In this document: one piece after another, positions 1 to 43,676 of the stretch
Position numbering within the stretch: position 1 is the first letter of the stretch
Layout: each line of letters starts with the position of its first letter
Assembly (NCBI GenBank): GCA_043811105.1
Contig: JBDRNK010000087.1
Coordinates: forward strand, 1 to 43,676
Length of the DNA stretch: 43,676 nucleotides
Source: Candidatus Uhrbacteria bacterium
GTDB lineage: Bacteria; Patescibacteriota; Patescibacteriia; UBA9934; CAZDDW01
Reading direction: 5' to 3'
Made by a program: the position numbers and the translations under genes
Notes under the pieces: generated by a model
What the model was told of the DNA's origin: nothing
The model's input: the letters and a program-made list of their open reading frames with translations, nothing else
Databases searched by the model: none

Positions 1-117
1 GATGATTGCGGTTCAAAAAAAGATAAAAAAGAAGTAAAAAAATACTTAGAAATAACTAATAGTTATTACAAAAAATTTTTATTAAATCCAAGCAGTTATG
101 AAAAACAGGAAAATTAA
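1..117 (+). CDS. 3' end of an ORF entering from upstream (partial, hypothetical)
   Basis: Frame 1 is open from base 1 to TAA at 115-117. No recognisable domain. Confidence 0.25.
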   Translation, partial: DDCGSKKDKKEVKKYLEITNSYYKKFLLNPSSYEKQEN

Positions 118-535
118 AAAATTTAATATTGATCCTCTCGCGGAAATTAAAAAAAGTAAAAATTATTCTTTATATGCTAAAGATGCCGATGACCGCATAA
201 GATTAGCCACCGCGGTTTATAATAAAAGGGTGGAATTAGGGTTGAGCCAGCAGAAATTGGCCAAGTTAGCAAAAACTACGCAAAAAGTTGTATCAAATAT
301 TGAAAACGCGGATATGAATCCGGGATTTAATTTATTAAATAGAATAGAAGAAGCTTTGCAATTTCAAGCAAAAGATTGGGCGAAAGTGCATAGTTTTATA
401 ATACCAAGTCTTGTCATTCCGGTGAGCTTATCGTCCAGAAATACCGGGACTGCCGGAGATAAACAACTTTCCAGTGAAAAAGGACTAGATAAACAAAACA
501 TTTTGAACGTAAAAAATGATTTTATAAGTAATTAA
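98..535 (+). CDS. XRE-family helix-turn-helix transcriptional regulator
   Basis: 145-aa ORF with the HTH-like segment LGLSQQKLAKLAKTTQKVVSNIENADMNP. Confidence 0.7.
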   Translation: MKNRKIKKFNIDPLAEIKKSKNYSLYAKDADDRIRLATAVYNKRVELGLSQQKLAKLAKTTQKVVSNIENADMNPGFNLLNRIEEALQFQAKDWAKVHSFIIPSLVIPVSLSSRNTGTAGDKQLSSEKGLDKQNILNVKNDFISN

Positions 536-542
536 TAAAAAT

Positions 543-998
543 ATGAAACATATTTGGTCAATCATTTGTCAGCGGTCTTCCATCGATTTTGAAACTAATT
601 CTTTAAGTTTATTTGATTGTGTAGAAGAAGTTAGCGCGGTGGTTGATAAGACAAAATTAGCCCAAAATGATAAAATAATTATACCTGTTGAGTTTCAATT
701 AGTTAGTTTTTGGGCAGTTAAAGACTCCGAGAAAGATAATGACTTGAAAATTAAAGGAGAATTTGTGGATTCTAAAAATAAAATATTAAACAGCTTTGAA
801 AATTCTTTTAATATTAAAAAAGGAATAAAGAGGTTTAGAAATAGAACTAATATCAAGGGACTGCCGATTACCGAGGATGGAAGATATTATCTAAAAGTTT
901 GGCAATGGACAGAAAACAAAAATAAATTTGAAATGGTGGCTGAATTGCCTTTAGATGTTAAATTGTCTTATCAATTATTACCAAATAATAGAAAATAG
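543..998 (+). CDS. hypothetical protein, probably co-transcribed with the HTH gene
   Basis: 151-aa ORF starting 8 nt after the previous stop. No motif recognised. Confidence 0.5.
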   Translation: MKHIWSIICQRSSIDFETNSLSLFDCVEEVSAVVDKTKLAQNDKIIIPVEFQLVSFWAVKDSEKDNDLKIKGEFVDSKNKILNSFENSFNIKKGIKRFRNRTNIKGLPITEDGRYYLKVWQWTENKNKFEMVAELPLDVKLSYQLLPNNRK

Positions 999-1095
999 CA
1001 TAATAATAAAAGGTAATTTTGCAAAATAAAAAACAGTCTTTCTTTTGGATTGACTGTTTTGTTTTTTTGGTGATTATTTTGCAATCACTTTGTGA

Positions 1096-1452
1096 TCATT
1101 TAATCAGATCCGCCGCAGTTTTAGCGGCGCCGCTTTGAATGAGACCAGTGTTGATAATTAGTTTTATTTCACTAGCTAGGGCTTTTTCGCTTAATTCTTT
1201 ATAATTTTTTTCTCCAAATATTTCAAGAGCCATGCAGAAGAACAGACCGCCGACACATAAAACACAAAGTATGAGAGAAAAAAGGATATTAACTATTTTT
1301 TCAATCATTTCTCCGGGTCGTCCTAGTGTTTCCGTTAGTGAAAGACCAAAGCAAGTAATCCCGATTACCAGGCCAATAATTAAAGCGGAAGTTTCAGGAT
1401 ATTTTTGGATAACATCCTTTAATTTTTTAACAGAGTTCATTACTTTTTTCAT
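1096..1452 (-). CDS. small membrane protein (two predicted hydrophobic helices)
   Basis: 118-aa ORF with the hydrophobic stretches ALIIGLVIGITCFGLSL and ILFSLILCVLCVGGLFFCMAL. Confidence 0.55.
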   Translation of the reverse strand: MKKVMNSVKKLKDVIQKYPETSALIIGLVIGITCFGLSLTETLGRPGEMIEKIVNILFSLILCVLCVGGLFFCMALEIFGEKNYKELSEKALASEIKLIINTGLIQSGAAKTAADLIK

Positions 1453-1625
1453 TATTATATTTTTTTGGTAAATAACTAATTTATTTTTACTGAAGATATT
1501 ATATCATATAATTTGTTCTTTGTCAATAGGTATAAATGATTTATTGTAAAATTAGTTAAATTATGAACGATAATTTCATGAATAAAAAGCTCATTTTTTG
1601 CTATTTTTTCAACAATTTATCCCCC

Positions 1626-1653
1626 TTGACATTATTTTTAAAACAGCTATAAT
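1626..1653 (+). promoter_or_regulatory. sigma70-type promoter, probable 23S-5S operon promoter
   Basis: TTGACA (1626-1631), 16-nt spacer, TATAAT (1648-1653). A boxA-like TTTTAACA follows at 1663-1670. About 300 nt upstream of the 23S 5' end. Confidence 0.5.
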
Positions 1654-1761
1654 TATTATCAGTTTTAACAGGGCTGAAAAAGCCAGAAAAAATATGCAAA
1701 AGAAGCTTATAAACCATATTAAGCAGCGATTCTAAAAATCAGCTATTTTGCGATTACTTAG

Positions 1762-1784
1762 AACCGCTTGTCAGCGGTTTTTTT
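1762..1784 (+). terminator. hairpin plus T-run inside the rRNA leader (terminator-like, function unclear)
   Basis: Stem aaccgct (1762-1768) / agcggtt (1773-1779), loop tgtc, then a T-run. Confidence 0.35.
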
Positions 1785-2510
1785 GCGCCCTGCTAAAAGT
1801 CCCTTAACAATTCAGTTAGAGTAAAGACATCAAAAATTAAAATAAGATCGGCATTTGGATCCCTTGTTTCGAATTTTTCGTCCGAAACCAAGGGGCTGTA
1901 ATCGGAATGTCGAAAAACACGCTTTTGTAGCTTTAAAATAAAAGTGTGGGAAAATCTCAATAAGAGTATATCGGTGGATGCCTTGACATAAGAAGACGAT
2001 GAAGGACGTAGCAGCCTGCGATAAGCCGCGGTGAGGTGGCAAGCAACCTTTGACCCGCGGATCTCCGAATGGGGAAACCCCCTCTCTTGAAGAGAGAGGA
2101 AGCTCAGCCTTTAAGGCGAGCTGGAAGACCCGGCGAACTGAAACATCTTAGTAGCTGGAGGAAAATAAAATAATAATCATTCCCTGAGTAGTGGCGAGCG
2201 AAAGGGGAGGAGTCTAAACCCAAATGACTGAGAAATTAGTCCGGTTCGCCGGATTGATTTCAGAAGGCTCTGGAGCCATATGTTTTTTCGGTGTTGCAAG
2301 AAATTAGTGCCTGTTGCCAGACCAACGGGGCGAAGTAAAAAAAGATAATTCTTAGTTGAATGAGCTGGAAAGCTCAGCCAGAGACGGTGATAGCCCGGTA
2401 AGCGAAAAGAATTGACTCTTCGTGGCTAGTTCTCTTAAGTAGGGCGGGACTCGTGAAATCCCGTTTGAAGCCAGGTCGACTATGACCTAAGACTAAATAC
2501 TTCTTATGAT

Positions 2511-2547
<37 letters not shown>

Positions 2548-3303
2548 CATCCCGTTTAGGGAGGTGAAATAGTATCTGAAACCATATACTTACAAAGAGT
2601 CGGAGCCCCGCAAGGGGTGACGGCGTGCCTATTGAAGAATGAGCCAACGAGTTTGTTCTATGTGGCTGGCATAATCTCCTTTGGAGAGCATGCAGAGTGA
2701 AAGCGAGGGTTAATAGCCCGTTTGTGCTTCGCTTTCGTCCAACGTTTAGCTGGGTCGCAAGACTTAGATATTCGCTAGCGGGACGGAAGCGTAGCATTTG
2801 TCGCATGGACAAGACCCGAAGCCGAGTGATCTAACCATGAGCAGGTTGAAGTTCGTCGAAAGACGGATGGAGGACCGAACCCGTTAGTCGTGCAACACTA
2901 TGGGATGACTTGTGGTTAGCGCAGAAATTGTAATCGAACTCGGCAATAGCTGGTTCTCCTCGAAATAGCTTTTGGGCTAGCCTCGGATGTTGACCTCAGG
3001 GGGTAGAGCACTGGATGAGGGCGGGTCGCAAGATACCGTCTTCAATCAAACTCCGAATACCTGGGGGTAGAGTCCGGGAGTCAGACTATGGGCGCTAAGG
3101 TTCATCAGTCGAAAGGGAAACAGCCCTGATCACAATCTAAGGTCCCTAAATCTATGCTAAGTGTCAAAGGTGGTGTTGCGACTACGACAGTTAGGAGGTT
3201 GGCTTAGAAGCAGCCATCCTTTAAAGATAGCGTAATAGCTCACTAATCAAGTTGTTTCGCGCCGAAAATTTATCGGGGCTAAGCATAGTACCGAAGATGT
3301 GAA

Positions 3304-3404
3304 CTGTCTAGATTTTTGTTTTTTATCGAACGAACCCTAAATTTTGCTAGGGGTTCGTGAAACGTAGTATCTATGTGATAGATAGAAGTCAAAAATCTAG
3401 ACAG
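3304..3404 (+). other. ~100-nt expansion segment within 23S (branched hairpin)
   Basis: ctgtctagattttt (3304-3317) pairs with aaaaatctagacag (3391-3404). It sits between the conserved ccgaag and ggtagaggagcgttc, where E. coli has a short helix. Confidence 0.6.
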
Positions 3405-4137
3405 TGGTAGAGGAGCGTTCCCTTCAGCGTTGAAGTCGTGTCGTGAGGCACGGTGAAGCGGAGGGAAGAGAGAATGTTGGCATGAGTAGCAAAAAGGCGG
3501 GTAAAAACCCCGCCCATCGAAAACCTAAGGTTTCCTGGGCAACGAAAATCGACCCAGGGTTAGTCGATCCTAAGGCGCATCCCGTGTAGTGCGGGAGCTA
3601 GCCGATGGATGAGCCGGTTAATATTCCGGCACTACTGTTATTTTCCGATGGGGAGACGCAGTTCTAAAGTTTAAGCGCGCTATGGTATGTGCGTTTGCGG
3701 TCTCAAGAAACGGCTTAGGTAAATCCGGGCCACCAGTTTCAAGGGATTGAGAAGAGATGAAGCCGCAAGGCGGAATCAATTTAAGCGGCAGAACTGACTA
3801 GAAAAACCTCTAGGGCTAAAGTAACAGTAATCGTACCGTAAACCGACACAGGTAGGTGAGGCGAGAAGCCTCAGATGTACGAGAGAAACTTCGTTAAGGA
3901 ACTCGGCAAAACAGCGGCCGTAATTTAGAGATAAGGCCTGCCCTCGCAAGAGGGCCGCAGCTAAAGAGCCCAAGGGACTGTTTATCAAAAACATAGCTCT
4001 CTGCTAACTCGCAAGAGGATGTATAGAGGGTGATGCCTGGCCAGTGTCCGAACGTTAAGAGGAGAGGTTAGCCGCAAGGCGAAGCTTTGAATCGAAGCGC
4101 GGATGAACGCCGGCGATAACTATAATCGTCCTAAGGT

Positions 4138-5009
4138 TTTGCAATTTATAATTAGATTGCAAAAGGACTGGGACGATTATAAGATAAAACAGTTTAACAT
4201 TAATATTAGTAAGTCATTAAAAAATTCGCTGCCTAGCCATAGCGAAAACTATGGTGTGTCACAATATTTGACTATATGCTGGAAACTCTGTGGGTAAAAC
4301 CCTGTAGTATCGAGCGCTACTTAATGGTATAATGACAAGGTGTAATTATTCCTTGTCTATATGTTAGTAAGTAATAATGCGTCTCGCGCAGACAATCAGC
4401 AGGAAAGACTAATGATGATCGGTTGGATAGTCGGTTTTGTAGATGGTGAAGGATGTTTTTCAATTAATTTTGTAAAACAGGCCGATAAAAAGGAAAAAAC
4501 CAGAGTTCGTAAAGGATACAAAATTGGCTTCCAAATTATTCATAGATTCGCGGTAGTGCAAAGTGAAAAGAGTATTGATACTTTAAAGAAATTGCATAAA
4601 TTTTTTGGAGTCGGCAACGTATATATTAATCGTCGCCATGACAATCATAAAGAAAATTTATACAGGTACTCAGTATCTAAAAAGGAAGATTTAATAAGAG
4701 TAATTATTCCTTTTTTCCAAAAGAATATTCTAAAAACCTCAAAGAAAAAAGATTTTTCTTTATTCGTTGAATGTATAAAATTAATAGACAAAGGAAAACA
4801 TTTAACCGGAGAAGGAGCTATAAAAATTGCTCAACTTTGCGAAAAAATGAATCAACAAAAACCGAAAACAGAAATCATTAGAATCCTCAGAAACCAAACG
4901 TCAAACTCCGTCATTCGCCATTTAGCGGATCGGAGAAGATAGAGTTCTATCTGCATAGCGATATGCAGCCACGAAAGTGGGTTTAGTAAATAACTAAATA
5001 AAATGAATT
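4138..5009 (+). mobile_element. group-I-like intron/insertion in 23S domain IV, carrying a homing endonuclease
   Basis: It splits the conserved cgtcctaaggt|agcgaaattcc, which is the I-CeuI recognition sequence region. The 3' boundary base is T rather than the canonical G, so the exact splice site is uncertain. Confidence 0.7.
4361..4942 (+). CDS. LAGLIDADG homing endonuclease (single-motif type)
   Basis: 193-aa ORF inside the 23S insertion, with the motif GWIVGFVDGEGCFSI. Confidence 0.85.
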   Translation: MLVSNNASRADNQQERLMMIGWIVGFVDGEGCFSINFVKQADKKEKTRVRKGYKIGFQIIHRFAVVQSEKSIDTLKKLHKFFGVGNVYINRRHDNHKENLYRYSVSKKEDLIRVIIPFFQKNILKTSKKKDFSLFVECIKLIDKGKHLTGEGAIKIAQLCEKMNQQKPKTEIIRILRNQTSNSVIRHLADRRR

Positions 5010-5540
5010 AGCGAAATTCCTTGTCAGGTAAGTTCTGACCTGCACGAATGGCTTAACCACTTGGGCACTGTCTCAACGAAGTACTCGGTGAAATTGCAAT
5101 ACGAGTAAAGATGCTCGTTAACCACAGTTGGACGAAAAGACCCCGTGAAGCTTTACTACAACTTGATATTGAATTAGGGATATGCTTGTTCAGAATAGGT
5201 GGGAGCCTTCGGGCGCCAGTGAGATACCACCCTTGTTTATTTTTAATTCTCACCTCGCAATAGCGGGGGACAGTGTCTGGCGGGTAGTTTGTCTGGGGCG
5301 GATGCCTCCCAAAAGGTAACGGAGGCGTTTACCAAGGTCGGCTATCCCGGAATGGAAACCCGGGAGATAGTGTAAAGGCAAAAGCCGGCTTTACTGCGAG
5401 ACCTACAAGTCAAGCAGTCGCGAAAGCGGAACTTAGTGATCCGACCATTCAATATAGGATGGTGGAAGCTCATCGGATAAAAGCTACTCCGGGGATAACA
5501 GGCTAGTCAGGTCCAAGAGTCCACATCGACGACCTGGTTC

Positions 5541-5573
<33 letters not shown>

Positions 5574-5583
5574 GTGGAGAAGC

Positions 5584-5651
<68 letters not shown>

Positions 5652-6088
5652 AAAGATAATCGACGTATCTGATGTTATAAAACTTTTCGTCTGCACAATC
5701 CAGTTTTAAACTGGACGACCGTGCTGTCATTAAATTTGGCTAAATGCTGGAAAGTCTGAGTTGGTTTGTTTTGGAGAATAAACCAAAAGTATCTCACACT
5801 ACTCGTTTTAATATATTTGTTAAAGCAGTGATAATGTGTTGAGTGCAGATAATCAGCAGGAAAGACCCTGAGCGAAGCTCGCAAGAGCTGAGTCAAAGGG
5901 AATCCTCAGAGACTATACGCCAAACCCCCCTTCGCCAACCTCCGTCGCCCTTCGGGCTATGGAGGTCAGGAGGTTTCGGGGGGAAGATATAGTCCGAACT
6001 GTATGGCGACATACAGAGTCAGAGTGAAATCTCTGGCCGCCACAAGCAAGTCAGATTCAGGATGTGGTTTTGCAAAGTAACAGAATTG
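5652..6088 (+). mobile_element. ORF-less group-I-like intron in 23S at the I-CreI-type site
   Basis: It splits gtcgtgagacagt|tcggtc. The 5' exon ends in T and the intron ends in G. It shares core blocks with the first insertion (tgctggaaa.tctg, gcaga.aatcagcaggaaagac, gaatcctcaga). Confidence 0.7.
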
Positions 6089-6132
6089 TCGGTCTCCTAT
6101 CCGCCACGGGCGTCGAAAGTTGCGGGAACCTA

Positions 6133-6173
<41 letters not shown>

Positions 6174-6397
6174 ACCGGTTGTTCTGCCAAGGGCATTGCC
6201 GGGTAGCTACGTTCGGTTTGGATAAGCGCTGAAAGCATATAAGCGCGAAGCCGATCCCAAGATTAACTTTCATTATGAGATCCCTCCGAGATGAGGAGGT
6301 TGATAGGCTCTAGGTGTAAGCGTGGTAACACGTTCAGCCGAGGAGTACTAATAGATCCAGACTCTACAATTACTTAATAAGAATGTTTCGTTCTAGA

Positions 6398-6490
6398 GAA
6401 AGTTTCAAGTTACAAGTTTCAGGTTTCAAGTATGGAGAATAGTAAATATCTTCCTAACTTGATACTTGTTACTTGATACTTGATACTTTC
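6398..6490 (+). repeat. long hairpin built from tcaagt / acttga short tandem repeats in the 23S-5S spacer
   Basis: The 5' arm gaaagtttcaagttacaagtttcaggtttcaagta is complementary to the 3' arm aacttgatacttgttacttgatacttgatactttc. Confidence 0.7.
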
Positions 6491-6503
6491 CAAAAAACCC
6501 CCA

Positions 6504-6618
6504 ATGTTCTGGTGGTTCTTCCAGGAGGGCCACACCCGTTCCCATCTCGAACACGGCAGTTAAGCCTCCTAGGGCCGATGGTAGTCCTTCGGGCGAGAGT
6601 AGGTAGCCGCCAGAACAT
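6504..6618 (+). rRNA. rrf: 5S rRNA
   Basis: cccgttcccatctcgaacacggcagttaagcc...gatggtag...gagagtaggt. Terminal helix atgttctgg/ccagaacat, extended by aaaaaccccc/gggggttttt. Confidence 0.9.
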
Positions 6619-6641
6619 TGGGGGTTTTTGAATTGGGTCAC
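6605..6641 (+). repeat. direct repeat copy A (3' end of 5S plus flank)
   Basis: agccgccagaacattgggggtttttgaattgggtcac matches 8021-8057 at 34 of 37 positions. Confidence 0.8.
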
Positions 6642-6772
6642 GAATTTACTGATTGTTACGAATTACGAATGTAACGGAATGCCTTAAGCCTTCTATTTTA
6701 AGATCCCCCGGATGTTAGTTCGGGGGATCTTCGTTGAGTTGCTGGTGGGTGAGGTGAGATCACCAGCTGGAT

Positions 6773-7069
6773 CTAGAGAGTTGAGAGTATGGTGTGCAGA
6801 CAGACGAACAAAAGGAATTCGACCAGGGCGACCACTATGAGAAACGCCGAGGTCGTTAAAAGAAGGCAGATGACAAGCAGTATTTCTTCGTATTTCTCCA
6901 ATCTTTGTTCTGGTCCTTTTTCCGGCAGATGCCACCCTCCTTTTCCTTTGCCGAATATGCATTCTTCGGCAGGCATACGGCGCACATCTTTCCGAAGTCG
7001 ACCTTGCTCGTCGAATGGATACTCTTCATACGCATACTCGTAATGATCATCATCTATGAACCAGGGCAT
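6773..7069 (-). CDS. small acidic tail-anchored protein (hypothetical), GC-rich
   Basis: 98-aa ORF with a strong SD (aaggaggg, 4-nt spacer) before ATG 7069. C-terminal TM segment LLVICLLLTTSAFLIVVALVEFLLFV. Three overlapping ORFs in the track are treated as shadows. Confidence 0.55.
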   Translation of the reverse strand: MPWFIDDDHYEYAYEEYPFDEQGRLRKDVRRMPAEECIFGKGKGGWHLPEKGPEQRLEKYEEILLVICLLLTTSAFLIVVALVEFLLFVCLHTILSTL

Positions 7070-7191
7070 ATTACCCTCCTTTTGTGTTGATAATAGTCAA
7101 GAGTTGATAAGATTCAAAATTATGAACGAACAACTGAACATGATAGCGTACTCTGTTTTTTACAAAACGTCAATCCATCGAGTCAATAATA

Positions 7192-7220
7192 TTGACAAAC
7201 GATAGATATTATACTAAACT
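7192..7220 (+). promoter_or_regulatory. candidate promoter for the TrmB-like gene
   Basis: TTGACA (7192-7197), 17-nt spacer, TAAACT (7215-7220). Confidence 0.35.
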
Positions 7221-7256
7221 AACAGCAGAGAATGTCGAAATCAGATCCACAACATT

Positions 7257-8018
7257 ATGAAAAAAGAAGACTTTAAGTTTCTTGGTTTCCCTGATAAAGA
7301 GATTGATGTCTATTTAGCCTTAATGGAGCTAGGTTCAGCCAAGCCTTCACAGATAGCAAAAAAGACCGAGATTAATCGGACCACTGTTTATGATTTACTT
7401 GAATCACTGCTTAAGAAGGGGTTAGCTAGCAAATATAAGAAAGGTTCTTTTATTTTTTATAACGCTCTAGACCCCAAACGTTTGATTCCATACTTGGAGC
7501 GAGAAAAAGAGGAACAAATAAAAAAGATTGAAAAGCAGCAAGAAAAAGCTGAAAGCCTGATTCCACAATTAATTTCAATTCAGGACATAACTTCAGAAAA
7601 ACCTAAGGTGCAGTTTTTTGAAGGTGAAAAAGGGATGCGCGAAGCATACGAAGATACATTAACTTCGCGCGAAACAATCTTAGCTTACGCTAATGTCCAG
7701 ACCATGCACGAGGGTTTGCCAAATTTTTTTCCGACCTATTATAAGCGTCGGGCCAAGAAGAAGATTTTTATCAAAGCCATTCTGCCCAAGAATGAATTGT
7801 CGATTGAGCGATCAAAATATGATCAAGAGGAAATGCGTGAGACACGATTTTTGTCAGGAGACCAGGAAACTTTTTCGCCAGAGGTTAATCTATACAACAA
7901 CAAGATGCTCGTGGCATCTTGGAAGGAAAAAATGGCTGTGATCATTGAGTCAAAAGAATTAGTTGATTTACAGAAGTTGATTTTCAATATAGTCTGGAAA
8001 TCCTTACCACGAAAATAA
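7257..8018 (+). CDS. TrmB-family transcriptional regulator
   Basis: N-terminal winged-helix segment FLGFPDKEIDVYLALMELGSAKPSQIAKKTEINRTTVYDLLESLLKKGL is typical of TrmB. Confidence 0.75.
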   Translation: MKKEDFKFLGFPDKEIDVYLALMELGSAKPSQIAKKTEINRTTVYDLLESLLKKGLASKYKKGSFIFYNALDPKRLIPYLEREKEEQIKKIEKQQEKAESLIPQLISIQDITSEKPKVQFFEGEKGMREAYEDTLTSRETILAYANVQTMHEGLPNFFPTYYKRRAKKKIFIKAILPKNELSIERSKYDQEEMRETRFLSGDQETFSPEVNLYNNKMLVASWKEKMAVIIESKELVDLQKLIFNIVWKSLPRK

Positions 8019-8020
8019 AA

Positions 8021-8057
8021 AGCCGCCAGAACATTAGGGGTTTTTGAATTGGTTGAC
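8021..8057 (+). repeat. direct repeat copy B (orphan copy of the 5S 3' end)
   Basis: agccgccagaacattaggggtttttgaattggttgac. No complementary 5' strand lies upstream, so it is not a second 5S gene. Confidence 0.8.
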
Positions 8058-8129
8058 AAGTAAGATAATTCATGGCATATTACTTTGTCTGTTTCGTAGG
8101 CATCAACCCTTACAATTGGAGGCAAAATT

Positions 8130-9050
8130 GTGACTAGGTCGGGCACGACATTCCTGGGGCATGCCAGTGGACGCGTTAGAGAGCGTTTGCATATGGACAC
8201 CCTAGAAATTATTCGCTTGATTGATCATGGCCTGGTTGTCCAACTTGGTCGTGACGGTAAAAGCAACCGTTATCACCTGTTATTCTATTCGGAACCGGAT
8301 CGACAGTGCTACGTGGCTGTGCGTGATGGACAAACTCGGGAAGTGATAACAATCCTTCCCCTTGATTATCACAACAAGTGGGTGGTTTCTGATCAGGCAC
8401 AAGCCCAGGCTAAAGATTTGGCCATGGGTCGAATAAGAGATAAAAAGGTAATTGTTACCGGCTCAACGCTGGAAGCAAACTTGGTAGATAAAATACCACA
8501 AGGCCAAACCATATTTCGGTTTATTCTGCTTATCAAAGACCGGCGAACAGGAAAGATGGAATCTCGCTACTTGGGTGAGATGGCCTTAATTGGGGCCGAG
8601 CGTAAAGGAACCGAAGCCTTTGCTGATGATTTGTTCAGGATCGAGCTTTATCGAAAGATCAGTGGGTTGAGGCTTCCGGCACATAAAATTCCGGAAGAAA
8701 TGATCCTAAAGCTCGATTCAGGCCGGAGTTATCGCAAATGTGTTCCTGACAATCTACGACCTAAACAAAAAAAAGGACCACAGTTGATCTGCAGTTGCAT
8801 TTTGCAGACCAGTGGTGACCCACCAGAGAAAATTGTCAGCCTTGACATGCTTTCGGTGGCAGATGTGGGCATGGAGCCGGCTGATGTCTTGAAGAATTCT
8901 ACTGCTATGGCTGAACTGAAGAGTCGCCTAGTTTGTCAAATTGCCCTCGGTCAGCGACCAATTGTCCTGAAAATAAAACTCGGACCACATGGTCCGGAAT
9001 CGCTCTTTGCTGTGCCAGACGATTGGAAACGTCTCTATCATCGTGGATGA
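8130..9050 (+). CDS. hypothetical protein (moderately GC-rich)
   Basis: 306-aa ORF. GTG start at 8130 preceded by ggagg with a 7-nt spacer. No domain recognised. Confidence 0.55.
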   Translation: MTRSGTTFLGHASGRVRERLHMDTLEIIRLIDHGLVVQLGRDGKSNRYHLLFYSEPDRQCYVAVRDGQTREVITILPLDYHNKWVVSDQAQAQAKDLAMGRIRDKKVIVTGSTLEANLVDKIPQGQTIFRFILLIKDRRTGKMESRYLGEMALIGAERKGTEAFADDLFRIELYRKISGLRLPAHKIPEEMILKLDSGRSYRKCVPDNLRPKQKKGPQLICSCILQTSGDPPEKIVSLDMLSVADVGMEPADVLKNSTAMAELKSRLVCQIALGQRPIVLKIKLGPHGPESLFAVPDDWKRLYHRG

Positions 9051-9051
9051 A

Positions 9052-9076
9052 CTCGAGGTAACTCCTCGGGTTTTTT
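9052..9076. terminator. intrinsic terminator between convergent genes
   Basis: cgagg-taact-cctcg hairpin followed by TTTTTT (9071-9076). Confidence 0.55.
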
Positions 9077-9791
9077 ATATTGTCTTAACCTTCGGATATT
9101 TGTCTAACAGCTTCCAATAAATATCGCAGGTATTAAAGTTGATATAGTCGTGTGAGTTTGTGTTTGTGTTAAAAACCAGTGAATATAACTGATCCATGCT
9201 TGGAGAAAATAGAAAAAGTGAATTATTTTTGTGCCAAGCTTTGATTACCTGGGTGCGGCGAGGTTTGCGAAAAGCAGAAACTGGTCGTTTTTTTAATTGT
9301 CCGGTTTCTAATCTTTTCAACAGTCGATCAACCACCCAAACCAGAGTCTCACTTTCTGCTTCAGAAAGATCTTCTAGTTCTGAAACATGTTCCGGTGACA
9401 AATAAGTCTCAACTAGCTTTTCATGTTTGTTTTGAGTCGGATCAATCAAACGACTGATCTTTTCCGGCAAAGAAGTTTTACCAGGCTCACTGGCCCCTTC
9501 TCCTAAAAAAACAGAAAGGAACCGCACTTCTTCGGTTCCGCTTTCAAAACTATGTGGGGTATTGGCCGGAATAATTACCGGAATATTTACTTGCAACATT
9601 TTTCGACCTTGATCAGTAATAATGTTCATTTCTCCCTGAGCAATACAGATACACTGATCGTGCTGTGAATGAACATGGAGTGGCGACTTGACTCCGGGAA
9701 GATAACAAATAGCACTTACTCGAACATCAGGTCGAGTAATCAAATGTTGAGTTGCATATCCTCCATGCTCAATTTTTGGCCACATGGACAT
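9075..9791 (-). CDS. cupin-domain protein with an uncharacterised C-terminal half
   Basis: Cupin motifs PGVKSPLHVHSQHDQCICIAQGE and PANTPHSF. Confidence 0.65.
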   Translation of the reverse strand: MSMWPKIEHGGYATQHLITRPDVRVSAICYLPGVKSPLHVHSQHDQCICIAQGEMNIITDQGRKMLQVNIPVIIPANTPHSFESGTEEVRFLSVFLGEGASEPGKTSLPEKISRLIDPTQNKHEKLVETYLSPEHVSELEDLSEAESETLVWVVDRLLKRLETGQLKKRPVSAFRKPRRTQVIKAWHKNNSLFLFSPSMDQLYSLVFNTNTNSHDYINFNTCDIYWKLLDKYPKVKTI

Positions 9792-9801
9792 AGCTTAAGT
9801 C

Positions 9802-9993
9802 TTACCAGCACTCAAGCTCGTATGCTAGGGAATCAAGAGCGGTACTCAGTTCTTTGATCGCTTGGCGGCGCATTTCCTGATCAGCTTGAATATCAAGAAG
9901 TGTGCTAATGATTTCTCTGCCACCTTGGACCGGAAGGCCTTCCTTCGAAAAACCGCTCGCCGTCCCCACTAAGCGATTCGGTTTAGTAAACAT
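9802..9993 (-). CDS. small hypothetical protein
   Basis: 63-aa ORF lying 10 nt upstream of the cupin gene on the same strand. Confidence 0.35.
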   Translation of the reverse strand: MFTKPNRLVGTASGFSKEGLPVQGGREIISTLLDIQADQEMRRQAIKELSTALDSLAYELECW

Positions 9994-10067
9994 AGAGATT
10001 ATATTTATCTCCTATGTATACATCAGATCACGCCCTGGTTTTTTTGTCAACTATTAAATACACACCT

Positions 10068-10096
10068 TTGAACAATTTTAGGGAACAAGGTACAAT
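10068..10096 (+). promoter_or_regulatory. candidate sigma70-type promoter
   Basis: TTGAAC (10068-10073), 17-nt spacer, TACAAT (10091-10096), 25 nt before the ATG at 10122. Confidence 0.45.
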
Positions 10097-10121
10097 GGTT
10101 GCGTAAAAATAAACTTGAAAT

Positions 10122-10883
10122 ATGAATATCAAAGTTATTATATTGGCTGCTGGTAAGGGGAAACGCATGGGAGCCGAAATTCAAAAGGCCATGTTGCCTT
10201 TGGCTGAAAAGCCACTGATTGGGCATTTGCTCGACGCTGTAGATTCTAGTTCGATCGATTCAACATCTATTGTTGTTTATGGATATGGTGGTGAAGATTT
10301 GGTCGAGTATGTGCAAGATCGTGCTGATGTTGCTTTGCAAGAGCACCAGCTTGGAACAGCTCATGCAGTCATGTCGGCTCGTGACCAAGTTGTTGATTCA
10401 GAAGCTGTTCTTGTTTTGTATGGAGACTGTGCCCTGGTTTCTTCAGAAACAATTCAGCGCTTAATCGATCATCATCAACAAAGCCCAGCAGCGATTACTA
10501 TGGCTGTTGGTTGTGTTACTGATTACGAAGGGTGGCGATCTTGTTTCTCACGTTTTGGCCGTATCTTACGTGATCAGTCAGGAAATGTAACTGCTATCCG
10601 TGAAGCCAAGGACTGTACTGGTAAGGAGTTGAAGATTCGTGAGGTCAATCCCGGTTTTTATGTTTTTGATAATAACTGGCTTTGGGATCATATTGATTCA
10701 ATTGGTTCTGATAACGCTCAAGGCGAGATGTATCTGACCGACCTGGTCGAGATCGCCATTGCCAATGACGACAAAGTAAACACCGTAGAAATCCCGATTG
10801 AAGAATGTGTAGGTTGCAATACTCCGGAGGAACTTGTATTCGCTGAGCAAATTTATTCTAAAAAAAGTAGCGGAACCCTTTAG
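10122..10883 (+). CDS. sugar-1-phosphate nucleotidyltransferase (GlmU N-terminal-domain-like)
   Basis: The N-terminus VIILAAGKGKRM matches the LAAGKGTRM signature. The protein has only the nucleotidyltransferase domain length (253 aa). Confidence 0.7.
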   Translation: MNIKVIILAAGKGKRMGAEIQKAMLPLAEKPLIGHLLDAVDSSSIDSTSIVVYGYGGEDLVEYVQDRADVALQEHQLGTAHAVMSARDQVVDSEAVLVLYGDCALVSSETIQRLIDHHQQSPAAITMAVGCVTDYEGWRSCFSRFGRILRDQSGNVTAIREAKDCTGKELKIREVNPGFYVFDNNWLWDHIDSIGSDNAQGEMYLTDLVEIAIANDDKVNTVEIPIEECVGCNTPEELVFAEQIYSKKSSGTL

Positions 10884-10921
10884 GGTTTCATTTGTAGGGA
10901 CCGACAGGCGTAAGCCTGTCA
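10867..10921 (+). repeat. REP-like repeats R2 (gtagcggaaccctttagggtt) and R1 (gtagggaccgacaggcgtaagcctgtca)
   Basis: Both have a GTAG head followed by a palindrome. R2 supplies the last codons and the TAG stop of the upstream gene. R1 recurs at 12214, 13660(-), 24212(-) and 39738(-). Confidence 0.75.
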
Positions 10922-10962
10922 TTAATTGACAAGCTGATGCTTTTCGATCCCATTAATTTTTT

Positions 10963-12216
10963 ATGAGACTAATTACTGATTGGCATATTCATTCCGGATA
11001 TTCACGAGCTTGTTCCAAAGAACTCACACTTCCGAATATAGCCAAGGCTTGCGAGCGCAAGGGGATTAATATCGTAGCCGCACCGGACTGGACTCACCCA
11101 GCTGTGTTTTCTGATATTAAAGAATTGTTGGTTGAAGATCGCCCGGGAATGTATCGCTTGAAAGATGGGTCAAGTAAGACTTGGTTTATGTTATCAACCG
11201 AAGTTGCTCAGATTTACAAGAAAGGAGATCGTTGTCGACGGATTCATAACAATATTATGTCTCCTTCGATTGAGGTGTCTGAGAAGATAAACACCGAGTT
11301 AGAACGTCGCGAGTTTAATTTAAAATCTGACGGACGCCCGATTCTTGGAATCGATTCTGAAGAGTTATACAAGATTGTAAAAGATATTGACGAGCGTGTA
11401 ATCATGATCCCGGCTCATGCCTGGACCCCGTGGTACGCTATCTTTGGGTCCAAATCCGGATTCGATAGTATCGAAGAGTGTTTTGGCGAAATGACTCAGT
11501 ATATCTATGCAGTCGAAACTGGACTATCGAGCGATCCACCAATGAACTGGCATTTATCTGGCTTGGACAAGGTGGTCTTGGTGTCTAACTCAGACGCTCA
11601 TTCATTACCAAAGCTTGGTCGCGAAGCTAATGTGTTTGAAGTTGGGGATCCAAGTTATGATGAGTTTGTTCGGATCATGAAAGAACAGGATCACGAAAGT
11701 TTCTTACATACAATCGAGTTTTATCCTGAAGAAGGTATGTATCACGCTGACGGTTGTCGTAACTGTGATTTTTCTTGTGAGCCTAATCAGACACGTAAGT
11801 TGGATGGCAGATGTCCGACCTGTAAGAAACCAATGACGATTGGTGTTTGGAATCGGGTGATCGAAATCGCAGATCGTAAGTCAGATCAACTGCCAACAGA
11901 CCGAATTCCTTACAAATCAATCGTGCCGTTAGATGTAATCATGGCCGAGGTCAATGGAGTTAAGTCTACCAGTTCGAAGAAGGTGCAAGAGATGTATCAA
12001 AAGGCAACAGACGAACTTGGTACTGAATTTGATATCCTACTCGATACTCCGATTTCGGAAATAAAAAAGTTCGACGAAAGACTCGCCGAAGCTATCAAGC
12101 GCATGAGATCCGGAAACATCCACATCAAACCTGGCTACGACGGCGTCTACGGCGAAGTTTCAATTTGGGCGGATAAGGAGCGGCCAAAGGGGTCCGAACA
12201 AAAAATTCTGTTGTAG
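10963..12216 (+). CDS. PHP-domain protein with a Zn-ribbon (EndoQ-like / COG1379-type)
   Basis: N-terminal DWHIHSGYSRACS (PHP), SDAHS, and CRNCDF...CPTCKK cysteine pairs. 417 aa. Confidence 0.6.
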   Translation: MRLITDWHIHSGYSRACSKELTLPNIAKACERKGINIVAAPDWTHPAVFSDIKELLVEDRPGMYRLKDGSSKTWFMLSTEVAQIYKKGDRCRRIHNNIMSPSIEVSEKINTELERREFNLKSDGRPILGIDSEELYKIVKDIDERVIMIPAHAWTPWYAIFGSKSGFDSIEECFGEMTQYIYAVETGLSSDPPMNWHLSGLDKVVLVSNSDAHSLPKLGREANVFEVGDPSYDEFVRIMKEQDHESFLHTIEFYPEEGMYHADGCRNCDFSCEPNQTRKLDGRCPTCKKPMTIGVWNRVIEIADRKSDQLPTDRIPYKSIVPLDVIMAEVNGVKSTSSKKVQEMYQKATDELGTEFDILLDTPISEIKKFDERLAEAIKRMRSGNIHIKPGYDGVYGEVSIWADKERPKGSEQKILL

Positions 12217-12241
12217 GGACCGACAGGCGTAAGCCTGTCAA
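12214..12241 (+). repeat. REP-like repeat R1
   Basis: gtagggaccgacaggcgtaagcctgtca. Its TAG is the stop codon of the PHP gene. Confidence 0.75.
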
Positions 12242-12269
12242 AATTGTGTTATATGTCATGAAATGTAGT

Positions 12270-12631
12270 CTATTTAGATTGTTCTGGTTCTTTTAGAGAT
12301 CGTATCCATCCACCTAACATCCGGCCGATCTCATCTATTTGTTGTTGCAAGTTAAGATATCTTTTGTTGTTTATTTTCTTACAGTCTTTCATTAATCGAA
12401 TAAATACTCGGAACATGTTAAGTTGTGTACTTGTTTTTTCAAGCACAGGAAGTTTTTCTTGCTTGTATAGTTCACTGGCCTGTAACAAGCCTTCCAGAAT
12501 GTTCAGATTACAATTTTCGACCTTTTGCCAAAGTGTGTATCGATCTTGTTTTGGTATGGTCAGGCGAAAAGAATAAATGTTTTGGTATAATTCGTAGGTT
12601 TTTTAAAGATAGGAATTTTAAATTCATCCAT
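12270..12631 (-). pseudogene. avd: Avd-like four-helix-bundle protein (DGR accessory), frameshifted
   Basis: The C-terminal 72 aa (...QQQIDEIGRMLGGWIRSLK) continue upstream as KTYELYQNIYSFRLTIPKQDRYTLWQKVENCNLNILEGL. The ATG-containing N-terminus MDEFKIPIFKK is in another frame. The frame switch falls at a 6-nt homopolymer (12599-12604). Confidence 0.6.
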
Positions 12632-12641
12632 AATACTGTTT

Positions 12642-13623
12642 ATGAAGGTTTATAAGAATGTTTTTAATGCAATAACCAAGCCGGAATCCCTTTTCCTGGC
12701 TTGGCAACGGTTTCGTAAGGGTAAAAGTAAACGCAAAGACGTAGCTCGGTTTGAGTGGAGTCTGGAGCAGAATATTTTTGAGTTACACCAAGATTTGGTC
12801 AGTGAAACATATCGACATGGCTCATACAGCGACTTTTTTATTGCTGATCCTAAATTACGCCACATCCACAAATCCATGGTTTGTGATCGGGTGGTTCATC
12901 ATGCTGTGTATCAGGTCTTGTATCCTATGTTTGATCAATCGTTCATCTTCGACAGCTATTCCTGTCGTCTAGGTAAAGGCACTCATGCTTCGGTGAATCG
13001 ACTCAAGGTCTTTGTTCGAAAAGTCAGCAGGAATTATACTGCTCCATGTTTTGCTCTTAAGTTTGACATTAAGAAGTTTTTTGATTCTGTAGATCATGAA
13101 ACTTTGTTGGATATCTTGAACCAAAAAATCTTCTGTACCAAAACAAATTGTTTGTTGGTGGAGATCGTGGAAAGTTTTTCAAAATTTCAGACCGTCGGGG
13201 GGGGGGTCGTTACTTGAAAAAACCAGACCTTGCGGTTTACCGATCGGGAATCTGACTTCTCAGTTGTTTGCCAATGTTTACATGAATGCATTTGATCATT
13301 TTGTTAAAGAAGAGTTGAGAATAAAGTATTATCTGCGATATACAGATGATGCCTTAATTATACACAAAGACCCAAGATATCTTAGTTTATTAGTTCCGTT
13401 TATTCAGGATTGGCTTTGGCAGAATCGGCGACTCTTACTGCATCCGAACAAGGTATCAATTTGTAAGCTTTCTCAAGGTATTGACTGGCTCGGGTACGTG
13501 GTTTTGCCACATTATCGAGTGTTGAGAACAAAGACGAAAAGAAGGATGTAAAGACAGTTGAATGAAGAAAACCTACCATCATATTTGGGAGTTCTGTCTC
13601 ATGCTAATACTTATAAATTATAA
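12642..13623 (+). pseudogene. DGR-type reverse transcriptase, disrupted by a frameshift and an in-frame stop
   Basis: Motifs CDRVVHHA, DSYSCRLGKGTH, FDIKKFFDSVDH, GLPIGNLTSQLFANVY (the DGR-type I/LGxxxSQ motif) and RYTDD. The frame breaks at G10 (13197-13206). An in-frame TAA at 13549-13551 is followed by ...SYLGVLSHANTYKL. Confidence 0.7.
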
Positions 13624-13659
13624 GAAAGTTTATTGAATGATTTGTGGTTTAAAACAAAA

Positions 13660-13686
13660 TGACAAGCTTACGCTTGTCGATCCCAC
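13660..13686 (-). repeat. REP-like repeat R1 (GTGG-headed variant)
   Basis: The reverse complement reads gtgggatcgacaagcgtaagcttgtca. Confidence 0.55.
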
Positions 13687-13696
13687 ACAAACCAAA

Positions 13697-13724
13697 ATCC
13701 CCCACAAGCATGCGGGGGATTTTT
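13697..13724. terminator. bidirectional intrinsic terminator
   Basis: atccccc / gggggat stem flanked by an A-run and a T-run. Confidence 0.6.
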
Positions 13725-13729
13725 CTCTA

Positions 13730-13864
13730 CTATTTCTTTCGGCGCTTTGCTACTTTCTTTTTTGGAGCAGCTTTCTTCTTAGCTACTTTTCGCTTTGCCG
13801 GCTTCTTAGCAACTTTCTTCTTAGTTACTTTCCTTTTTGCCGGTTTCTTTTTCTTTGCAGGCAT
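13730..13864 (-). CDS. 44-aa lysine-rich basic protein (histone-H1/Hc1-like composition)
   Basis: MPAKKKKPAKRKVTKKKVAKKPAKRKVAKKKAAPKKKVAKRRKK, read from the minus strand. Below the ORF-track size cutoff. A terminator follows directly. Confidence 0.5.
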   Translation of the reverse strand: MPAKKKKPAKRKVTKKKVAKKPAKRKVAKKKAAPKKKVAKRRKK

Positions 13865-13983
13865 AATATTTTTTTTGGAAGTAATTAAATTCCTCCCGGG
13901 AAAAATTTAAAAATATTTATTTCTCGACCTTTGTATTTATTATAAAAGAAAAAAAGAAAAAAAGAAACAAAAAAATGAGCAAA

Positions 13984-14011
13984 ACTCATAACTCATAACT
14001 CATAACTCAAA
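13984..14011 (+). repeat. heptamer tandem repeat (actcata x4)
   Basis: actcata actcata actcata actcaaa, immediately downstream of the stop of the 14013-15275 gene. Confidence 0.7.
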
Positions 14012-14012
14012 A

Positions 14013-15275
14013 CTATTCAACAATATCGACCGGAGTATTTACATCAGCAAAGTTATATATCCATTCCGCATTCTCGGTCGAAGCATTAACACAACCATGA
14101 CTCATGCGTTCACCAAAATTATTATGCCACGGAGCAGAGTGAATGTAATAATGATTTTTAAACATCAGATTCCAGGGGATTAAACCCATAGAATAATTAT
14201 TAGGATTATCAGCCCCGTAACTCCAAGTGTAATCAACCCATGGTTTTTTGGCTAAAACTGAGTGATTTCCCAGCGGTGTTGGGAACCACCAAGTACCCGA
14301 GCTAATAAAGAAAGACGTGTTCAGTAAACCATTTTCATAGGCAAATAAACGCTGGTCAGAAATGTCAACAATAATATGTTTGTTATTATCCGGACCTTCA
14401 AGATGACCGGCTGGTACTGTGATGATTTCTTGACTACTATCACTATCAAGATCAGCAACAACAAAATTATTTTCGTTTTCATTGATAAAAGAAACAGTTA
14501 ATTCGTTAACAACTTTATCCACAGTTGTGATTTCAGAAACGATGTAAAAAACTTTCTCTTTGTTGTTTTTAGTTAAATGTTCTGTAATTAATTTATTTAT
14601 TCCGTTTTCATTTTCAATTGAAATTTTAACACCAGCTGTGTCATTGGCATCAAAAGAAAAGAATTCATAATCTAACAACCAATTGTTATTTCGATATTCC
14701 CAAACCCGAATGTGCGGTCCACCGGTTGGTCCGGGTGCAGTAATGATTTCGGACACACCGTCATTGTCCACATCACCACAAGCAATATTAACACCACCGC
14801 GAAAATCCTCAGCGTAGGCAAAAAAGCCATTTGTAAATTTTACATTTCCATAACTATCAAAAACGCGAACTTGCGGCCCGCCTCCATACTGTGTTCCAGT
14901 TATCACTTCGGCAGGACCATCACCGTCAAGATCACAAGCAGCCACAGTAATTCCACGACCAAAGTCAGGGGCATAGGCCAAGAAGCCAAGAATTTCAGAC
15001 CCATCTTGTCGCAGATAACGAACTCGCGGTTCATTTCCAAAACCATTACCAACGATCAATTCTGGTGTTCCATCATTTCCAAGATCAGCCGCAGCAATTG
15101 TTGCCCCGCCAGTATCATTGGTCAGCAAGATTCCAGATGTTCGAATCACTTCGCCACTGTTCGAATAAGTGGTGATCGGCAGTGAACGAACCTGAACAGC
15201 CAGTGAAGCCTGGACATAAAAAAACAGACCAGAAGTAATACAGATTGTTAAAATGAAAGTCTTCATATTAAGCAT
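14013..15275 (-). CDS. secreted FG-GAP/VCBS-repeat protein with a C-terminal L,D-transpeptidase (YkuD) domain
   Basis: Signal-like N-terminus. Repeated DLDGDG/DVDNDG...E motifs. C-terminal HSAPWHNNFGERMSHGCVNAS catalytic motif. Confidence 0.75.
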   Translation of the reverse strand: MLNMKTFILTICITSGLFFYVQASLAVQVRSLPITTYSNSGEVIRTSGILLTNDTGGATIAAADLGNDGTPELIVGNGFGNEPRVRYLRQDGSEILGFLAYAPDFGRGITVAACDLDGDGPAEVITGTQYGGGPQVRVFDSYGNVKFTNGFFAYAEDFRGGVNIACGDVDNDGVSEIITAPGPTGGPHIRVWEYRNNNWLLDYEFFSFDANDTAGVKISIENENGINKLITEHLTKNNKEKVFYIVSEITTVDKVVNELTVSFINENENNFVVADLDSDSSQEIITVPAGHLEGPDNNKHIIVDISDQRLFAYENGLLNTSFFISSGTWWFPTPLGNHSVLAKKPWVDYTWSYGADNPNNYSMGLIPWNLMFKNHYYIHSAPWHNNFGERMSHGCVNASTENAEWIYNFADVNTPVDIVE

Positions 15276-15450
15276 AGTTTACCAAATTTTTTAGATCTCG
15301 TCTAAGTTGTTGACATCAATATATTTTCAAGGTACTATATTGGCACTTAAGTTAAGTATAGGCCCGTAGCTTCCACCTACGCTCCTTCGGAGCTTCGGCG
15401 GACAGGCAGTTGGAATCACCAACTTCGCTATAGGCCTATCAAAATAACGT

Positions 15451-15526
15451 GGGCCCGTAGCTCAGTTGGTAGAGCACCTGCTTTGCAAGCAGGGGGTCAG
15501 GAGTTCGAGCCTCCTCGGGTCCACCA
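15451..15526 (+). tRNA. tRNA-Ala (UGC), CCA encoded
   Basis: gggcccg acceptor with G3:U70. Anticodon loop tttgcaa. T-arm ggagttcgagcctcc. 3' cca present. Confidence 0.95.
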
Positions 15527-15671
15527 AGTTTCAGTATTAATAACAAGCTAGATAATTCGGTCTAATAACCGAGTTTTTATTTTATACTGAATGGGTTGAC
15601 AACGTGGTATAATTATGCTATATTGAGCTGTTTTGAAACTGATTTCAGAACGAACCTGAAGCACGCGTTTC

Positions 15672-17201
15672 GTGCGCAAATACACGAAAGCTGAGGAGAG
15701 TACATTGCGAAATCTTCAAATTCTATTTGGACTGCTCGTGGCTGTGATTGCCGTCTGGTTGATGATCTGGATGCGAAGCCTGGGTCAGTTCGGTTTCAGC
15801 GGTATCATGCTGTTGCTCTGTACAGCCGGATTCGGCGCTGGTGTTCTCTGTTTCTATCGTTGGCTTGACCAGCTCGAGCCCGGTCGGACTCAATTGGTCA
15901 TGACTGTTATCCTTCTGATTCTGGTTGTGCCCATCTGGAGCGTTTGGTCCAAGACCGGTGACTCTACAGACAAGCCGGTTGATACCAGTGATGATCAGGA
16001 TGAGGATACCGATGTGGCGGCTGCTCGTCAGACCATTACGGTTGGCGACATGACTTTGTTCGTGCCACCCGGTCCTGATCCTGTGGACACTCCGTCGGGA
16101 CTGATGGACTTGATCGAGCAGGGTCAGCAGTTGTTGCACAACACCCCACTGTATGAGCGCAATGCTCCTGAGTGTGGTGGTAGCAAGGATCGTTGTCGTG
16201 ACCTGTTGCTGGCCGTTGCTTCGACCGCTGGTGAGCTTAGAGTGGTTACGGCCAAGGAAATTGGTCTGCAAAACAACCACCGCAAGTGGCCGATCTGGGA
16301 TTGTGACACTGACGGATTTGAAGTCCAGGCCTTGGTTGCTTTCAACGGCGTCAATACCAATCTGGAGATCACGGTACCTGACGGTTGGGCGGTGGTTGGA
16401 AATCAGTACAATGTGTATCAGAACAACCAACGAGTACCAGGCATCTACGTGCCTTACAACCGAGGTTTGGATACTCCGGAGGTACGTCAGGCTGGTTTGC
16501 AACATCTGGCTGAGGTCAGCTGGAATGTCTGGACTGATTTCCGTGATCGTAAGGTTCCTTCCAAGCATGTGCCTGGAGCCTTGATCACGGACATTATTCC
16601 TCCGGAGATGTTGGTCACCATCGTCCTGGTCGAGAACACTGATGCTGACAAGTTCGAATGGTGTGAAGAGGATAATGCTTGTCAGCTTGAGTCCTTGAAC
16701 AATGCCTTGACTCTGATCGGGGCAAATGGAGCCGATGCTTTCAAGTACCGGTTCAGTTCAGCAGGAGCTGGTGGACTGGCTCAGATCTGGAGCAAGACTT
16801 ACGGTGGACTGCGGAATCAGTATCCTCGGGCCGGGCTTCCCAAGGACTTCTCTGGGGTCATTAGACATGAAGTAGCGATTGCAACCGCACTCTGCCACTT
16901 CGACGCTGAACTGCAGAAGGTTTCAGATCAGAGGATTGTCTTTTACCGTGATCATCCGGAAGCTTTGCGGCAGTACCTTGCCGCAGCCTACAACGGTAAC
17001 GCTGCTCGGATCAATCGGGTGATCAACAAACACGGTGCTCAATGGCGTGATGGTCGTAATCTTTGCACTCCGAAGAACTGTGAAACCAGAACGTACCTGG
17101 AGAAGTACGACTTTGTCTGGCGTGTCGTTTTCGAGGAGGGGCTTGATCCGTCCGTTCTCGAAACTGGTTTTTACGCCAGCGGTGACGACTCAGCGAACTA
17201 A
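15672..17201 (+). CDS. membrane-anchored protein with a C-terminal lytic-transglycosylase (SLT)-like domain; GC-rich
   Basis: N-terminal TM helices. SSAGAGGLAQIW and AAYNGN resemble the SLT motifs. A likelier start is TTG 15705 after gaggag. The line 16081-16140 hand-counts to 57% GC. Confidence 0.6.
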   Translation: MRKYTKAEESTLRNLQILFGLLVAVIAVWLMIWMRSLGQFGFSGIMLLLCTAGFGAGVLCFYRWLDQLEPGRTQLVMTVILLILVVPIWSVWSKTGDSTDKPVDTSDDQDEDTDVAAARQTITVGDMTLFVPPGPDPVDTPSGLMDLIEQGQQLLHNTPLYERNAPECGGSKDRCRDLLLAVASTAGELRVVTAKEIGLQNNHRKWPIWDCDTDGFEVQALVAFNGVNTNLEITVPDGWAVVGNQYNVYQNNQRVPGIYVPYNRGLDTPEVRQAGLQHLAEVSWNVWTDFRDRKVPSKHVPGALITDIIPPEMLVTIVLVENTDADKFEWCEEDNACQLESLNNALTLIGANGADAFKYRFSSAGAGGLAQIWSKTYGGLRNQYPRAGLPKDFSGVIRHEVAIATALCHFDAELQKVSDQRIVFYRDHPEALRQYLAAAYNGNAARINRVINKHGAQWRDGRNLCTPKNCETRTYLEKYDFVWRVVFEEGLDPSVLETGFYASGDDSAN

Positions 17202-17205
17202 AAAA

Positions 17206-17240
17206 GGCGGGAGCTCTATGCTCCCGCCATTTATTTTTTT
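17206..17240. terminator. bidirectional intrinsic terminator
   Basis: ggcgggagc-tctat-gctcccgcc hairpin with an A-run before and a T-run after. Confidence 0.7.
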
Positions 17241-18054
17241 ATTCAGTTACTTCTCCCTGACATTCAGCCATAACCGCTTCAGCCTGAGTAATTGTAGCTT
17301 CAGATGCAGTATATTCTTCAAATCCAGCGTACGGATCCTCGAGATCCATACTTAGTAAATTAAAAGACTGGCGGTCTCCACTTCCTAACAAAACCGGTTG
17401 TGTGCACGATCCGGGCGAGGCACCGATAACATGAGCAAGCAAAATGAGTTTTCCATTGTCATAACCATAAGTGTTTAGACCGGGCACACCACCGACTAAG
17501 TATGAAAACTCATCAACTGCGTATTCGGCTCGAAAGATCCGTTCGAAATTATTATTGGAAAGATAATATTTGTAAATTCCCACCTGACTACTTTCCGGGT
17601 CAGCGGTATAAATCAAAGAAGCAAAGTAAACAACATCGTTATCGTTTGGATCAGAAACTATGCCTCCGGAGATAACCTGTCCTTGTCCCAATAAGCCAAT
17701 GTTAATTGTGGCGATCTCTGTGTCTTCCCATTCCGACGCCAGCTGATAGTTGAACACCCCGTCGCTTGTAATGTGTGCGTTTTCATCAAAGGTTTGTTCA
17801 TCGGTTTCCATGATCTCATCTGCTTCATTTACCTGATCAATATTTTTACTGTCACGTAAACCAAAGATAATCGCTAAGACAACCATAATGATAATAATTC
17901 CGACCAAGATTTTTTGATTTAATCGTGGATCAGGCTTTTTGTCTTCAGGTTTTTGTATTTCTATTTCTAAATTATTTTGTCTTTGTTGATCCGGTTGGTT
18001 CTGTTGAGCCGGCGGATTTGGCTCTATATTGGGCAGGTCGTAATATTCAGACAT
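17239..18054 (-). CDS. hypothetical membrane-anchored exported protein
   Basis: 271 aa. Q/P-rich N-terminus, then a single TM segment ILVGIIIIMVVLAIIFGL. Confidence 0.55.
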   Translation of the reverse strand: MSEYYDLPNIEPNPPAQQNQPDQQRQNNLEIEIQKPEDKKPDPRLNQKILVGIIIIMVVLAIIFGLRDSKNIDQVNEADEIMETDEQTFDENAHITSDGVFNYQLASEWEDTEIATINIGLLGQGQVISGGIVSDPNDNDVVYFASLIYTADPESSQVGIYKYYLSNNNFERIFRAEYAVDEFSYLVGGVPGLNTYGYDNGKLILLAHVIGASPGSCTQPVLLGSGDRQSFNLLSMDLEDPYAGFEEYTASEATITQAEAVMAECQGEVTE

Positions 18055-18059
18055 AAAAC

Positions 18060-19046
18060 TTAATTAACTTGATTAGGTATTTTTTTCTTGTTTAGGAAAG
18101 CAATGATGTTATCGGCCGTGACAATGGACATGGCTTGTCTGGCTTCAATTGTGGCCGAAGCGGTATGTGGAGTAAGAATGACATTGTCGAGCTTGCGGAG
18201 TTCATGAGTGTCTGAGAGGTCACAGTCAATTGCCGGCTCGCATTCATAGACATCAAGTCCGGCTCCGGCTATCTGACCATTTTCTAAGGCTTTTGTCAAA
18301 GCCAGTTCATCAATTACTGGGCCGCGGGCAGTGTTGATCAGGAACGCGGTTTTTTTCATGGCCTTGAGTTCTGCAGTAGATATTAGGTGGTAGGTGGTAG
18401 GTAGTAGGGGTACGTGCAGAGAGACAAAATCAGATTGTTTAAGCAGCTGCATTTTGCTGCGATATTGGGCATTATATTTTTTTTCAAGTTCTGGATTTTG
18501 TTTGATGTCGTTGTACAAAATTTTCAATCCAAAACCATCATGCATTCGACGTATAAGGTTTGTTCCGATTAGGCCCCCACCAATTACACCCAAAGTTTTT
18601 CCAACAACATCAGTTCCCAAAAACATCTTAGGTCCCCAACCATGATATTTGCCAGCTCGGGTAAATTTATCAACCTCGATCAAACGGTGGGACAGAGCAA
18701 AAATTAGAGCCACAGCATGTTCGGCAACAGTTTCCGCCACTTCAACACTGGGAGTATTTGTAACCACAAGACCACGTTTTTTGGCTTCCTCAACATCAAC
18801 ATTATTAAAACCCACAGCATAGTTGGCCACCATTTTTAGTTTTGGTCCGGCTGCATCAAAAACTTGTTTATCCATTCGTTCGGTTAAAAGAGACAGAATT
18901 ATATCAACTCCTTTGACTCGATGCAACAACTCTTTTCGAGGAATTTTTTTGTTTTCCTTGTAAACACTTAAGCGAACATCTTTTCGTTTGCGTAGCATTT
19001 TTAGTCCGGCATCCGGAATGTCGCGGGTAACAAATATTTTAGTCAT
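18060..19046 (-). CDS. D-isomer-specific 2-hydroxyacid dehydrogenase (glyoxylate/hydroxypyruvate reductase-like)
   Basis: NAD-binding GVIGGGLIGTNL. Family-typical ...NTARGPVIDE...LDVYE.EP...TPH. Confidence 0.8.
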   Translation of the reverse strand: MTKIFVTRDIPDAGLKMLRKRKDVRLSVYKENKKIPRKELLHRVKGVDIILSLLTERMDKQVFDAAGPKLKMVANYAVGFNNVDVEEAKKRGLVVTNTPSVEVAETVAEHAVALIFALSHRLIEVDKFTRAGKYHGWGPKMFLGTDVVGKTLGVIGGGLIGTNLIRRMHDGFGLKILYNDIKQNPELEKKYNAQYRSKMQLLKQSDFVSLHVPLLPTTYHLISTAELKAMKKTAFLINTARGPVIDELALTKALENGQIAGAGLDVYECEPAIDCDLSDTHELRKLDNVILTPHTASATIEARQAMSIVTADNIIAFLNKKKIPNQVN

Positions 19047-20017
19047 ATCTTGGTGACTTTAATCTTTTTTAATTCTTTATTCGCTGGAATGTGTTTTAAG
19101 ATTCCGTTCTTTGCTCCGATTGAACCGATTACAGATTGAGCATTTAAAGTCGCTACCCGCATCGCTTCCGGAATGTTTTTACCTTTGATCAAAGCAGAAA
19201 CAAATCCGGAACCGTAAGCATCACCGGCTCCGGTTCGTGAAACGACTTTTGATTTGCTTGCCTTGGCAAACCAATGTTCATCTCCCAAGCAAGCATAGCT
19301 ACCGTTGGCTCCGTCGGTGATAAGTAAAATCAGATTATATTTGGTAAAGGCACGAGCGATTTCTTTGATCTCTTTTTTGCCGGTCAGAGTCGAGGCTTCT
19401 TCCAGATTCATGTTAAGAATCGACAACATTGGCAAAAGCGGAATAAAGGCGCGCCAGCCTTTAGCAATTTCTTTCATTCCTGGGTTGTAAGCAACCTGAA
19501 TATTTTTTTTGTATGCTTCTTTGATTATTTTTTTTGCCAAAGTCAAGTTGCCGCCCAAAGAAGTTAGATACAACCAGTTGGCCTTGAGTTTGTTCCAGGG
19601 AATATCTTTGGCAGAGAAAGTGGCTGAGACTCCACGGTGAACCAGAACAGTGCGCTGACCAGTTGGTGCGGTTAGTAAAACAGAATAAGCCGTGTCGCCA
19701 CCTTTGACTGTTCGGATTAAATCAGTCTTAATTTTATATTTAGTTAGTTCTTCGATCAGGCCGCGGCCTGGAGAATCATCTCCGACACGAGCGATTGTAG
19801 CTGTATCAAAACCAAGTGAAGCAAAAGTTGCTGCCGCATTGGTCGCTCCGCCGCCCGTGGTTAAAACTTTTTGATCAATCTCAATTTTTGAACCAAGATT
19901 AACACACTCTAGAGCACCGGTTTTAGATTTGTCCGAGCGAATTATTTTAATATCTTTGGATATTAGGAAAACATCGCGAGTTGCGGATCCAATAGTGATT
20001 ACATCGGGCATACACAA
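19043..20017 (-). CDS. PfkB-family carbohydrate kinase
   Basis: GGGATNAA and the C-terminal TGAGDAYGSGFVSAL motif. Confidence 0.8.
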   Translation of the reverse strand: MCMPDVITIGSATRDVFLISKDIKIIRSDKSKTGALECVNLGSKIEIDQKVLTTGGGATNAAATFASLGFDTATIARVGDDSPGRGLIEELTKYKIKTDLIRTVKGGDTAYSVLLTAPTGQRTVLVHRGVSATFSAKDIPWNKLKANWLYLTSLGGNLTLAKKIIKEAYKKNIQVAYNPGMKEIAKGWRAFIPLLPMLSILNMNLEEASTLTGKKEIKEIARAFTKYNLILLITDGANGSYACLGDEHWFAKASKSKVVSRTGAGDAYGSGFVSALIKGKNIPEAMRVATLNAQSVIGSIGAKNGILKHIPANKELKKIKVTKI

Positions 20018-20937
20018 GTATCTTTTTTATTCTTAGCATTTTCCCGCCAGAGATTAATAAAACGTAGATAGTTCTGAGAGATCTGTTCAACTGCTTCAGC
20101 TCTTTTTATTTTTTTGTCCCGATAATCTTCAAGTGGTTTGAAAAAGATGGTTCGTCCGATGGCAAAGCCATTAACTAGTCCGGTCGAGGCCGCGGTCTTA
20201 ATCCAAAGATCAACCTGTTCTTTATCACCACCACGACCAAGGACAATGATACTAACCGCACGACGTTTCCGTTCTCCCCTGATGGCTTTTGATATCATCT
20301 CCCAATCTTTTTTGGTTTCCACACCTGTAATTTTCCAAACGTCTGGCTCGATTCCAGCCTGGTGCATTTCTTGAACTATTTTTACCATCAGGCCGGGTCT
20401 GGTCTTTTGGTCAAATCGATGTTGATCTCCTTTGGCTTTTTTGAGTTGACTTTCTGTGGGCGGTATTAAAACTTCCAGCATAAAGCGCTGGGCATTCTTT
20501 TCACAGAAGTCACTCAGTCTTTTAAGTCGTTTTAGTTGAACAACATTATCGGCCTTATTTGCTGGATTGTATCGAACCAAAGCTTTGGCGAAAGTTGGCT
20601 CGTACTTAATAAGTTCGTGGCCAAACTGATTTCCAAACTGAAAATTAAAAATCTTTTTTCCACTTGCCTCTACCGGCATGGCAAAATTATATTGTTTCTT
20701 TTTTACATCCTTTAGAATTGAACTTCCGAATTCTTGGTCAACTAACAACCCTAAACAAGAAGAGCAATGAGCCTGTTTCATTGCCAGTTCGTATGCATCA
20801 AAGACTATTTTTTTGTACCTTGTTACTTGTACCTTGTCCTTTTCCTTCACTGGATATCCAAAATCCAACAATTTTTGAGCAAAAGTCGAACGATGATCAA
20901 AAGGCAAGATATAAAGTGGGCAAACGTATCCTTTCAT
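19999..20937 (-). CDS. class I aldolase-like protein (LacD/DUF2090 family)
   Basis: ILPFDHRSTF, MLEVLIPP and PDVWKITG resemble the tagatose-bisphosphate-aldolase/DUF2090 family. Function not certain. Confidence 0.5.
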   Translation of the reverse strand: MKGYVCPLYILPFDHRSTFAQKLLDFGYPVKEKDKVQVTRYKKIVFDAYELAMKQAHCSSCLGLLVDQEFGSSILKDVKKKQYNFAMPVEASGKKIFNFQFGNQFGHELIKYEPTFAKALVRYNPANKADNVVQLKRLKRLSDFCEKNAQRFMLEVLIPPTESQLKKAKGDQHRFDQKTRPGLMVKIVQEMHQAGIEPDVWKITGVETKKDWEMISKAIRGERKRRAVSIIVLGRGGDKEQVDLWIKTAASTGLVNGFAIGRTIFFKPLEDYRDKKIKRAEAVEQISQNYLRFINLWRENAKNKKDTCVCPM

Positions 20938-20938
20938 A

Positions 20939-21907
20939 TTATAATTGTTTCGGTATTATTGTTTTATGTTTTTTCAAACGAGTATTGATTTTACCTCGTG
21001 TCAGTAGGCCGGGTTGTGGTCCAACATATTGAATTACTGAAGCTGAATTAGCGTTACCCCAACGCACAGCTTCACCGACCTCCTTGTTGGCTAAAAGTGC
21101 CCCTAAGAAACCGGCAGCAAAAGAGTCACCGGCCCCGGTCATTTCCTTGACCTTGGCTGGAAAAACCTGGCAATGAGTGGTGTGAATTCCGTTGAAAACA
21201 TAAGTTCCATTAGCCCCATCGGTAATGACCACGATTTCTGGACCAAGTTTCCATAATCGGTGGATCAGGTATTCAATTCCATCTTTGCGAGTGTTATTGG
21301 CCAAGGCCTTGGCTTCATTTTTATTAACAATCAGCAGGTCGGTTTCGGAAATCAAATCAAAAAGGATTTGTTTCTTTTCACTTAGTTGTATTGCCCCGGG
21401 ATTAATTGCCAATTTTACCCCATCTTTTTTAATGTAATCAATAACTTGTTGATACATTTCTTCATAACGGTTCCCTAATTCACCGATGTATATCCATTCA
21501 GGTTTTTGTATTTTCGGTAGATGATAATGAAAAGGCTGGTGGCTGGCCAGGATTGTTCGTTCACCTTGATAATTAATTACCGCTGAGTAACTTGAGGGCA
21601 TACCTGGTTTGGTTTCAATATACTGTGTATCTACTTTTTCATCTTGAAGTTTTGCATATGCCAAGACAGTGGTATCATCTCCACCCATTACACTATAGAT
21701 TGCTGTTTTGTATCCTAAACGAGAAACACCAACAGCCACATTCGGAGCACTGCCGGCGATTTGTTCTTCAAAATCTGTAACTGGGATTTTGGCGCCATAA
21801 GCCAAACTTAGCCAGCCTTCGCGTTTTAGAAGTTTGGTTTTTTTGCTTGGAGGAAGGGTGACGAAAGTATCAAGTTTGATATCGCCGATGGTGATTAGAT
21901 CGTACAT
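20939..21907 (-). CDS. PfkB-family carbohydrate kinase
   Basis: C-terminal TGAGDSFAAGFLGALL motif. Confidence 0.8.
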   Translation of the reverse strand: MYDLITIGDIKLDTFVTLPPSKKTKLLKREGWLSLAYGAKIPVTDFEEQIAGSAPNVAVGVSRLGYKTAIYSVMGGDDTTVLAYAKLQDEKVDTQYIETKPGMPSSYSAVINYQGERTILASHQPFHYHLPKIQKPEWIYIGELGNRYEEMYQQVIDYIKKDGVKLAINPGAIQLSEKKQILFDLISETDLLIVNKNEAKALANNTRKDGIEYLIHRLWKLGPEIVVITDGANGTYVFNGIHTTHCQVFPAKVKEMTGAGDSFAAGFLGALLANKEVGEAVRWGNANSASVIQYVGPQPGLLTRGKINTRLKKHKTIIPKQL

Positions 21908-21942
21908 AAGAAACTAAGAAATTAAGAAAATATGTTCAGTGC

Positions 21943-23028
21943 TTATTTTATTATTTTTTTATTTTTTGATTTTTTTATTAATACTCGGTGCACCGCTTTT
22001 ACAATATGCGGTGCGGTTAGTCCAAAATAGTTAAGTAATTTTTCAGGCGATCCGGATTGTCCAAAGCTGTCATCGATACCGATTCGTTCAAAAGGGGTGG
22101 GGCAGCAGTCACAAAGCACTTCAGCTACTGCACTACCAAGCCCTCCAGCAATCATATGTTCTTCTGCGGTAACAATTGCTCCAGTTTCGCTAGCGGCTTT
22201 AATAATTGCTTTGGTATCAATCGGTTTGATCGTATGCAAGTTGATTACCCGAGCATCTATGTTTTCGCTTCGAAGTTGTTCTGCTGCTTTCAGTGCTTCG
22301 TAAACGATCGGGCCACAGGCGATGATGGTTACATCTTTGCCTTTTCGTAAAGTTTCTGCGCGTCCGATTTTGAATGGGGTGGCTTTGGTTGTAAAAACCG
22401 GAGAAGCAGCTCGAGTAAATCTGATATAAACCGGACCTTTGATTTTAGCCGCAGCGACGGTTGCTTTCTTTGTTTCAATGGCGTCGCAAGGAACCAAGAC
22501 AGTCATGTTTGGTAGGGTTCGCATTAAGGCGATGTCTTCTAGCATTTGGTGAGTTGCACCATCAGGTCCAACTGATACTCCGGCATGTGCTCCCGCAATC
22601 TTAACATTTGTTTCAGACAAAGCAATACAAGTACGAATTTGTTCATAATTTCGTCCAGGACTAAATGCGGCATAGCTTGAGATAAATGGTACTTTGCCAG
22701 CTAATGCCATTCCAGCACCCATGGCTGCTAGTAATTGCTCATGAACTCCCAGTTGTACAAAGCGGTCCGGAAAAGCTACTTTAAAATCTTCGCAACGAGT
22801 GGACTCAGTTAGATCAGCACAAAGGACAACTACATTTTTATCGCGTCGTCCAGCCTCAACCAACCCTTCGCCATATCCGTTGCGGGTTGGAACCATTTTG
22901 ATTTTTGGATCAAATAATTTAGATTTCAATTTTGCTTGTGGGTTTATAGACATATTTCCTAGCCGCTTTAGCGGCGTTTGAGTTTCAGACCGGATCAGAT
23001 ATCCGTTAGAAGAATTTTTCCCAGCCAT
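21943..23028 (-). CDS. transketolase, C-terminal (pyrimidine-binding) subunit
   Basis: TRNGYGEGL...FVQLGVHEQLLAAMGAGMALAG...HAGVSVGPDGATHQ. The true start may be an internal Met (MSINPQ...). Confidence 0.85.
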   Translation of the reverse strand: MAGKNSSNGYLIRSETQTPLKRLGNMSINPQAKLKSKLFDPKIKMVPTRNGYGEGLVEAGRRDKNVVVLCADLTESTRCEDFKVAFPDRFVQLGVHEQLLAAMGAGMALAGKVPFISSYAAFSPGRNYEQIRTCIALSETNVKIAGAHAGVSVGPDGATHQMLEDIALMRTLPNMTVLVPCDAIETKKATVAAAKIKGPVYIRFTRAASPVFTTKATPFKIGRAETLRKGKDVTIIACGPIVYEALKAAEQLRSENIDARVINLHTIKPIDTKAIIKAASETGAIVTAEEHMIAGGLGSAVAEVLCDCCPTPFERIGIDDSFGQSGSPEKLLNYFGLTAPHIVKAVHRVLIKKSKNKKIIK

Positions 23029-23057
23029 CTCTGATGGCGTCTGATATCAGTACGGGA

Positions 23058-23954
23058 CTAAAGTCCCTGAGAATTCAGTGACTTCAAGGCCTTTTTCAAC
23101 TCCTCACCCTCCCTTGGTGGCTTACCGTGCCAGAGATGATCGTTTTCCATAAAATCAACACCTTTGCCTGGAATGGTGTGGCAGATAATAATTGTCGGAC
23201 GTTCCTGAATAGATTTGGCTTCACCTACCGCGTCAACAAATTCACGAATGTTGTGCCCATCGACTTCAATCACGTGCCAGTTAAAGGCTTCGAACTTATC
23301 GCGCAATGGTTCTAACGGACAAACATCCTCAGTGTTGCCATCGATCTGAATGTTGTTGCGATCTAGAACCACTGTCAGATTGTTCAGTCCGAATTTTGGT
23401 GCAACCAAGAAAGCCTCCCAATCGATCCCGCACTCAAGCTCTCCATCGCTGATAAAACAATAAGTGTGCCAGCGAGCTTTGTCCATCTTGGCCACCAAGG
23501 CACAGCCAACCGCTTGAGCGATTCCATCACCAAGAGGGCCTGAGGTGTTTTCAATTCCAGGTAAACGAGTTCGTTCAGGATGTCCCTGCAGTCGAGATCC
23601 GAACTGGCGAAGAGTGTCGAGTTCTTTGATCGGAAAATATCCAGCATGAGCCATGCATACGTATTGAACCGGGCAGTAGTGTCCGGCAGACAAGAACAAG
23701 CGGTCACGCTTTTTCCAATCAGGGTTCTTTGGATCATGTTTAAGGACATGAAAATAAAAAGCAGTCCAGATGTCAGCTGAGCCCAAAGGACCAGCCGAAT
23801 GACCGCTTCCAGCCTTGGCCAGCATTTTCATCATATCAATCCGAATTTCATGTGCTTTAGCCTCAAGTTGTTTTAGCTTGTTGTCGTGCATACCCGGCAG
23901 TAAAACTTTAAACTTTTTATATGTGGCTTGTTTACGAACCAAGCTAAAAACCAA
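23058..23954 (-). CDS. transketolase, N-terminal (TPP-binding) subunit
   Basis: GSGHSAGPLGSADIW, GHPE and FISDGELECG motifs. The likelier start is ATG at 23891 (MHDNKLKQ...). Confidence 0.85.
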   Translation of the reverse strand: MVFSLVRKQATYKKFKVLLPGMHDNKLKQLEAKAHEIRIDMMKMLAKAGSGHSAGPLGSADIWTAFYFHVLKHDPKNPDWKKRDRLFLSAGHYCPVQYVCMAHAGYFPIKELDTLRQFGSRLQGHPERTRLPGIENTSGPLGDGIAQAVGCALVAKMDKARWHTYCFISDGELECGIDWEAFLVAPKFGLNNLTVVLDRNNIQIDGNTEDVCPLEPLRDKFEAFNWHVIEVDGHNIREFVDAVGEAKSIQERPTIIICHTIPGKGVDFMENDHLWHGKPPREGEELKKALKSLNSQGL

Positions 23955-24137
23955 CAGCGGTTGGTGTGCTTAGCAGCCTTTCCAAACTACACCCGACAAC
24001 TAAATATTTAAAGTTTTCCTGCCGGGCATAACATTCCTATTTTAGCACAAATCGTGAATTTTTCTAAGCCAGTTTATCTGGCGTCCGAATTCACTCCGGA
24101 CATAAAGTCCGTTTGAAGTATATTAAAGAACTAAAAA

Positions 24138-24239
24138 GCGGGGTCATCCCCCTACGCTCCTATCGGAGCTTCGGAGGACAGGAGTGACCCCGCTTATATT
24201 TTGTCTGACCATGACAAGCTTACGCTTGTCGGTCCCTAC
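24138..24239. repeat. REP-like cluster: R3 nested in a hairpin, plus R1
   Basis: gcggggtca[ccccctacgctcctatcggagcttcggaggacagg]tgaccccgc at 24138-24193. R1 (minus orientation) at 24212-24239 abuts the stop of the adjacent gene. Confidence 0.65.
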
Positions 24240-25045
24240 TATTCAACAATAATCGTTCCGGTGTTGCTTGGATCGTAACTGTCAAAGTAAGTATATGTTC
24301 CAGCTTCGTTGAATCTCTTAATATATTTTACACCTTCAGCCATAGTTCCGGATCCCCAAGTTAAATCATCAGAAGTTACTGTATGGCTTTCGCTATCCAG
24401 ATTGTCCCAACGAACATTGCTACCAGCACTAATGGTTACTTCAATATCAGAATATCCAGCACTGGAAACATCAATATCAGCTGGGGCAACTAAACTCTTG
24501 TCAGTATTGATAGTTGGTGAAGCAGTGGCAACAGCCTCCATATTATAATCAGCAGTTGAATTTACAGTTTGACCACTGACTGAATAGTTAGCCCAGAAAC
24601 CATCAGGAATATCATCAATATGAGTATTCCAGTCACTGCCGTATAGTGCTACTGCTGCAGATTCAGAACCAACATGATGGAGACTGCCACCCTTATCAAT
24701 TACATAAGTGTCTGGTGCACTATTTACTTTAACCATGCGTGAACCTGGTTTGTAGGTTACATTACCACCGATCTGAATTGTTGTTAGATCAGCATCAGAA
24801 ACCCATTTAACATCATCGAAATTGTCATACCAAGTGAAATAAGCTTTGTCATTTGGAAAGACGTATCGAGTTCCGTCAACGGAATAGTAATAAACAGCCG
24901 GGAAAGTTTCGCCTCGAATTAAGTCTCCTGATGAAAGAGAGTCAACCGAGACCATACTATTAGCGCGTACTGCATTAAGATTGTAGGCACCAAAACCGAA
25001 GGCGATGCCTAGAACGAGAAGAGCGATAAAAAGTCGCTTTGTCAT
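24239..25045 (-). CDS. secreted protein with a C-terminal cupredoxin-like segment (no obvious Cu ligands)
   Basis: Signal peptide MTKRLFIALLVLGIAFGFGAY. C-terminal SHTVTSDD...GTYTYFDSYDPSNTGTIIVE. Confidence 0.5.
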   Translation of the reverse strand: MTKRLFIALLVLGIAFGFGAYNLNAVRANSMVSVDSLSSGDLIRGETFPAVYYYSVDGTRYVFPNDKAYFTWYDNFDDVKWVSDADLTTIQIGGNVTYKPGSRMVKVNSAPDTYVIDKGGSLHHVGSESAAVALYGSDWNTHIDDIPDGFWANYSVSGQTVNSTADYNMEAVATASPTINTDKSLVAPADIDVSSAGYSDIEVTISAGSNVRWDNLDSESHTVTSDDLTWGSGTMAEGVKYIKRFNEAGTYTYFDSYDPSNTGTIIVE

Positions 25046-25113
25046 ATAACCTTTTTTTAATTTTGAATATAAATTTACTCGATGGCTATTATACCACAGA
25101 AGGTTTTTTTGAT

Positions 25114-25800
25114 CTAGATCACATTTATTGCTAACTCTTGCAACTTTCTGATTGAGTCCACAGGGTCGTTCGTTTCAAAAATAGCGCTACCAATATTTAA
25201 TCGACCGACACCGTGGCGCACAAATTCAGGCAAAGTTTCAAGATCAACACCGCCGTCAGCCCCTAAAATGATATTTGGATATCGGTCGTGGATGCGTTGA
25301 ATTTTTTCAAAAATCACTGTGTCGCTGATTCCACACCTGGAATCACCCAACCCTTGTCCACTAACCCCTGGATGAACGCCCATGACTAATATTTCATCAA
25401 GATGTTCAATAATATGATGGATTTCGTCGATCGGTGTTTCCGGATTCAAAGCAATTCCTGCCTCCAGTTTGGCGTTTTGGTGAATCAGCTCAATCAGCGT
25501 CCCAAGCGGTCGATCAAGTTCAGCGTGAATTATTGCTCGAACAGTGCCGGGAACATGCTTTGCCCAAGCATCAATAATCGGTAAAGGGTTTTCAACCATT
25601 AAATGAAGTTCGAAACGAAGATTAGTTTTGTATGAACCAACAACCTCTGGATCAAACCAGCTTGATTGGTTAAACATTGAACCATCAAGAATATCCACCT
25701 GAACAGTATGGACATGTTGTTCAACTAAAGCCAAACGTTGCTCAAATTCGCTTTGAGTATTAACCAAGATTGTTGGAATGATTTCAATGTTTGCAATCAT
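25114..25800 (-). CDS. rpe: ribulose-phosphate 3-epimerase-like
   Basis: VDILDGSMF, LHLMVENP and GADGGV motifs. Confidence 0.7.
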   Translation of the reverse strand: MIANIEIIPTILVNTQSEFEQRLALVEQHVHTVQVDILDGSMFNQSSWFDPEVVGSYKTNLRFELHLMVENPLPIIDAWAKHVPGTVRAIIHAELDRPLGTLIELIHQNAKLEAGIALNPETPIDEIHHIIEHLDEILVMGVHPGVSGQGLGDSRCGISDTVIFEKIQRIHDRYPNIILGADGGVDLETLPEFVRHGVGRLNIGSAIFETNDPVDSIRKLQELAINVI

Positions 25801-26257
25801 ATTCTTCGTTTTCTATTTCTTTCACTTTTTCCAAACGACGCTTATGTCGATCTGCACCGCTAAATTCCGTTTCCAACCACTTGAGGACAATTTCCTCAAC
25901 CTCTTTTTCAGACAGTATTCTTCCGGGCAAACACAGAACATTGGCATCATCATCGGTCTTGCTGGTTTCTGCAGCATATTCGGAAAAGCCGACCGCGGCT
26001 CGAATTCCTTTGACTTTGTTGGTCACAATACAAATTCCTTGAGCATTGCCACAGGAAACAATTCCAACACTGCCCGGGTCAGATACTACTCGTTTGGCTA
26101 CAGCATGGCCGAAATCCGGGTAATCATCATCATCAACCAGATTTTGGTTACCCATATCTACTACCGGATATTTCTTTTTTTCCAGAACTTTTTTGACTTT
26201 TTCCTTGGCTTCCCAGCCTGCATGATCGGCTCCAAGATAAATAGTTGGTTTTTTCAT
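25784..26257 (-). CDS. rpiB: ribose-5-phosphate isomerase B (RpiB/LacAB family)
   Basis: IYLGADHAGWEAK...GIVSCGNAQGICIVTNKVKGIRAA. Confidence 0.85.
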   Translation of the reverse strand: MKKPTIYLGADHAGWEAKEKVKKVLEKKKYPVVDMGNQNLVDDDDYPDFGHAVAKRVVSDPGSVGIVSCGNAQGICIVTNKVKGIRAAVGFSEYAAETSKTDDDANVLCLPGRILSEKEVEEIVLKWLETEFSGADRHKRRLEKVKEIENEEYDCKH

Positions 26258-26335
26258 ATGATATTATTATAACAAATCTAGCTTGATTTAGCTTGCTAAT
26301 CCTGGTAGCATGTCAATCATAACTATATATATCAT

Positions 26336-29218
26336 ATGTCAGACGGAAGATCTAATTTTCCCAAAATGGAAGAGGAAATACTCAAGTTTTGGGAAGCAGA
26401 AAAGATTTTTGAAAAAACTTTATCTAAGGATTCGCCTCAGGGTGAATTTGTTTTTTATGAAGGGCCACCAACAGCTAACGGTAAGCCAGGAATTCATCAT
26501 GTTGAGGCTCGGGCGTTTAAAGACATTATTCCTCGCTACAAAACTATGTGTGGCTATCACGTCGGACGCAAGGGTGGTTGGGATACTCAAGGGTTGCCGG
26601 TTGAATTGGAAGTGGAAAAGCAGTTAGGTTTGTCTTGTCGGAAAGAGGTTGAGGAGTATGGGATAAAGGAATACAACGAAAAGTGTAAAGAAAGTGTTTG
26701 GAAATATTTAGATCAATGGATTGGTATGACCAAACGAATTGCTTATTGGTTGGATATTGATAATGCATACATTACTTATAAACCAGAATACATTGAGAGT
26801 TTGTGGTGGATTATTAAGCAGGTATGGGAACGTGATCTGTTGTATCAAGATTATAAAGTCTTGCCATACTGTACACGTTGTGGAACTTCTTTGTCTTCGC
26901 ACGAAGTTGCACAAGGATATAAAGAAGTTGAGGATCCTGCTGTCTACATTAAATTCAAAGTAAAGGATCATGCCGACACTTTTTTGGTGGCTTGGACAAC
27001 AACACCTTGGACCTTGATTTCAAATACTGCTTTGGCTGTTGGTCAAGATGTTGATTACGTAAAAGTCAAACAAGGTAATGAATTTTTGTGGCTGGCGCGT
27101 TCGCGAGCTGAAGCAGCTCTTGGTGCTGATTTTGAAATTATTGAAGAAGTGAAAGGGTCTGAATTGTTAGGAGTTGAGTACGAGCCGTTGTTTCCGTATT
27201 GGGAAGAAGCACGACAAGCAGCCGGGATTGAAGGTAAGGCACATTATGTGGTGGCTGCGGATTTTGTTTCTACAGAAGATGGTTCGGGAATCGTTCATAC
27301 AGCCGTGATGTATGGTGCTGAAGACTTTGAACTTGGAAATGAGATCGGCTTGCCGAAATTTCACATGATTGCTCCTGACGGGAAGTTTATTGAAGGTTCA
27401 GGGCCATTTACTGGGGTTTATGTAAAAAAAGCTGATGCTGGTATCACTGAAGACCTTCGAACTCGCGGTCTGTTACTCAAAGAAGAAAAAATTACACACA
27501 CATATCCATTTTGCTGGCGTTGTAAGTCTCCGTTGATTTATTACGCCATGGATTCTTGGTATATTCGCATGTCTTCTTTGCGCGACAAATTATTAACTGA
27601 GAATGACAAGATCCATTGGGAGCCGGATCATATTAAAGACGGCCGATTTGGTGAATGGTTACGAGAGGTTAAGGATTGGGCTTTTTCACGTTCACGTTAC
27701 TGGGGTACACCATTGCCGGTTTGGTGTTGTGAGTGTGGTCACATGGACTGTATCGGATCCTACGAGGAACTCAAGGACAAAGCCAAACAAGATCTTGATT
27801 TGGAAAATTTTGATCCGCATCGACCTTTTGTTGATGACTACACTATTGAATGTCCAAAGTGTCAGAAAGAAATGCATCGAGTCGAAGATGTGTGTGACGT
27901 TTGGTTTGATTCCGGTTGCATGCCTTTTGCCCAATGGCACTATCCATTTGAAAATAAAGAGTTGATTGATTCTGGTCAGCAGTTTCCTGGTGATTATATT
28001 TCAGAAGCGATTGATCAGACTCGTGGATGGTTCTACACTTTGCACGCTGTAGGTATTCTTCTTGATAAGGGCTTGGTTTACAAAAATTGTATTTGTCTTG
28101 GACATTTACTCGATGCTAAGGGCAAGAAGATGTCTAAGTCAATTGGTAATGTGGTTGAACCAATGGAGCAAATTGATAAGTATGGAGCTGATGCTGTGCG
28201 TTGGTGGATGTATACAGTTAATCAGCCGGGTGAATCTAAGAATTATGATGAGCGCGATGTTGATACGATTGTGAAAAAAGTATTTAACATTCTTTGGAAC
28301 GTTAAGACTTTTTATCAGATGTATGAACAGAAGTATGGTGTTTCGGATGGGAATGACACCCGCAAGTGTGTCAACATTCTTGACCAATGGATTTTATCTC
28401 GACTGAATAGCCTTATTGCTGATTCAACCAAATGGTTGGATGGTTACAAAGTAACTGAACCGGCTCGGGCAATTGCTGATTTTGTTACGGACCTATCAAC
28501 CTGGTATGTTCGTCGCAGTCGTGATCGATTTAAGAGTGAGAATGAGCGGGTTCGGACAGAAGCCATGGTTACCTTGCGGCATTGTTTGATTGAAGTAACA
28601 AAATTAATGGCTCCGTTTACTCCGTTTATTTCTGAGGATATTTATCGACAAATCGGTGGAGAAAAACAATCGGTTCATCTTGAAGATTGGCCAGTGGCTG
28701 ATGAAAAGTTGATTAACCAGGATCTGCTTGATCAAATGGATCAAGTGCGTCGAGTGGTTTCTGAAGCTTTAAAACAGCGTGAAGAAAAACAGTTGGCGGT
28801 TAAGCAACCGTTGGCAAAAGCAACTGTTCGTGGCATGAAAGCTCTCGACGATAGTTTACTTGAGTTGATCAAAGACGAAGTTAATATCAAAGAAGTTGTT
28901 TTTGCCACTGCTGGAGATTTTGCTGTTGAACTTGATACAGAGTTGACTCCGGAACTAAAACGCGAAGGCTATGTGCGAGAAATTGTGCGCAAGGTCAATG
29001 GGTTGCGCAAAGAAGCCGGTCTGACTATTGAAGATTCGATTGAGTTGTATGTTGTTAGCGATGCTGAACAGGTTCAGCTGACTTTACAAGAGCACCAAGA
29101 AGCAATCTTGTCCGGCACTTTGGCCAAAGAATTAAAAACAGAAAAAACCAATCTTGAACATTCGACAGATCTGAAATTGGGAGACGAACCTGTTTGGATA
29201 GCTATCAAAAAAATGTAG
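26336..29218 (+). CDS. ileS: isoleucine--tRNA ligase
   Basis: 960 aa. PPTANGKPGIHH (HIGH region), KMSKS, and a CP1 editing-domain-sized insertion. Confidence 0.95.
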   Translation: MSDGRSNFPKMEEEILKFWEAEKIFEKTLSKDSPQGEFVFYEGPPTANGKPGIHHVEARAFKDIIPRYKTMCGYHVGRKGGWDTQGLPVELEVEKQLGLSCRKEVEEYGIKEYNEKCKESVWKYLDQWIGMTKRIAYWLDIDNAYITYKPEYIESLWWIIKQVWERDLLYQDYKVLPYCTRCGTSLSSHEVAQGYKEVEDPAVYIKFKVKDHADTFLVAWTTTPWTLISNTALAVGQDVDYVKVKQGNEFLWLARSRAEAALGADFEIIEEVKGSELLGVEYEPLFPYWEEARQAAGIEGKAHYVVAADFVSTEDGSGIVHTAVMYGAEDFELGNEIGLPKFHMIAPDGKFIEGSGPFTGVYVKKADAGITEDLRTRGLLLKEEKITHTYPFCWRCKSPLIYYAMDSWYIRMSSLRDKLLTENDKIHWEPDHIKDGRFGEWLREVKDWAFSRSRYWGTPLPVWCCECGHMDCIGSYEELKDKAKQDLDLENFDPHRPFVDDYTIECPKCQKEMHRVEDVCDVWFDSGCMPFAQWHYPFENKELIDSGQQFPGDYISEAIDQTRGWFYTLHAVGILLDKGLVYKNCICLGHLLDAKGKKMSKSIGNVVEPMEQIDKYGADAVRWWMYTVNQPGESKNYDERDVDTIVKKVFNILWNVKTFYQMYEQKYGVSDGNDTRKCVNILDQWILSRLNSLIADSTKWLDGYKVTEPARAIADFVTDLSTWYVRRSRDRFKSENERVRTEAMVTLRHCLIEVTKLMAPFTPFISEDIYRQIGGEKQSVHLEDWPVADEKLINQDLLDQMDQVRRVVSEALKQREEKQLAVKQPLAKATVRGMKALDDSLLELIKDEVNIKEVVFATAGDFAVELDTELTPELKREGYVREIVRKVNGLRKEAGLTIEDSIELYVVSDAEQVQLTLQEHQEAILSGTLAKELKTEKTNLEHSTDLKLGDEPVWIAIKKM

Positions 29219-29271
29219 CGGAACCCTTTAGGGTTCCATTTCAAAATGGAAGGCTAAAGCCTTCCTCTACA
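29215..29271 (+). repeat. REP-like repeat R2 (double hairpin)
   Basis: gtagcggaaccctttagggttccat ttc aaaatggaaggctaaagccttcc tctaca. Its TAG is the ileS stop codon. Confidence 0.75.
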
Positions 29272-29273
29272 TT

Positions 29274-30137
29274 ATGGAAAAGATTAAAAGAACAAACACC
29301 CTCCTCATCGTGCCAGTAAATGATGAAGAGGCTTACACGATTGCTGAGCTTGGTGATGCGATCAAGATGCAAGTGCATCGCTCCAAGCAACCACATGGTG
29401 CTCGACTTGAAGACGAGTCTGGGGTGTTGGATTTGGTTAAGAAATCAGATTGCTCAACAGTAATTGTTGTCGAAATGCCAGGACCTGAAATCGAAGAGCA
29501 AATTCGCAATCTTGGCAAAGAATTAATTATCATTGATCATCATCGTTACACAGATCTAGATCGCGCCCACGACTCTGAAGGTCATGTGTTGCCTAGTTCG
29601 TTAGAGCAGTTTTTGAATTTGGTCGAACTGTCAGATCAGGAACTGGATGATCTTGGATACAATGCAAAAATGGTTCGAGCAACAGGGTTGTGGGATGAGG
29701 GCTATATCTGGGCCTTGATCGAGAACGGATATTCAACTAAAGAAATAGAACAGTTTGAAGAGCACAAGGAAATAATTGAGAACAAACTAGGGTTGCCAAC
29801 AGAAACTGAAGAATCGCGCCAAGCTGCTGAGCGAGCTTGGAAAGATCGTCAAGAATGGAACGGTTTTCAAATAATGCATTCTGCTGATGACCAAGCGCAT
29901 ATTCGATCTTTGGTTTCACGAATGGCTGCTAAGCATTACAAGAAGCGCACGCCAGTAATTATTTCTGAACGGGCGGGCAAACGCATTTACGTTCAAGAGT
30001 CAGACCGGGCTGTTGATCTGTACAAAGAATTCGGCGGCTTCATGTATGGGGGAGATTGGAATTGGGGGTATGATAATAATGAGAGAAAAAAACAACTGAA
30101 GTTGGATGAAGTAAAAAAAATTTTGAATAAAAAATAG
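29274..30137 (+). CDS. hypothetical protein with a DHH-like motif
   Basis: LIIIDHHRY. C-terminal FGGFMYGGDWNWGYDN motif shared with 31185-31285. Confidence 0.55.
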   Translation: MEKIKRTNTLLIVPVNDEEAYTIAELGDAIKMQVHRSKQPHGARLEDESGVLDLVKKSDCSTVIVVEMPGPEIEEQIRNLGKELIIIDHHRYTDLDRAHDSEGHVLPSSLEQFLNLVELSDQELDDLGYNAKMVRATGLWDEGYIWALIENGYSTKEIEQFEEHKEIIENKLGLPTETEESRQAAERAWKDRQEWNGFQIMHSADDQAHIRSLVSRMAAKHYKKRTPVIISERAGKRIYVQESDRAVDLYKEFGGFMYGGDWNWGYDNNERKKQLKLDEVKKILNKK

Positions 30138-30141
30138 AATT

Positions 30142-31182
30142 ATGGATCGACGAGAAGTGAGACCAATGGCGGAAGTTTGCGAACGTTCGTTTGCTGAGCG
30201 ATTATTGGAAGTTTGGAAAAAAATGCATCCGGAAGTGGTAAATGTTTCTGTTGAACAGCAGGAACAGATGCGGAATCAGGTTGAACAGCGCGAAAACGTG
30301 ATTCGTGATCAAGAGGTACTCGAGGTTTTAAATGAATATGGAATCGATACTTCAAAAATTATCGAAGATGCAGATGGAAATTATCGAATCACGGTAAATA
30401 ATCATTTTAGTCAAAAACGACTCCCTGCTGGTTATGGGTATAAAGGCGGAGCAGCCAGATCGCTTCTTTTGCGAAGTTTGGGAATCGATCCGGCTTATCA
30501 GCCCCGTGATGTTGATCTGATTCGGTTTTCTGAAGAAGAACCGGAACCAGGGATGGATGACTATTTGGCACAAGAATATTCACCTGAAGATTTTTCCGCT
30601 GTTATTGAAGGGCAAGGCCGAGATTCAGTAGAAAAAATGAAAGATGTCGATCGATATTTACAAACTCGTGACTTTACTTTAAATGAATTATACGCGACCG
30701 ATGACGAGGTTGTTGCCACGCGTGAATGTCTTTTAGATAGTGTCCGACGGATCATTCATTTAACGGAATACGAATATAATATGTTCCCTGACCGAATCGG
30801 TTCAAAGATGCTGGCTAAAGCGGTTTTTCTTTATGCCGAAGCGATTGAACGTTGGGGTGAGGCAGAGATTACTCATGATTTGGCATATGAGTATCAATTC
30901 GTTCCACCTTTTTATTTGGCCGTACATCTTGATAAGGCTTTTGAAAGAGGGCCTGAAGTTGCCAAAAGATATGTACAAGAATTAATGAAACGAGAGCAAC
31001 TTCCAGATGACATAATAACTCCAGAAGACGCAGCTGATTATTTGCTGTCATTAATTCGCGATAAAAATTTTTATTATCGTCATGCCCCGATTGGACAATT
31101 TGAAATCGAGGAAGAGTGGATGGAACAATATGATCAGCAACCCAGGTTTCGTGGTCACGGCCGATCAAGGGGGGAAAAATGA
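30142..31182 (+). CDS. nucleotidyltransferase-fold-like protein (hypothetical)
   Basis: YKGGAARSLLLRSLGIDPAYQPRDVDLIRF resembles the GG..R...D.D NTase signature. A possible frameshifted C-terminus continues to 31285. Confidence 0.5.
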   Translation: MDRREVRPMAEVCERSFAERLLEVWKKMHPEVVNVSVEQQEQMRNQVEQRENVIRDQEVLEVLNEYGIDTSKIIEDADGNYRITVNNHFSQKRLPAGYGYKGGAARSLLLRSLGIDPAYQPRDVDLIRFSEEEPEPGMDDYLAQEYSPEDFSAVIEGQGRDSVEKMKDVDRYLQTRDFTLNELYATDDEVVATRECLLDSVRRIIHLTEYEYNMFPDRIGSKMLAKAVFLYAEAIERWGEAEITHDLAYEYQFVPPFYLAVHLDKAFERGPEVAKRYVQELMKREQLPDDIITPEDAADYLLSLIRDKNFYYRHAPIGQFEIEEEWMEQYDQQPRFRGHGRSRGEK

Positions 31183-31310
31183 ACACTTCGGCGGCTTCAC
31201 TTTTAGCAAGGAGCATAACTGGGGGTATGATAATGAGGGGGAGGCAAGGGAACTAGGTATTAAAGATATTCAGAATTTTTTGTAAGATTTGACCAAGTTA
31301 AGTCAAAATT

Positions 31311-31335
31311 AAGCCCTGATTTTGGGCTTATTTTA
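31311..31335 (+). terminator. intrinsic terminator
   Basis: aagccc-tgatttt-gggctt followed by attttag. Confidence 0.5.
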
Positions 31336-31359
31336 GTAAATAGTGTTGTTTGTCAGGTC

Positions 31360-31388
31360 TTGACAAAACTATATTTTGGTGCTATACT
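31360..31388 (+). promoter_or_regulatory. strong sigma70-type promoter for the downstream ncRNA
   Basis: TTGACA (31360-31365), 17-nt spacer, TATACT (31383-31388). Confidence 0.6.
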
Positions 31389-31394
31389 AGTAAA

Positions 31395-31878
31395 AGATGA
31401 TTCAAAAATAATCTTGTGAGAGAGCCCTGGCCGGGGATAAGGCAAAGAGTAGAGAGTAGAAAGTAGAAGGTAGAAAGGAATAAGCTTATATAAGCTCCTT
31501 TCTACTCTCTACTATCTACTTTCTACCCAAAACGGATGTGTAGATCTCTTTCCGAGGTAAACAGGTCTGTTTATTTTTTTCACTCAGAAACCTGGGGGGA
31601 GAGTCCCCCTTCGCTCCTGAAGGAGCTACGGGGGATAGATAAACCGTTACCAGTAGGGCTTATGCCTGAGAGGTGCGGTGAGCTTAACAGGCTTAATCAG
31701 ACCAGGCTTAGGCTTGCTCTATAGTCATAGTTAAGCTCACGAGCTTATATCTGCTGCTTGCAGCGTTCACTAAGTTCACATCACTCCCAGATTTCTGAGT
31801 GAAAACTCAGCTTAAGGCCCTGTAATATTCTAGTAAACTAGATATAGGACAAAGGTGGTTCGAATCCACTCGGGGCCA
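31395..31878 (+). ncRNA. unclassified ~480-nt structured RNA with a tRNA-like 3' end (tmRNA-like, not confirmed)
   Basis: Own promoter and no credible ORF. Long-range pairs: cactcagaaa (31580) with tttctgagtg (31793); gtgagcttaac (31676) with gttaagctcac (31730). 3' end: GGAC-aaa-ggtgg-TTCGAAT-ccact-cggggcc-A. A candidate 5' acceptor strand ggccctg lies at 31816. No G3:U70. Confidence 0.45.
31447..31527 (+). repeat. REP-like long hairpin R4 (GTAGA-repeat arms) inserted in the ncRNA
   Basis: gagtagagagtagaaagtagaaggtagaaagga ... tcctttctactctctactatctactttctac. A second copy lies at 42555-42630. Confidence 0.75.
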
Positions 31879-31955
31879 GCAAAGAAAATACATCACCAGC
31901 GTTGTTGCTGGTGGTGAAGATCTATAAAAACATGTATTGCTGAAGGAGATGTTTG

Positions 31956-33290
31956 ATGACAGCGACACCGGGTTACGCAAGCGCTCTGGGAGCAGCGCCG
32001 CATTCGACGGCGATGTTCAACCTGTTGACCTTCAACCAGGTCGTGGCCACCCACGGCGGAACAGAGGATTGGATCGAGGCCTGCAAGGCGATTGGCTTCG
32101 ACGAGATGCCACCGCTGGCCGGGCGTGAGGTCCCCAAGGGCCTCTGTCGGGTCTGTGGTCCGAGGGTCGACGTCGAGCAGATCGCTGACGGCGAAGGTCT
32201 GTGGCAGGACGGTGAGTTGCCCGACCTGATCGACGCCGCAGACGAGTACCTGCTCGATCACGGCTACGACATCAACGGCAACCTGATCGACGACCTGGAC
32301 GACGACGAGGACGACGACGAGTTCGACCAGGACCTGGAAGTCCAGGAGAGGTTCGAACTGGCCGAGTTGAAGTCTGCGGAAGATCATCTGCGGACGATCG
32401 CCTATAACGACTTCGGTCACGGTGAGGTGACCTGCTGGAAGGCGTATTATCGCACCCAGTATCGGCCGAGCGTCATCGCCGCACAGTCCAAGGCGCAAGT
32501 GGCCAAGCAGTGGTCGTTTGACGTGCCCTATGGCTGGTACGGCATGTTCGATCGAGACGAGATCGAGCGACCCGAGACCGACGGTCTCGAAGATGTCGAA
32601 GCCTGGATGGCCTGGCACGAAGCAGGTCTGCCCTTCGACGTCCTGTTCGAGCAGGAGATGCTCGAGTTCAACGAGCCCTTCGTTGACGTGTCCGATCCGG
32701 ACTTCGACCATGACTGGGACTGGCACTACCGTGACCGGTCCATGGCCTGGGAGGATTTCGACGAGTACGATGATGACGACGATGATCTGGACGACTGGGA
32801 TCGCATGGACGACGACTGGGGTGATCCCTACGCCGACGGCCTCAACGATGAGTGGTCGATCGACGACAACTCCTGGGAGGACAATGATCCTTACGGCTTC
32901 TGGGACGAGGAAGACGGCTGGAACGAGTACGACATCCGTCGCTCCTGGGGTTTTGGCAAAGGCAGTGGTCGTGAACAGCTTTCACTGGAGTACTTCCGGC
33001 AGAAGCACCCTCGGGTTGAGGATCTCCAGGAAGAGTTCGAGCTGGAGGAGATCAGGGTCAGGGTTCGTGAGAGCCACGACTCGTATCGCCTCTGGCAGGA
33101 AGAGTACGGGAAAGATAACCAGGCCTGGAATAGCTGGAAGCGCTATCGGTGTGCACAACGCTGGCCAGTGGTTCACTCGGTTCCATGGGGTGAGGCTACT
33201 CGACATTTGGCCGCAATCCCAATCAGTCTGGAAGACGACTTCCAGGATCTGCTTCTCGAGGATCTGATGGATCTCGAGGACGCCGCCTAG
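31956..33290 (+). CDS. highly acidic Asp/Glu/Trp-rich protein (hypothetical)
   Basis: 444 aa. gaaggag SD 7 nt before ATG 31956. Runs such as DDLDDDEDDDEFD and DDDDDDLDDWDRMDDDWGDPY. Confidence 0.65.
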   Translation: MTATPGYASALGAAPHSTAMFNLLTFNQVVATHGGTEDWIEACKAIGFDEMPPLAGREVPKGLCRVCGPRVDVEQIADGEGLWQDGELPDLIDAADEYLLDHGYDINGNLIDDLDDDEDDDEFDQDLEVQERFELAELKSAEDHLRTIAYNDFGHGEVTCWKAYYRTQYRPSVIAAQSKAQVAKQWSFDVPYGWYGMFDRDEIERPETDGLEDVEAWMAWHEAGLPFDVLFEQEMLEFNEPFVDVSDPDFDHDWDWHYRDRSMAWEDFDEYDDDDDDLDDWDRMDDDWGDPYADGLNDEWSIDDNSWEDNDPYGFWDEEDGWNEYDIRRSWGFGKGSGREQLSLEYFRQKHPRVEDLQEEFELEEIRVRVRESHDSYRLWQEEYGKDNQAWNSWKRYRCAQRWPVVHSVPWGEATRHLAAIPISLEDDFQDLLLEDLMDLEDAA

Positions 33291-33310
33291 TTCATTCAAC
33301 TCAACAAAGT

Positions 33311-33438
33311 CCAGCAGTCCTTGCTGGCACGTGCCTCGAACACTGTTCGAGGCCTCCACCCTGTACCAGACGTCTCTAACGAGCCGTCGGTACAGGGCCC
33401 TACCAGAGTTTCTGAAGTAATTCAGAAACTCTGGTGGG
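33311..33438 (+). repeat. island junction J1: hairpins Ha, Hb, Hc and a short inverted-core element
   Basis: Ha 33311-33327, Hb 33333-33353, Hc 33359-33397 (ccctgTAcc/ggTAcaggg variant). ccctaccagagtttctgaa-gtaa-ttcagaaactctggtggg at 33398-33438. Confidence 0.75.
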
Positions 33439-33479
33439 AGTAGTTTCCAGATTTTTAAAATGTCCAACAAGGAGGATTC

Positions 33480-34364
33480 ATGGGCAACATTCGTTTCTTT
33501 ATCTGTTCCAACCCGGACACCCTCAAGGAGTGTCTTGAGGGAAATCCTTCAGCCACAGTCGAGGCTGAGTATGGCAACCGTGTGGTCGAAGGGTCGCTGT
33601 TGACTCTGGCCCATCATGGGCTACGGTCGAACAACCCGGCGCCTTGTCTGGCCGAGAACGGCTGTGGTCAGGGGGTCGACCTGGTCGGCTTGAGCCATTT
33701 CGACCTGGACACCCTGGGTGGCTGCATGGCCATCCTGGGCAACAAGTCCGAGGCTGATGGCTTCTGGAACCTGGCTGCGTTCGTGGACGTCAATGGCGCC
33801 CACAAGCTTGGTCAGTCCAAGGCCAGTGTCGAGGACGTCGTCCGGCTCTACGCCTTCTGGGCCTGGAGCAAGGATCACCGGCTGTTCGCCCCACGGGGTG
33901 GTGCGGTACTCGACGTGACCACGGAGATCAAGGCAGCTGCGGCTGCGATCATGGCTATCCTGAACGGTGACCATGATCTGATCGAGGCTGGGATGGAGTT
34001 CCAGGGTGAGGAGACTCACCTGAACAGCTCCTCTTTCGTCGAATTGGTCGACGGGGTGGTCGTCCGGATTGTTCGGAATCAGACGGACTTCGTCAACCAC
34101 CTCTACGTCACTCCTGACGGTCAGGTGGCCCAGGCAGTGGTTTCGCTCAACCTGGGACATGGCGGCTGCACGATCAGTCTGGCTGATCCGGTCGAGGGTG
34201 TGTCCTGTCGGGAGATCGTCCAGTCCGTCTGGACGGACACCGACGACGATGGCAATCTTTTGGCTGGTGGCCATGATGGTATCGCTGGTTCGCCACGCGG
34301 CCAACGGCTCGGTCTGGATGACCTGGTCGCCGTTCGCGACGTCATGGTCAAGGCCCTGACCTGA
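33480..34364 (+). CDS. divergent DHH/DHHA1-like phosphoesterase (tentative)
   Basis: SHFDLDTLGG (motif I-like DxD), NGDHDL (DHH-like), AGGHDGIAGSPRG (GGGH..AAG-like). aaggagg SD. Confidence 0.6.
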   Translation: MGNIRFFICSNPDTLKECLEGNPSATVEAEYGNRVVEGSLLTLAHHGLRSNNPAPCLAENGCGQGVDLVGLSHFDLDTLGGCMAILGNKSEADGFWNLAAFVDVNGAHKLGQSKASVEDVVRLYAFWAWSKDHRLFAPRGGAVLDVTTEIKAAAAAIMAILNGDHDLIEAGMEFQGEETHLNSSSFVELVDGVVVRIVRNQTDFVNHLYVTPDGQVAQAVVSLNLGHGGCTISLADPVEGVSCREIVQSVWTDTDDDGNLLAGGHDGIAGSPRGQRLGLDDLVAVRDVMVKALT

Positions 34365-34376
34365 TCCTTTCAAAGC

Positions 34377-34580
34377 CCAGCAGTCCTTGCTGGCACGTGC
34401 CTCGAACCCTGTTCGAGGCTCCACCAGAGTTATTCAAACAAGTATCATGTCTCAAGTAACCCACCTTCGCCAAGGCTTCGGTGGGCAGGCAAGTATCAAG
34501 TTAGGAAGATATCGCGATATTTTCCATCCTTGATCCTTGAACCTTGTTACTTGAAACTTTCCTTGGATACCCCTGGTGGG
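34377..34580 (+). repeat. island junction J2: Ha, Hb, empty Hc site, inverted-core element invaded by host repeats
   Basis: Ha 34377-34393, Hb 34399-34419. ctccacc|agag has no Hc. ccaccagag (34421) pairs with ccctggtggg (34571). The interior 34440-34557 consists of host-type caagt-arm and ccaccttcgccaaggcttcggtgggcagg repeats. Confidence 0.7.
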
Positions 34581-34602
34581 ATACAATCTAAACGGAGGAA
34601 AG

Positions 34603-34749
34603 ATGAGCAAGATCCTGTCTGTCTGTGTCGAAATCGTGATCTACTGCATGGCATTTGCCATGTATCAGATCTACGAGCGCCGCTACTCGTGCGGCAACCT
34701 GAACAACACCTTGGGCAAGGTCGCCAGCTCCACAGGCTACCACCCGTAG
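34603..34749 (+). CDS. 48-aa small hydrophobic protein
   Basis: ggagga SD 5 nt upstream. MSKILSVCVEIVIYCMAFAMYQIYERRYSCGNLNNTLGKVASSTGYHP. Below the ORF-track cutoff. Confidence 0.5.
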   Translation: MSKILSVCVEIVIYCMAFAMYQIYERRYSCGNLNNTLGKVASSTGYHP

Positions 34750-34767
34750 GAATTGAAAGGAGCCGAC

Positions 34768-35037
34768 GTGAGTATTCGTCAACAGTTGGTTTGCTTCGGG
34801 ATCGTGGCAAAAGTCATGTGCACGATCGTTGGTCTTTGCATCTTGGGTACAGTGCTGCTCGTAGCCAACGTGGCTGCCGTTGCTATCTGGATCGGATGTC
34901 TGCTGGATTGGGACTTTCCGATCTTGTACGCCTTTGTCCCAGCTTTGGTAATGTTTCTGGACGTCTGTGTCAGTCTACTGATTTCCAGGCTCTGGCCAGG
35001 GTTCAGTGACTGGCTTTGCCTCGGGTTCAGGAAGTAG
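34768..35037 (+). CDS. small membrane protein (two or three TM)
   Basis: aaggag SD 5 nt before GTG 34768. Hydrophobic throughout. Confidence 0.55.
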   Translation: MSIRQQLVCFGIVAKVMCTIVGLCILGTVLLVANVAAVAIWIGCLLDWDFPILYAFVPALVMFLDVCVSLLISRLWPGFSDWLCLGFRK

Positions 35038-35214
35038 AAGAAGTATATTGCGTGGGCTGGTTCTTACCAGCTCTAACTGCGAACGCCGCGTATGTTCGCA
35101 GACCCTCTCTAGTTTAGAAATAGCGATCCTAATGAAATTCGAATGGCATTCGAATGATCCGAATATTTGTAAATTAAAGAGGGGGAAACAATTTTCAAAC
35201 AACAAGGAGTGGTC

Positions 35215-35298
35215 ATGACCATCGATTTGATCAGAATCTACAACCGCGTCTATTACCGGATTTTCCGGATTCGACGCTGGTTTCGATCCGCGAAGTAA
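35215..35298 (+). CDS. 27-aa highly basic peptide (speculative)
   Basis: aaggag SD 4 nt before the ATG. MTIDLIRIYNRVYYRIFRIRRWFRSAK. Confidence 0.25.
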   Translation: MTIDLIRIYNRVYYRIFRIRRWFRSAK

Positions 35299-35336
35299 AC
35301 CAAGCCGTTAACGCAGAAGTAGAGGAGGAAGTTGAA

Positions 35337-35699
35337 ATGAGCACGAAAATGCTGATTGCTGCCGTGGTGGTGGTGTTGAACTTCTGGCTGGTGTTCGGCT
35401 GTGTCATGCCAGTGCCGGAGATGGTCTCTGACATCTGTGCCATGATGCTTCGAGCCGAAGCCTGGACGATCGGGCTGTGCCTGGTTTTCAGCGTCTTGTT
35501 CTTCTACGATCAGATGGTTCTGGTCGTGGAGCAACACAAGCTTCGCTGTGGTCAGGTCTGTCGGATCTGGTCCAGAGTGACGGTGCCAGACCCCAAGGAG
35601 CTGGGTGTTCGCGAAATGGTTTGCGAGGCCTGGATCATCAGCATGGAAAAGGTTGTACACGCACAACAGCGCGTGCACCGTTTCCTACAAAACGTGTAG
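35337..35699 (+). CDS. hypothetical membrane protein
   Basis: gaggagga SD. 120 aa with N-terminal TM helices. Confidence 0.55.
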   Translation: MSTKMLIAAVVVVLNFWLVFGCVMPVPEMVSDICAMMLRAEAWTIGLCLVFSVLFFYDQMVLVVEQHKLRCGQVCRIWSRVTVPDPKELGVREMVCEAWIISMEKVVHAQQRVHRFLQNV

Positions 35700-35743
35700 C
35701 TTACACGTACGACACCGGAGTCGCACTCGCGATTCCAAATTTA

Positions 35744-35890
35744 CCCTGAACCAGACATCTCTAACGAGCCGTCGGTTCAGGGCCCCACCTGAGATGTTAA
35801 GAGATTTTTCTAACGGGGTTTATCCCCGGTCTGACTGTCAGACGCCAGATGAACTGGCTAAGAAAAATTTCTTAAATCCTCTGGTAGGGG
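35744..35890 (+). repeat. island junction J3: Hc plus element II (copy 1)
   Basis: Hc 35744-35782. Element II 35783-35890: closing stem ttaagagatttttct/agaaaaatttcttaa around three small hairpins (gggg..cccc, tctga..tcaga, gccag..ctggc). Confidence 0.75.
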
Positions 35891-35898
35891 ATCAAAAA

Positions 35899-35925
35899 AC
35901 CGCCATGTAGGCGGTGGTTCGAATC
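35899..35925. terminator. hairpin between convergent genes, overlapping a T-arm-like 13-mer
   Basis: aaaaaaccgcc-atgt-aggcggt. ggtggttcgaatc (35913-35925) is identical to 31854-31866. Confidence 0.45.
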
Positions 35926-35936
35926 TTTACAAATAT

Positions 35937-36287
35937 TTATCGTAACTCTAGCTGGACATGTTGAGCTATCTGTTGTAACTGTGATTCGAGTCGTTCATAT
36001 TTAGATTGCAAAGCAATAAGTTCAGTCTCGAGTTTATTGTGTAAACTAATGAAACCGTCGACTTGGGTAATGATTTCAGATTTTGCTTCATTTACTACTT
36101 CCTTAATTTCAGTACCCAGCTCACCTTTTAAGTTAGAGATTTCAAAAGAGAGATCATCCTTCGAGGTCATGTGAGATTCTAACTCATGCAGATCATCCTT
36201 TGAAGCCGCATTATCTTTAATAAATTCAACAGTATCAAGTACTTGTTGTAGAGCGTTATCTTGATCCATACAAATGTAATTTAACAT
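35937..36287 (-). CDS. coiled-coil protein, AT-rich (paralog of 39116-39613)
   Basis: Start chosen at MLNYICMDQ by homology with the paralog. Shared C-terminus LETEL.ALQSKYERLESQLQQIAQH.QLELR. The line 36001-36060 hand-counts to 35% GC. Confidence 0.6.
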   Translation of the reverse strand: MLNYICMDQDNALQQVLDTVEFIKDNAASKDDLHELESHMTSKDDLSFEISNLKGELGTEIKEVVNEAKSEIITQVDGFISLHNKLETELIALQSKYERLESQLQQIAQHVQLELR

Positions 36288-36310
36288 ATTGTCGAGTAGA
36301 TGACAATGTT

Positions 36311-36409
36311 CTACCAGAGATGAATATTTCTTACCCAACTTGTTGGGGTTTTAAATCAAGACGGGAATAAATTCCCTGAGAAGTATTAAGAAATATCGTT
36401 TCTGGTGGG
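36311..36409 (+). repeat. island element I, copy 1 (structured leader candidate)
   Basis: ctaccagag...tctggtggg bracket. Inner hairpins cccaa-cttg-ttggg and gggaat-aa-attccc. 33 nt upstream of ATG 36443. Confidence 0.7.
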
Positions 36410-36442
36410 AGAAAAATTACATTCAATAAGAAAGGAAACGAG

Positions 36443-36700
36443 ATGACTGAGAAACAGCAGGAAAAGATGCTGACCGAGCTGAACTGGCTCAAGCGCTGGT
36501 TGGTTCGCCAGCCGCGCTGGTTGCAGATGGGCTTCTTGCTCATCTCAGGCCTTTTGCTCGGAGCTGACCTGATTCTGGTCGACCCGATTCCGCTGATCGA
36601 TGAAGCCTTGCTCATCTGGTCCACTTGGACCGGGTTCAAGGTGGCGGTCAACGATGGTCCACGGTATCGGCGTTTGGAAGCGCCGCAGGAGGAGTCATGA
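36443..36700 (+). CDS. small membrane protein, DUF1232/YkvA-like (tentative); paralog of 39855-40115
   Basis: 85 aa. ADLILVDPIPLIDEALLIWS resembles the DUF1232 D.IPD.IP..G..DD motif. Confidence 0.6.
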   Translation: MTEKQQEKMLTELNWLKRWLVRQPRWLQMGFLLISGLLLGADLILVDPIPLIDEALLIWSTWTGFKVAVNDGPRYRRLEAPQEES

Positions 36701-36939
36701 AGTATTGGCTCTTCGAACAGATTCCGCGGGTCTGGGTAACGGTCGTTCTGATCGCTGTCTGGTCAATTCTGGCCACGGCCACGCTAGCTGCCTGGCCCTT
36801 ACCCACCAGTTATGATGTCTGGGTCGGGCGTGGTCTTGGCTGTATACTCCTGACCTCCATTCCGGCCTTGTTGACCGAGCCGATTATTTTCGCACTCTGG
36901 TGGCCAGGCAAGCCCTTCGAGCTTCGGCCACGAAGCTGA
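36697..36939 (+). CDS. small membrane protein
   Basis: ATGA overlap with the upstream stop. aggaggag SD. 80 aa. The C-terminal KPFELRPRS is encoded by the shared repeat. Confidence 0.55.
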   Translation: MKYWLFEQIPRVWVTVVLIAVWSILATATLAAWPLPTSYDVWVGRGLGCILLTSIPALLTEPIIFALWWPGKPFELRPRS

Positions 36940-37119
36940 ACCTTCCCCACTCGCCCGGAACCATTCACGGTTCCGGGCCCTACCCTGAACCAGACGTCTC
37001 TAGCGAGTCGTCGGTTCAGGGCCCTACCAGAGATGAATATTTCTTACCCAACTTGTTGGGGTCAAGACGGGAACAAGTTCCCTGAGAAATATTATTTCTG
37101 GTGGGGGACGAAGTTTTTT
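36911..37119 (+). repeat. island junction J5: He, Hf, Hc, element I (copy 2)
   Basis: He gcttcg-gcca-cgaagc 36921-36936. Hf 36954-36977. Hc 36983-37021. Element I 37024-37105. 36983-37119 is identical to 37903-38039. Confidence 0.8.
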
Positions 37120-37185
37120 ACAACACGGCTTTACAGAGCCAAGGTCCGTCGAACGGGCCGAGCAATAAAGAAAGATAGGAAAGAC

Positions 37186-37491
37186 ATGCCATATTTGCAA
37201 TTGGTACATACCACGGGTAGCGACTTCATCATGGGATGGCACGGTTTTGGTGACACATCAATGCCTGACGGTGTGAATTTGCACTGTCTGTGCGATACGG
37301 GCACCACAATCGTATTTCCAAGTCTGGTCAGTGTGGCCGGTCTTGCCCTGACCGTGAGCAACATCAAAGCTTTGCTCAAGGCTTGGTTGAACGAGCAGGA
37401 AAGCCTGCCGGTTCATGTCTGCCCGAAGTGTGGTATCGATGGTAGTTCTGACAAGGATAAGGTCTTGGCTTGGTTACAAGCCCTTCGGTAA
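37186..37491 (+). CDS. hypothetical protein
   Basis: 101 aa from ATG 37186. Contains CPKC. The upstream part of the track ORF is element I sequence. Confidence 0.45.
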   Translation: MPYLQLVHTTGSDFIMGWHGFGDTSMPDGVNLHCLCDTGTTIVFPSLVSVAGLALTVSNIKALLKAWLNEQESLPVHVCPKCGIDGSSDKDKVLAWLQALR

Positions 37492-37593
37492 TTTAACAGT
37501 CCACCAGGGAAGATGGGCTTTCGCCCAATCCTGGCGTCCTTAGTCGGACGTAGAAGATGGACCCTGTCCACTAGGGCAGGAATTCGGAAAGAT

Positions 37594-37893
37594 ATGAAGA
37601 GATTTCTGAAGACGGTATCGTCCTACACGTTCACGGCCGCAGTCTACACGGTTCTGGCAGTACTGGTCCTGGCTATCGTGATTCCGATCGTGACCTTTGT
37701 TGGTGGACATGTCTGCCTGGTCGTTTGCGCCCTGGTCTGGGAGTTTTTTCCAGCCTGGGATCTGGGAGTGATCGGTGTGATCGGCGCTGCCACCTTCATC
37801 TTCGATGCAGTATTTCTACCATTCCTGATTCCGATCTTTCTGATCGTAGCAACCTGGCTGCTCACCCCGAGCAAGAAGCGGCAATGTTGCTAA
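37594..37893 (+). CDS. small polytopic membrane protein
   Basis: 99 aa from ATG 37594 (alternative start 37513). Hydrophobic throughout and ends in CC. Confidence 0.5.
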   Translation: MKRFLKTVSSYTFTAAVYTVLAVLVLAIVIPIVTFVGGHVCLVVCALVWEFFPAWDLGVIGVIGAATFIFDAVFLPFLIPIFLIVATWLLTPSKKRQCC

Positions 37894-37902
37894 ACTCTTT
37901 CG

Positions 37903-38039
37903 CCCTGAACCAGACGTCTCTAGCGAGTCGTCGGTTCAGGGCCCTACCAGAGATGAATATTTCTTACCCAACTTGTTGGGGTCAAGACGGGAACAAGTTC
38001 CCTGAGAAATATTATTTCTGGTGGGGGACGAAGTTTTTT
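37903..38039 (+). repeat. island junction J6: Hc plus element I (copy 3)
   Basis: 137-bp perfect copy of 36983-37119. Confidence 0.85.
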
Positions 38040-38064
38040 CAAACAACAAATGAAGGAGAGAACG

Positions 38065-38469
38065 ATGTTGAATACAGAAAGAACCTTGCGCGATTTCGTC
38101 TTTCTGGTGTACCAGTTGGCAGTGAACGATAACGATCAGTTGCCGCCAACACCGTGGACCGACATCAAGATCACGCCGGCCAAGTACGCTGTTCTGCTGC
38201 GTCAGGGCTGGCAACGGGCTCAGAAGGGTCGAATGCAGATGTGTCTGCGCTTTGATCTTCCGGATGGGTCTGTGGCCTATCTCGGTAACGGTGACCCTCA
38301 GGGTCATAACAACGATATCTGGCACGGTCGGATCGAGGGTCCGATCGCCGAAAGCCTCGGCTGCCGCTGGATCGAGTTTGGTGTCATGGCCGATGCCGAA
38401 GTCGACACCAAGGGTCTGTTGGCTGCAACCAAACGTAGCCGGCCCTTCGAGCTTCGGCCACGAAGCTGA
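38065..38469 (+). CDS. hypothetical protein
   Basis: gaaggag SD 6 nt before ATG 38065. 134 aa. The C-terminal RPFELRPRS is encoded by the shared repeat. Confidence 0.55.
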   Translation: MLNTERTLRDFVFLVYQLAVNDNDQLPPTPWTDIKITPAKYAVLLRQGWQRAQKGRMQMCLRFDLPDGSVAYLGNGDPQGHNNDIWHGRIEGPIAESLGCRWIEFGVMADAEVDTKGLLAATKRSRPFELRPRS

Positions 38470-38615
38470 ACCTTCCCCACTCGCCCGGAACCATTCACGG
38501 TTCCGGGCCCTACCAGAGTTGTTCAATAATTTTTCTAACGGATCTCTGATCCGGTTCTGAATTCGAACGCCATCAGAGATGGCTAAGAAGAACTTCTGAA
38601 CATATCTGGTAGGGG
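38441..38615 (+). repeat. island junction J7: He, Hf, empty Hc site, element II variant
   Basis: 38442-38514 is identical to 36912-36984. gggccctacc|agag has no Hc. Element 38510-38615 is bracketed by ctaccagag / atctggtagggg. Confidence 0.8.
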
Positions 38616-38640
38616 ACAATTACAAACAGAGGAGGTACAA

Positions 38641-38883
38641 ATGTACCGCGTGATCATTGCGATTTTTTGGGCCATGGTGGCCTTTGGAATGTTCTGGGGT
38701 TTTGTTTTCGGCCACCTGCACGTGGTCGGATTCATCGAGTGTCTGATTCGTCAGGACTTCAGTTCGGATCCAGGTTACTTGATGAGCATCGTGGCGATCT
38801 TGACCGTACTGCTCGACATCTTTGCATTCCTCGCTTTCATACTTGGAATGCACTGCCGCATCTTTCTGTGGTGCCGCAGTTGA
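38641..38883 (+). CDS. small membrane protein
   Basis: gaggagg SD. 80 aa with two hydrophobic helices. Confidence 0.55.
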   Translation: MYRVIIAIFWAMVAFGMFWGFVFGHLHVVGFIECLIRQDFSSDPGYLMSIVAILTVLLDIFAFLAFILGMHCRIFLWCRS

Positions 38884-38890
38884 AATATTT

Positions 38891-39071
38891 CACTCGCCCG
38901 GAACCATTCACGGTTCCGGGCCCCACCCTGAACCAGACGTCTCTAACGAGTCGTCGGTTCAGGGCCCCACCTGAGATGTTAAGAGATTTTTCTAACGGGG
39001 TTTATCCCCGGTTTGTAAGTCAGACGCCAGATAAACTGGCTAAGAAAAACAGCTTAACACATCAGGTTGGG
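38891..39071 (+). repeat. island junction J8: Hf, Hc, element II (copy 2)
   Basis: Hf 38897-38920, Hc 38926-38964, element II 38965-39071 (closely similar to 35783-35890 over its first ~50 nt). Confidence 0.8.
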
Positions 39072-39115
39072 TCAATCAAAAAACCGCTTTGTCAGCAGTT
39101 TTGTTCTTAAAAGGA

Positions 39116-39613
39116 TTATCGCAGTTCCAATTGAATATGTTGAGCTATCTGTTGTAATTGCGATTCAAGACGTTCGTACTTGGATTGAAGAGCCACAAGT
39201 TCAGTTTCAAGTTTGTTGTGTAGATTGATAAAGCCATCGATTTGAGTGACTATTTCAGATTTTGCACCAGAAATTATTTGTTCAACATCGGCTTTGACTA
39301 CTGCGTTATCTTTGACAAATTCAACTGTTTCTTGCACCCCAGCCATATCCTCTCTGAGAGAACTAACGTCTGTTTTTACTCCAGACATATCTTCTTTGAG
39401 AGAACCAACGTCTGTTTTAAGAGAACCAACATCTGTTTTTACCCCAGCCATATCCTCTTTAAGGGAGCTGACATCTGTTTTAAGAGAACCAACATCTGTT
39501 CGAACTGAACCAACCGCCACTTCCAATCCTTTGATTGCTTCCCGGTTTGAGGTGGTGGTATCTAGAATTTTTTCAAGTAGTGATTGTTGATCCATACAAA
39601 AGTAATTTAACAT
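39116..39613 (-). CDS. coiled-coil protein with an internal 21-nt tandem repeat expansion (paralog of 35937-36287)
   Basis: 165 aa. Heptad-like repeats DVGSLKT/DVSSLKE/DMAGVKT. Same N- and C-termini as the paralog. Confidence 0.65.
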   Translation of the reverse strand: MLNYFCMDQQSLLEKILDTTTSNREAIKGLEVAVGSVRTDVGSLKTDVSSLKEDMAGVKTDVGSLKTDVGSLKEDMSGVKTDVSSLREDMAGVQETVEFVKDNAVVKADVEQIISGAKSEIVTQIDGFINLHNKLETELVALQSKYERLESQLQQIAQHIQLELR

Positions 39614-39636
39614 ATTGTCGAGTAGATGACAATGTT

Positions 39637-39818
39637 CTACCAGAGATTAGTATTTCTTACCCAATTTACCTGGCCGCCGAAGCTTTAGCGAAGGCGGGTT
39701 GGGGTTGTGATGGGAACGACAAACTTTAGTTTGTCAAATGACAGACTAACGTCTGTCAGTCCCTACAAGACGGGAATAAATTCCCTGAGAAGTATTAAGA
39801 AATATAATTTCTGGTGGG
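39637..39818 (+). repeat. island element I, copy 4, interrupted by host REP-like repeats
   Basis: Same ends as copy 1. About 100 nt are inserted (39668-39767), containing cctggccgccgaagctttagcgaaggcgggttgggg and tgacagactaacgtctgtcagtccctac. Confidence 0.75.
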
Positions 39819-39854
39819 AGAAAAGGTTTTACAATCAATACGAAAGGGAACAAA

Positions 39855-40115
39855 ATGACTGAGAAACAGCAAGAGCAAATGCTGACTGAGCTGAACTGGC
39901 TCAAGCGCTGGTTGATTCGTCAGCCTCGCTGGTTGCAGGTGAGCTTCTTGTTCATCTCAGCCGCGCTGTTCGGTGTCGACATGATCGCGCTCGACCCGCT
40001 GCCCTTCATCGACGAAGCCATTCTGGCCTGGTCCACCTGGACCGGGTTCAAGGTGGCGGTCAACGACGGTCCGCGGTATCGGCGCTTGGATGCACCCGAG
40101 TCCAAATCTACCTAA
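39855..40115 (+). CDS. small membrane protein, DUF1232/YkvA-like (tentative)
   Basis: 86 aa. Closely similar to the 36443-36700 product (MTEKQQE.MLTELNWLKRWL.RQPRWLQ...). Confidence 0.6.
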   Translation: MTEKQQEQMLTELNWLKRWLIRQPRWLQVSFLFISAALFGVDMIALDPLPFIDEAILAWSTWTGFKVAVNDGPRYRRLDAPESKST

Positions 40116-40141
40116 ACCTCTCAAACATCTGAGGAGAAAAA

Positions 40142-40441
40142 ATGCAGACGGTTCTGGTAATATTGATGTTGATGGCTATGATTCTGGGCGGAGTGGCTAC
40201 TGCCCTTCGTATCTGGACTAAGAGCCAATGGACTGGTCGTCTGGCACTAGCCAGCCTGGTCAGTTTGATTCTGGGAACGGCCTGGGCCATTGGTTCTGGC
40301 CACTGGGTAATGGTGATCATGGAGCCGGTGATGTGGTTCCTGACCCTGGCCAGTGTCTGGCTGTTCAGCTACAGCCTTTGGCATCTGAACAATCCGGTCA
40401 AGCTGGCCTATGCGCGGTTGCGGTTGCGACTGCACAACTGA
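40142..40441 (+). CDS. small polytopic membrane protein
   Basis: gaggag SD. 99 aa with three hydrophobic helices. Confidence 0.55.
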   Translation: MQTVLVILMLMAMILGGVATALRIWTKSQWTGRLALASLVSLILGTAWAIGSGHWVMVIMEPVMWFLTLASVWLFSYSLWHLNNPVKLAYARLRLRLHN

Positions 40442-40449
40442 ATATCTTG

Positions 40450-40608
40450 CCCCGGAACCTATCGTGGTTCCGGGGCCCTACCCTGAACCAGACGTCTCTA
40501 ACGAGCCGTCGGTTCCGGGCCCCACTTAAGCACAGCAGTTTGATGAATATCGAAACTCTCTCTCAATATTCATTAAACCAGCAATGCTGTGCTTAGGTGG
40601 GGTTTTTT
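40450..40608 (+). repeat. island junction J10 / right end: Hf variant, hybrid Hc, terminal hairpin plus T-run
   Basis: ccccggaacc-tatcgt-ggttccgggg 40450-40475. Hc with an Hf-type 3' arm at 40481-40519. cccacttaagcacagca...tgctgtgcttaggtgggg followed by TTTTTT (40603-40608). Confidence 0.7.
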
Positions 40609-40643
40609 GTTTTATCTGACTTTATGTTAAACTGGTTTCAGTT

Positions 40644-42560
40644 ATGTGTGGAATCGTTGGCTATATAGGTAAAAAACAGGCCCTGCCGATCTTAATTGAT
40701 GGGTTAAAGCGTTTGGAATACCGTGGTTATGATTCGGCTGGGGTGGCGTTGTTGGGTGAGGGGGGTTGTCAGATTATTAAGAGTCCGGGGAAGATAGTAG
40801 GATTAGAAGAGAAAGTCTCAAGTTTCAAGTCTCAAGTCTCAAGTGCTGGAATCGCTCATACTCGCTGGGCGACTCATGGGCCTCCGACTGAGGCCAATGC
40901 TCATCCGCATACTGATTGCTCTGGCAAAATTGCCTTAGTTCATAACGGAATTGTTGAGAACTATCAGGAATTGAAACAAGAATTACAGGAGAAGGGACAT
41001 CAGTTTCGTTCAGAAACGGATACTGAAGTGTTGGTGCATTTGATTGAAGATTGTTTAAATAATGTAGCGGAAGGCTTTAGCCTTCCATGTCAGCAAAATG
41101 GAACCCTCCCACCTTCGCCAAGGCTTCGGCGGGCAGGAAAGGGTTCCTCTACATTAGAAATGGCAACCAGAAAGGCATTAGAACAAGTGCGCGGCACTTA
41201 CGGTATTGCTGTAGTTTCATCTGATCATCCAGATCAAATCGTGATTGCTCGCATGGGCAGCCCGATTGTTATTGGTGTGGGCACTGATGATTTTTTTGTT
41301 GCTTCAGATGCTTCAGCTTTGTTAAGTCATACCCGCAATGTAATTTATCTTGACGATGGCGAGATGTGTGTTTTACGACCGGACGGTTATTCGATTAAGA
41401 CTTTGGGTAATCGATCAGTGGCTAAAGAACCAGAAGTTATTGAGTGGTCAGCTGAAGATGTTAAAAAAGGTGGACATCCGCATTTCATGAAAAAGGAAAT
41501 GATGGAACAGCCAAAAGTTTTGGTTGATTCTATTCGCGGTCGTTTAAAACCAAAAGATGGAAAAGCCGTGCTTGGTGGTTTAAGCGATGTTGCCGATCGT
41601 CTGCGTCAAATTGATCGACTAATTATTGTTGCCTGCGGTAGTGCCTACTATTCCGGCCTGGTCGGCGAGTATATGTTGGAAGAATATGCTGGTATTCCAG
41701 TGGAAGTAGATCTGGCTTCAGAGTTTCGTTATCGCAAACCGATTATTACAGATCGCACAGCCGTGCTTGCAGTTAGTCAATCCGGAGAAACCGCAGACAC
41801 ACTAGCAGCGATCCGTGAGGCAAAAGAAAAAGGTGCTTTAACCTTGGGAATCGTTAATACGGTTGGATCGACCATAGCTCGGGAAACCGATGCCGGTATT
41901 TACAATCATGCCGGCCCGGAAATTGGAGTGGCTTCAACTAAGGCTTTTTTATCGCAAGCAACAGTCTTTGCTTTATTAACCATGTTTCTTGGTCGACAGC
42001 GATCAATGTCAATGGTCATGGGTAAGCGTATAGCTGATGAGATTCAGATGCTTCCAGACAAGTTGCAATCAATCATTAACCAGTTTGATCAGATCTCGCT
42101 TCTGGCTCAGAAATACAAAGACATGCAAAATTGTTTGTACTTGGGACGAAAATACTGTAGTCCAATTGCTTACGAAGGAGCTTTGAAACTTAAAGAGATT
42201 TCTTATATTCACGCTGAAGGTTATGCAGCTGGAGAAATGAAACACGGTCCGATCGCTTTGATTGATTCAAACTTTGTTTCCGTTGTGCTATGTCCAAAAG
42301 ACTCGGTTTATGAAAAAACTATATCTAACATCGAAGAACTTAAGGCTCGTGGTGGTTCGATCATCGCCGTGACAACTGAAGGCAACGATTCGATTAAACA
42401 AGTCGCAGATGATATAATCTATATACCAAAAACTTTAGAAATGTTAACTCCAATTTTGGCTGTGGTTCCGTTGCAAATTTTTGCTTACGCAATTGCTACA
42501 GCTCGTGGTTATGATCCGGACATGCCCAGGAATCTGGCTAAAGCCGTGACCGTGGAGTAG
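40644..42560 (+). CDS. glmS: glutamine--fructose-6-phosphate aminotransferase
   Basis: MCGIVGYIG N-terminal nucleophile. GIAHTRWATHG. Two SIS domains. C-terminal ...AKAVTVE. Confidence 0.95.
   Translation: MCGIVGYIGKKQALPILIDGLKRLEYRGYDSAGVALLGEGGCQIIKSPGKIVGLEEKVSSFKSQVSSAGIAHTRWATHGPPTEANAHPHTDCSGKIALVHNGIVENYQELKQELQEKGHQFRSETDTEVLVHLIEDCLNNVAEGFSLPCQQNGTLPPSPRLRRAGKGSSTLEMATRKALEQVRGTYGIAVVSSDHPDQIVIARMGSPIVIGVGTDDFFVASDASALLSHTRNVIYLDDGEMCVLRPDGYSIKTLGNRSVAKEPEVIEWSAEDVKKGGHPHFMKKEMMEQPKVLVDSIRGRLKPKDGKAVLGGLSDVADRLRQIDRLIIVACGSAYYSGLVGEYMLEEYAGIPVEVDLASEFRYRKPIITDRTAVLAVSQSGETADTLAAIREAKEKGALTLGIVNTVGSTIARETDAGIYNHAGPEIGVASTKAFLSQATVFALLTMFLGRQRSMSMVMGKRIADEIQMLPDKLQSIINQFDQISLLAQKYKDMQNCLYLGRKYCSPIAYEGALKLKEISYIHAEGYAAGEMKHGPIALIDSNFVSVVLCPKDSVYEKTISNIEELKARGGSIIAVTTEGNDSIKQVADDIIYIPKTLEMLTPILAVVPLQIFAYAIATARGYDPDMPRNLAKAVTVE
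41064..41153 (+). repeat. 90-nt nested REP-like insertion (R3 inside R2), in frame within glmS
   Basis: gtagcggaaggctttagccttccat gtcagc aaaatggaaccct[cccaccttcgccaaggcttcggcgggcagg]aaagggttcc tctaca. Encodes VAEGFSLPCQQNGTLPPSPRLRRAGKGSST. Confidence 0.75.
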
Positions 42561-42630
42561 AGAGTAGAAGGTAGAAGGTAGAAAGGAATAAATTTAACTC
42601 CTTTCTACTCTCTACTTTCTACCTTCTACT
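42555..42630 (+). repeat. REP-like long hairpin R4 filling the glmS to HD-gene spacer
   Basis: gagtagagagtagaaggtagaaggtagaaagga...tcctttctactctctactttctaccttctac. Its first TAG is the glmS stop, and the ATG of the next gene follows at 42631. Confidence 0.8.
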
Positions 42631-43676
42631 ATGTGGTTATCAGGAAAACGAAAACTAACCCTTCACGCACGTGACCTGGATGAAGTCTTGGGGAATTTTG
42701 AGCAAGACCGTTTTTTAATTGAATGGACCGATCAGGTGATCAAAGAGACAACTAAAAATTTCCCGATTCTAACTGATATATTTGCCAGTCCGCAATCAGC
42801 CAACAAACACGCCGAAGGTCCGTTGTTGGAAGATCATGTTCGTAAGATATTAATGACTCTTTACGCTTTGGTTGAGGGTCGGTTTAGTTTGTTGGAGGTT
42901 GAGGAGTTTCGACGAATGAAAGGGTATGAGGGTGAATTTGAAGAATTAGAGGAAACAATAAAAGAACGGGCTGGTATGTTTAAGGTCTATGCTCTGATTC
43001 ATGATATTGGAAAAGCGGCAACAATTTCATTTTCCGCTCCTGAAGGAAGTAAAGGTGCGGAATATGGTTTTGCCCAGTCAGTGGCGATTGGTTGGGACGA
43101 CTTTGCCGGTGATCAACGTTTTTCAGCTAGAAAAAAATATGATGACCTTTATGCTACTTTTGCCGTAAATCGATCCGGACAAGATCAAAAAGTAATTCAG
43201 GCGGAGTTTTTCCGTGAGTTCCAGATATCGATTTCCAATCATGGTCATGCTAGGTTGATTTTTGCCCCTGAGTTAAATAAGGTTGTGCGTGCATTAGCTA
43301 AAGAAAACAGACTACCTGAAAATGATATTGATTTGCTCGAAGAATTAATTGCTGTTCATATGGATACAGCTCATTATTTTTGGGGCAAAGCTGATCCTCA
43401 AGACTATGCACATTTTGTTGAATATTCAGCCGGTATCGGTCAGGACGCTGATGATTTTTTGGACTTGCTTCAGGCTGCTGCATTTTTAGATAAGGTTTGT
43501 GGTTCATGGAAATTGTCAGCCGGTGGCTATTGGCACAGTTGTGAAATATTAACTAATTTTTTGCAGGCTGAACATGATTACGCACCTTGGCGACGAGAGG
43601 CTGCTGAAGAGCGTCGGGCTAAGCGAGAGTTGGAAAAGCGACGAGAGATATATCGTCAGGTTGGTTTGGATGGTGA
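42631..43676 (+). CDS. HD-domain protein (3'-partial, runs off the window)
   Basis: Open frame from ATG 42631 to the window end, so not in the track (no stop). HAEGPLLEDHVRKIL ... YALIHDIGKA (H...HD). Confidence 0.65.
   Translation, partial: MWLSGKRKLTLHARDLDEVLGNFEQDRFLIEWTDQVIKETTKNFPILTDIFASPQSANKHAEGPLLEDHVRKILMTLYALVEGRFSLLEVEEFRRMKGYEGEFEELEETIKERAGMFKVYALIHDIGKAATISFSAPEGSKGAEYGFAQSVAIGWDDFAGDQRFSARKKYDDLYATFAVNRSGQDQKVIQAEFFREFQISISNHGHARLIFAPELNKVVRALAKENRLPENDIDLLEELIAVHMDTAHYFWGKADPQDYAHFVEYSAGIGQDADDFLDLLQAAAFLDKVCGSWKLSAGGYWHSCEILTNFLQAEHDYAPWRREAAEERRAKRELEKRREIYRQVGLDG

Follow-up and report, generated by a model that had tools for sequence, protein, structure and literature searches.

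A candidate family of GTAG/GTGG-tagged, REP-like hairpins stacked behind small genes in a Patescibacteria contig

A 44-nt sequence that can fold into a hairpin recurs downstream of small genes in a contig of Candidatus Uhrbacteria, which raises the question whether it is a mobile unit and by which route it may have been gained and lost. We analyzed the complete stretch of 43,676 nucleotides that carries it, here called the window. The window contains a bacterial 23S rRNA gene, which carries large insertions together with a LAGLIDADG ORF and a group I intron, as well as genes for 5S rRNA and tRNA-Ala and housekeeping genes with about 40% GC (IleRS, split transketolase genes, rpiB, rpe, glmS). 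The hairpin, designated Hc, lies in an island of about 9 kb (about 31.9-40.6 kb) with 50-60% GC and about ten small-ORF units, flanked by a sub-threshold tRNA-like fragment (31816-31878) on one side and by glmS on the other. No Pfam domains were found in the small ORFs of the island, and an exact-sequence lookup of its 294-aa protein returned no record. Homologs of one window protein bear the names Patescibacteria, Gottesmanbacteria, and Magasanikbacteria. For a host protein, the closest relative sampled shows 65% identity at the protein level, and the contig of this closest relative (L010) carries neither the island nor such hairpins.

Six copies of Hc were found, all on the plus strand, with starts at 33361, 35746, 36985, 37905, 38928, and 40483; they span 33.3-40.5 kb and share 89-100% identity. 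The 44-nt unit (CTGAACC...GGGCCCYACC) is made up of a 39-nt G+C-rich hairpin (CCCTGAACC...GGTTCAGGG) and a short unpaired tail, CCCYACC. The hairpin has an outer stem of 9 bp, an inner stem of 4 bp and a long self-pairing loop, and its stem takes in two C's located upstream of the unit as originally delimited (CCCTGAACC/GGTTCAGGG). Folding of the stems is stable (z about -4 to -11), and in copy 1 the stem is preserved by a compensatory change (CTGTACC/GGTACAG, A:T to T:A). All copies begin 9-95 nt past a stop codon and share the coding strand with the gene that precedes them, and a long palindromic element (E) follows each of them directly on the 3' side. A preliminary description of this locus had taken Hc for a discrete unit, and this was borne out by its ends: the 5' end abuts four different contexts, namely the tails of two other hairpins (Ha and Hb) and two unrelated ORF-distal sequences, and the 3' end abuts four long elements (E7, E_A, E_B, and E9). 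The common microhomology between the junctions TTTCG/Hc and Hb-tail/Hc amounts to just 2 nt. Within the window, GGGCCCYACC (at most one mismatch) was matched 12 times versus 2.2 times expected, and CYACCWGAG 13 times versus 0.7 times expected.

Hc is accompanied by other tagged hairpins (Table 1). Depending on the site, zero to three of the units Hx, Ha, Hb, and Hc are stacked head-to-tail between the stop codon of the gene and the long palindromic element. Hb, a 26-nt hairpin with a stem of 10 bp and further copies at 38483-38514, 38896-38927, and 40449-40482, is a paralog of Hc (CCC[G/T]GAACC...GGTTC[C/A]GGGCCCYACC), and a compensatory G:C to T:A change in the stem distinguishes the two. A second copy of Ha (34399-34425) adjoins E8 directly, with no Hc in between, and an identical copy of Hx is present at 38450-38482. 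Hx and Hb together form a block that provides two ORFs with their last nine codons and their stop codon. All copies of Hc (6), Hb (4), and Ha (2) lie within 7.2 kb, and the remaining 34 kb of sequence have none. The tails read ...GAGGC(C)TCCACC in Ha, ...CCGGGCCCTACC in Hb, and ...CAGGGCCCYACC in Hc, and Hx is followed by ...CCCCACT. On the opposite strand, the tail corresponds to GGT[A/G]GGG placed immediately 5' of the hairpin in all copies of Hc, Hb, and Ha.

Table 1. Positions of the tagged hairpins and of the long palindromic elements (E) in the window.
Feature	Position	Strand	Remarks
Hc copy 1	33359-33404	+	after Ha tail CCTCCACC, before E7
Hc copy 2	35744-35789	+	without upstream tagged hairpin (AATTTA/CC)
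Hc copy 3	36983-37028	+	CCCTGAACC-AGACG..CGTC-GGTTCAGGG, tail CCCTACC; after Hb tail, before E2
Hc copy 4	37903-37948	+	starts 9 nt past stop codon; without upstream repeat (CTTTCG/CC)
Hc copy 5	38926-38971	+	after Hb, before E5; "filled" partner of E4
Hc copy 6	40481-40526	+	one stem mismatch (GGTTCC); tail CCCCACT
Hb hairpin	36953-36984	+	GCCCGGAACC-ATTCAC-GGTTCCGGGC and tail CCTACC
Ha hairpin	33333-33360	+	GCCTCGAAC-ACT-GTTCGAGGC and tail CTCCACC
Hx hairpin	36920-36952	+	AGCTTCG-GCCA-CGAAGCT, then ..CCCCACTC; overlaps ORF stop codon
E1 (E_A type)	36309-36411	+	
E2 (E_A type)	37022-37106	+	basal helix CCCTACCAGAG/TTTCTGGTGGGG, 5' strand is the Hc tail
E3 (E_A type)	37942-38026	+	
E4 (E_B type)	38508-38616	+	Hb alone upstream; "empty" partner of E5
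E5 (E_B type)	38965-39071	+	
E6 (E_B type)	35783-35890	+	
E7	33398-33440	+	simple near-perfect hairpin ACCAGAGTTTCTGAA-GTAA-TTCAGAAACTCTGGT, same basal motif
E8	34419-34581	+	same basal motif; nested 30-nt hairpin at 34460-34493
E9	40519-40601	+	last long hairpin of the island; covarying basal helix CCCCACTTAAGCA/TGCTTAGGTGGGG
E10 (E_A type)	39635-39820	+	

The ten E elements share one orientation, and each of them follows a small-ORF unit. These palindromes have conserved ends and variable centers of 40-190 nt, and their basal helix pairs CCYACCWGAG with CTCWGGTRGG. In 10 of 10 elements, the tag of the last unit of the stack is the 5' strand of this helix, i.e., the tag pairs with the 3' arm of E. 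Compensatory variants of the basal helix are present in E5 (A/T swap) and E9 (TAAG/CTTA), the partner strand of the latter covarying with the tail CCCCACT of Hc copy 6. The basal helix of E6 is chimeric, with a 5' arm of the E5 type and a 3' arm of the E4 type. E9 appears terminator-like, since it is followed by a T-run. Hc was not listed in a scan for intrinsic terminators; it is followed by CCCYACC and E, and a T-run occurs only after E9. Hc was rejected as an intrinsic terminator because no T-run directly follows the hairpin.

In the preliminary description, Hc had been proposed to occur at filled and empty sites and to be flanked by a duplicated CCYACC target. The first pair of sites named in support of this consists of 36912-36984, which is followed by Hc and then AGAG, and 38442-38514, which is directly followed by AGAG. 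The upstream parts of this pair are indeed 100% identical, but the downstream parts, E_A and E_B, are unrelated. The same holds true for the second pair, in which 33305-33360 matches 34371-34425 at 95% identity but leads, past Hc, to E7, which is unrelated to the E8 of the other site. The paired sites diverge past AGAG(TT), and the supposed empty partners are mosaic junctions rather than precise absences. A pair that is homologous on both sides is formed by E4 (Hb-E_B, 38483-38616) and E5 (Hb-Hc-E_B, 38896-39071). MAFFT sets the Hb of E4 against the Hc of E5, because the two hairpins are paralogs, and it is therefore ambiguous which unit is the extra one in E5 compared to E4.

The repeat itself, GGGCCCCACC at 38918 and 38962, is present as claimed. 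Flanking repeats of 10 nt are perfect at copies 3 and 5, and they match at nine of ten positions at copy 6, where the 3' copy of the repeat (Hc 40483) reads CCCCACT, and at seven of ten at copy 1. The statement that every Hc is flanked by YCYACC fails at the copies starting at 35746 and 37905, which are preceded by AATTTACC and CTTTCGCC, respectively; the final CC in front of these copies belongs to the Hc stem (CCCTGAACC/GGTTCAGGG). Since two of the six copies lack the repeat, the target duplication does not hold on the terms under which it was put forward. What stands upstream as a copy of the repeat is the tail that Hb or Ha carries constitutively; it is kept in the absence of Hc (Hb at E4, Ha at E8), and CTACC is also present at E1 and E10. 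With Hb upstream, the repeat in fact covers 16 of 17 nt (CGGTTC[C/A]GGGCCCTACC), a consequence of the paralogy of the two hairpins. The apparent target duplication thus seems to be simply the tags of two consecutive units.

The arrangement of Hc is partly explained by duplications of larger blocks. Block A (35743-36684) matches 38925-40096 with 80-84% identity; its start coincides exactly with the 5' terminus of Hc, and Hc copy 2 marks its left edge. Block B comprises Hc, E_A and 20 nt (143 nt in total); it includes Hc copy 4 and is 98.6% identical to 36983-37125. Block C is composed of an ORF tail, Hx and Hb (73 nt) and is 100% identical at its two positions (36912-36984 and 38442-38514), so that two unrelated ORFs end in the same C-terminus (PFELRPRS followed by the stop codon). 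All three blocks have sharp breakpoints at hairpin or tag boundaries. On the minus strand, these breakpoints are located immediately 5' of GGTRGGG, and CT precedes them at the junction with E (CTCT^GGTAGGG). The most recent copying events appear to have involved blocks rather than Hc alone. An insertion of the lone 44-nt unit was not observed, since Hc always occupies the same position at the 5' foot of E and two block duplications explain four of the six copies.

Mobility at the DNA level is nevertheless plausible, because other small hairpins in the window insert cleanly. E10 corresponds to E1 with insertions of a 30-nt and a 53-nt hairpin, the flanks being 95-97% identical, and no TSD is present. 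The glmS gene carries a head-to-head GTAG doublet with a nested 30-nt hairpin (41063-41153), which adds about 27 amino acids in frame compared to E. coli GlmS. By analogy with these cases, it is plausible that Hc is a tiny mobile hairpin of the REP type that moves without a TSD.

Copies of Hc were also sought outside the contig. The exact Hc loop pattern had no match in GTDB genomes, IMG/VR, or JGI metagenomes. A looser pattern of stem plus tail gave 19 matches in metagenomes and 30 in GTDB, nearly all of which are chance matches in high-GC coding DNA. The sole convincing relative was found on a CPR-like contig (L016); it has the same 9-bp stem and a CCCCACC tail with a different self-pairing loop, is intergenic, starts 60 nt past a stop codon, and adjoins other hairpin elements that are also present in the window. 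As far as sequence can tell, this unit is likely a relative of Hc. A blastn search of phage and plasmid collections with the island and a protein search of Logan and ENA assemblies with a spurious ORF reading through Hb, Hc and E_B yielded nothing.

The tag links Hc to further hairpins of the host. In the 9 nt that precede perfect hairpins on their 5' side, no tetranucleotide is as enriched across the whole window as GTAG (21 occurrences versus 2.7 expected), and GTAG is found beside the unrelated stems GGAACCC, GGAAGGC, GACAGGC, and TGACAGAC as well as those of Ha, Hb, and Hc. Two tagged families, R1 (GTAG-C-GGAACCC...) and R2 (GTAGGGACC-GACAGGC...), occur in host DNA and are spread across 10-41 kb of the window. 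R1 forms dimers with GTAG outside (29213-29275 and 41063-41153), and some tags supply stop codons, e.g., the TAG of IleRS at 29216-29218.

Repetitive extragenic palindromes with such tags (REPs) have stems of 6-13 bp, GTAG, GTRG or GTGG tags, a dinucleotide spacer and long self-pairing loops (PMC3733652). They are found downstream of ORFs, with some intragenic cases, and head-to-tail dimers exist but are rare; self-pairing long loops were described for the GTAG-3 and GTAG-14 REPs (PMC3733652). The enzyme TnpAREP cuts next to the REP structure, on its 5' or 3' side, where a CT dinucleotide is present, and GTAG is crucial for its activity and guides it to the cleavage site in some systems (PMC8266576). 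Measured against these traits, Hc and Hb are small palindromes within the REP size of about 20-40 bp, with stems in the range of 6-13 bp and an unpaired GTAG, GTRG or GTGG at one end of the hairpin, and Hc is mainly extragenic and located downstream of coding regions. Head-to-head or tail-to-tail dimers, in which REPs are usually arranged, are not formed by these units; Hb-Hc and Ha-Hc are head-to-tail. The GTAG-tagged REPs, BIMEs, and REPINs known from Proteobacteria and other phyla (Di Nocera 2013, PMC3733652; Nunvar 2010, PMC2817692) resemble the units studied here in the position of the GT[A/G]G tag 2 nt from the stem, the self-pairing complex loop, the site just after ORFs, the presence of several families per genome, and the formation of clusters and dimers. 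The likeness extends to the CT immediately 5' of the tag (CTCT^GGTAGGG) and the absence of a target duplication (TnpAREP/RAYT, PMC8266576), and the fit of the breakpoints to the TnpAREP cutting rule is suggestive, as far as the analogy carries. The units differ from known REPs in their host phylum, Patescibacteria, for which searches of the literature turned up no REPs, in their head-to-tail stacking, an order seldom seen in REPs, and in the long palindrome that invariably adjoins the stack and pairs with the tag through its 3' arm. In further contrast to REPs, which are typically dispersed over the genome, Hc copies were seen, within the window, only in a 7-kb island, and the window lacks a gene for RAYT, the cognate Y1 HUH transposase whose gene is flanked by REPs.

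Since the tail reads GGT[A/G]GGG and GTAG is enriched beside unrelated hairpins, we read Hc as a REP-like unit with the GTAG/GTGG tag by which the main REP superfamily is defined. With a probability of roughly 0.55, Hc represents a family of this type in Patescibacteria/CPR that is stacked in 3' untranslated regions and gained or lost at the tag boundaries. Gain and loss would concern whole units, and the likeliest route would be that of REPs, i.e., a single-strand nick and rejoining immediately 5' of the tag (CTCT^GGTRGGG, minus strand). The nick might be set by a RAYT-like HUH enzyme whose gene would lie in another part of the genome; in the 43.7-kb window, no genes for RAYT/Y1, an integrase or any other transposase were found, and Y1_Tnp (PF01797) had no Pfam match among 40 window ORFs. 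Unequal recombination or gene conversion between repeats of 10-17 nt could then shuffle and homogenize the units. Once transcribed, the stacks probably serve as 3' stabilizing or terminating structures next to an E element folded as sense-strand RNA.

Several signals concern the RNA level. As sense RNA, E_A is 9-15 kcal/mol more stable than as antisense RNA, and it has 4-6 G.U pairs in the sense versus 0-5 in the antisense orientation (0-1 for E1-E3); for Hc, Hb, and Ha this asymmetry is uninformative because their stems are perfect Watson-Crick helices. The E core contains two hairpin motifs, M1 (TTCTAACGG-hairpin-CCGG) and M2 (ACGCC-hairpin-GGCTAAGAAA), with compensatory changes in seven of nine pairs, and the same core is found, without the basal stem, within and upstream of the split-transketolase operon of the host. 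CPR contigs with homologs of the 294-aa gene (L001-L005) carry type-III hammerhead cores at equivalent intergenic positions, which score 22-24 bits with Rfam Hammerhead_3, below the gathering threshold, and show an exact CTGATGA-stem-GAAA core. The hammerhead core is absent from the window, and three Rfam passes over Hc, Hb, and E (to E ≤ 10) gave noise matches only. An assignment of Hc, Hb or E to a known self-cleaving ribozyme or another Rfam family was rejected, as no covariance model matched. A tRNA-like CCA minihelix (...GGGCCCTACCA) was also rejected; the gap between stem and CCA is 4 nt and the loop is not a T-loop. Because of the sense stability of E_A, the covarying core, its operon copies and the hammerheads in homologous arrays, the stacks and E elements are probably transcribed and functional.

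The same RNA-level features would also fit a possible, clearly less probable alternative, in which Hc has no dedicated mobility and is a functional stem-loop of the 3' untranslated region (a stabilizer or attenuator) copied by segmental duplication, conversion and slippage between the repeats of 10-17 nt. Recombination between short repeats, which the preliminary description had offered as its second explanation, is viable. All Hc copies are co-oriented with the genes and hold a fixed position between stop codon and E, and two duplications hold two copies each, one of about 1 kb with copies 2 and 5 and one of 143 nt with copies 3 and 4. Furthermore, copies 2 and 5 of Hc are 95% identical, as opposed to 80-84% for block A outside Hc; purifying selection or conversion would fit this difference. 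The higher stability of E_A as sense RNA and the covariation of the E-core hairpins, also inside the transketolase operon, agree with this alternative, and the hammerhead cores at the same positions in homologous CPR arrays suggest punctuation at the RNA level. However, four 5' and four 3' contexts with breaks at the unit ends are hard to obtain by homology alone. The same tag moreover flanks unrelated hairpins across the host genome, one of them inside a coding sequence, and the comparison of E1 with E10 shows that clean insertions of small hairpins exist.

A wider interpretation, which we regard as doubtful, is that the tagged hairpins and the E elements constitute a new intergenic "punctuation" system of Patescibacteria arrays, in which every small-gene unit is closed by stacked REP-like units and a long hairpin, the basal helix hides the nick or cleavage motif CTCT^GGTRGGG in both arms and Hc is the smallest mobile module. 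At the DNA level, single units and entire gene modules could then be loaded, removed or shuffled by an HUH enzyme. Alternatively, at the RNA level, the motif could be a processing site, for which other CPR lineages would have hammerheads at the same positions.

It is somewhat less probable still that the E palindromes are recombination sites of gene cassettes, either attC-like or with an HUH nick site (CTCT^GGTRGGG) in each arm, with crossover at CCYACC^WGAG and Hc as a 44-nt "mini-cassette" or accessory module. The ten small-ORF units, each followed by an imperfect palindrome in one orientation with conserved ends and variable centers, would agree with this, as would the GC content, which is heterogeneous and above that of the host, the tRNA-like fragment adjoining the island, the chimeric basal helix of E6, and the module breakpoints at the ACC^ junction. 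Integron attC sites and cassette arrays (CALINs) likewise have small, mostly co-oriented ORFs, each with an imperfect palindrome, and a junction inside the conserved end. In contrast to attC sites, however, E ends with CCYACCWGAG/CTCWGGTRGG, the core sites RYYYAAC/GTTRRRY are missing, and no IntI, other integrase or HUH gene is present in the window; on the core sites, E was rejected as attC. The interiors of E, unlike those of attC sites, hold structured motifs shared with host operons, where they occur without the basal stem, and Hc has no attC counterpart. The blocks neither start nor end at the 3' arms of E, contrary to what cassette excision predicts, and the pairing of E_A is strand-asymmetric and RNA-like. 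With the IS200/IS605-derived PATEs, Hc would share a hairpin-dependent single-strand HUH chemistry, a specific short target sequence, the lack of a TSD, and an element end resembling the target, but PATEs exceed 100 nt and carry LE and RE, two subterminal hairpins that differ from each other, whereas Hc is a single hairpin of 39 nt.

Largely refuted and by far the least probable is a MITE-like DDE miniature transposon with the stem arms as 9-bp TIRs and a staggered cut into CCYACC^WGAG that duplicates 7-10 bp, since it would account for the repeats at copies 1, 3, 5, and 6 but not for the two copies without repeat, one of them in the 98.6%-identical block, nor for a "target" that is the same sequence at every site instead of varying with the place of insertion, is present as Hb/Ha tail or E foot without Hc, and extends to 16 of 17 nt next to the paralogous Hb, while Hc (35-44 nt) is smaller than known MITEs, the sister hairpin insertions lack a TSD, and the window has no transposase.

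With respect to hairpins inside genes, the Rickettsia palindromic elements (RPEs) are reportedly small palindromic repeats inserted in intergenic regions and also within housekeeping genes, whose reading frame they keep. They measure about 100-150 bp and lack a GTAG tag. The GTAG doublet with its nested hairpin in glmS is comparable to RPEs in adding about 27 amino acids to GlmS, whereas Hc itself was not seen inside a gene.

The repeats described here help to account for the assembly of related CPR arrays into contigs of 1-2 kb, and they flag stretches between genes through which gene callers may read. What merits study most is the wider architecture, namely the palindromes that share a basal helix, the covarying core motifs that recur in a host operon, and the hammerheads found at the same positions of homologous arrays. 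If Hc and its relatives are true REPs, GTAG-tagged REPs would extend to the reduced genomes of Patescibacteria/CPR and, by implication, so would RAYT-like processing of single-stranded DNA. Such elements would then also reshape genes in these organisms by supplying stop codons, giving unrelated ORFs the same C-terminus, and adding about 27 amino acids to GlmS.

Comparison of E10 with E1, two long palindromic elements of type E_A in the island (the array of small-ORF units), revealed a clean pair of filled and empty sites for two small hairpin elements. The inserts are located at 39668-39698 and 39711-39763 in E10, the corresponding stretch of E1 is 36261-36420, and the flanks are 95-97% identical. 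No target duplication was found in this comparison at either the 30-nt or the 53-nt insertion of E10. The 53-nt insert contains a hairpin of the R2 type, a GTAG-tagged family dispersed in the window, which carries the tag GTAGGGAC. Further copies of the 30-nt element are present at 34460-34493 and 41108-41141. The former also belongs to a hairpin family with a conserved 4x4 internal loop (CCNCC-T[T/A]CG-stem...stem-CT[T/A]C-GGNGG-CAGG; see Table). Ahead of the family member located upstream of tRNA-Ala, part of the tRNA 5' end is duplicated (GGCCCGTAGCT).

GlmS contains about 27 extra amino acids in frame compared to E. coli GlmS (residues about 136-167). The insert is a hairpin doublet with GTAG outside (GTAGC-GGAAGGC..; ..GGGTTCC-TCTAC), whose second loop holds a nested 30-nt hairpin. 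In the intergenic copy of this doublet at 29213-29275, the stop codon TAG of the IleRS gene is part of the GTAG. Within the island, the block formed by the tagged hairpins Hx and Hb, 100% identical between its copies, starts inside two unrelated ORFs, which consequently end alike (last nine codons plus stop, PFELRPRS*). The strand opposite to the array encodes two coiled-coil paralogues, of which the second has tandem repeats of 21 nt (7 aa) at 39315-39514. E_A elements are located directly upstream of both genes; on the minus strand, these elements contain a -35/-10-like match.

The E_B elements (E4, E5, and E6) have at their core a conserved structured motif that combines M1 (TTCTAACGG-hairpin-CCGG) with M2 (ACGCC-hairpin-GGCTAAGAAA), with covariation in 7 of 9 pairs of the hairpins. 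The same motif is present at the host's split transketolase genes, both in between them and upstream. No Rfam match was obtained for M1/M2.

Coordinates of features in the window and in related loci
Feature	Sequence	Position	Strand
4x4-internal-loop hairpins	window	15372-15450; 24147-24182; about 31596-31632; 34460-34493	
M1/M2 at transketolase genes	window	22960-23060; 24050-24120	minus
Coiled-coil protein genes	window	35937-36287; 39116-39613	minus
Hx-Hb block at the shared ORF ends	window	36912-36939; 38442-38469	
glmS	window	40644-42560	
Insertion-bearing segment of glmS	window	41049-41153	
Hammerhead cores	L001	9596-9645; 11329-11378	
Hammerhead cores	L002-L004		
Hammerhead cores	L005	about 1130-1218	

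Large GTAGA-rich palindromes (31447-31530 and 42555-42640) bracket the island together with glmS. A near-consensus promoter (TTGACA-17-TATACT with TG) is present at 31360-31388, and just before the island there is a tRNA-like structure (31816-31878) that scores below threshold and has a canonical T-arm. Elsewhere in the window, a reverse transcriptase (RVT_1) is distributed over two ORFs (12642-13217 and 13264-13551), which could represent either an RT of the DGR type or a retroelement that has been disrupted. The 23S rRNA gene (1950-6366) exceeds the length of the model by about 1.5 kb and harbours an ORF for a LAGLIDADG endonuclease (4361-4942) as well as a group I intron (5697-6016).

The sole convincing relative found for the 44-nt hairpin unit Hc is located on the reverse strand of a CPR-like contig (JACCDV010386045.1, about 754-830), 60 nt behind a stop codon, and reads CCCTGAACC-(23-nt self-pairing loop)-GGTTCAGGGCCCCACC. 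It is followed by CCCACC...GGGCAAG and a GTAG-CTCGC-GAA-GCGAG hairpin, with a tRNA gene nearby. In the related arrays of other CPR contigs (L001-L005), type-III hammerhead cores (CTGATGA-GTCC-AAAA-GGAC-GAAA) are situated between the small genes. These arrays have long structured intergenic repeats of their own as well and encode homologues of the island's 294-aa protein (55-58% identical).

Follow-up and report, generated by a model that had tools for sequence, protein, structure and literature searches.

The 43.7-kb stretch of DNA analysed here (the window) carries glmS, the gene for glutamine--fructose-6-phosphate aminotransferase. A 90-nt palindromic segment lies within the reading frame of this gene (Table 1). 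The segment has the layout GTAGCGGAAGGCTTTAGCCTTCC-ATGTCAGCAAAAT-GGAACCCT[CCCACCTTCGCCAAGGCTTCGGCGGGCAGG]AAAGGGTTCCTCTAC-A, in which the brackets enclose the element R3. GTAG-tagged REP sequences are defined as units of 20-40 nt with a 5' GTAG (GTRG) tetranucleotide directly before a short imperfect palindrome. GTAGCGGAAGGCTTTAGCCTTCC has this anatomy: it is 23 nt long, and its hairpin consists of a stem of 7 bp closed by a 4-nt loop. An inverted pair of such units around a short spacer, the arrangement of a REPIN, which can fold into one long hairpin, is present in the glmS segment and once more in the window at 29215-29270. In the glmS segment, two GTAG-tagged REP hairpins thus stand head to head as a REPIN-like doublet.

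Table 1. Features of the glmS locus and further copies of the repeats in the window
Feature	Position	Strand	Evidence
glmS (glutamine--fructose-6-phosphate aminotransferase), host gene of the insert	40644..42560	+	ORF, 638 aa
Composite insert, 90 nt (REP doublet with nested R3)	41064..41153	+	sequence; doublet alignment; six-frame translation; absence in orthologues
REP unit 1, GTAG tag and hairpin GGAAGGC-TTTA-GCCTTCC	41064..41086	+	exact pattern match
Spacer ATGTCAGCAAAAT separating both REP units	41087..41099	+	identical in the doublets of L012, L046 and L093
REP unit 2, inverted, GTAGAGGAACCCTTT...AGGGTTCC, loop split by R3	41100..41152	-	alignment; fold
R3, 30-nt element CCCACCTTCGCCAAGGCTTCGGCGGGCAGG	41108..41137	+	gap of 30 nt in all other doublets
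Intact REP doublet without R3, fills the spacer between ileS and the next gene	29215..29270	.	unit pattern
Single, slightly degenerate REP unit	10867..10889	+	unit pattern
Another copy of R3, within a CCCAA/TTGGG hairpin's loop	39669..39698	-	inverted match

Alignment with the doublets at 29.2 kb and in the loci L012, L046 and L080 resolved the segment into an intact 60-nt doublet plus exactly 30 nt between GGAACCCT and AAAGGGTTCC. R3 is located between CT and AAAG of the second REP hairpin's loop (CTAAAG). A 121-nt sequence spanning the insert folds with -44.1 kcal/mol (z = -3.9), and the outer stem of REP unit 2 surrounds R3 in this fold.

In the frame of glmS, the segment reads as VAEGFSLPCQQNGTLPPSPRLRRAGKGSST (30 residues). 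Predicted peptides across it would be ...NNVAEGFSLPCQQNGTLPPSPR and GSSTLEMATR; the junction without insert would be CLNN-LEMATR. R3 codes for PPSPRLRRAG, ten extra residues. The 60-nt doublet is free of stops in one of six frames, R3 in all six and the composite in two. glmS reads the doublet in its single stop-free frame, in which neither TAG triplet of the forward REP unit (G-TAG, TT-TAG) is read as a codon. With a length that is a multiple of three, an insertion in this orientation and frame leaves an important gene intact, as is seen here. The preliminary description had proposed a 90-nt REP-like element nested in frame inside glmS, with R3 in the second R2 hairpin. The GTAG tag, the stem-loop and the two inverted units make this label accurate, and the alignment to intact doublets supports the nesting. 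Its added peptide agrees with the translation, and its claim that an out-of-frame TAG leaves the ORF open was borne out in the six-frame translation.

GlmS and its variable loop

The window protein matches E. coli GlmS structures at E 5e-152, and its homologues have the Pfam domains GATase_6/7 and SIS. The AlphaFold model predicts, insert aside, a fold with the structural matches 1jxa and 2j6h. The 1,917 nt of glmS contain no frameshift and no stop. Residues that are invariant across 18 aligned GlmS are, by construction, all present in the window protein, among them catalytic Cys2 and the motifs HTRWATHG, HNGI.EN, SQSGETADT and LAK.VTVE. Purifying selection on glmS is strong: dN/dS against relatives is 0.03-0.09 (0.03-0.085) and similar in relatives without the insert, a ratio that reflects divergence mostly older than the insertion and does not prove current function. 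The Rfam search revealed no glmS ribozyme upstream of or within the gene, and no other family there at gathering score. The only weak match, to a microRNA model at 40520-40602, was dismissed as chance. The 23S rRNA of the window is about 1.5 kb longer than the bacterial LSU model and includes a group I intron.

The 30 residues are missing in all 120 best GlmS hits, including the closest orthologues P0001-P0004 (87-90% identity, 613-623 aa). The glmS genes of the loci L001-L005 lack the insert, and the DNA at the site of P0001-P0004 is unrelated. Orthologous glmS sites are thus polymorphic for presence and absence of the element, as expected for mobile DNA. By this sequence comparison, the 90 nt are an insertion. 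The locus L093 of a related MAG has no glmS. Database searches yielded no candidates for the insert peptide with short flanks and no record in an exact look-up of the window GlmS protein. Among JGI metagenome contigs, both glmS/insert junctions, with or without R3, had no match.

In the alignment with E. coli GlmS, query residues 1-135 correspond to chain residues 1-133 and 168-638 to 139-609. At the site, E. coli has 5 residues and the window protein 32. The spacing between TDTEV and GTYG is 24-31 aa in 107 of the 120 orthologues; it is 54 aa in the window protein and 24 aa after subtraction of the insert. As this is the short end of the range, a small deletion may have occurred along with the insertion. 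The same loop is expanded in other proteins: P0074 has 63 aa, P0006/7 have 41-42 aa and P0113/72/75 have 39-41 aa. The glmS of L005 has a palindromic insert at this loop. A repeat family was not supported for it, the sequence having no further copy within its 13-kb locus.

In the AlphaFold model, residues 142-168 form no helix or strand, and their pLDDT stays under 50. The bordering helices, 126-140 and 171-180, are predicted with a pLDDT of about 90. The low pLDDT suggests that the insert is disordered. Structural modelling had been proposed in the preliminary description; in the model the insert is a coil of low confidence, with a confidently predicted helix on either side. The GlmS alignment also confirmed the site given there, between ...HLIEDCLNN and LEMATRK..., where E. 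coli has a short segment. A homologous 30-aa segment in orthologues without the repeat, named there as evidence against the claim, was not found.

Distribution of the REP family and of R3

The 23-nt unit pattern had three exact and four near matches in the window and none in 100 shuffles. GTAG-plus-hairpin sites numbered 16, compared to 3.5 +/- 1.7 in block shuffles. The inventory of the 43.7 kb comprises three exact units, one degenerate unit and one split by R3. Two of the other sites contribute to gene ends. The TAG stop of ileS (26336..29218) comes from the GTAG of the adjacent doublet, and the last five codons plus the TAG stop of a nucleotidyl-transferase ORF (10122..10883) derive from the degenerate unit. 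The hairpin hosting the second R3 copy has a paralogous repeat near 36325-36345, which is empty of R3. The glmS copy is distinct from the other copies in the window: its spacer is unlike that of the 29.2-kb doublet, and its R3 is the unique variant CCCACC.

The same 23-mer is present in many genomes, and the REP family in many phyla. Head-to-head doublets account for most of the 135 REP copies from other genomes. Where copies other than that in glmS were aligned, their flanks are mutually unrelated. The related MAG CAYZPO01 has REP copies on at least seven contigs. In several phyla the family is linked to genes for IS200-like Y1 (RAYT) transposases: L036, L096 and L109 encode Y1_Tnp ORFs (E 1e-11 to 1e-14) with REP-family units on both sides. 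Further RAYT-type Y1_Tnp genes were found in L035, L105 and L116, and the six are mutually 42-56% identical. None of the 30 window ORFs is a RAYT gene, and a tblastn search that covered the window and the loci of relatives also yielded none there. A genome typically has one RAYT copy (PMC5581495), and the window spans only 43.7 kb. A literature search with the REP and R3 sequence strings gave no match.

Sixteen REP sites had long open runs on both sides, and five of them are continuous in the open frame. In the same frame as in glmS, the doublet reads V-A/E-E-G-F-S-L-P... within genes for RecG (L046), an Eco57I-type methylase (L112), an Lhr helicase (L007) and, in L026, a large protein; these include genes from other phyla. 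Nine of the remaining 11 sites were inspected and read as gene boundaries or as open runs that are spurious and due to a high GC content. The TAG of the REP serves as stop codon in five of the nine, as for ileS in the window. Among the five continuous and nine inspected sites, no gene was split by a stop-containing REP frame.

The core of R3 was found with sharp borders in at least 120 metagenome contigs, and the borders are sharp in 114 differing sequence contexts. R3 is 30-31 nt long, and carrier contigs cover all GC contents. Host hairpins include this REP, in whose loop R3 occurs in several phyla, and the CCCAA/TTGGG hairpin of the window. R3 is also often found in or next to heptamer tandem-repeat arrays and beside tRNA genes, and a further copy is located in L004. 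It is inside ORF-like DNA about as often as random positions are. R3 has no recurrent neighbour gene. Clustering of ORFs less than 3 kb away recovered syntenic neighbours of tRNA clusters only and no candidate transposase. The nearest known analogue, compared by description only, are the SDR repeats of Nostoc punctiforme, likewise tiny, sharp-bordered and nested. These were reportedly described by Elhai and co-workers in 2008 as gene-less sequences of 21-27 nt with sharp borders, nested in repeats and hairpins. R3 differs in length and sequence and is spread over many contigs rather than one cyanobacterial clade. It is conceivable, though doubtful, that R3, (C)CCGCCTTCGCCAAGGCTTCGGCGGGCAGG(C), belongs to a class of pan-bacterial mobile elements of 'nano' size that has not been described before.

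Probable origin and fate of the insert

The tag, the 7-bp stem, the 4-nt loop and the head-to-head order of 23-nt units around a short spacer agree with GTAG REPs and REPINs (Nunvar 2010, PMC2817692; Bertels & Rainey 2011, PMC3116915; Di Nocera 2013, PMC3733652). RAYT (Y1_Tnp) genes flanked by units are a further common trait. GTAG REPs often provide TAG stops to upstream genes (PMC3733652), as does the present family. Intragenic GTAG REPs are mostly dimers encoding 20-30 aa, often in DNA-repair genes (Di Nocera 2013, PMC3733652); the intragenic doublets resemble them, with RecG and Lhr as DNA-repair hosts. Differences concern host, spread and architecture. Patescibacteria (CPR), the host here, are not in the list of GTAG REP phyla of the 2013 survey. 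REPIN-RAYT systems are described as mostly vertically inherited and lineage-specific. The 23-mer, in contrast, is nearly constant in many phyla, an unexpected finding under vertical inheritance of REP/RAYT systems. Unlike described REPINs, the glmS doublet has an unrelated 30-nt element nested in a REP loop, and no RAYT was seen in the 43.7-kb window. In-frame intragenic REP dimers have been described before; what is new is their occurrence in a CPR host, the nesting of R3 and the spread across phyla.

RPE insertions in Rickettsia are said to occupy surface-exposed protein positions. Like the glmS insert, RPEs are palindromic selfish DNA in frame within conserved genes, and their host proteins are likely functional (Ogata et al. 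2000, Science 290:347, as presented in PMC10969869 and PMC3733652). According to citing papers, RPEs are families specific to Rickettsia, RPE-1 has about 150 bp, and the short intragenic RPE-4 and RPE-6 belong to a CGTC-tagged class. The insert acts in the manner of an RPE but was not assigned to the RPEs, from which it is set apart by tag (GTAG, not CGTC) and host (CPR). The MITEs ERIC, BOX and Correia/NEMIS form in-frame fusions (review PMC10969869). Shared characteristics are a short, non-autonomous element, terminal inverted symmetry and occasional translation in a host ORF. In contrast to MITEs, the doublet is much shorter (60 nt), consists of two tagged hairpins and has no resemblance to IS ends. 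The assignment to MITEs was also rejected for the missing target-site duplication, as the sequences on either side, TAAT...ATTA, form an inverted rather than a direct repeat. With AT as duplicated target, the empty site would hold an in-frame TAG.

These observations point to a mobile REP doublet with R3 in glmS that is translated and tolerated as an extra loop, a reading to which we assign a probability of about 0.77. A non-autonomous palindromic element would have inserted at codons of a surface loop in the glutaminase domain. REPIN doublets travel as hairpins of single-stranded DNA with the help of a REP-associated tyrosine (Y1/HUH) transposase, and such RAYT mobilisation may have taken place in this organism. 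Translation of the insert would yield a 30-residue, probably disordered, extra loop, which the enzyme would tolerate with its activity retained. R3, as a separate element within the second REP hairpin, would lengthen the peptide by its ten residues; its entry may have preceded or followed the arrival of the doublet in glmS. Most likely, the insert is carried along as a passenger, with a neutral or slightly harmful effect, and is not adaptive. The preliminary description had left a choice between a tolerated loop and removal of the element at the RNA or protein level. The open frame, the length-variable coil loop and purifying selection favour the former, and no feature came to light in support of the latter.

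Co-option of the insert is improbable. The mRNA hairpin might regulate glmS by pausing, as an RNase III/RNase E site or by stabilisation, or the basic, proline-rich loop might be a new interaction or regulatory site. The unusual stability of the fold, the lack of a glmS ribozyme or other Rfam family and the repeated expansion of this loop in related lineages are in line with such a role. The insert is, however, near-identical to members of a selfish repeat family that lie between genes, and its absence from all close relatives marks it as young and not conserved. The same doublet in unrelated genes (recG, methylase) argues for passive tolerance. A terminator-like tail is absent, and a terminator was rejected for the missing T-tail. 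It is less probable still that this glmS is an inactivated or redundant copy, a young, undecayed pseudogene next to another glmS or an import of amino sugars. Essentiality of glmS is an assumption in CPR bacteria, which are episymbionts with reduced metabolism, and decay might not show yet after a recent insertion. The uninterrupted gene speaks against a pseudogene, as do the invariant residues and Cys2, though these are present by construction, and the low dN/dS, though mostly from divergence before the insertion. An insertion in the single open frame and a second, frame-preserving insertion are the expectation under selection for an intact ORF.

An assembly artefact, in which a repeat mis-join put the 90 nt into glmS, is very improbable. 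As glmS continues in the same frame on both sides, a complete element could only have arisen from chimeric joins at two exact points separated by 90 nt. The genome has further copies of the element, an assembled metagenome is the probable source, and the JGI contigs provided no independent contig with the same junctions; yet the glmS copy differs from the other window copies in spacer and R3 variant, and similar in-frame insertions are present in other genes of independent assemblies. Least probable of all is a removal of the 90 nt or 30 aa after transcription or translation. The strong hairpin recalls T4 gene 60 and the mitochondrial 'byp' elements, and the 23S rRNA in the same window contains a group I intron. 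The Rfam search that detects this intron matched no family on the insert, neither at gathering score nor at E <= 1, and 90 nt are below the size of group I/II introns, which exceed 200 nt and have a catalytic core that covariance models recognise. Inteins contain splicing blocks and measure some 130 aa or more; the insert has 30 aa, starts with Val instead of the required Cys or Ser and is followed by Leu instead of Cys, Ser or Thr (V...T|L). Translational bypass elements such as T4 gene 60 and the mitochondrial byps have a landing codon that matches the take-off codon, and the take-off site is directly followed by a rare codon or a stop. The border codons of the insert (AAT AAT | GTA ... ACA | TTA) are unmatched, no stop follows the take-off position, and bypass is unnecessary for an open insert. 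Excision before translation would free the reading frame of any constraint, yet all five intragenic copies are in the single open frame, and none of the inspected sites showed a split gene.

Translation and tolerance of the mobile doublet would have implications beyond this gene. Even very small CPR genomes hold layered selfish palindromic DNA. In annotation, odd inserts of 20-30 residues in MAG proteins (e.g., with V-A-E-G-F-S-L-P) can be repeat-derived and are not necessarily errors. The cross-phylum REP/RAYT family and R3, maybe a new kind of ultra-small mobile DNA, are leads for further work. If R3 does represent such a class, together with the cross-phylum REP/RAYT family, layered tiny DNA parasites would rewrite protein surface loops in CPR genomes and beyond. 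Selfish palindromes can extend surface loops of central enzymes without destroying the enzymes, a direct path to new peptide segments.

Anatomy of the insert in glmS

The 90-nt insert within glmS of the Candidatus Uhrbacteria contig is a composite of two repeat elements. A REP unit (a 23-nt hairpin with GTAG tag) is followed by a spacer and an inverted partner unit, and the loop of the partner is occupied by a separate 30-nt element, R3. This nested structure was proposed in the preliminary description and was borne out by an alignment with intact doublets, that is, 60-nt pairs of head-to-head units, at 29.2 kb of the window and in five other loci (L012, L046, L080, L052 and L020). The glmS copy had one difference to these doublets, a 30-nt block between CT and AAAG in the second loop. 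Its spacer was identical to the spacers of L012 and L046. The insert region folds with −44.1 kcal/mol (z = −3.9), and the REP unit pattern had 3–4 matches in the window and 0 in shuffles.

Only one of the six frames of the doublet is free of stop codons, reading VAEGFSLPCQQNGTLKGSAT. R3 has no stop in any of its six frames, and the composite of both is open in two of six. The ORF and the six-frame translation agreed with the earlier reading of peptide and frame, with the TAGs out of frame; the observation on the insert is confirmed.

Coordinates of the features in the window and in compared loci (L)
Feature	Position	Strand	Description
glmS	40644..42560	+	ORF, 638 aa; E. coli GlmS structures match at E 5e-152
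Composite insert	41064-41153		four parts: unit, spacer, inverted partner unit, R3
First REP unit of insert			23 nt; GTAGCGGAAGGCTTTAGCCTTCC
Spacer of insert			13 nt; ATGTCAGCAAAAT
Inverted partner unit of insert			GGAACCCT...AAAGGGTTCCTCTAC
R3 in insert	41108-41137		30 extra nt within the loop of the partner; CCCACCTTCGCCAAGGCTTCGGCGGGCAGG
R3 copies	window 41108-41137, 39669-39698; L004:535-564, 977-1006; L125-L244		
Repeats at the GlmS loop in close relatives	L001:6400-6440, L003:1560-1600, L004:5610-5650, L005:1922-1974		
REP unit loci of many phyla, with RAYT examples	L006-L124, e.g. L036:4677-5268, L096:3392-4156, L109:631-1813		
LAGLIDADG homing-endonuclease ORF	4361..4942		in 23S rRNA gene
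Group I intron	5697-6016		in 23S rRNA
5S rRNA	6508-6615		after 23S rRNA gene

Repeats also occur elsewhere in glmS. At window 40813-40844, the heptamer AAGTCTC is repeated 4.6 times in tandem and encodes ...SSFKSQVSS. Orthologues have different peptides at this second variable spot, and KVEGRKGKV of the orthologue P0005 could derive from the coding of a GTAGAAG heptamer. Palindromic arrays of GTAGAAG-type heptamers with hairpin arms of 31–37 nt are located directly after gene ends at 42556-42630 and 31433-31528. In the former array, the first GTAG heptamer provides glmS with its TAG stop.

The GlmS loop with the insert

Comparison with orthologues shows that the 90 nt are an insertion. The 30 residues have no equivalent in the four closest orthologues (87–90% identical, 613–623 aa), and the DNA of these genes at the insert site is unrelated to the REP element. 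The motifs TDTEV and GTYG are separated by 24–31 aa in 107 of the 120 best GlmS matches and by 54 aa in the window GlmS, or 24 after subtraction of the insert. The place of the insert has 32 residues versus 5 in E. coli GlmS.

A surface loop had been expected. An AlphaFold2 model based on an 18-sequence alignment (mean pLDDT 75.8) predicted a coil of low confidence (residues 142–168, pLDDT < 50) between two confident helices (126–140 and 171–180, pLDDT ~90). Elsewhere, the model aligns structurally with E. coli GlmS and human GFAT1. The loop is naturally permissive, and unrelated expansions are present there in other lineages: 63 aa in the orthologue P0074, 41–42 aa coded by a palindrome in P0006/7, and STRGG repeats in P0113/72/75. 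In close relatives, the exact insert loop has heptamer tandem repeats (ATCGCGG, GGATCGC and GCCGCGT), and L005 has a different palindrome there, made of two hairpins and with its ends inverted. This site is a hot spot of coding sequence from repeats.

Invariant columns of the 18-sequence alignment cover the catalytic Cys2, HTRWATHG, HNGI.EN and SQSGETADT; the window GlmS is part of this alignment and necessarily carries them. The dN/dS of glmS against relatives was 0.03–0.085, equal to values among insert-free relatives. A redundant or dying gene copy is, beside this conservation, quite unlikely.

REP copies in other genes and the fate of the insert

The open frame of the doublet is also used inside several other genes. 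The identical 60-nt doublet is in frame in a RecG helicase domain (L046:2980-3038, ...LLSRG-VEEGFSLPCQQNGTLKGSAT-LQKSEV), and genes from other phyla carry related units in the same frame: L112 (an Eco57I-type methylase), L007 (an Lhr helicase) and L026 (a large unnamed protein). Among the intragenic GTAG REPs already known, dimers or groups coding for 20–30 aa make up over half, and many reside in genes for the replication and repair of DNA; flexible linkers or loops were suggested as their seat (PMC3733652). Together with the classic parallel of the Rickettsia RPEs, this makes the glmS insert one more case of an event already described.

The MAG with L046, CAYZPO01 (loci L012, L046, L052, L080, L087, L089 and L093), is labelled ‘uncultured Gammaproteobacteria’ and shares the identical doublet; one of its genes has 70% DNA identity to the gene downstream of glmS. 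This MAG is probably a taxonomically mislabelled relative of the CPR organism of the window.

Sixteen REP sites are flanked by long open runs. At five of them the reading continues through the element in its open frame, and nine of the other 11 were inspected. Five of these nine are gene boundaries at which the upstream gene ends at the TAG of the REP, and three are in high-GC DNA with apparently spurious open runs. The site in L055 is a gene boundary whose downstream gene opens with a clear N-terminus. Among the inspected sites, no gene was split by a REP in a stop-containing frame, as predicted by translation through the element and not by its removal from the mRNA. REPs at gene ends in the window provide stop codons, a behaviour also noted by Di Nocera et al. 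(PMC3733652): a doublet (29215-29270) occupies precisely the spacer that separates ileS from the following gene and provides the TAG of ileS, and a nucleotidyl-transferase gene owes its final five codons and its stop to a half unit (10867-10889).

The REP doublet would have been copied into glmS, presumably by a REP-associated Y1 transposase (RAYT) acting on single-stranded hairpin DNA. It is present in the sole tolerated orientation and frame, and selection may be the cause. The second hairpin contains R3 within its CTAAAG loop, which would add 10 residues. The 30 residues are likely translated as a flexible surface loop of a working GlmS, as suggested by frame logic, model, loop variability and conservation. 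Of the two options of the preliminary description, the tolerated loop is thus supported; removal from the RNA or the protein is highly improbable, with no split gene among the inspected sites. Co-option as a regulatory hairpin or for a new loop function is unlikely, although the least so among the alternatives, and an assembly artefact is very unlikely. No Rfam family was found on the insert. It had no intein feature, no bypass signal and no terminator.

REP and R3 in the window and, with RAYT, across phyla

The best GlmS matches are metagenome proteins, and the named ones belong to Patescibacteria/CPR (Uhrbacteria, Moranbacteria and Liptonbacteria). The 23S rRNA gene (window 1950-6366) has 4.4 kb versus a 2.9-kb model. 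The window also carries one tRNA, pentose-phosphate genes, ileS and an L,D-transpeptidase. The 191-aa ORF at 12642-13214, which weakly resembles a partial RVT_1 (reverse-transcriptase) domain, may be a retroelement remnant. At window 33300-40640, small repeats nested in one another form a dense mosaic with small ORFs. Some of these ORFs are duplicated (36417-36684 and 39829-40096, 82% identical), and a coiled-coil ORF consists of 21-nt repeats (39116..39613). Several further GTAG-hairpin classes occur in the mosaic (GTAGGGCCCGGAACC..., GTAGGGACTGACAG...) and the window (also GTAGGGACCGACAG...). All classes together have 16 sites in the window versus 3.5 ± 1.7 in shuffles.

A short stem-loop behind a 5′ GTAG tag defines REPs, and their inverted pairs are known as REPINs or head-to-head dimers (PMC2817692, PMC3116915, PMC3733652). 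The unit in glmS shares tag, stem-loop and inverted pairing. The pattern GTAGNGGAASSSTTTAGSSTTCC, run against a single genome for each GTDB species, matched at least 119 stretches versus ~2 expected by chance by our own estimate, in Desulfobacterales, Zixibacteria, Chloroflexota, Scalindua, Brocadiaceae, Ignavibacteria, Patescibacteria, Dadabacteria, Bipolaricaulota and others. Most of the matches listed are doublets, and their partner hairpins differ through changes that compensate each other (GGAGGTC/GACCTCC and GGAAACC/GGTTTCC among others). At six loci among these, an IS200-like Y1 transposase adjoins the units (Y1_Tnp Pfam, E 1e-11 to 1e-14). The six proteins share 42–56% identity and form a distinct clade. 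REP units on both sides of the gene in L036, L096 and L109 represent the classical ‘REPtron’ arrangement. ORFs and tblastn revealed no RAYT gene within the 43.7-kb window, which is uninformative, since RAYTs are typically single-copy per genome according to PMC5581495. The searched literature contained neither REPs or REPINs in Patescibacteria, nor this unit as a sequence string, an intragenic REP that has itself taken up another small element in frame, or a nearly identical REP unit across many phyla.

R3 (CCCGCCTTCGCCAAGGCTTCGGCGGGCAGG, 30–31 nt) was detected by its core CCTTYGCYAARGCTTCGGCGGSCAGG in at least 120 JGI metagenome contigs of all base compositions. Its conservation begins and ends abruptly, delimiting a 30–31-nt unit across 114 distinct contexts. 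R3 is present in the loop of the REP family from other phyla (L056, L091 and L096, with a related insert in L033). It also occurs between tRNA genes and, in L004 as in many metagenome loci, within heptamer repeat arrays. The second window copy occupies the loop of a CCCAA/TTGGG hairpin; the paralogue of this hairpin is empty. R3 is found in ORF-like DNA at about the rate of random positions, with 38% versus 45% having at least 100 open codons on either side. No gene recurred beside R3 among the loci examined, and the sequence had no match in Rfam or, as a string, in the searched literature. Small dispersed repeats in Nostoc, reportedly described by Elhai in 2008, are the nearest known analogue; the likeness is a lead, not a conclusion.

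The occurrence of the 23-nt GTAG unit in many phyla, with a distinct RAYT clade beside it at six loci, would be unexpected if REPIN-RAYT systems are inherited vertically. R3 and this cross-phylum REP/RAYT family are the more novel side lead and deserve a separate study.
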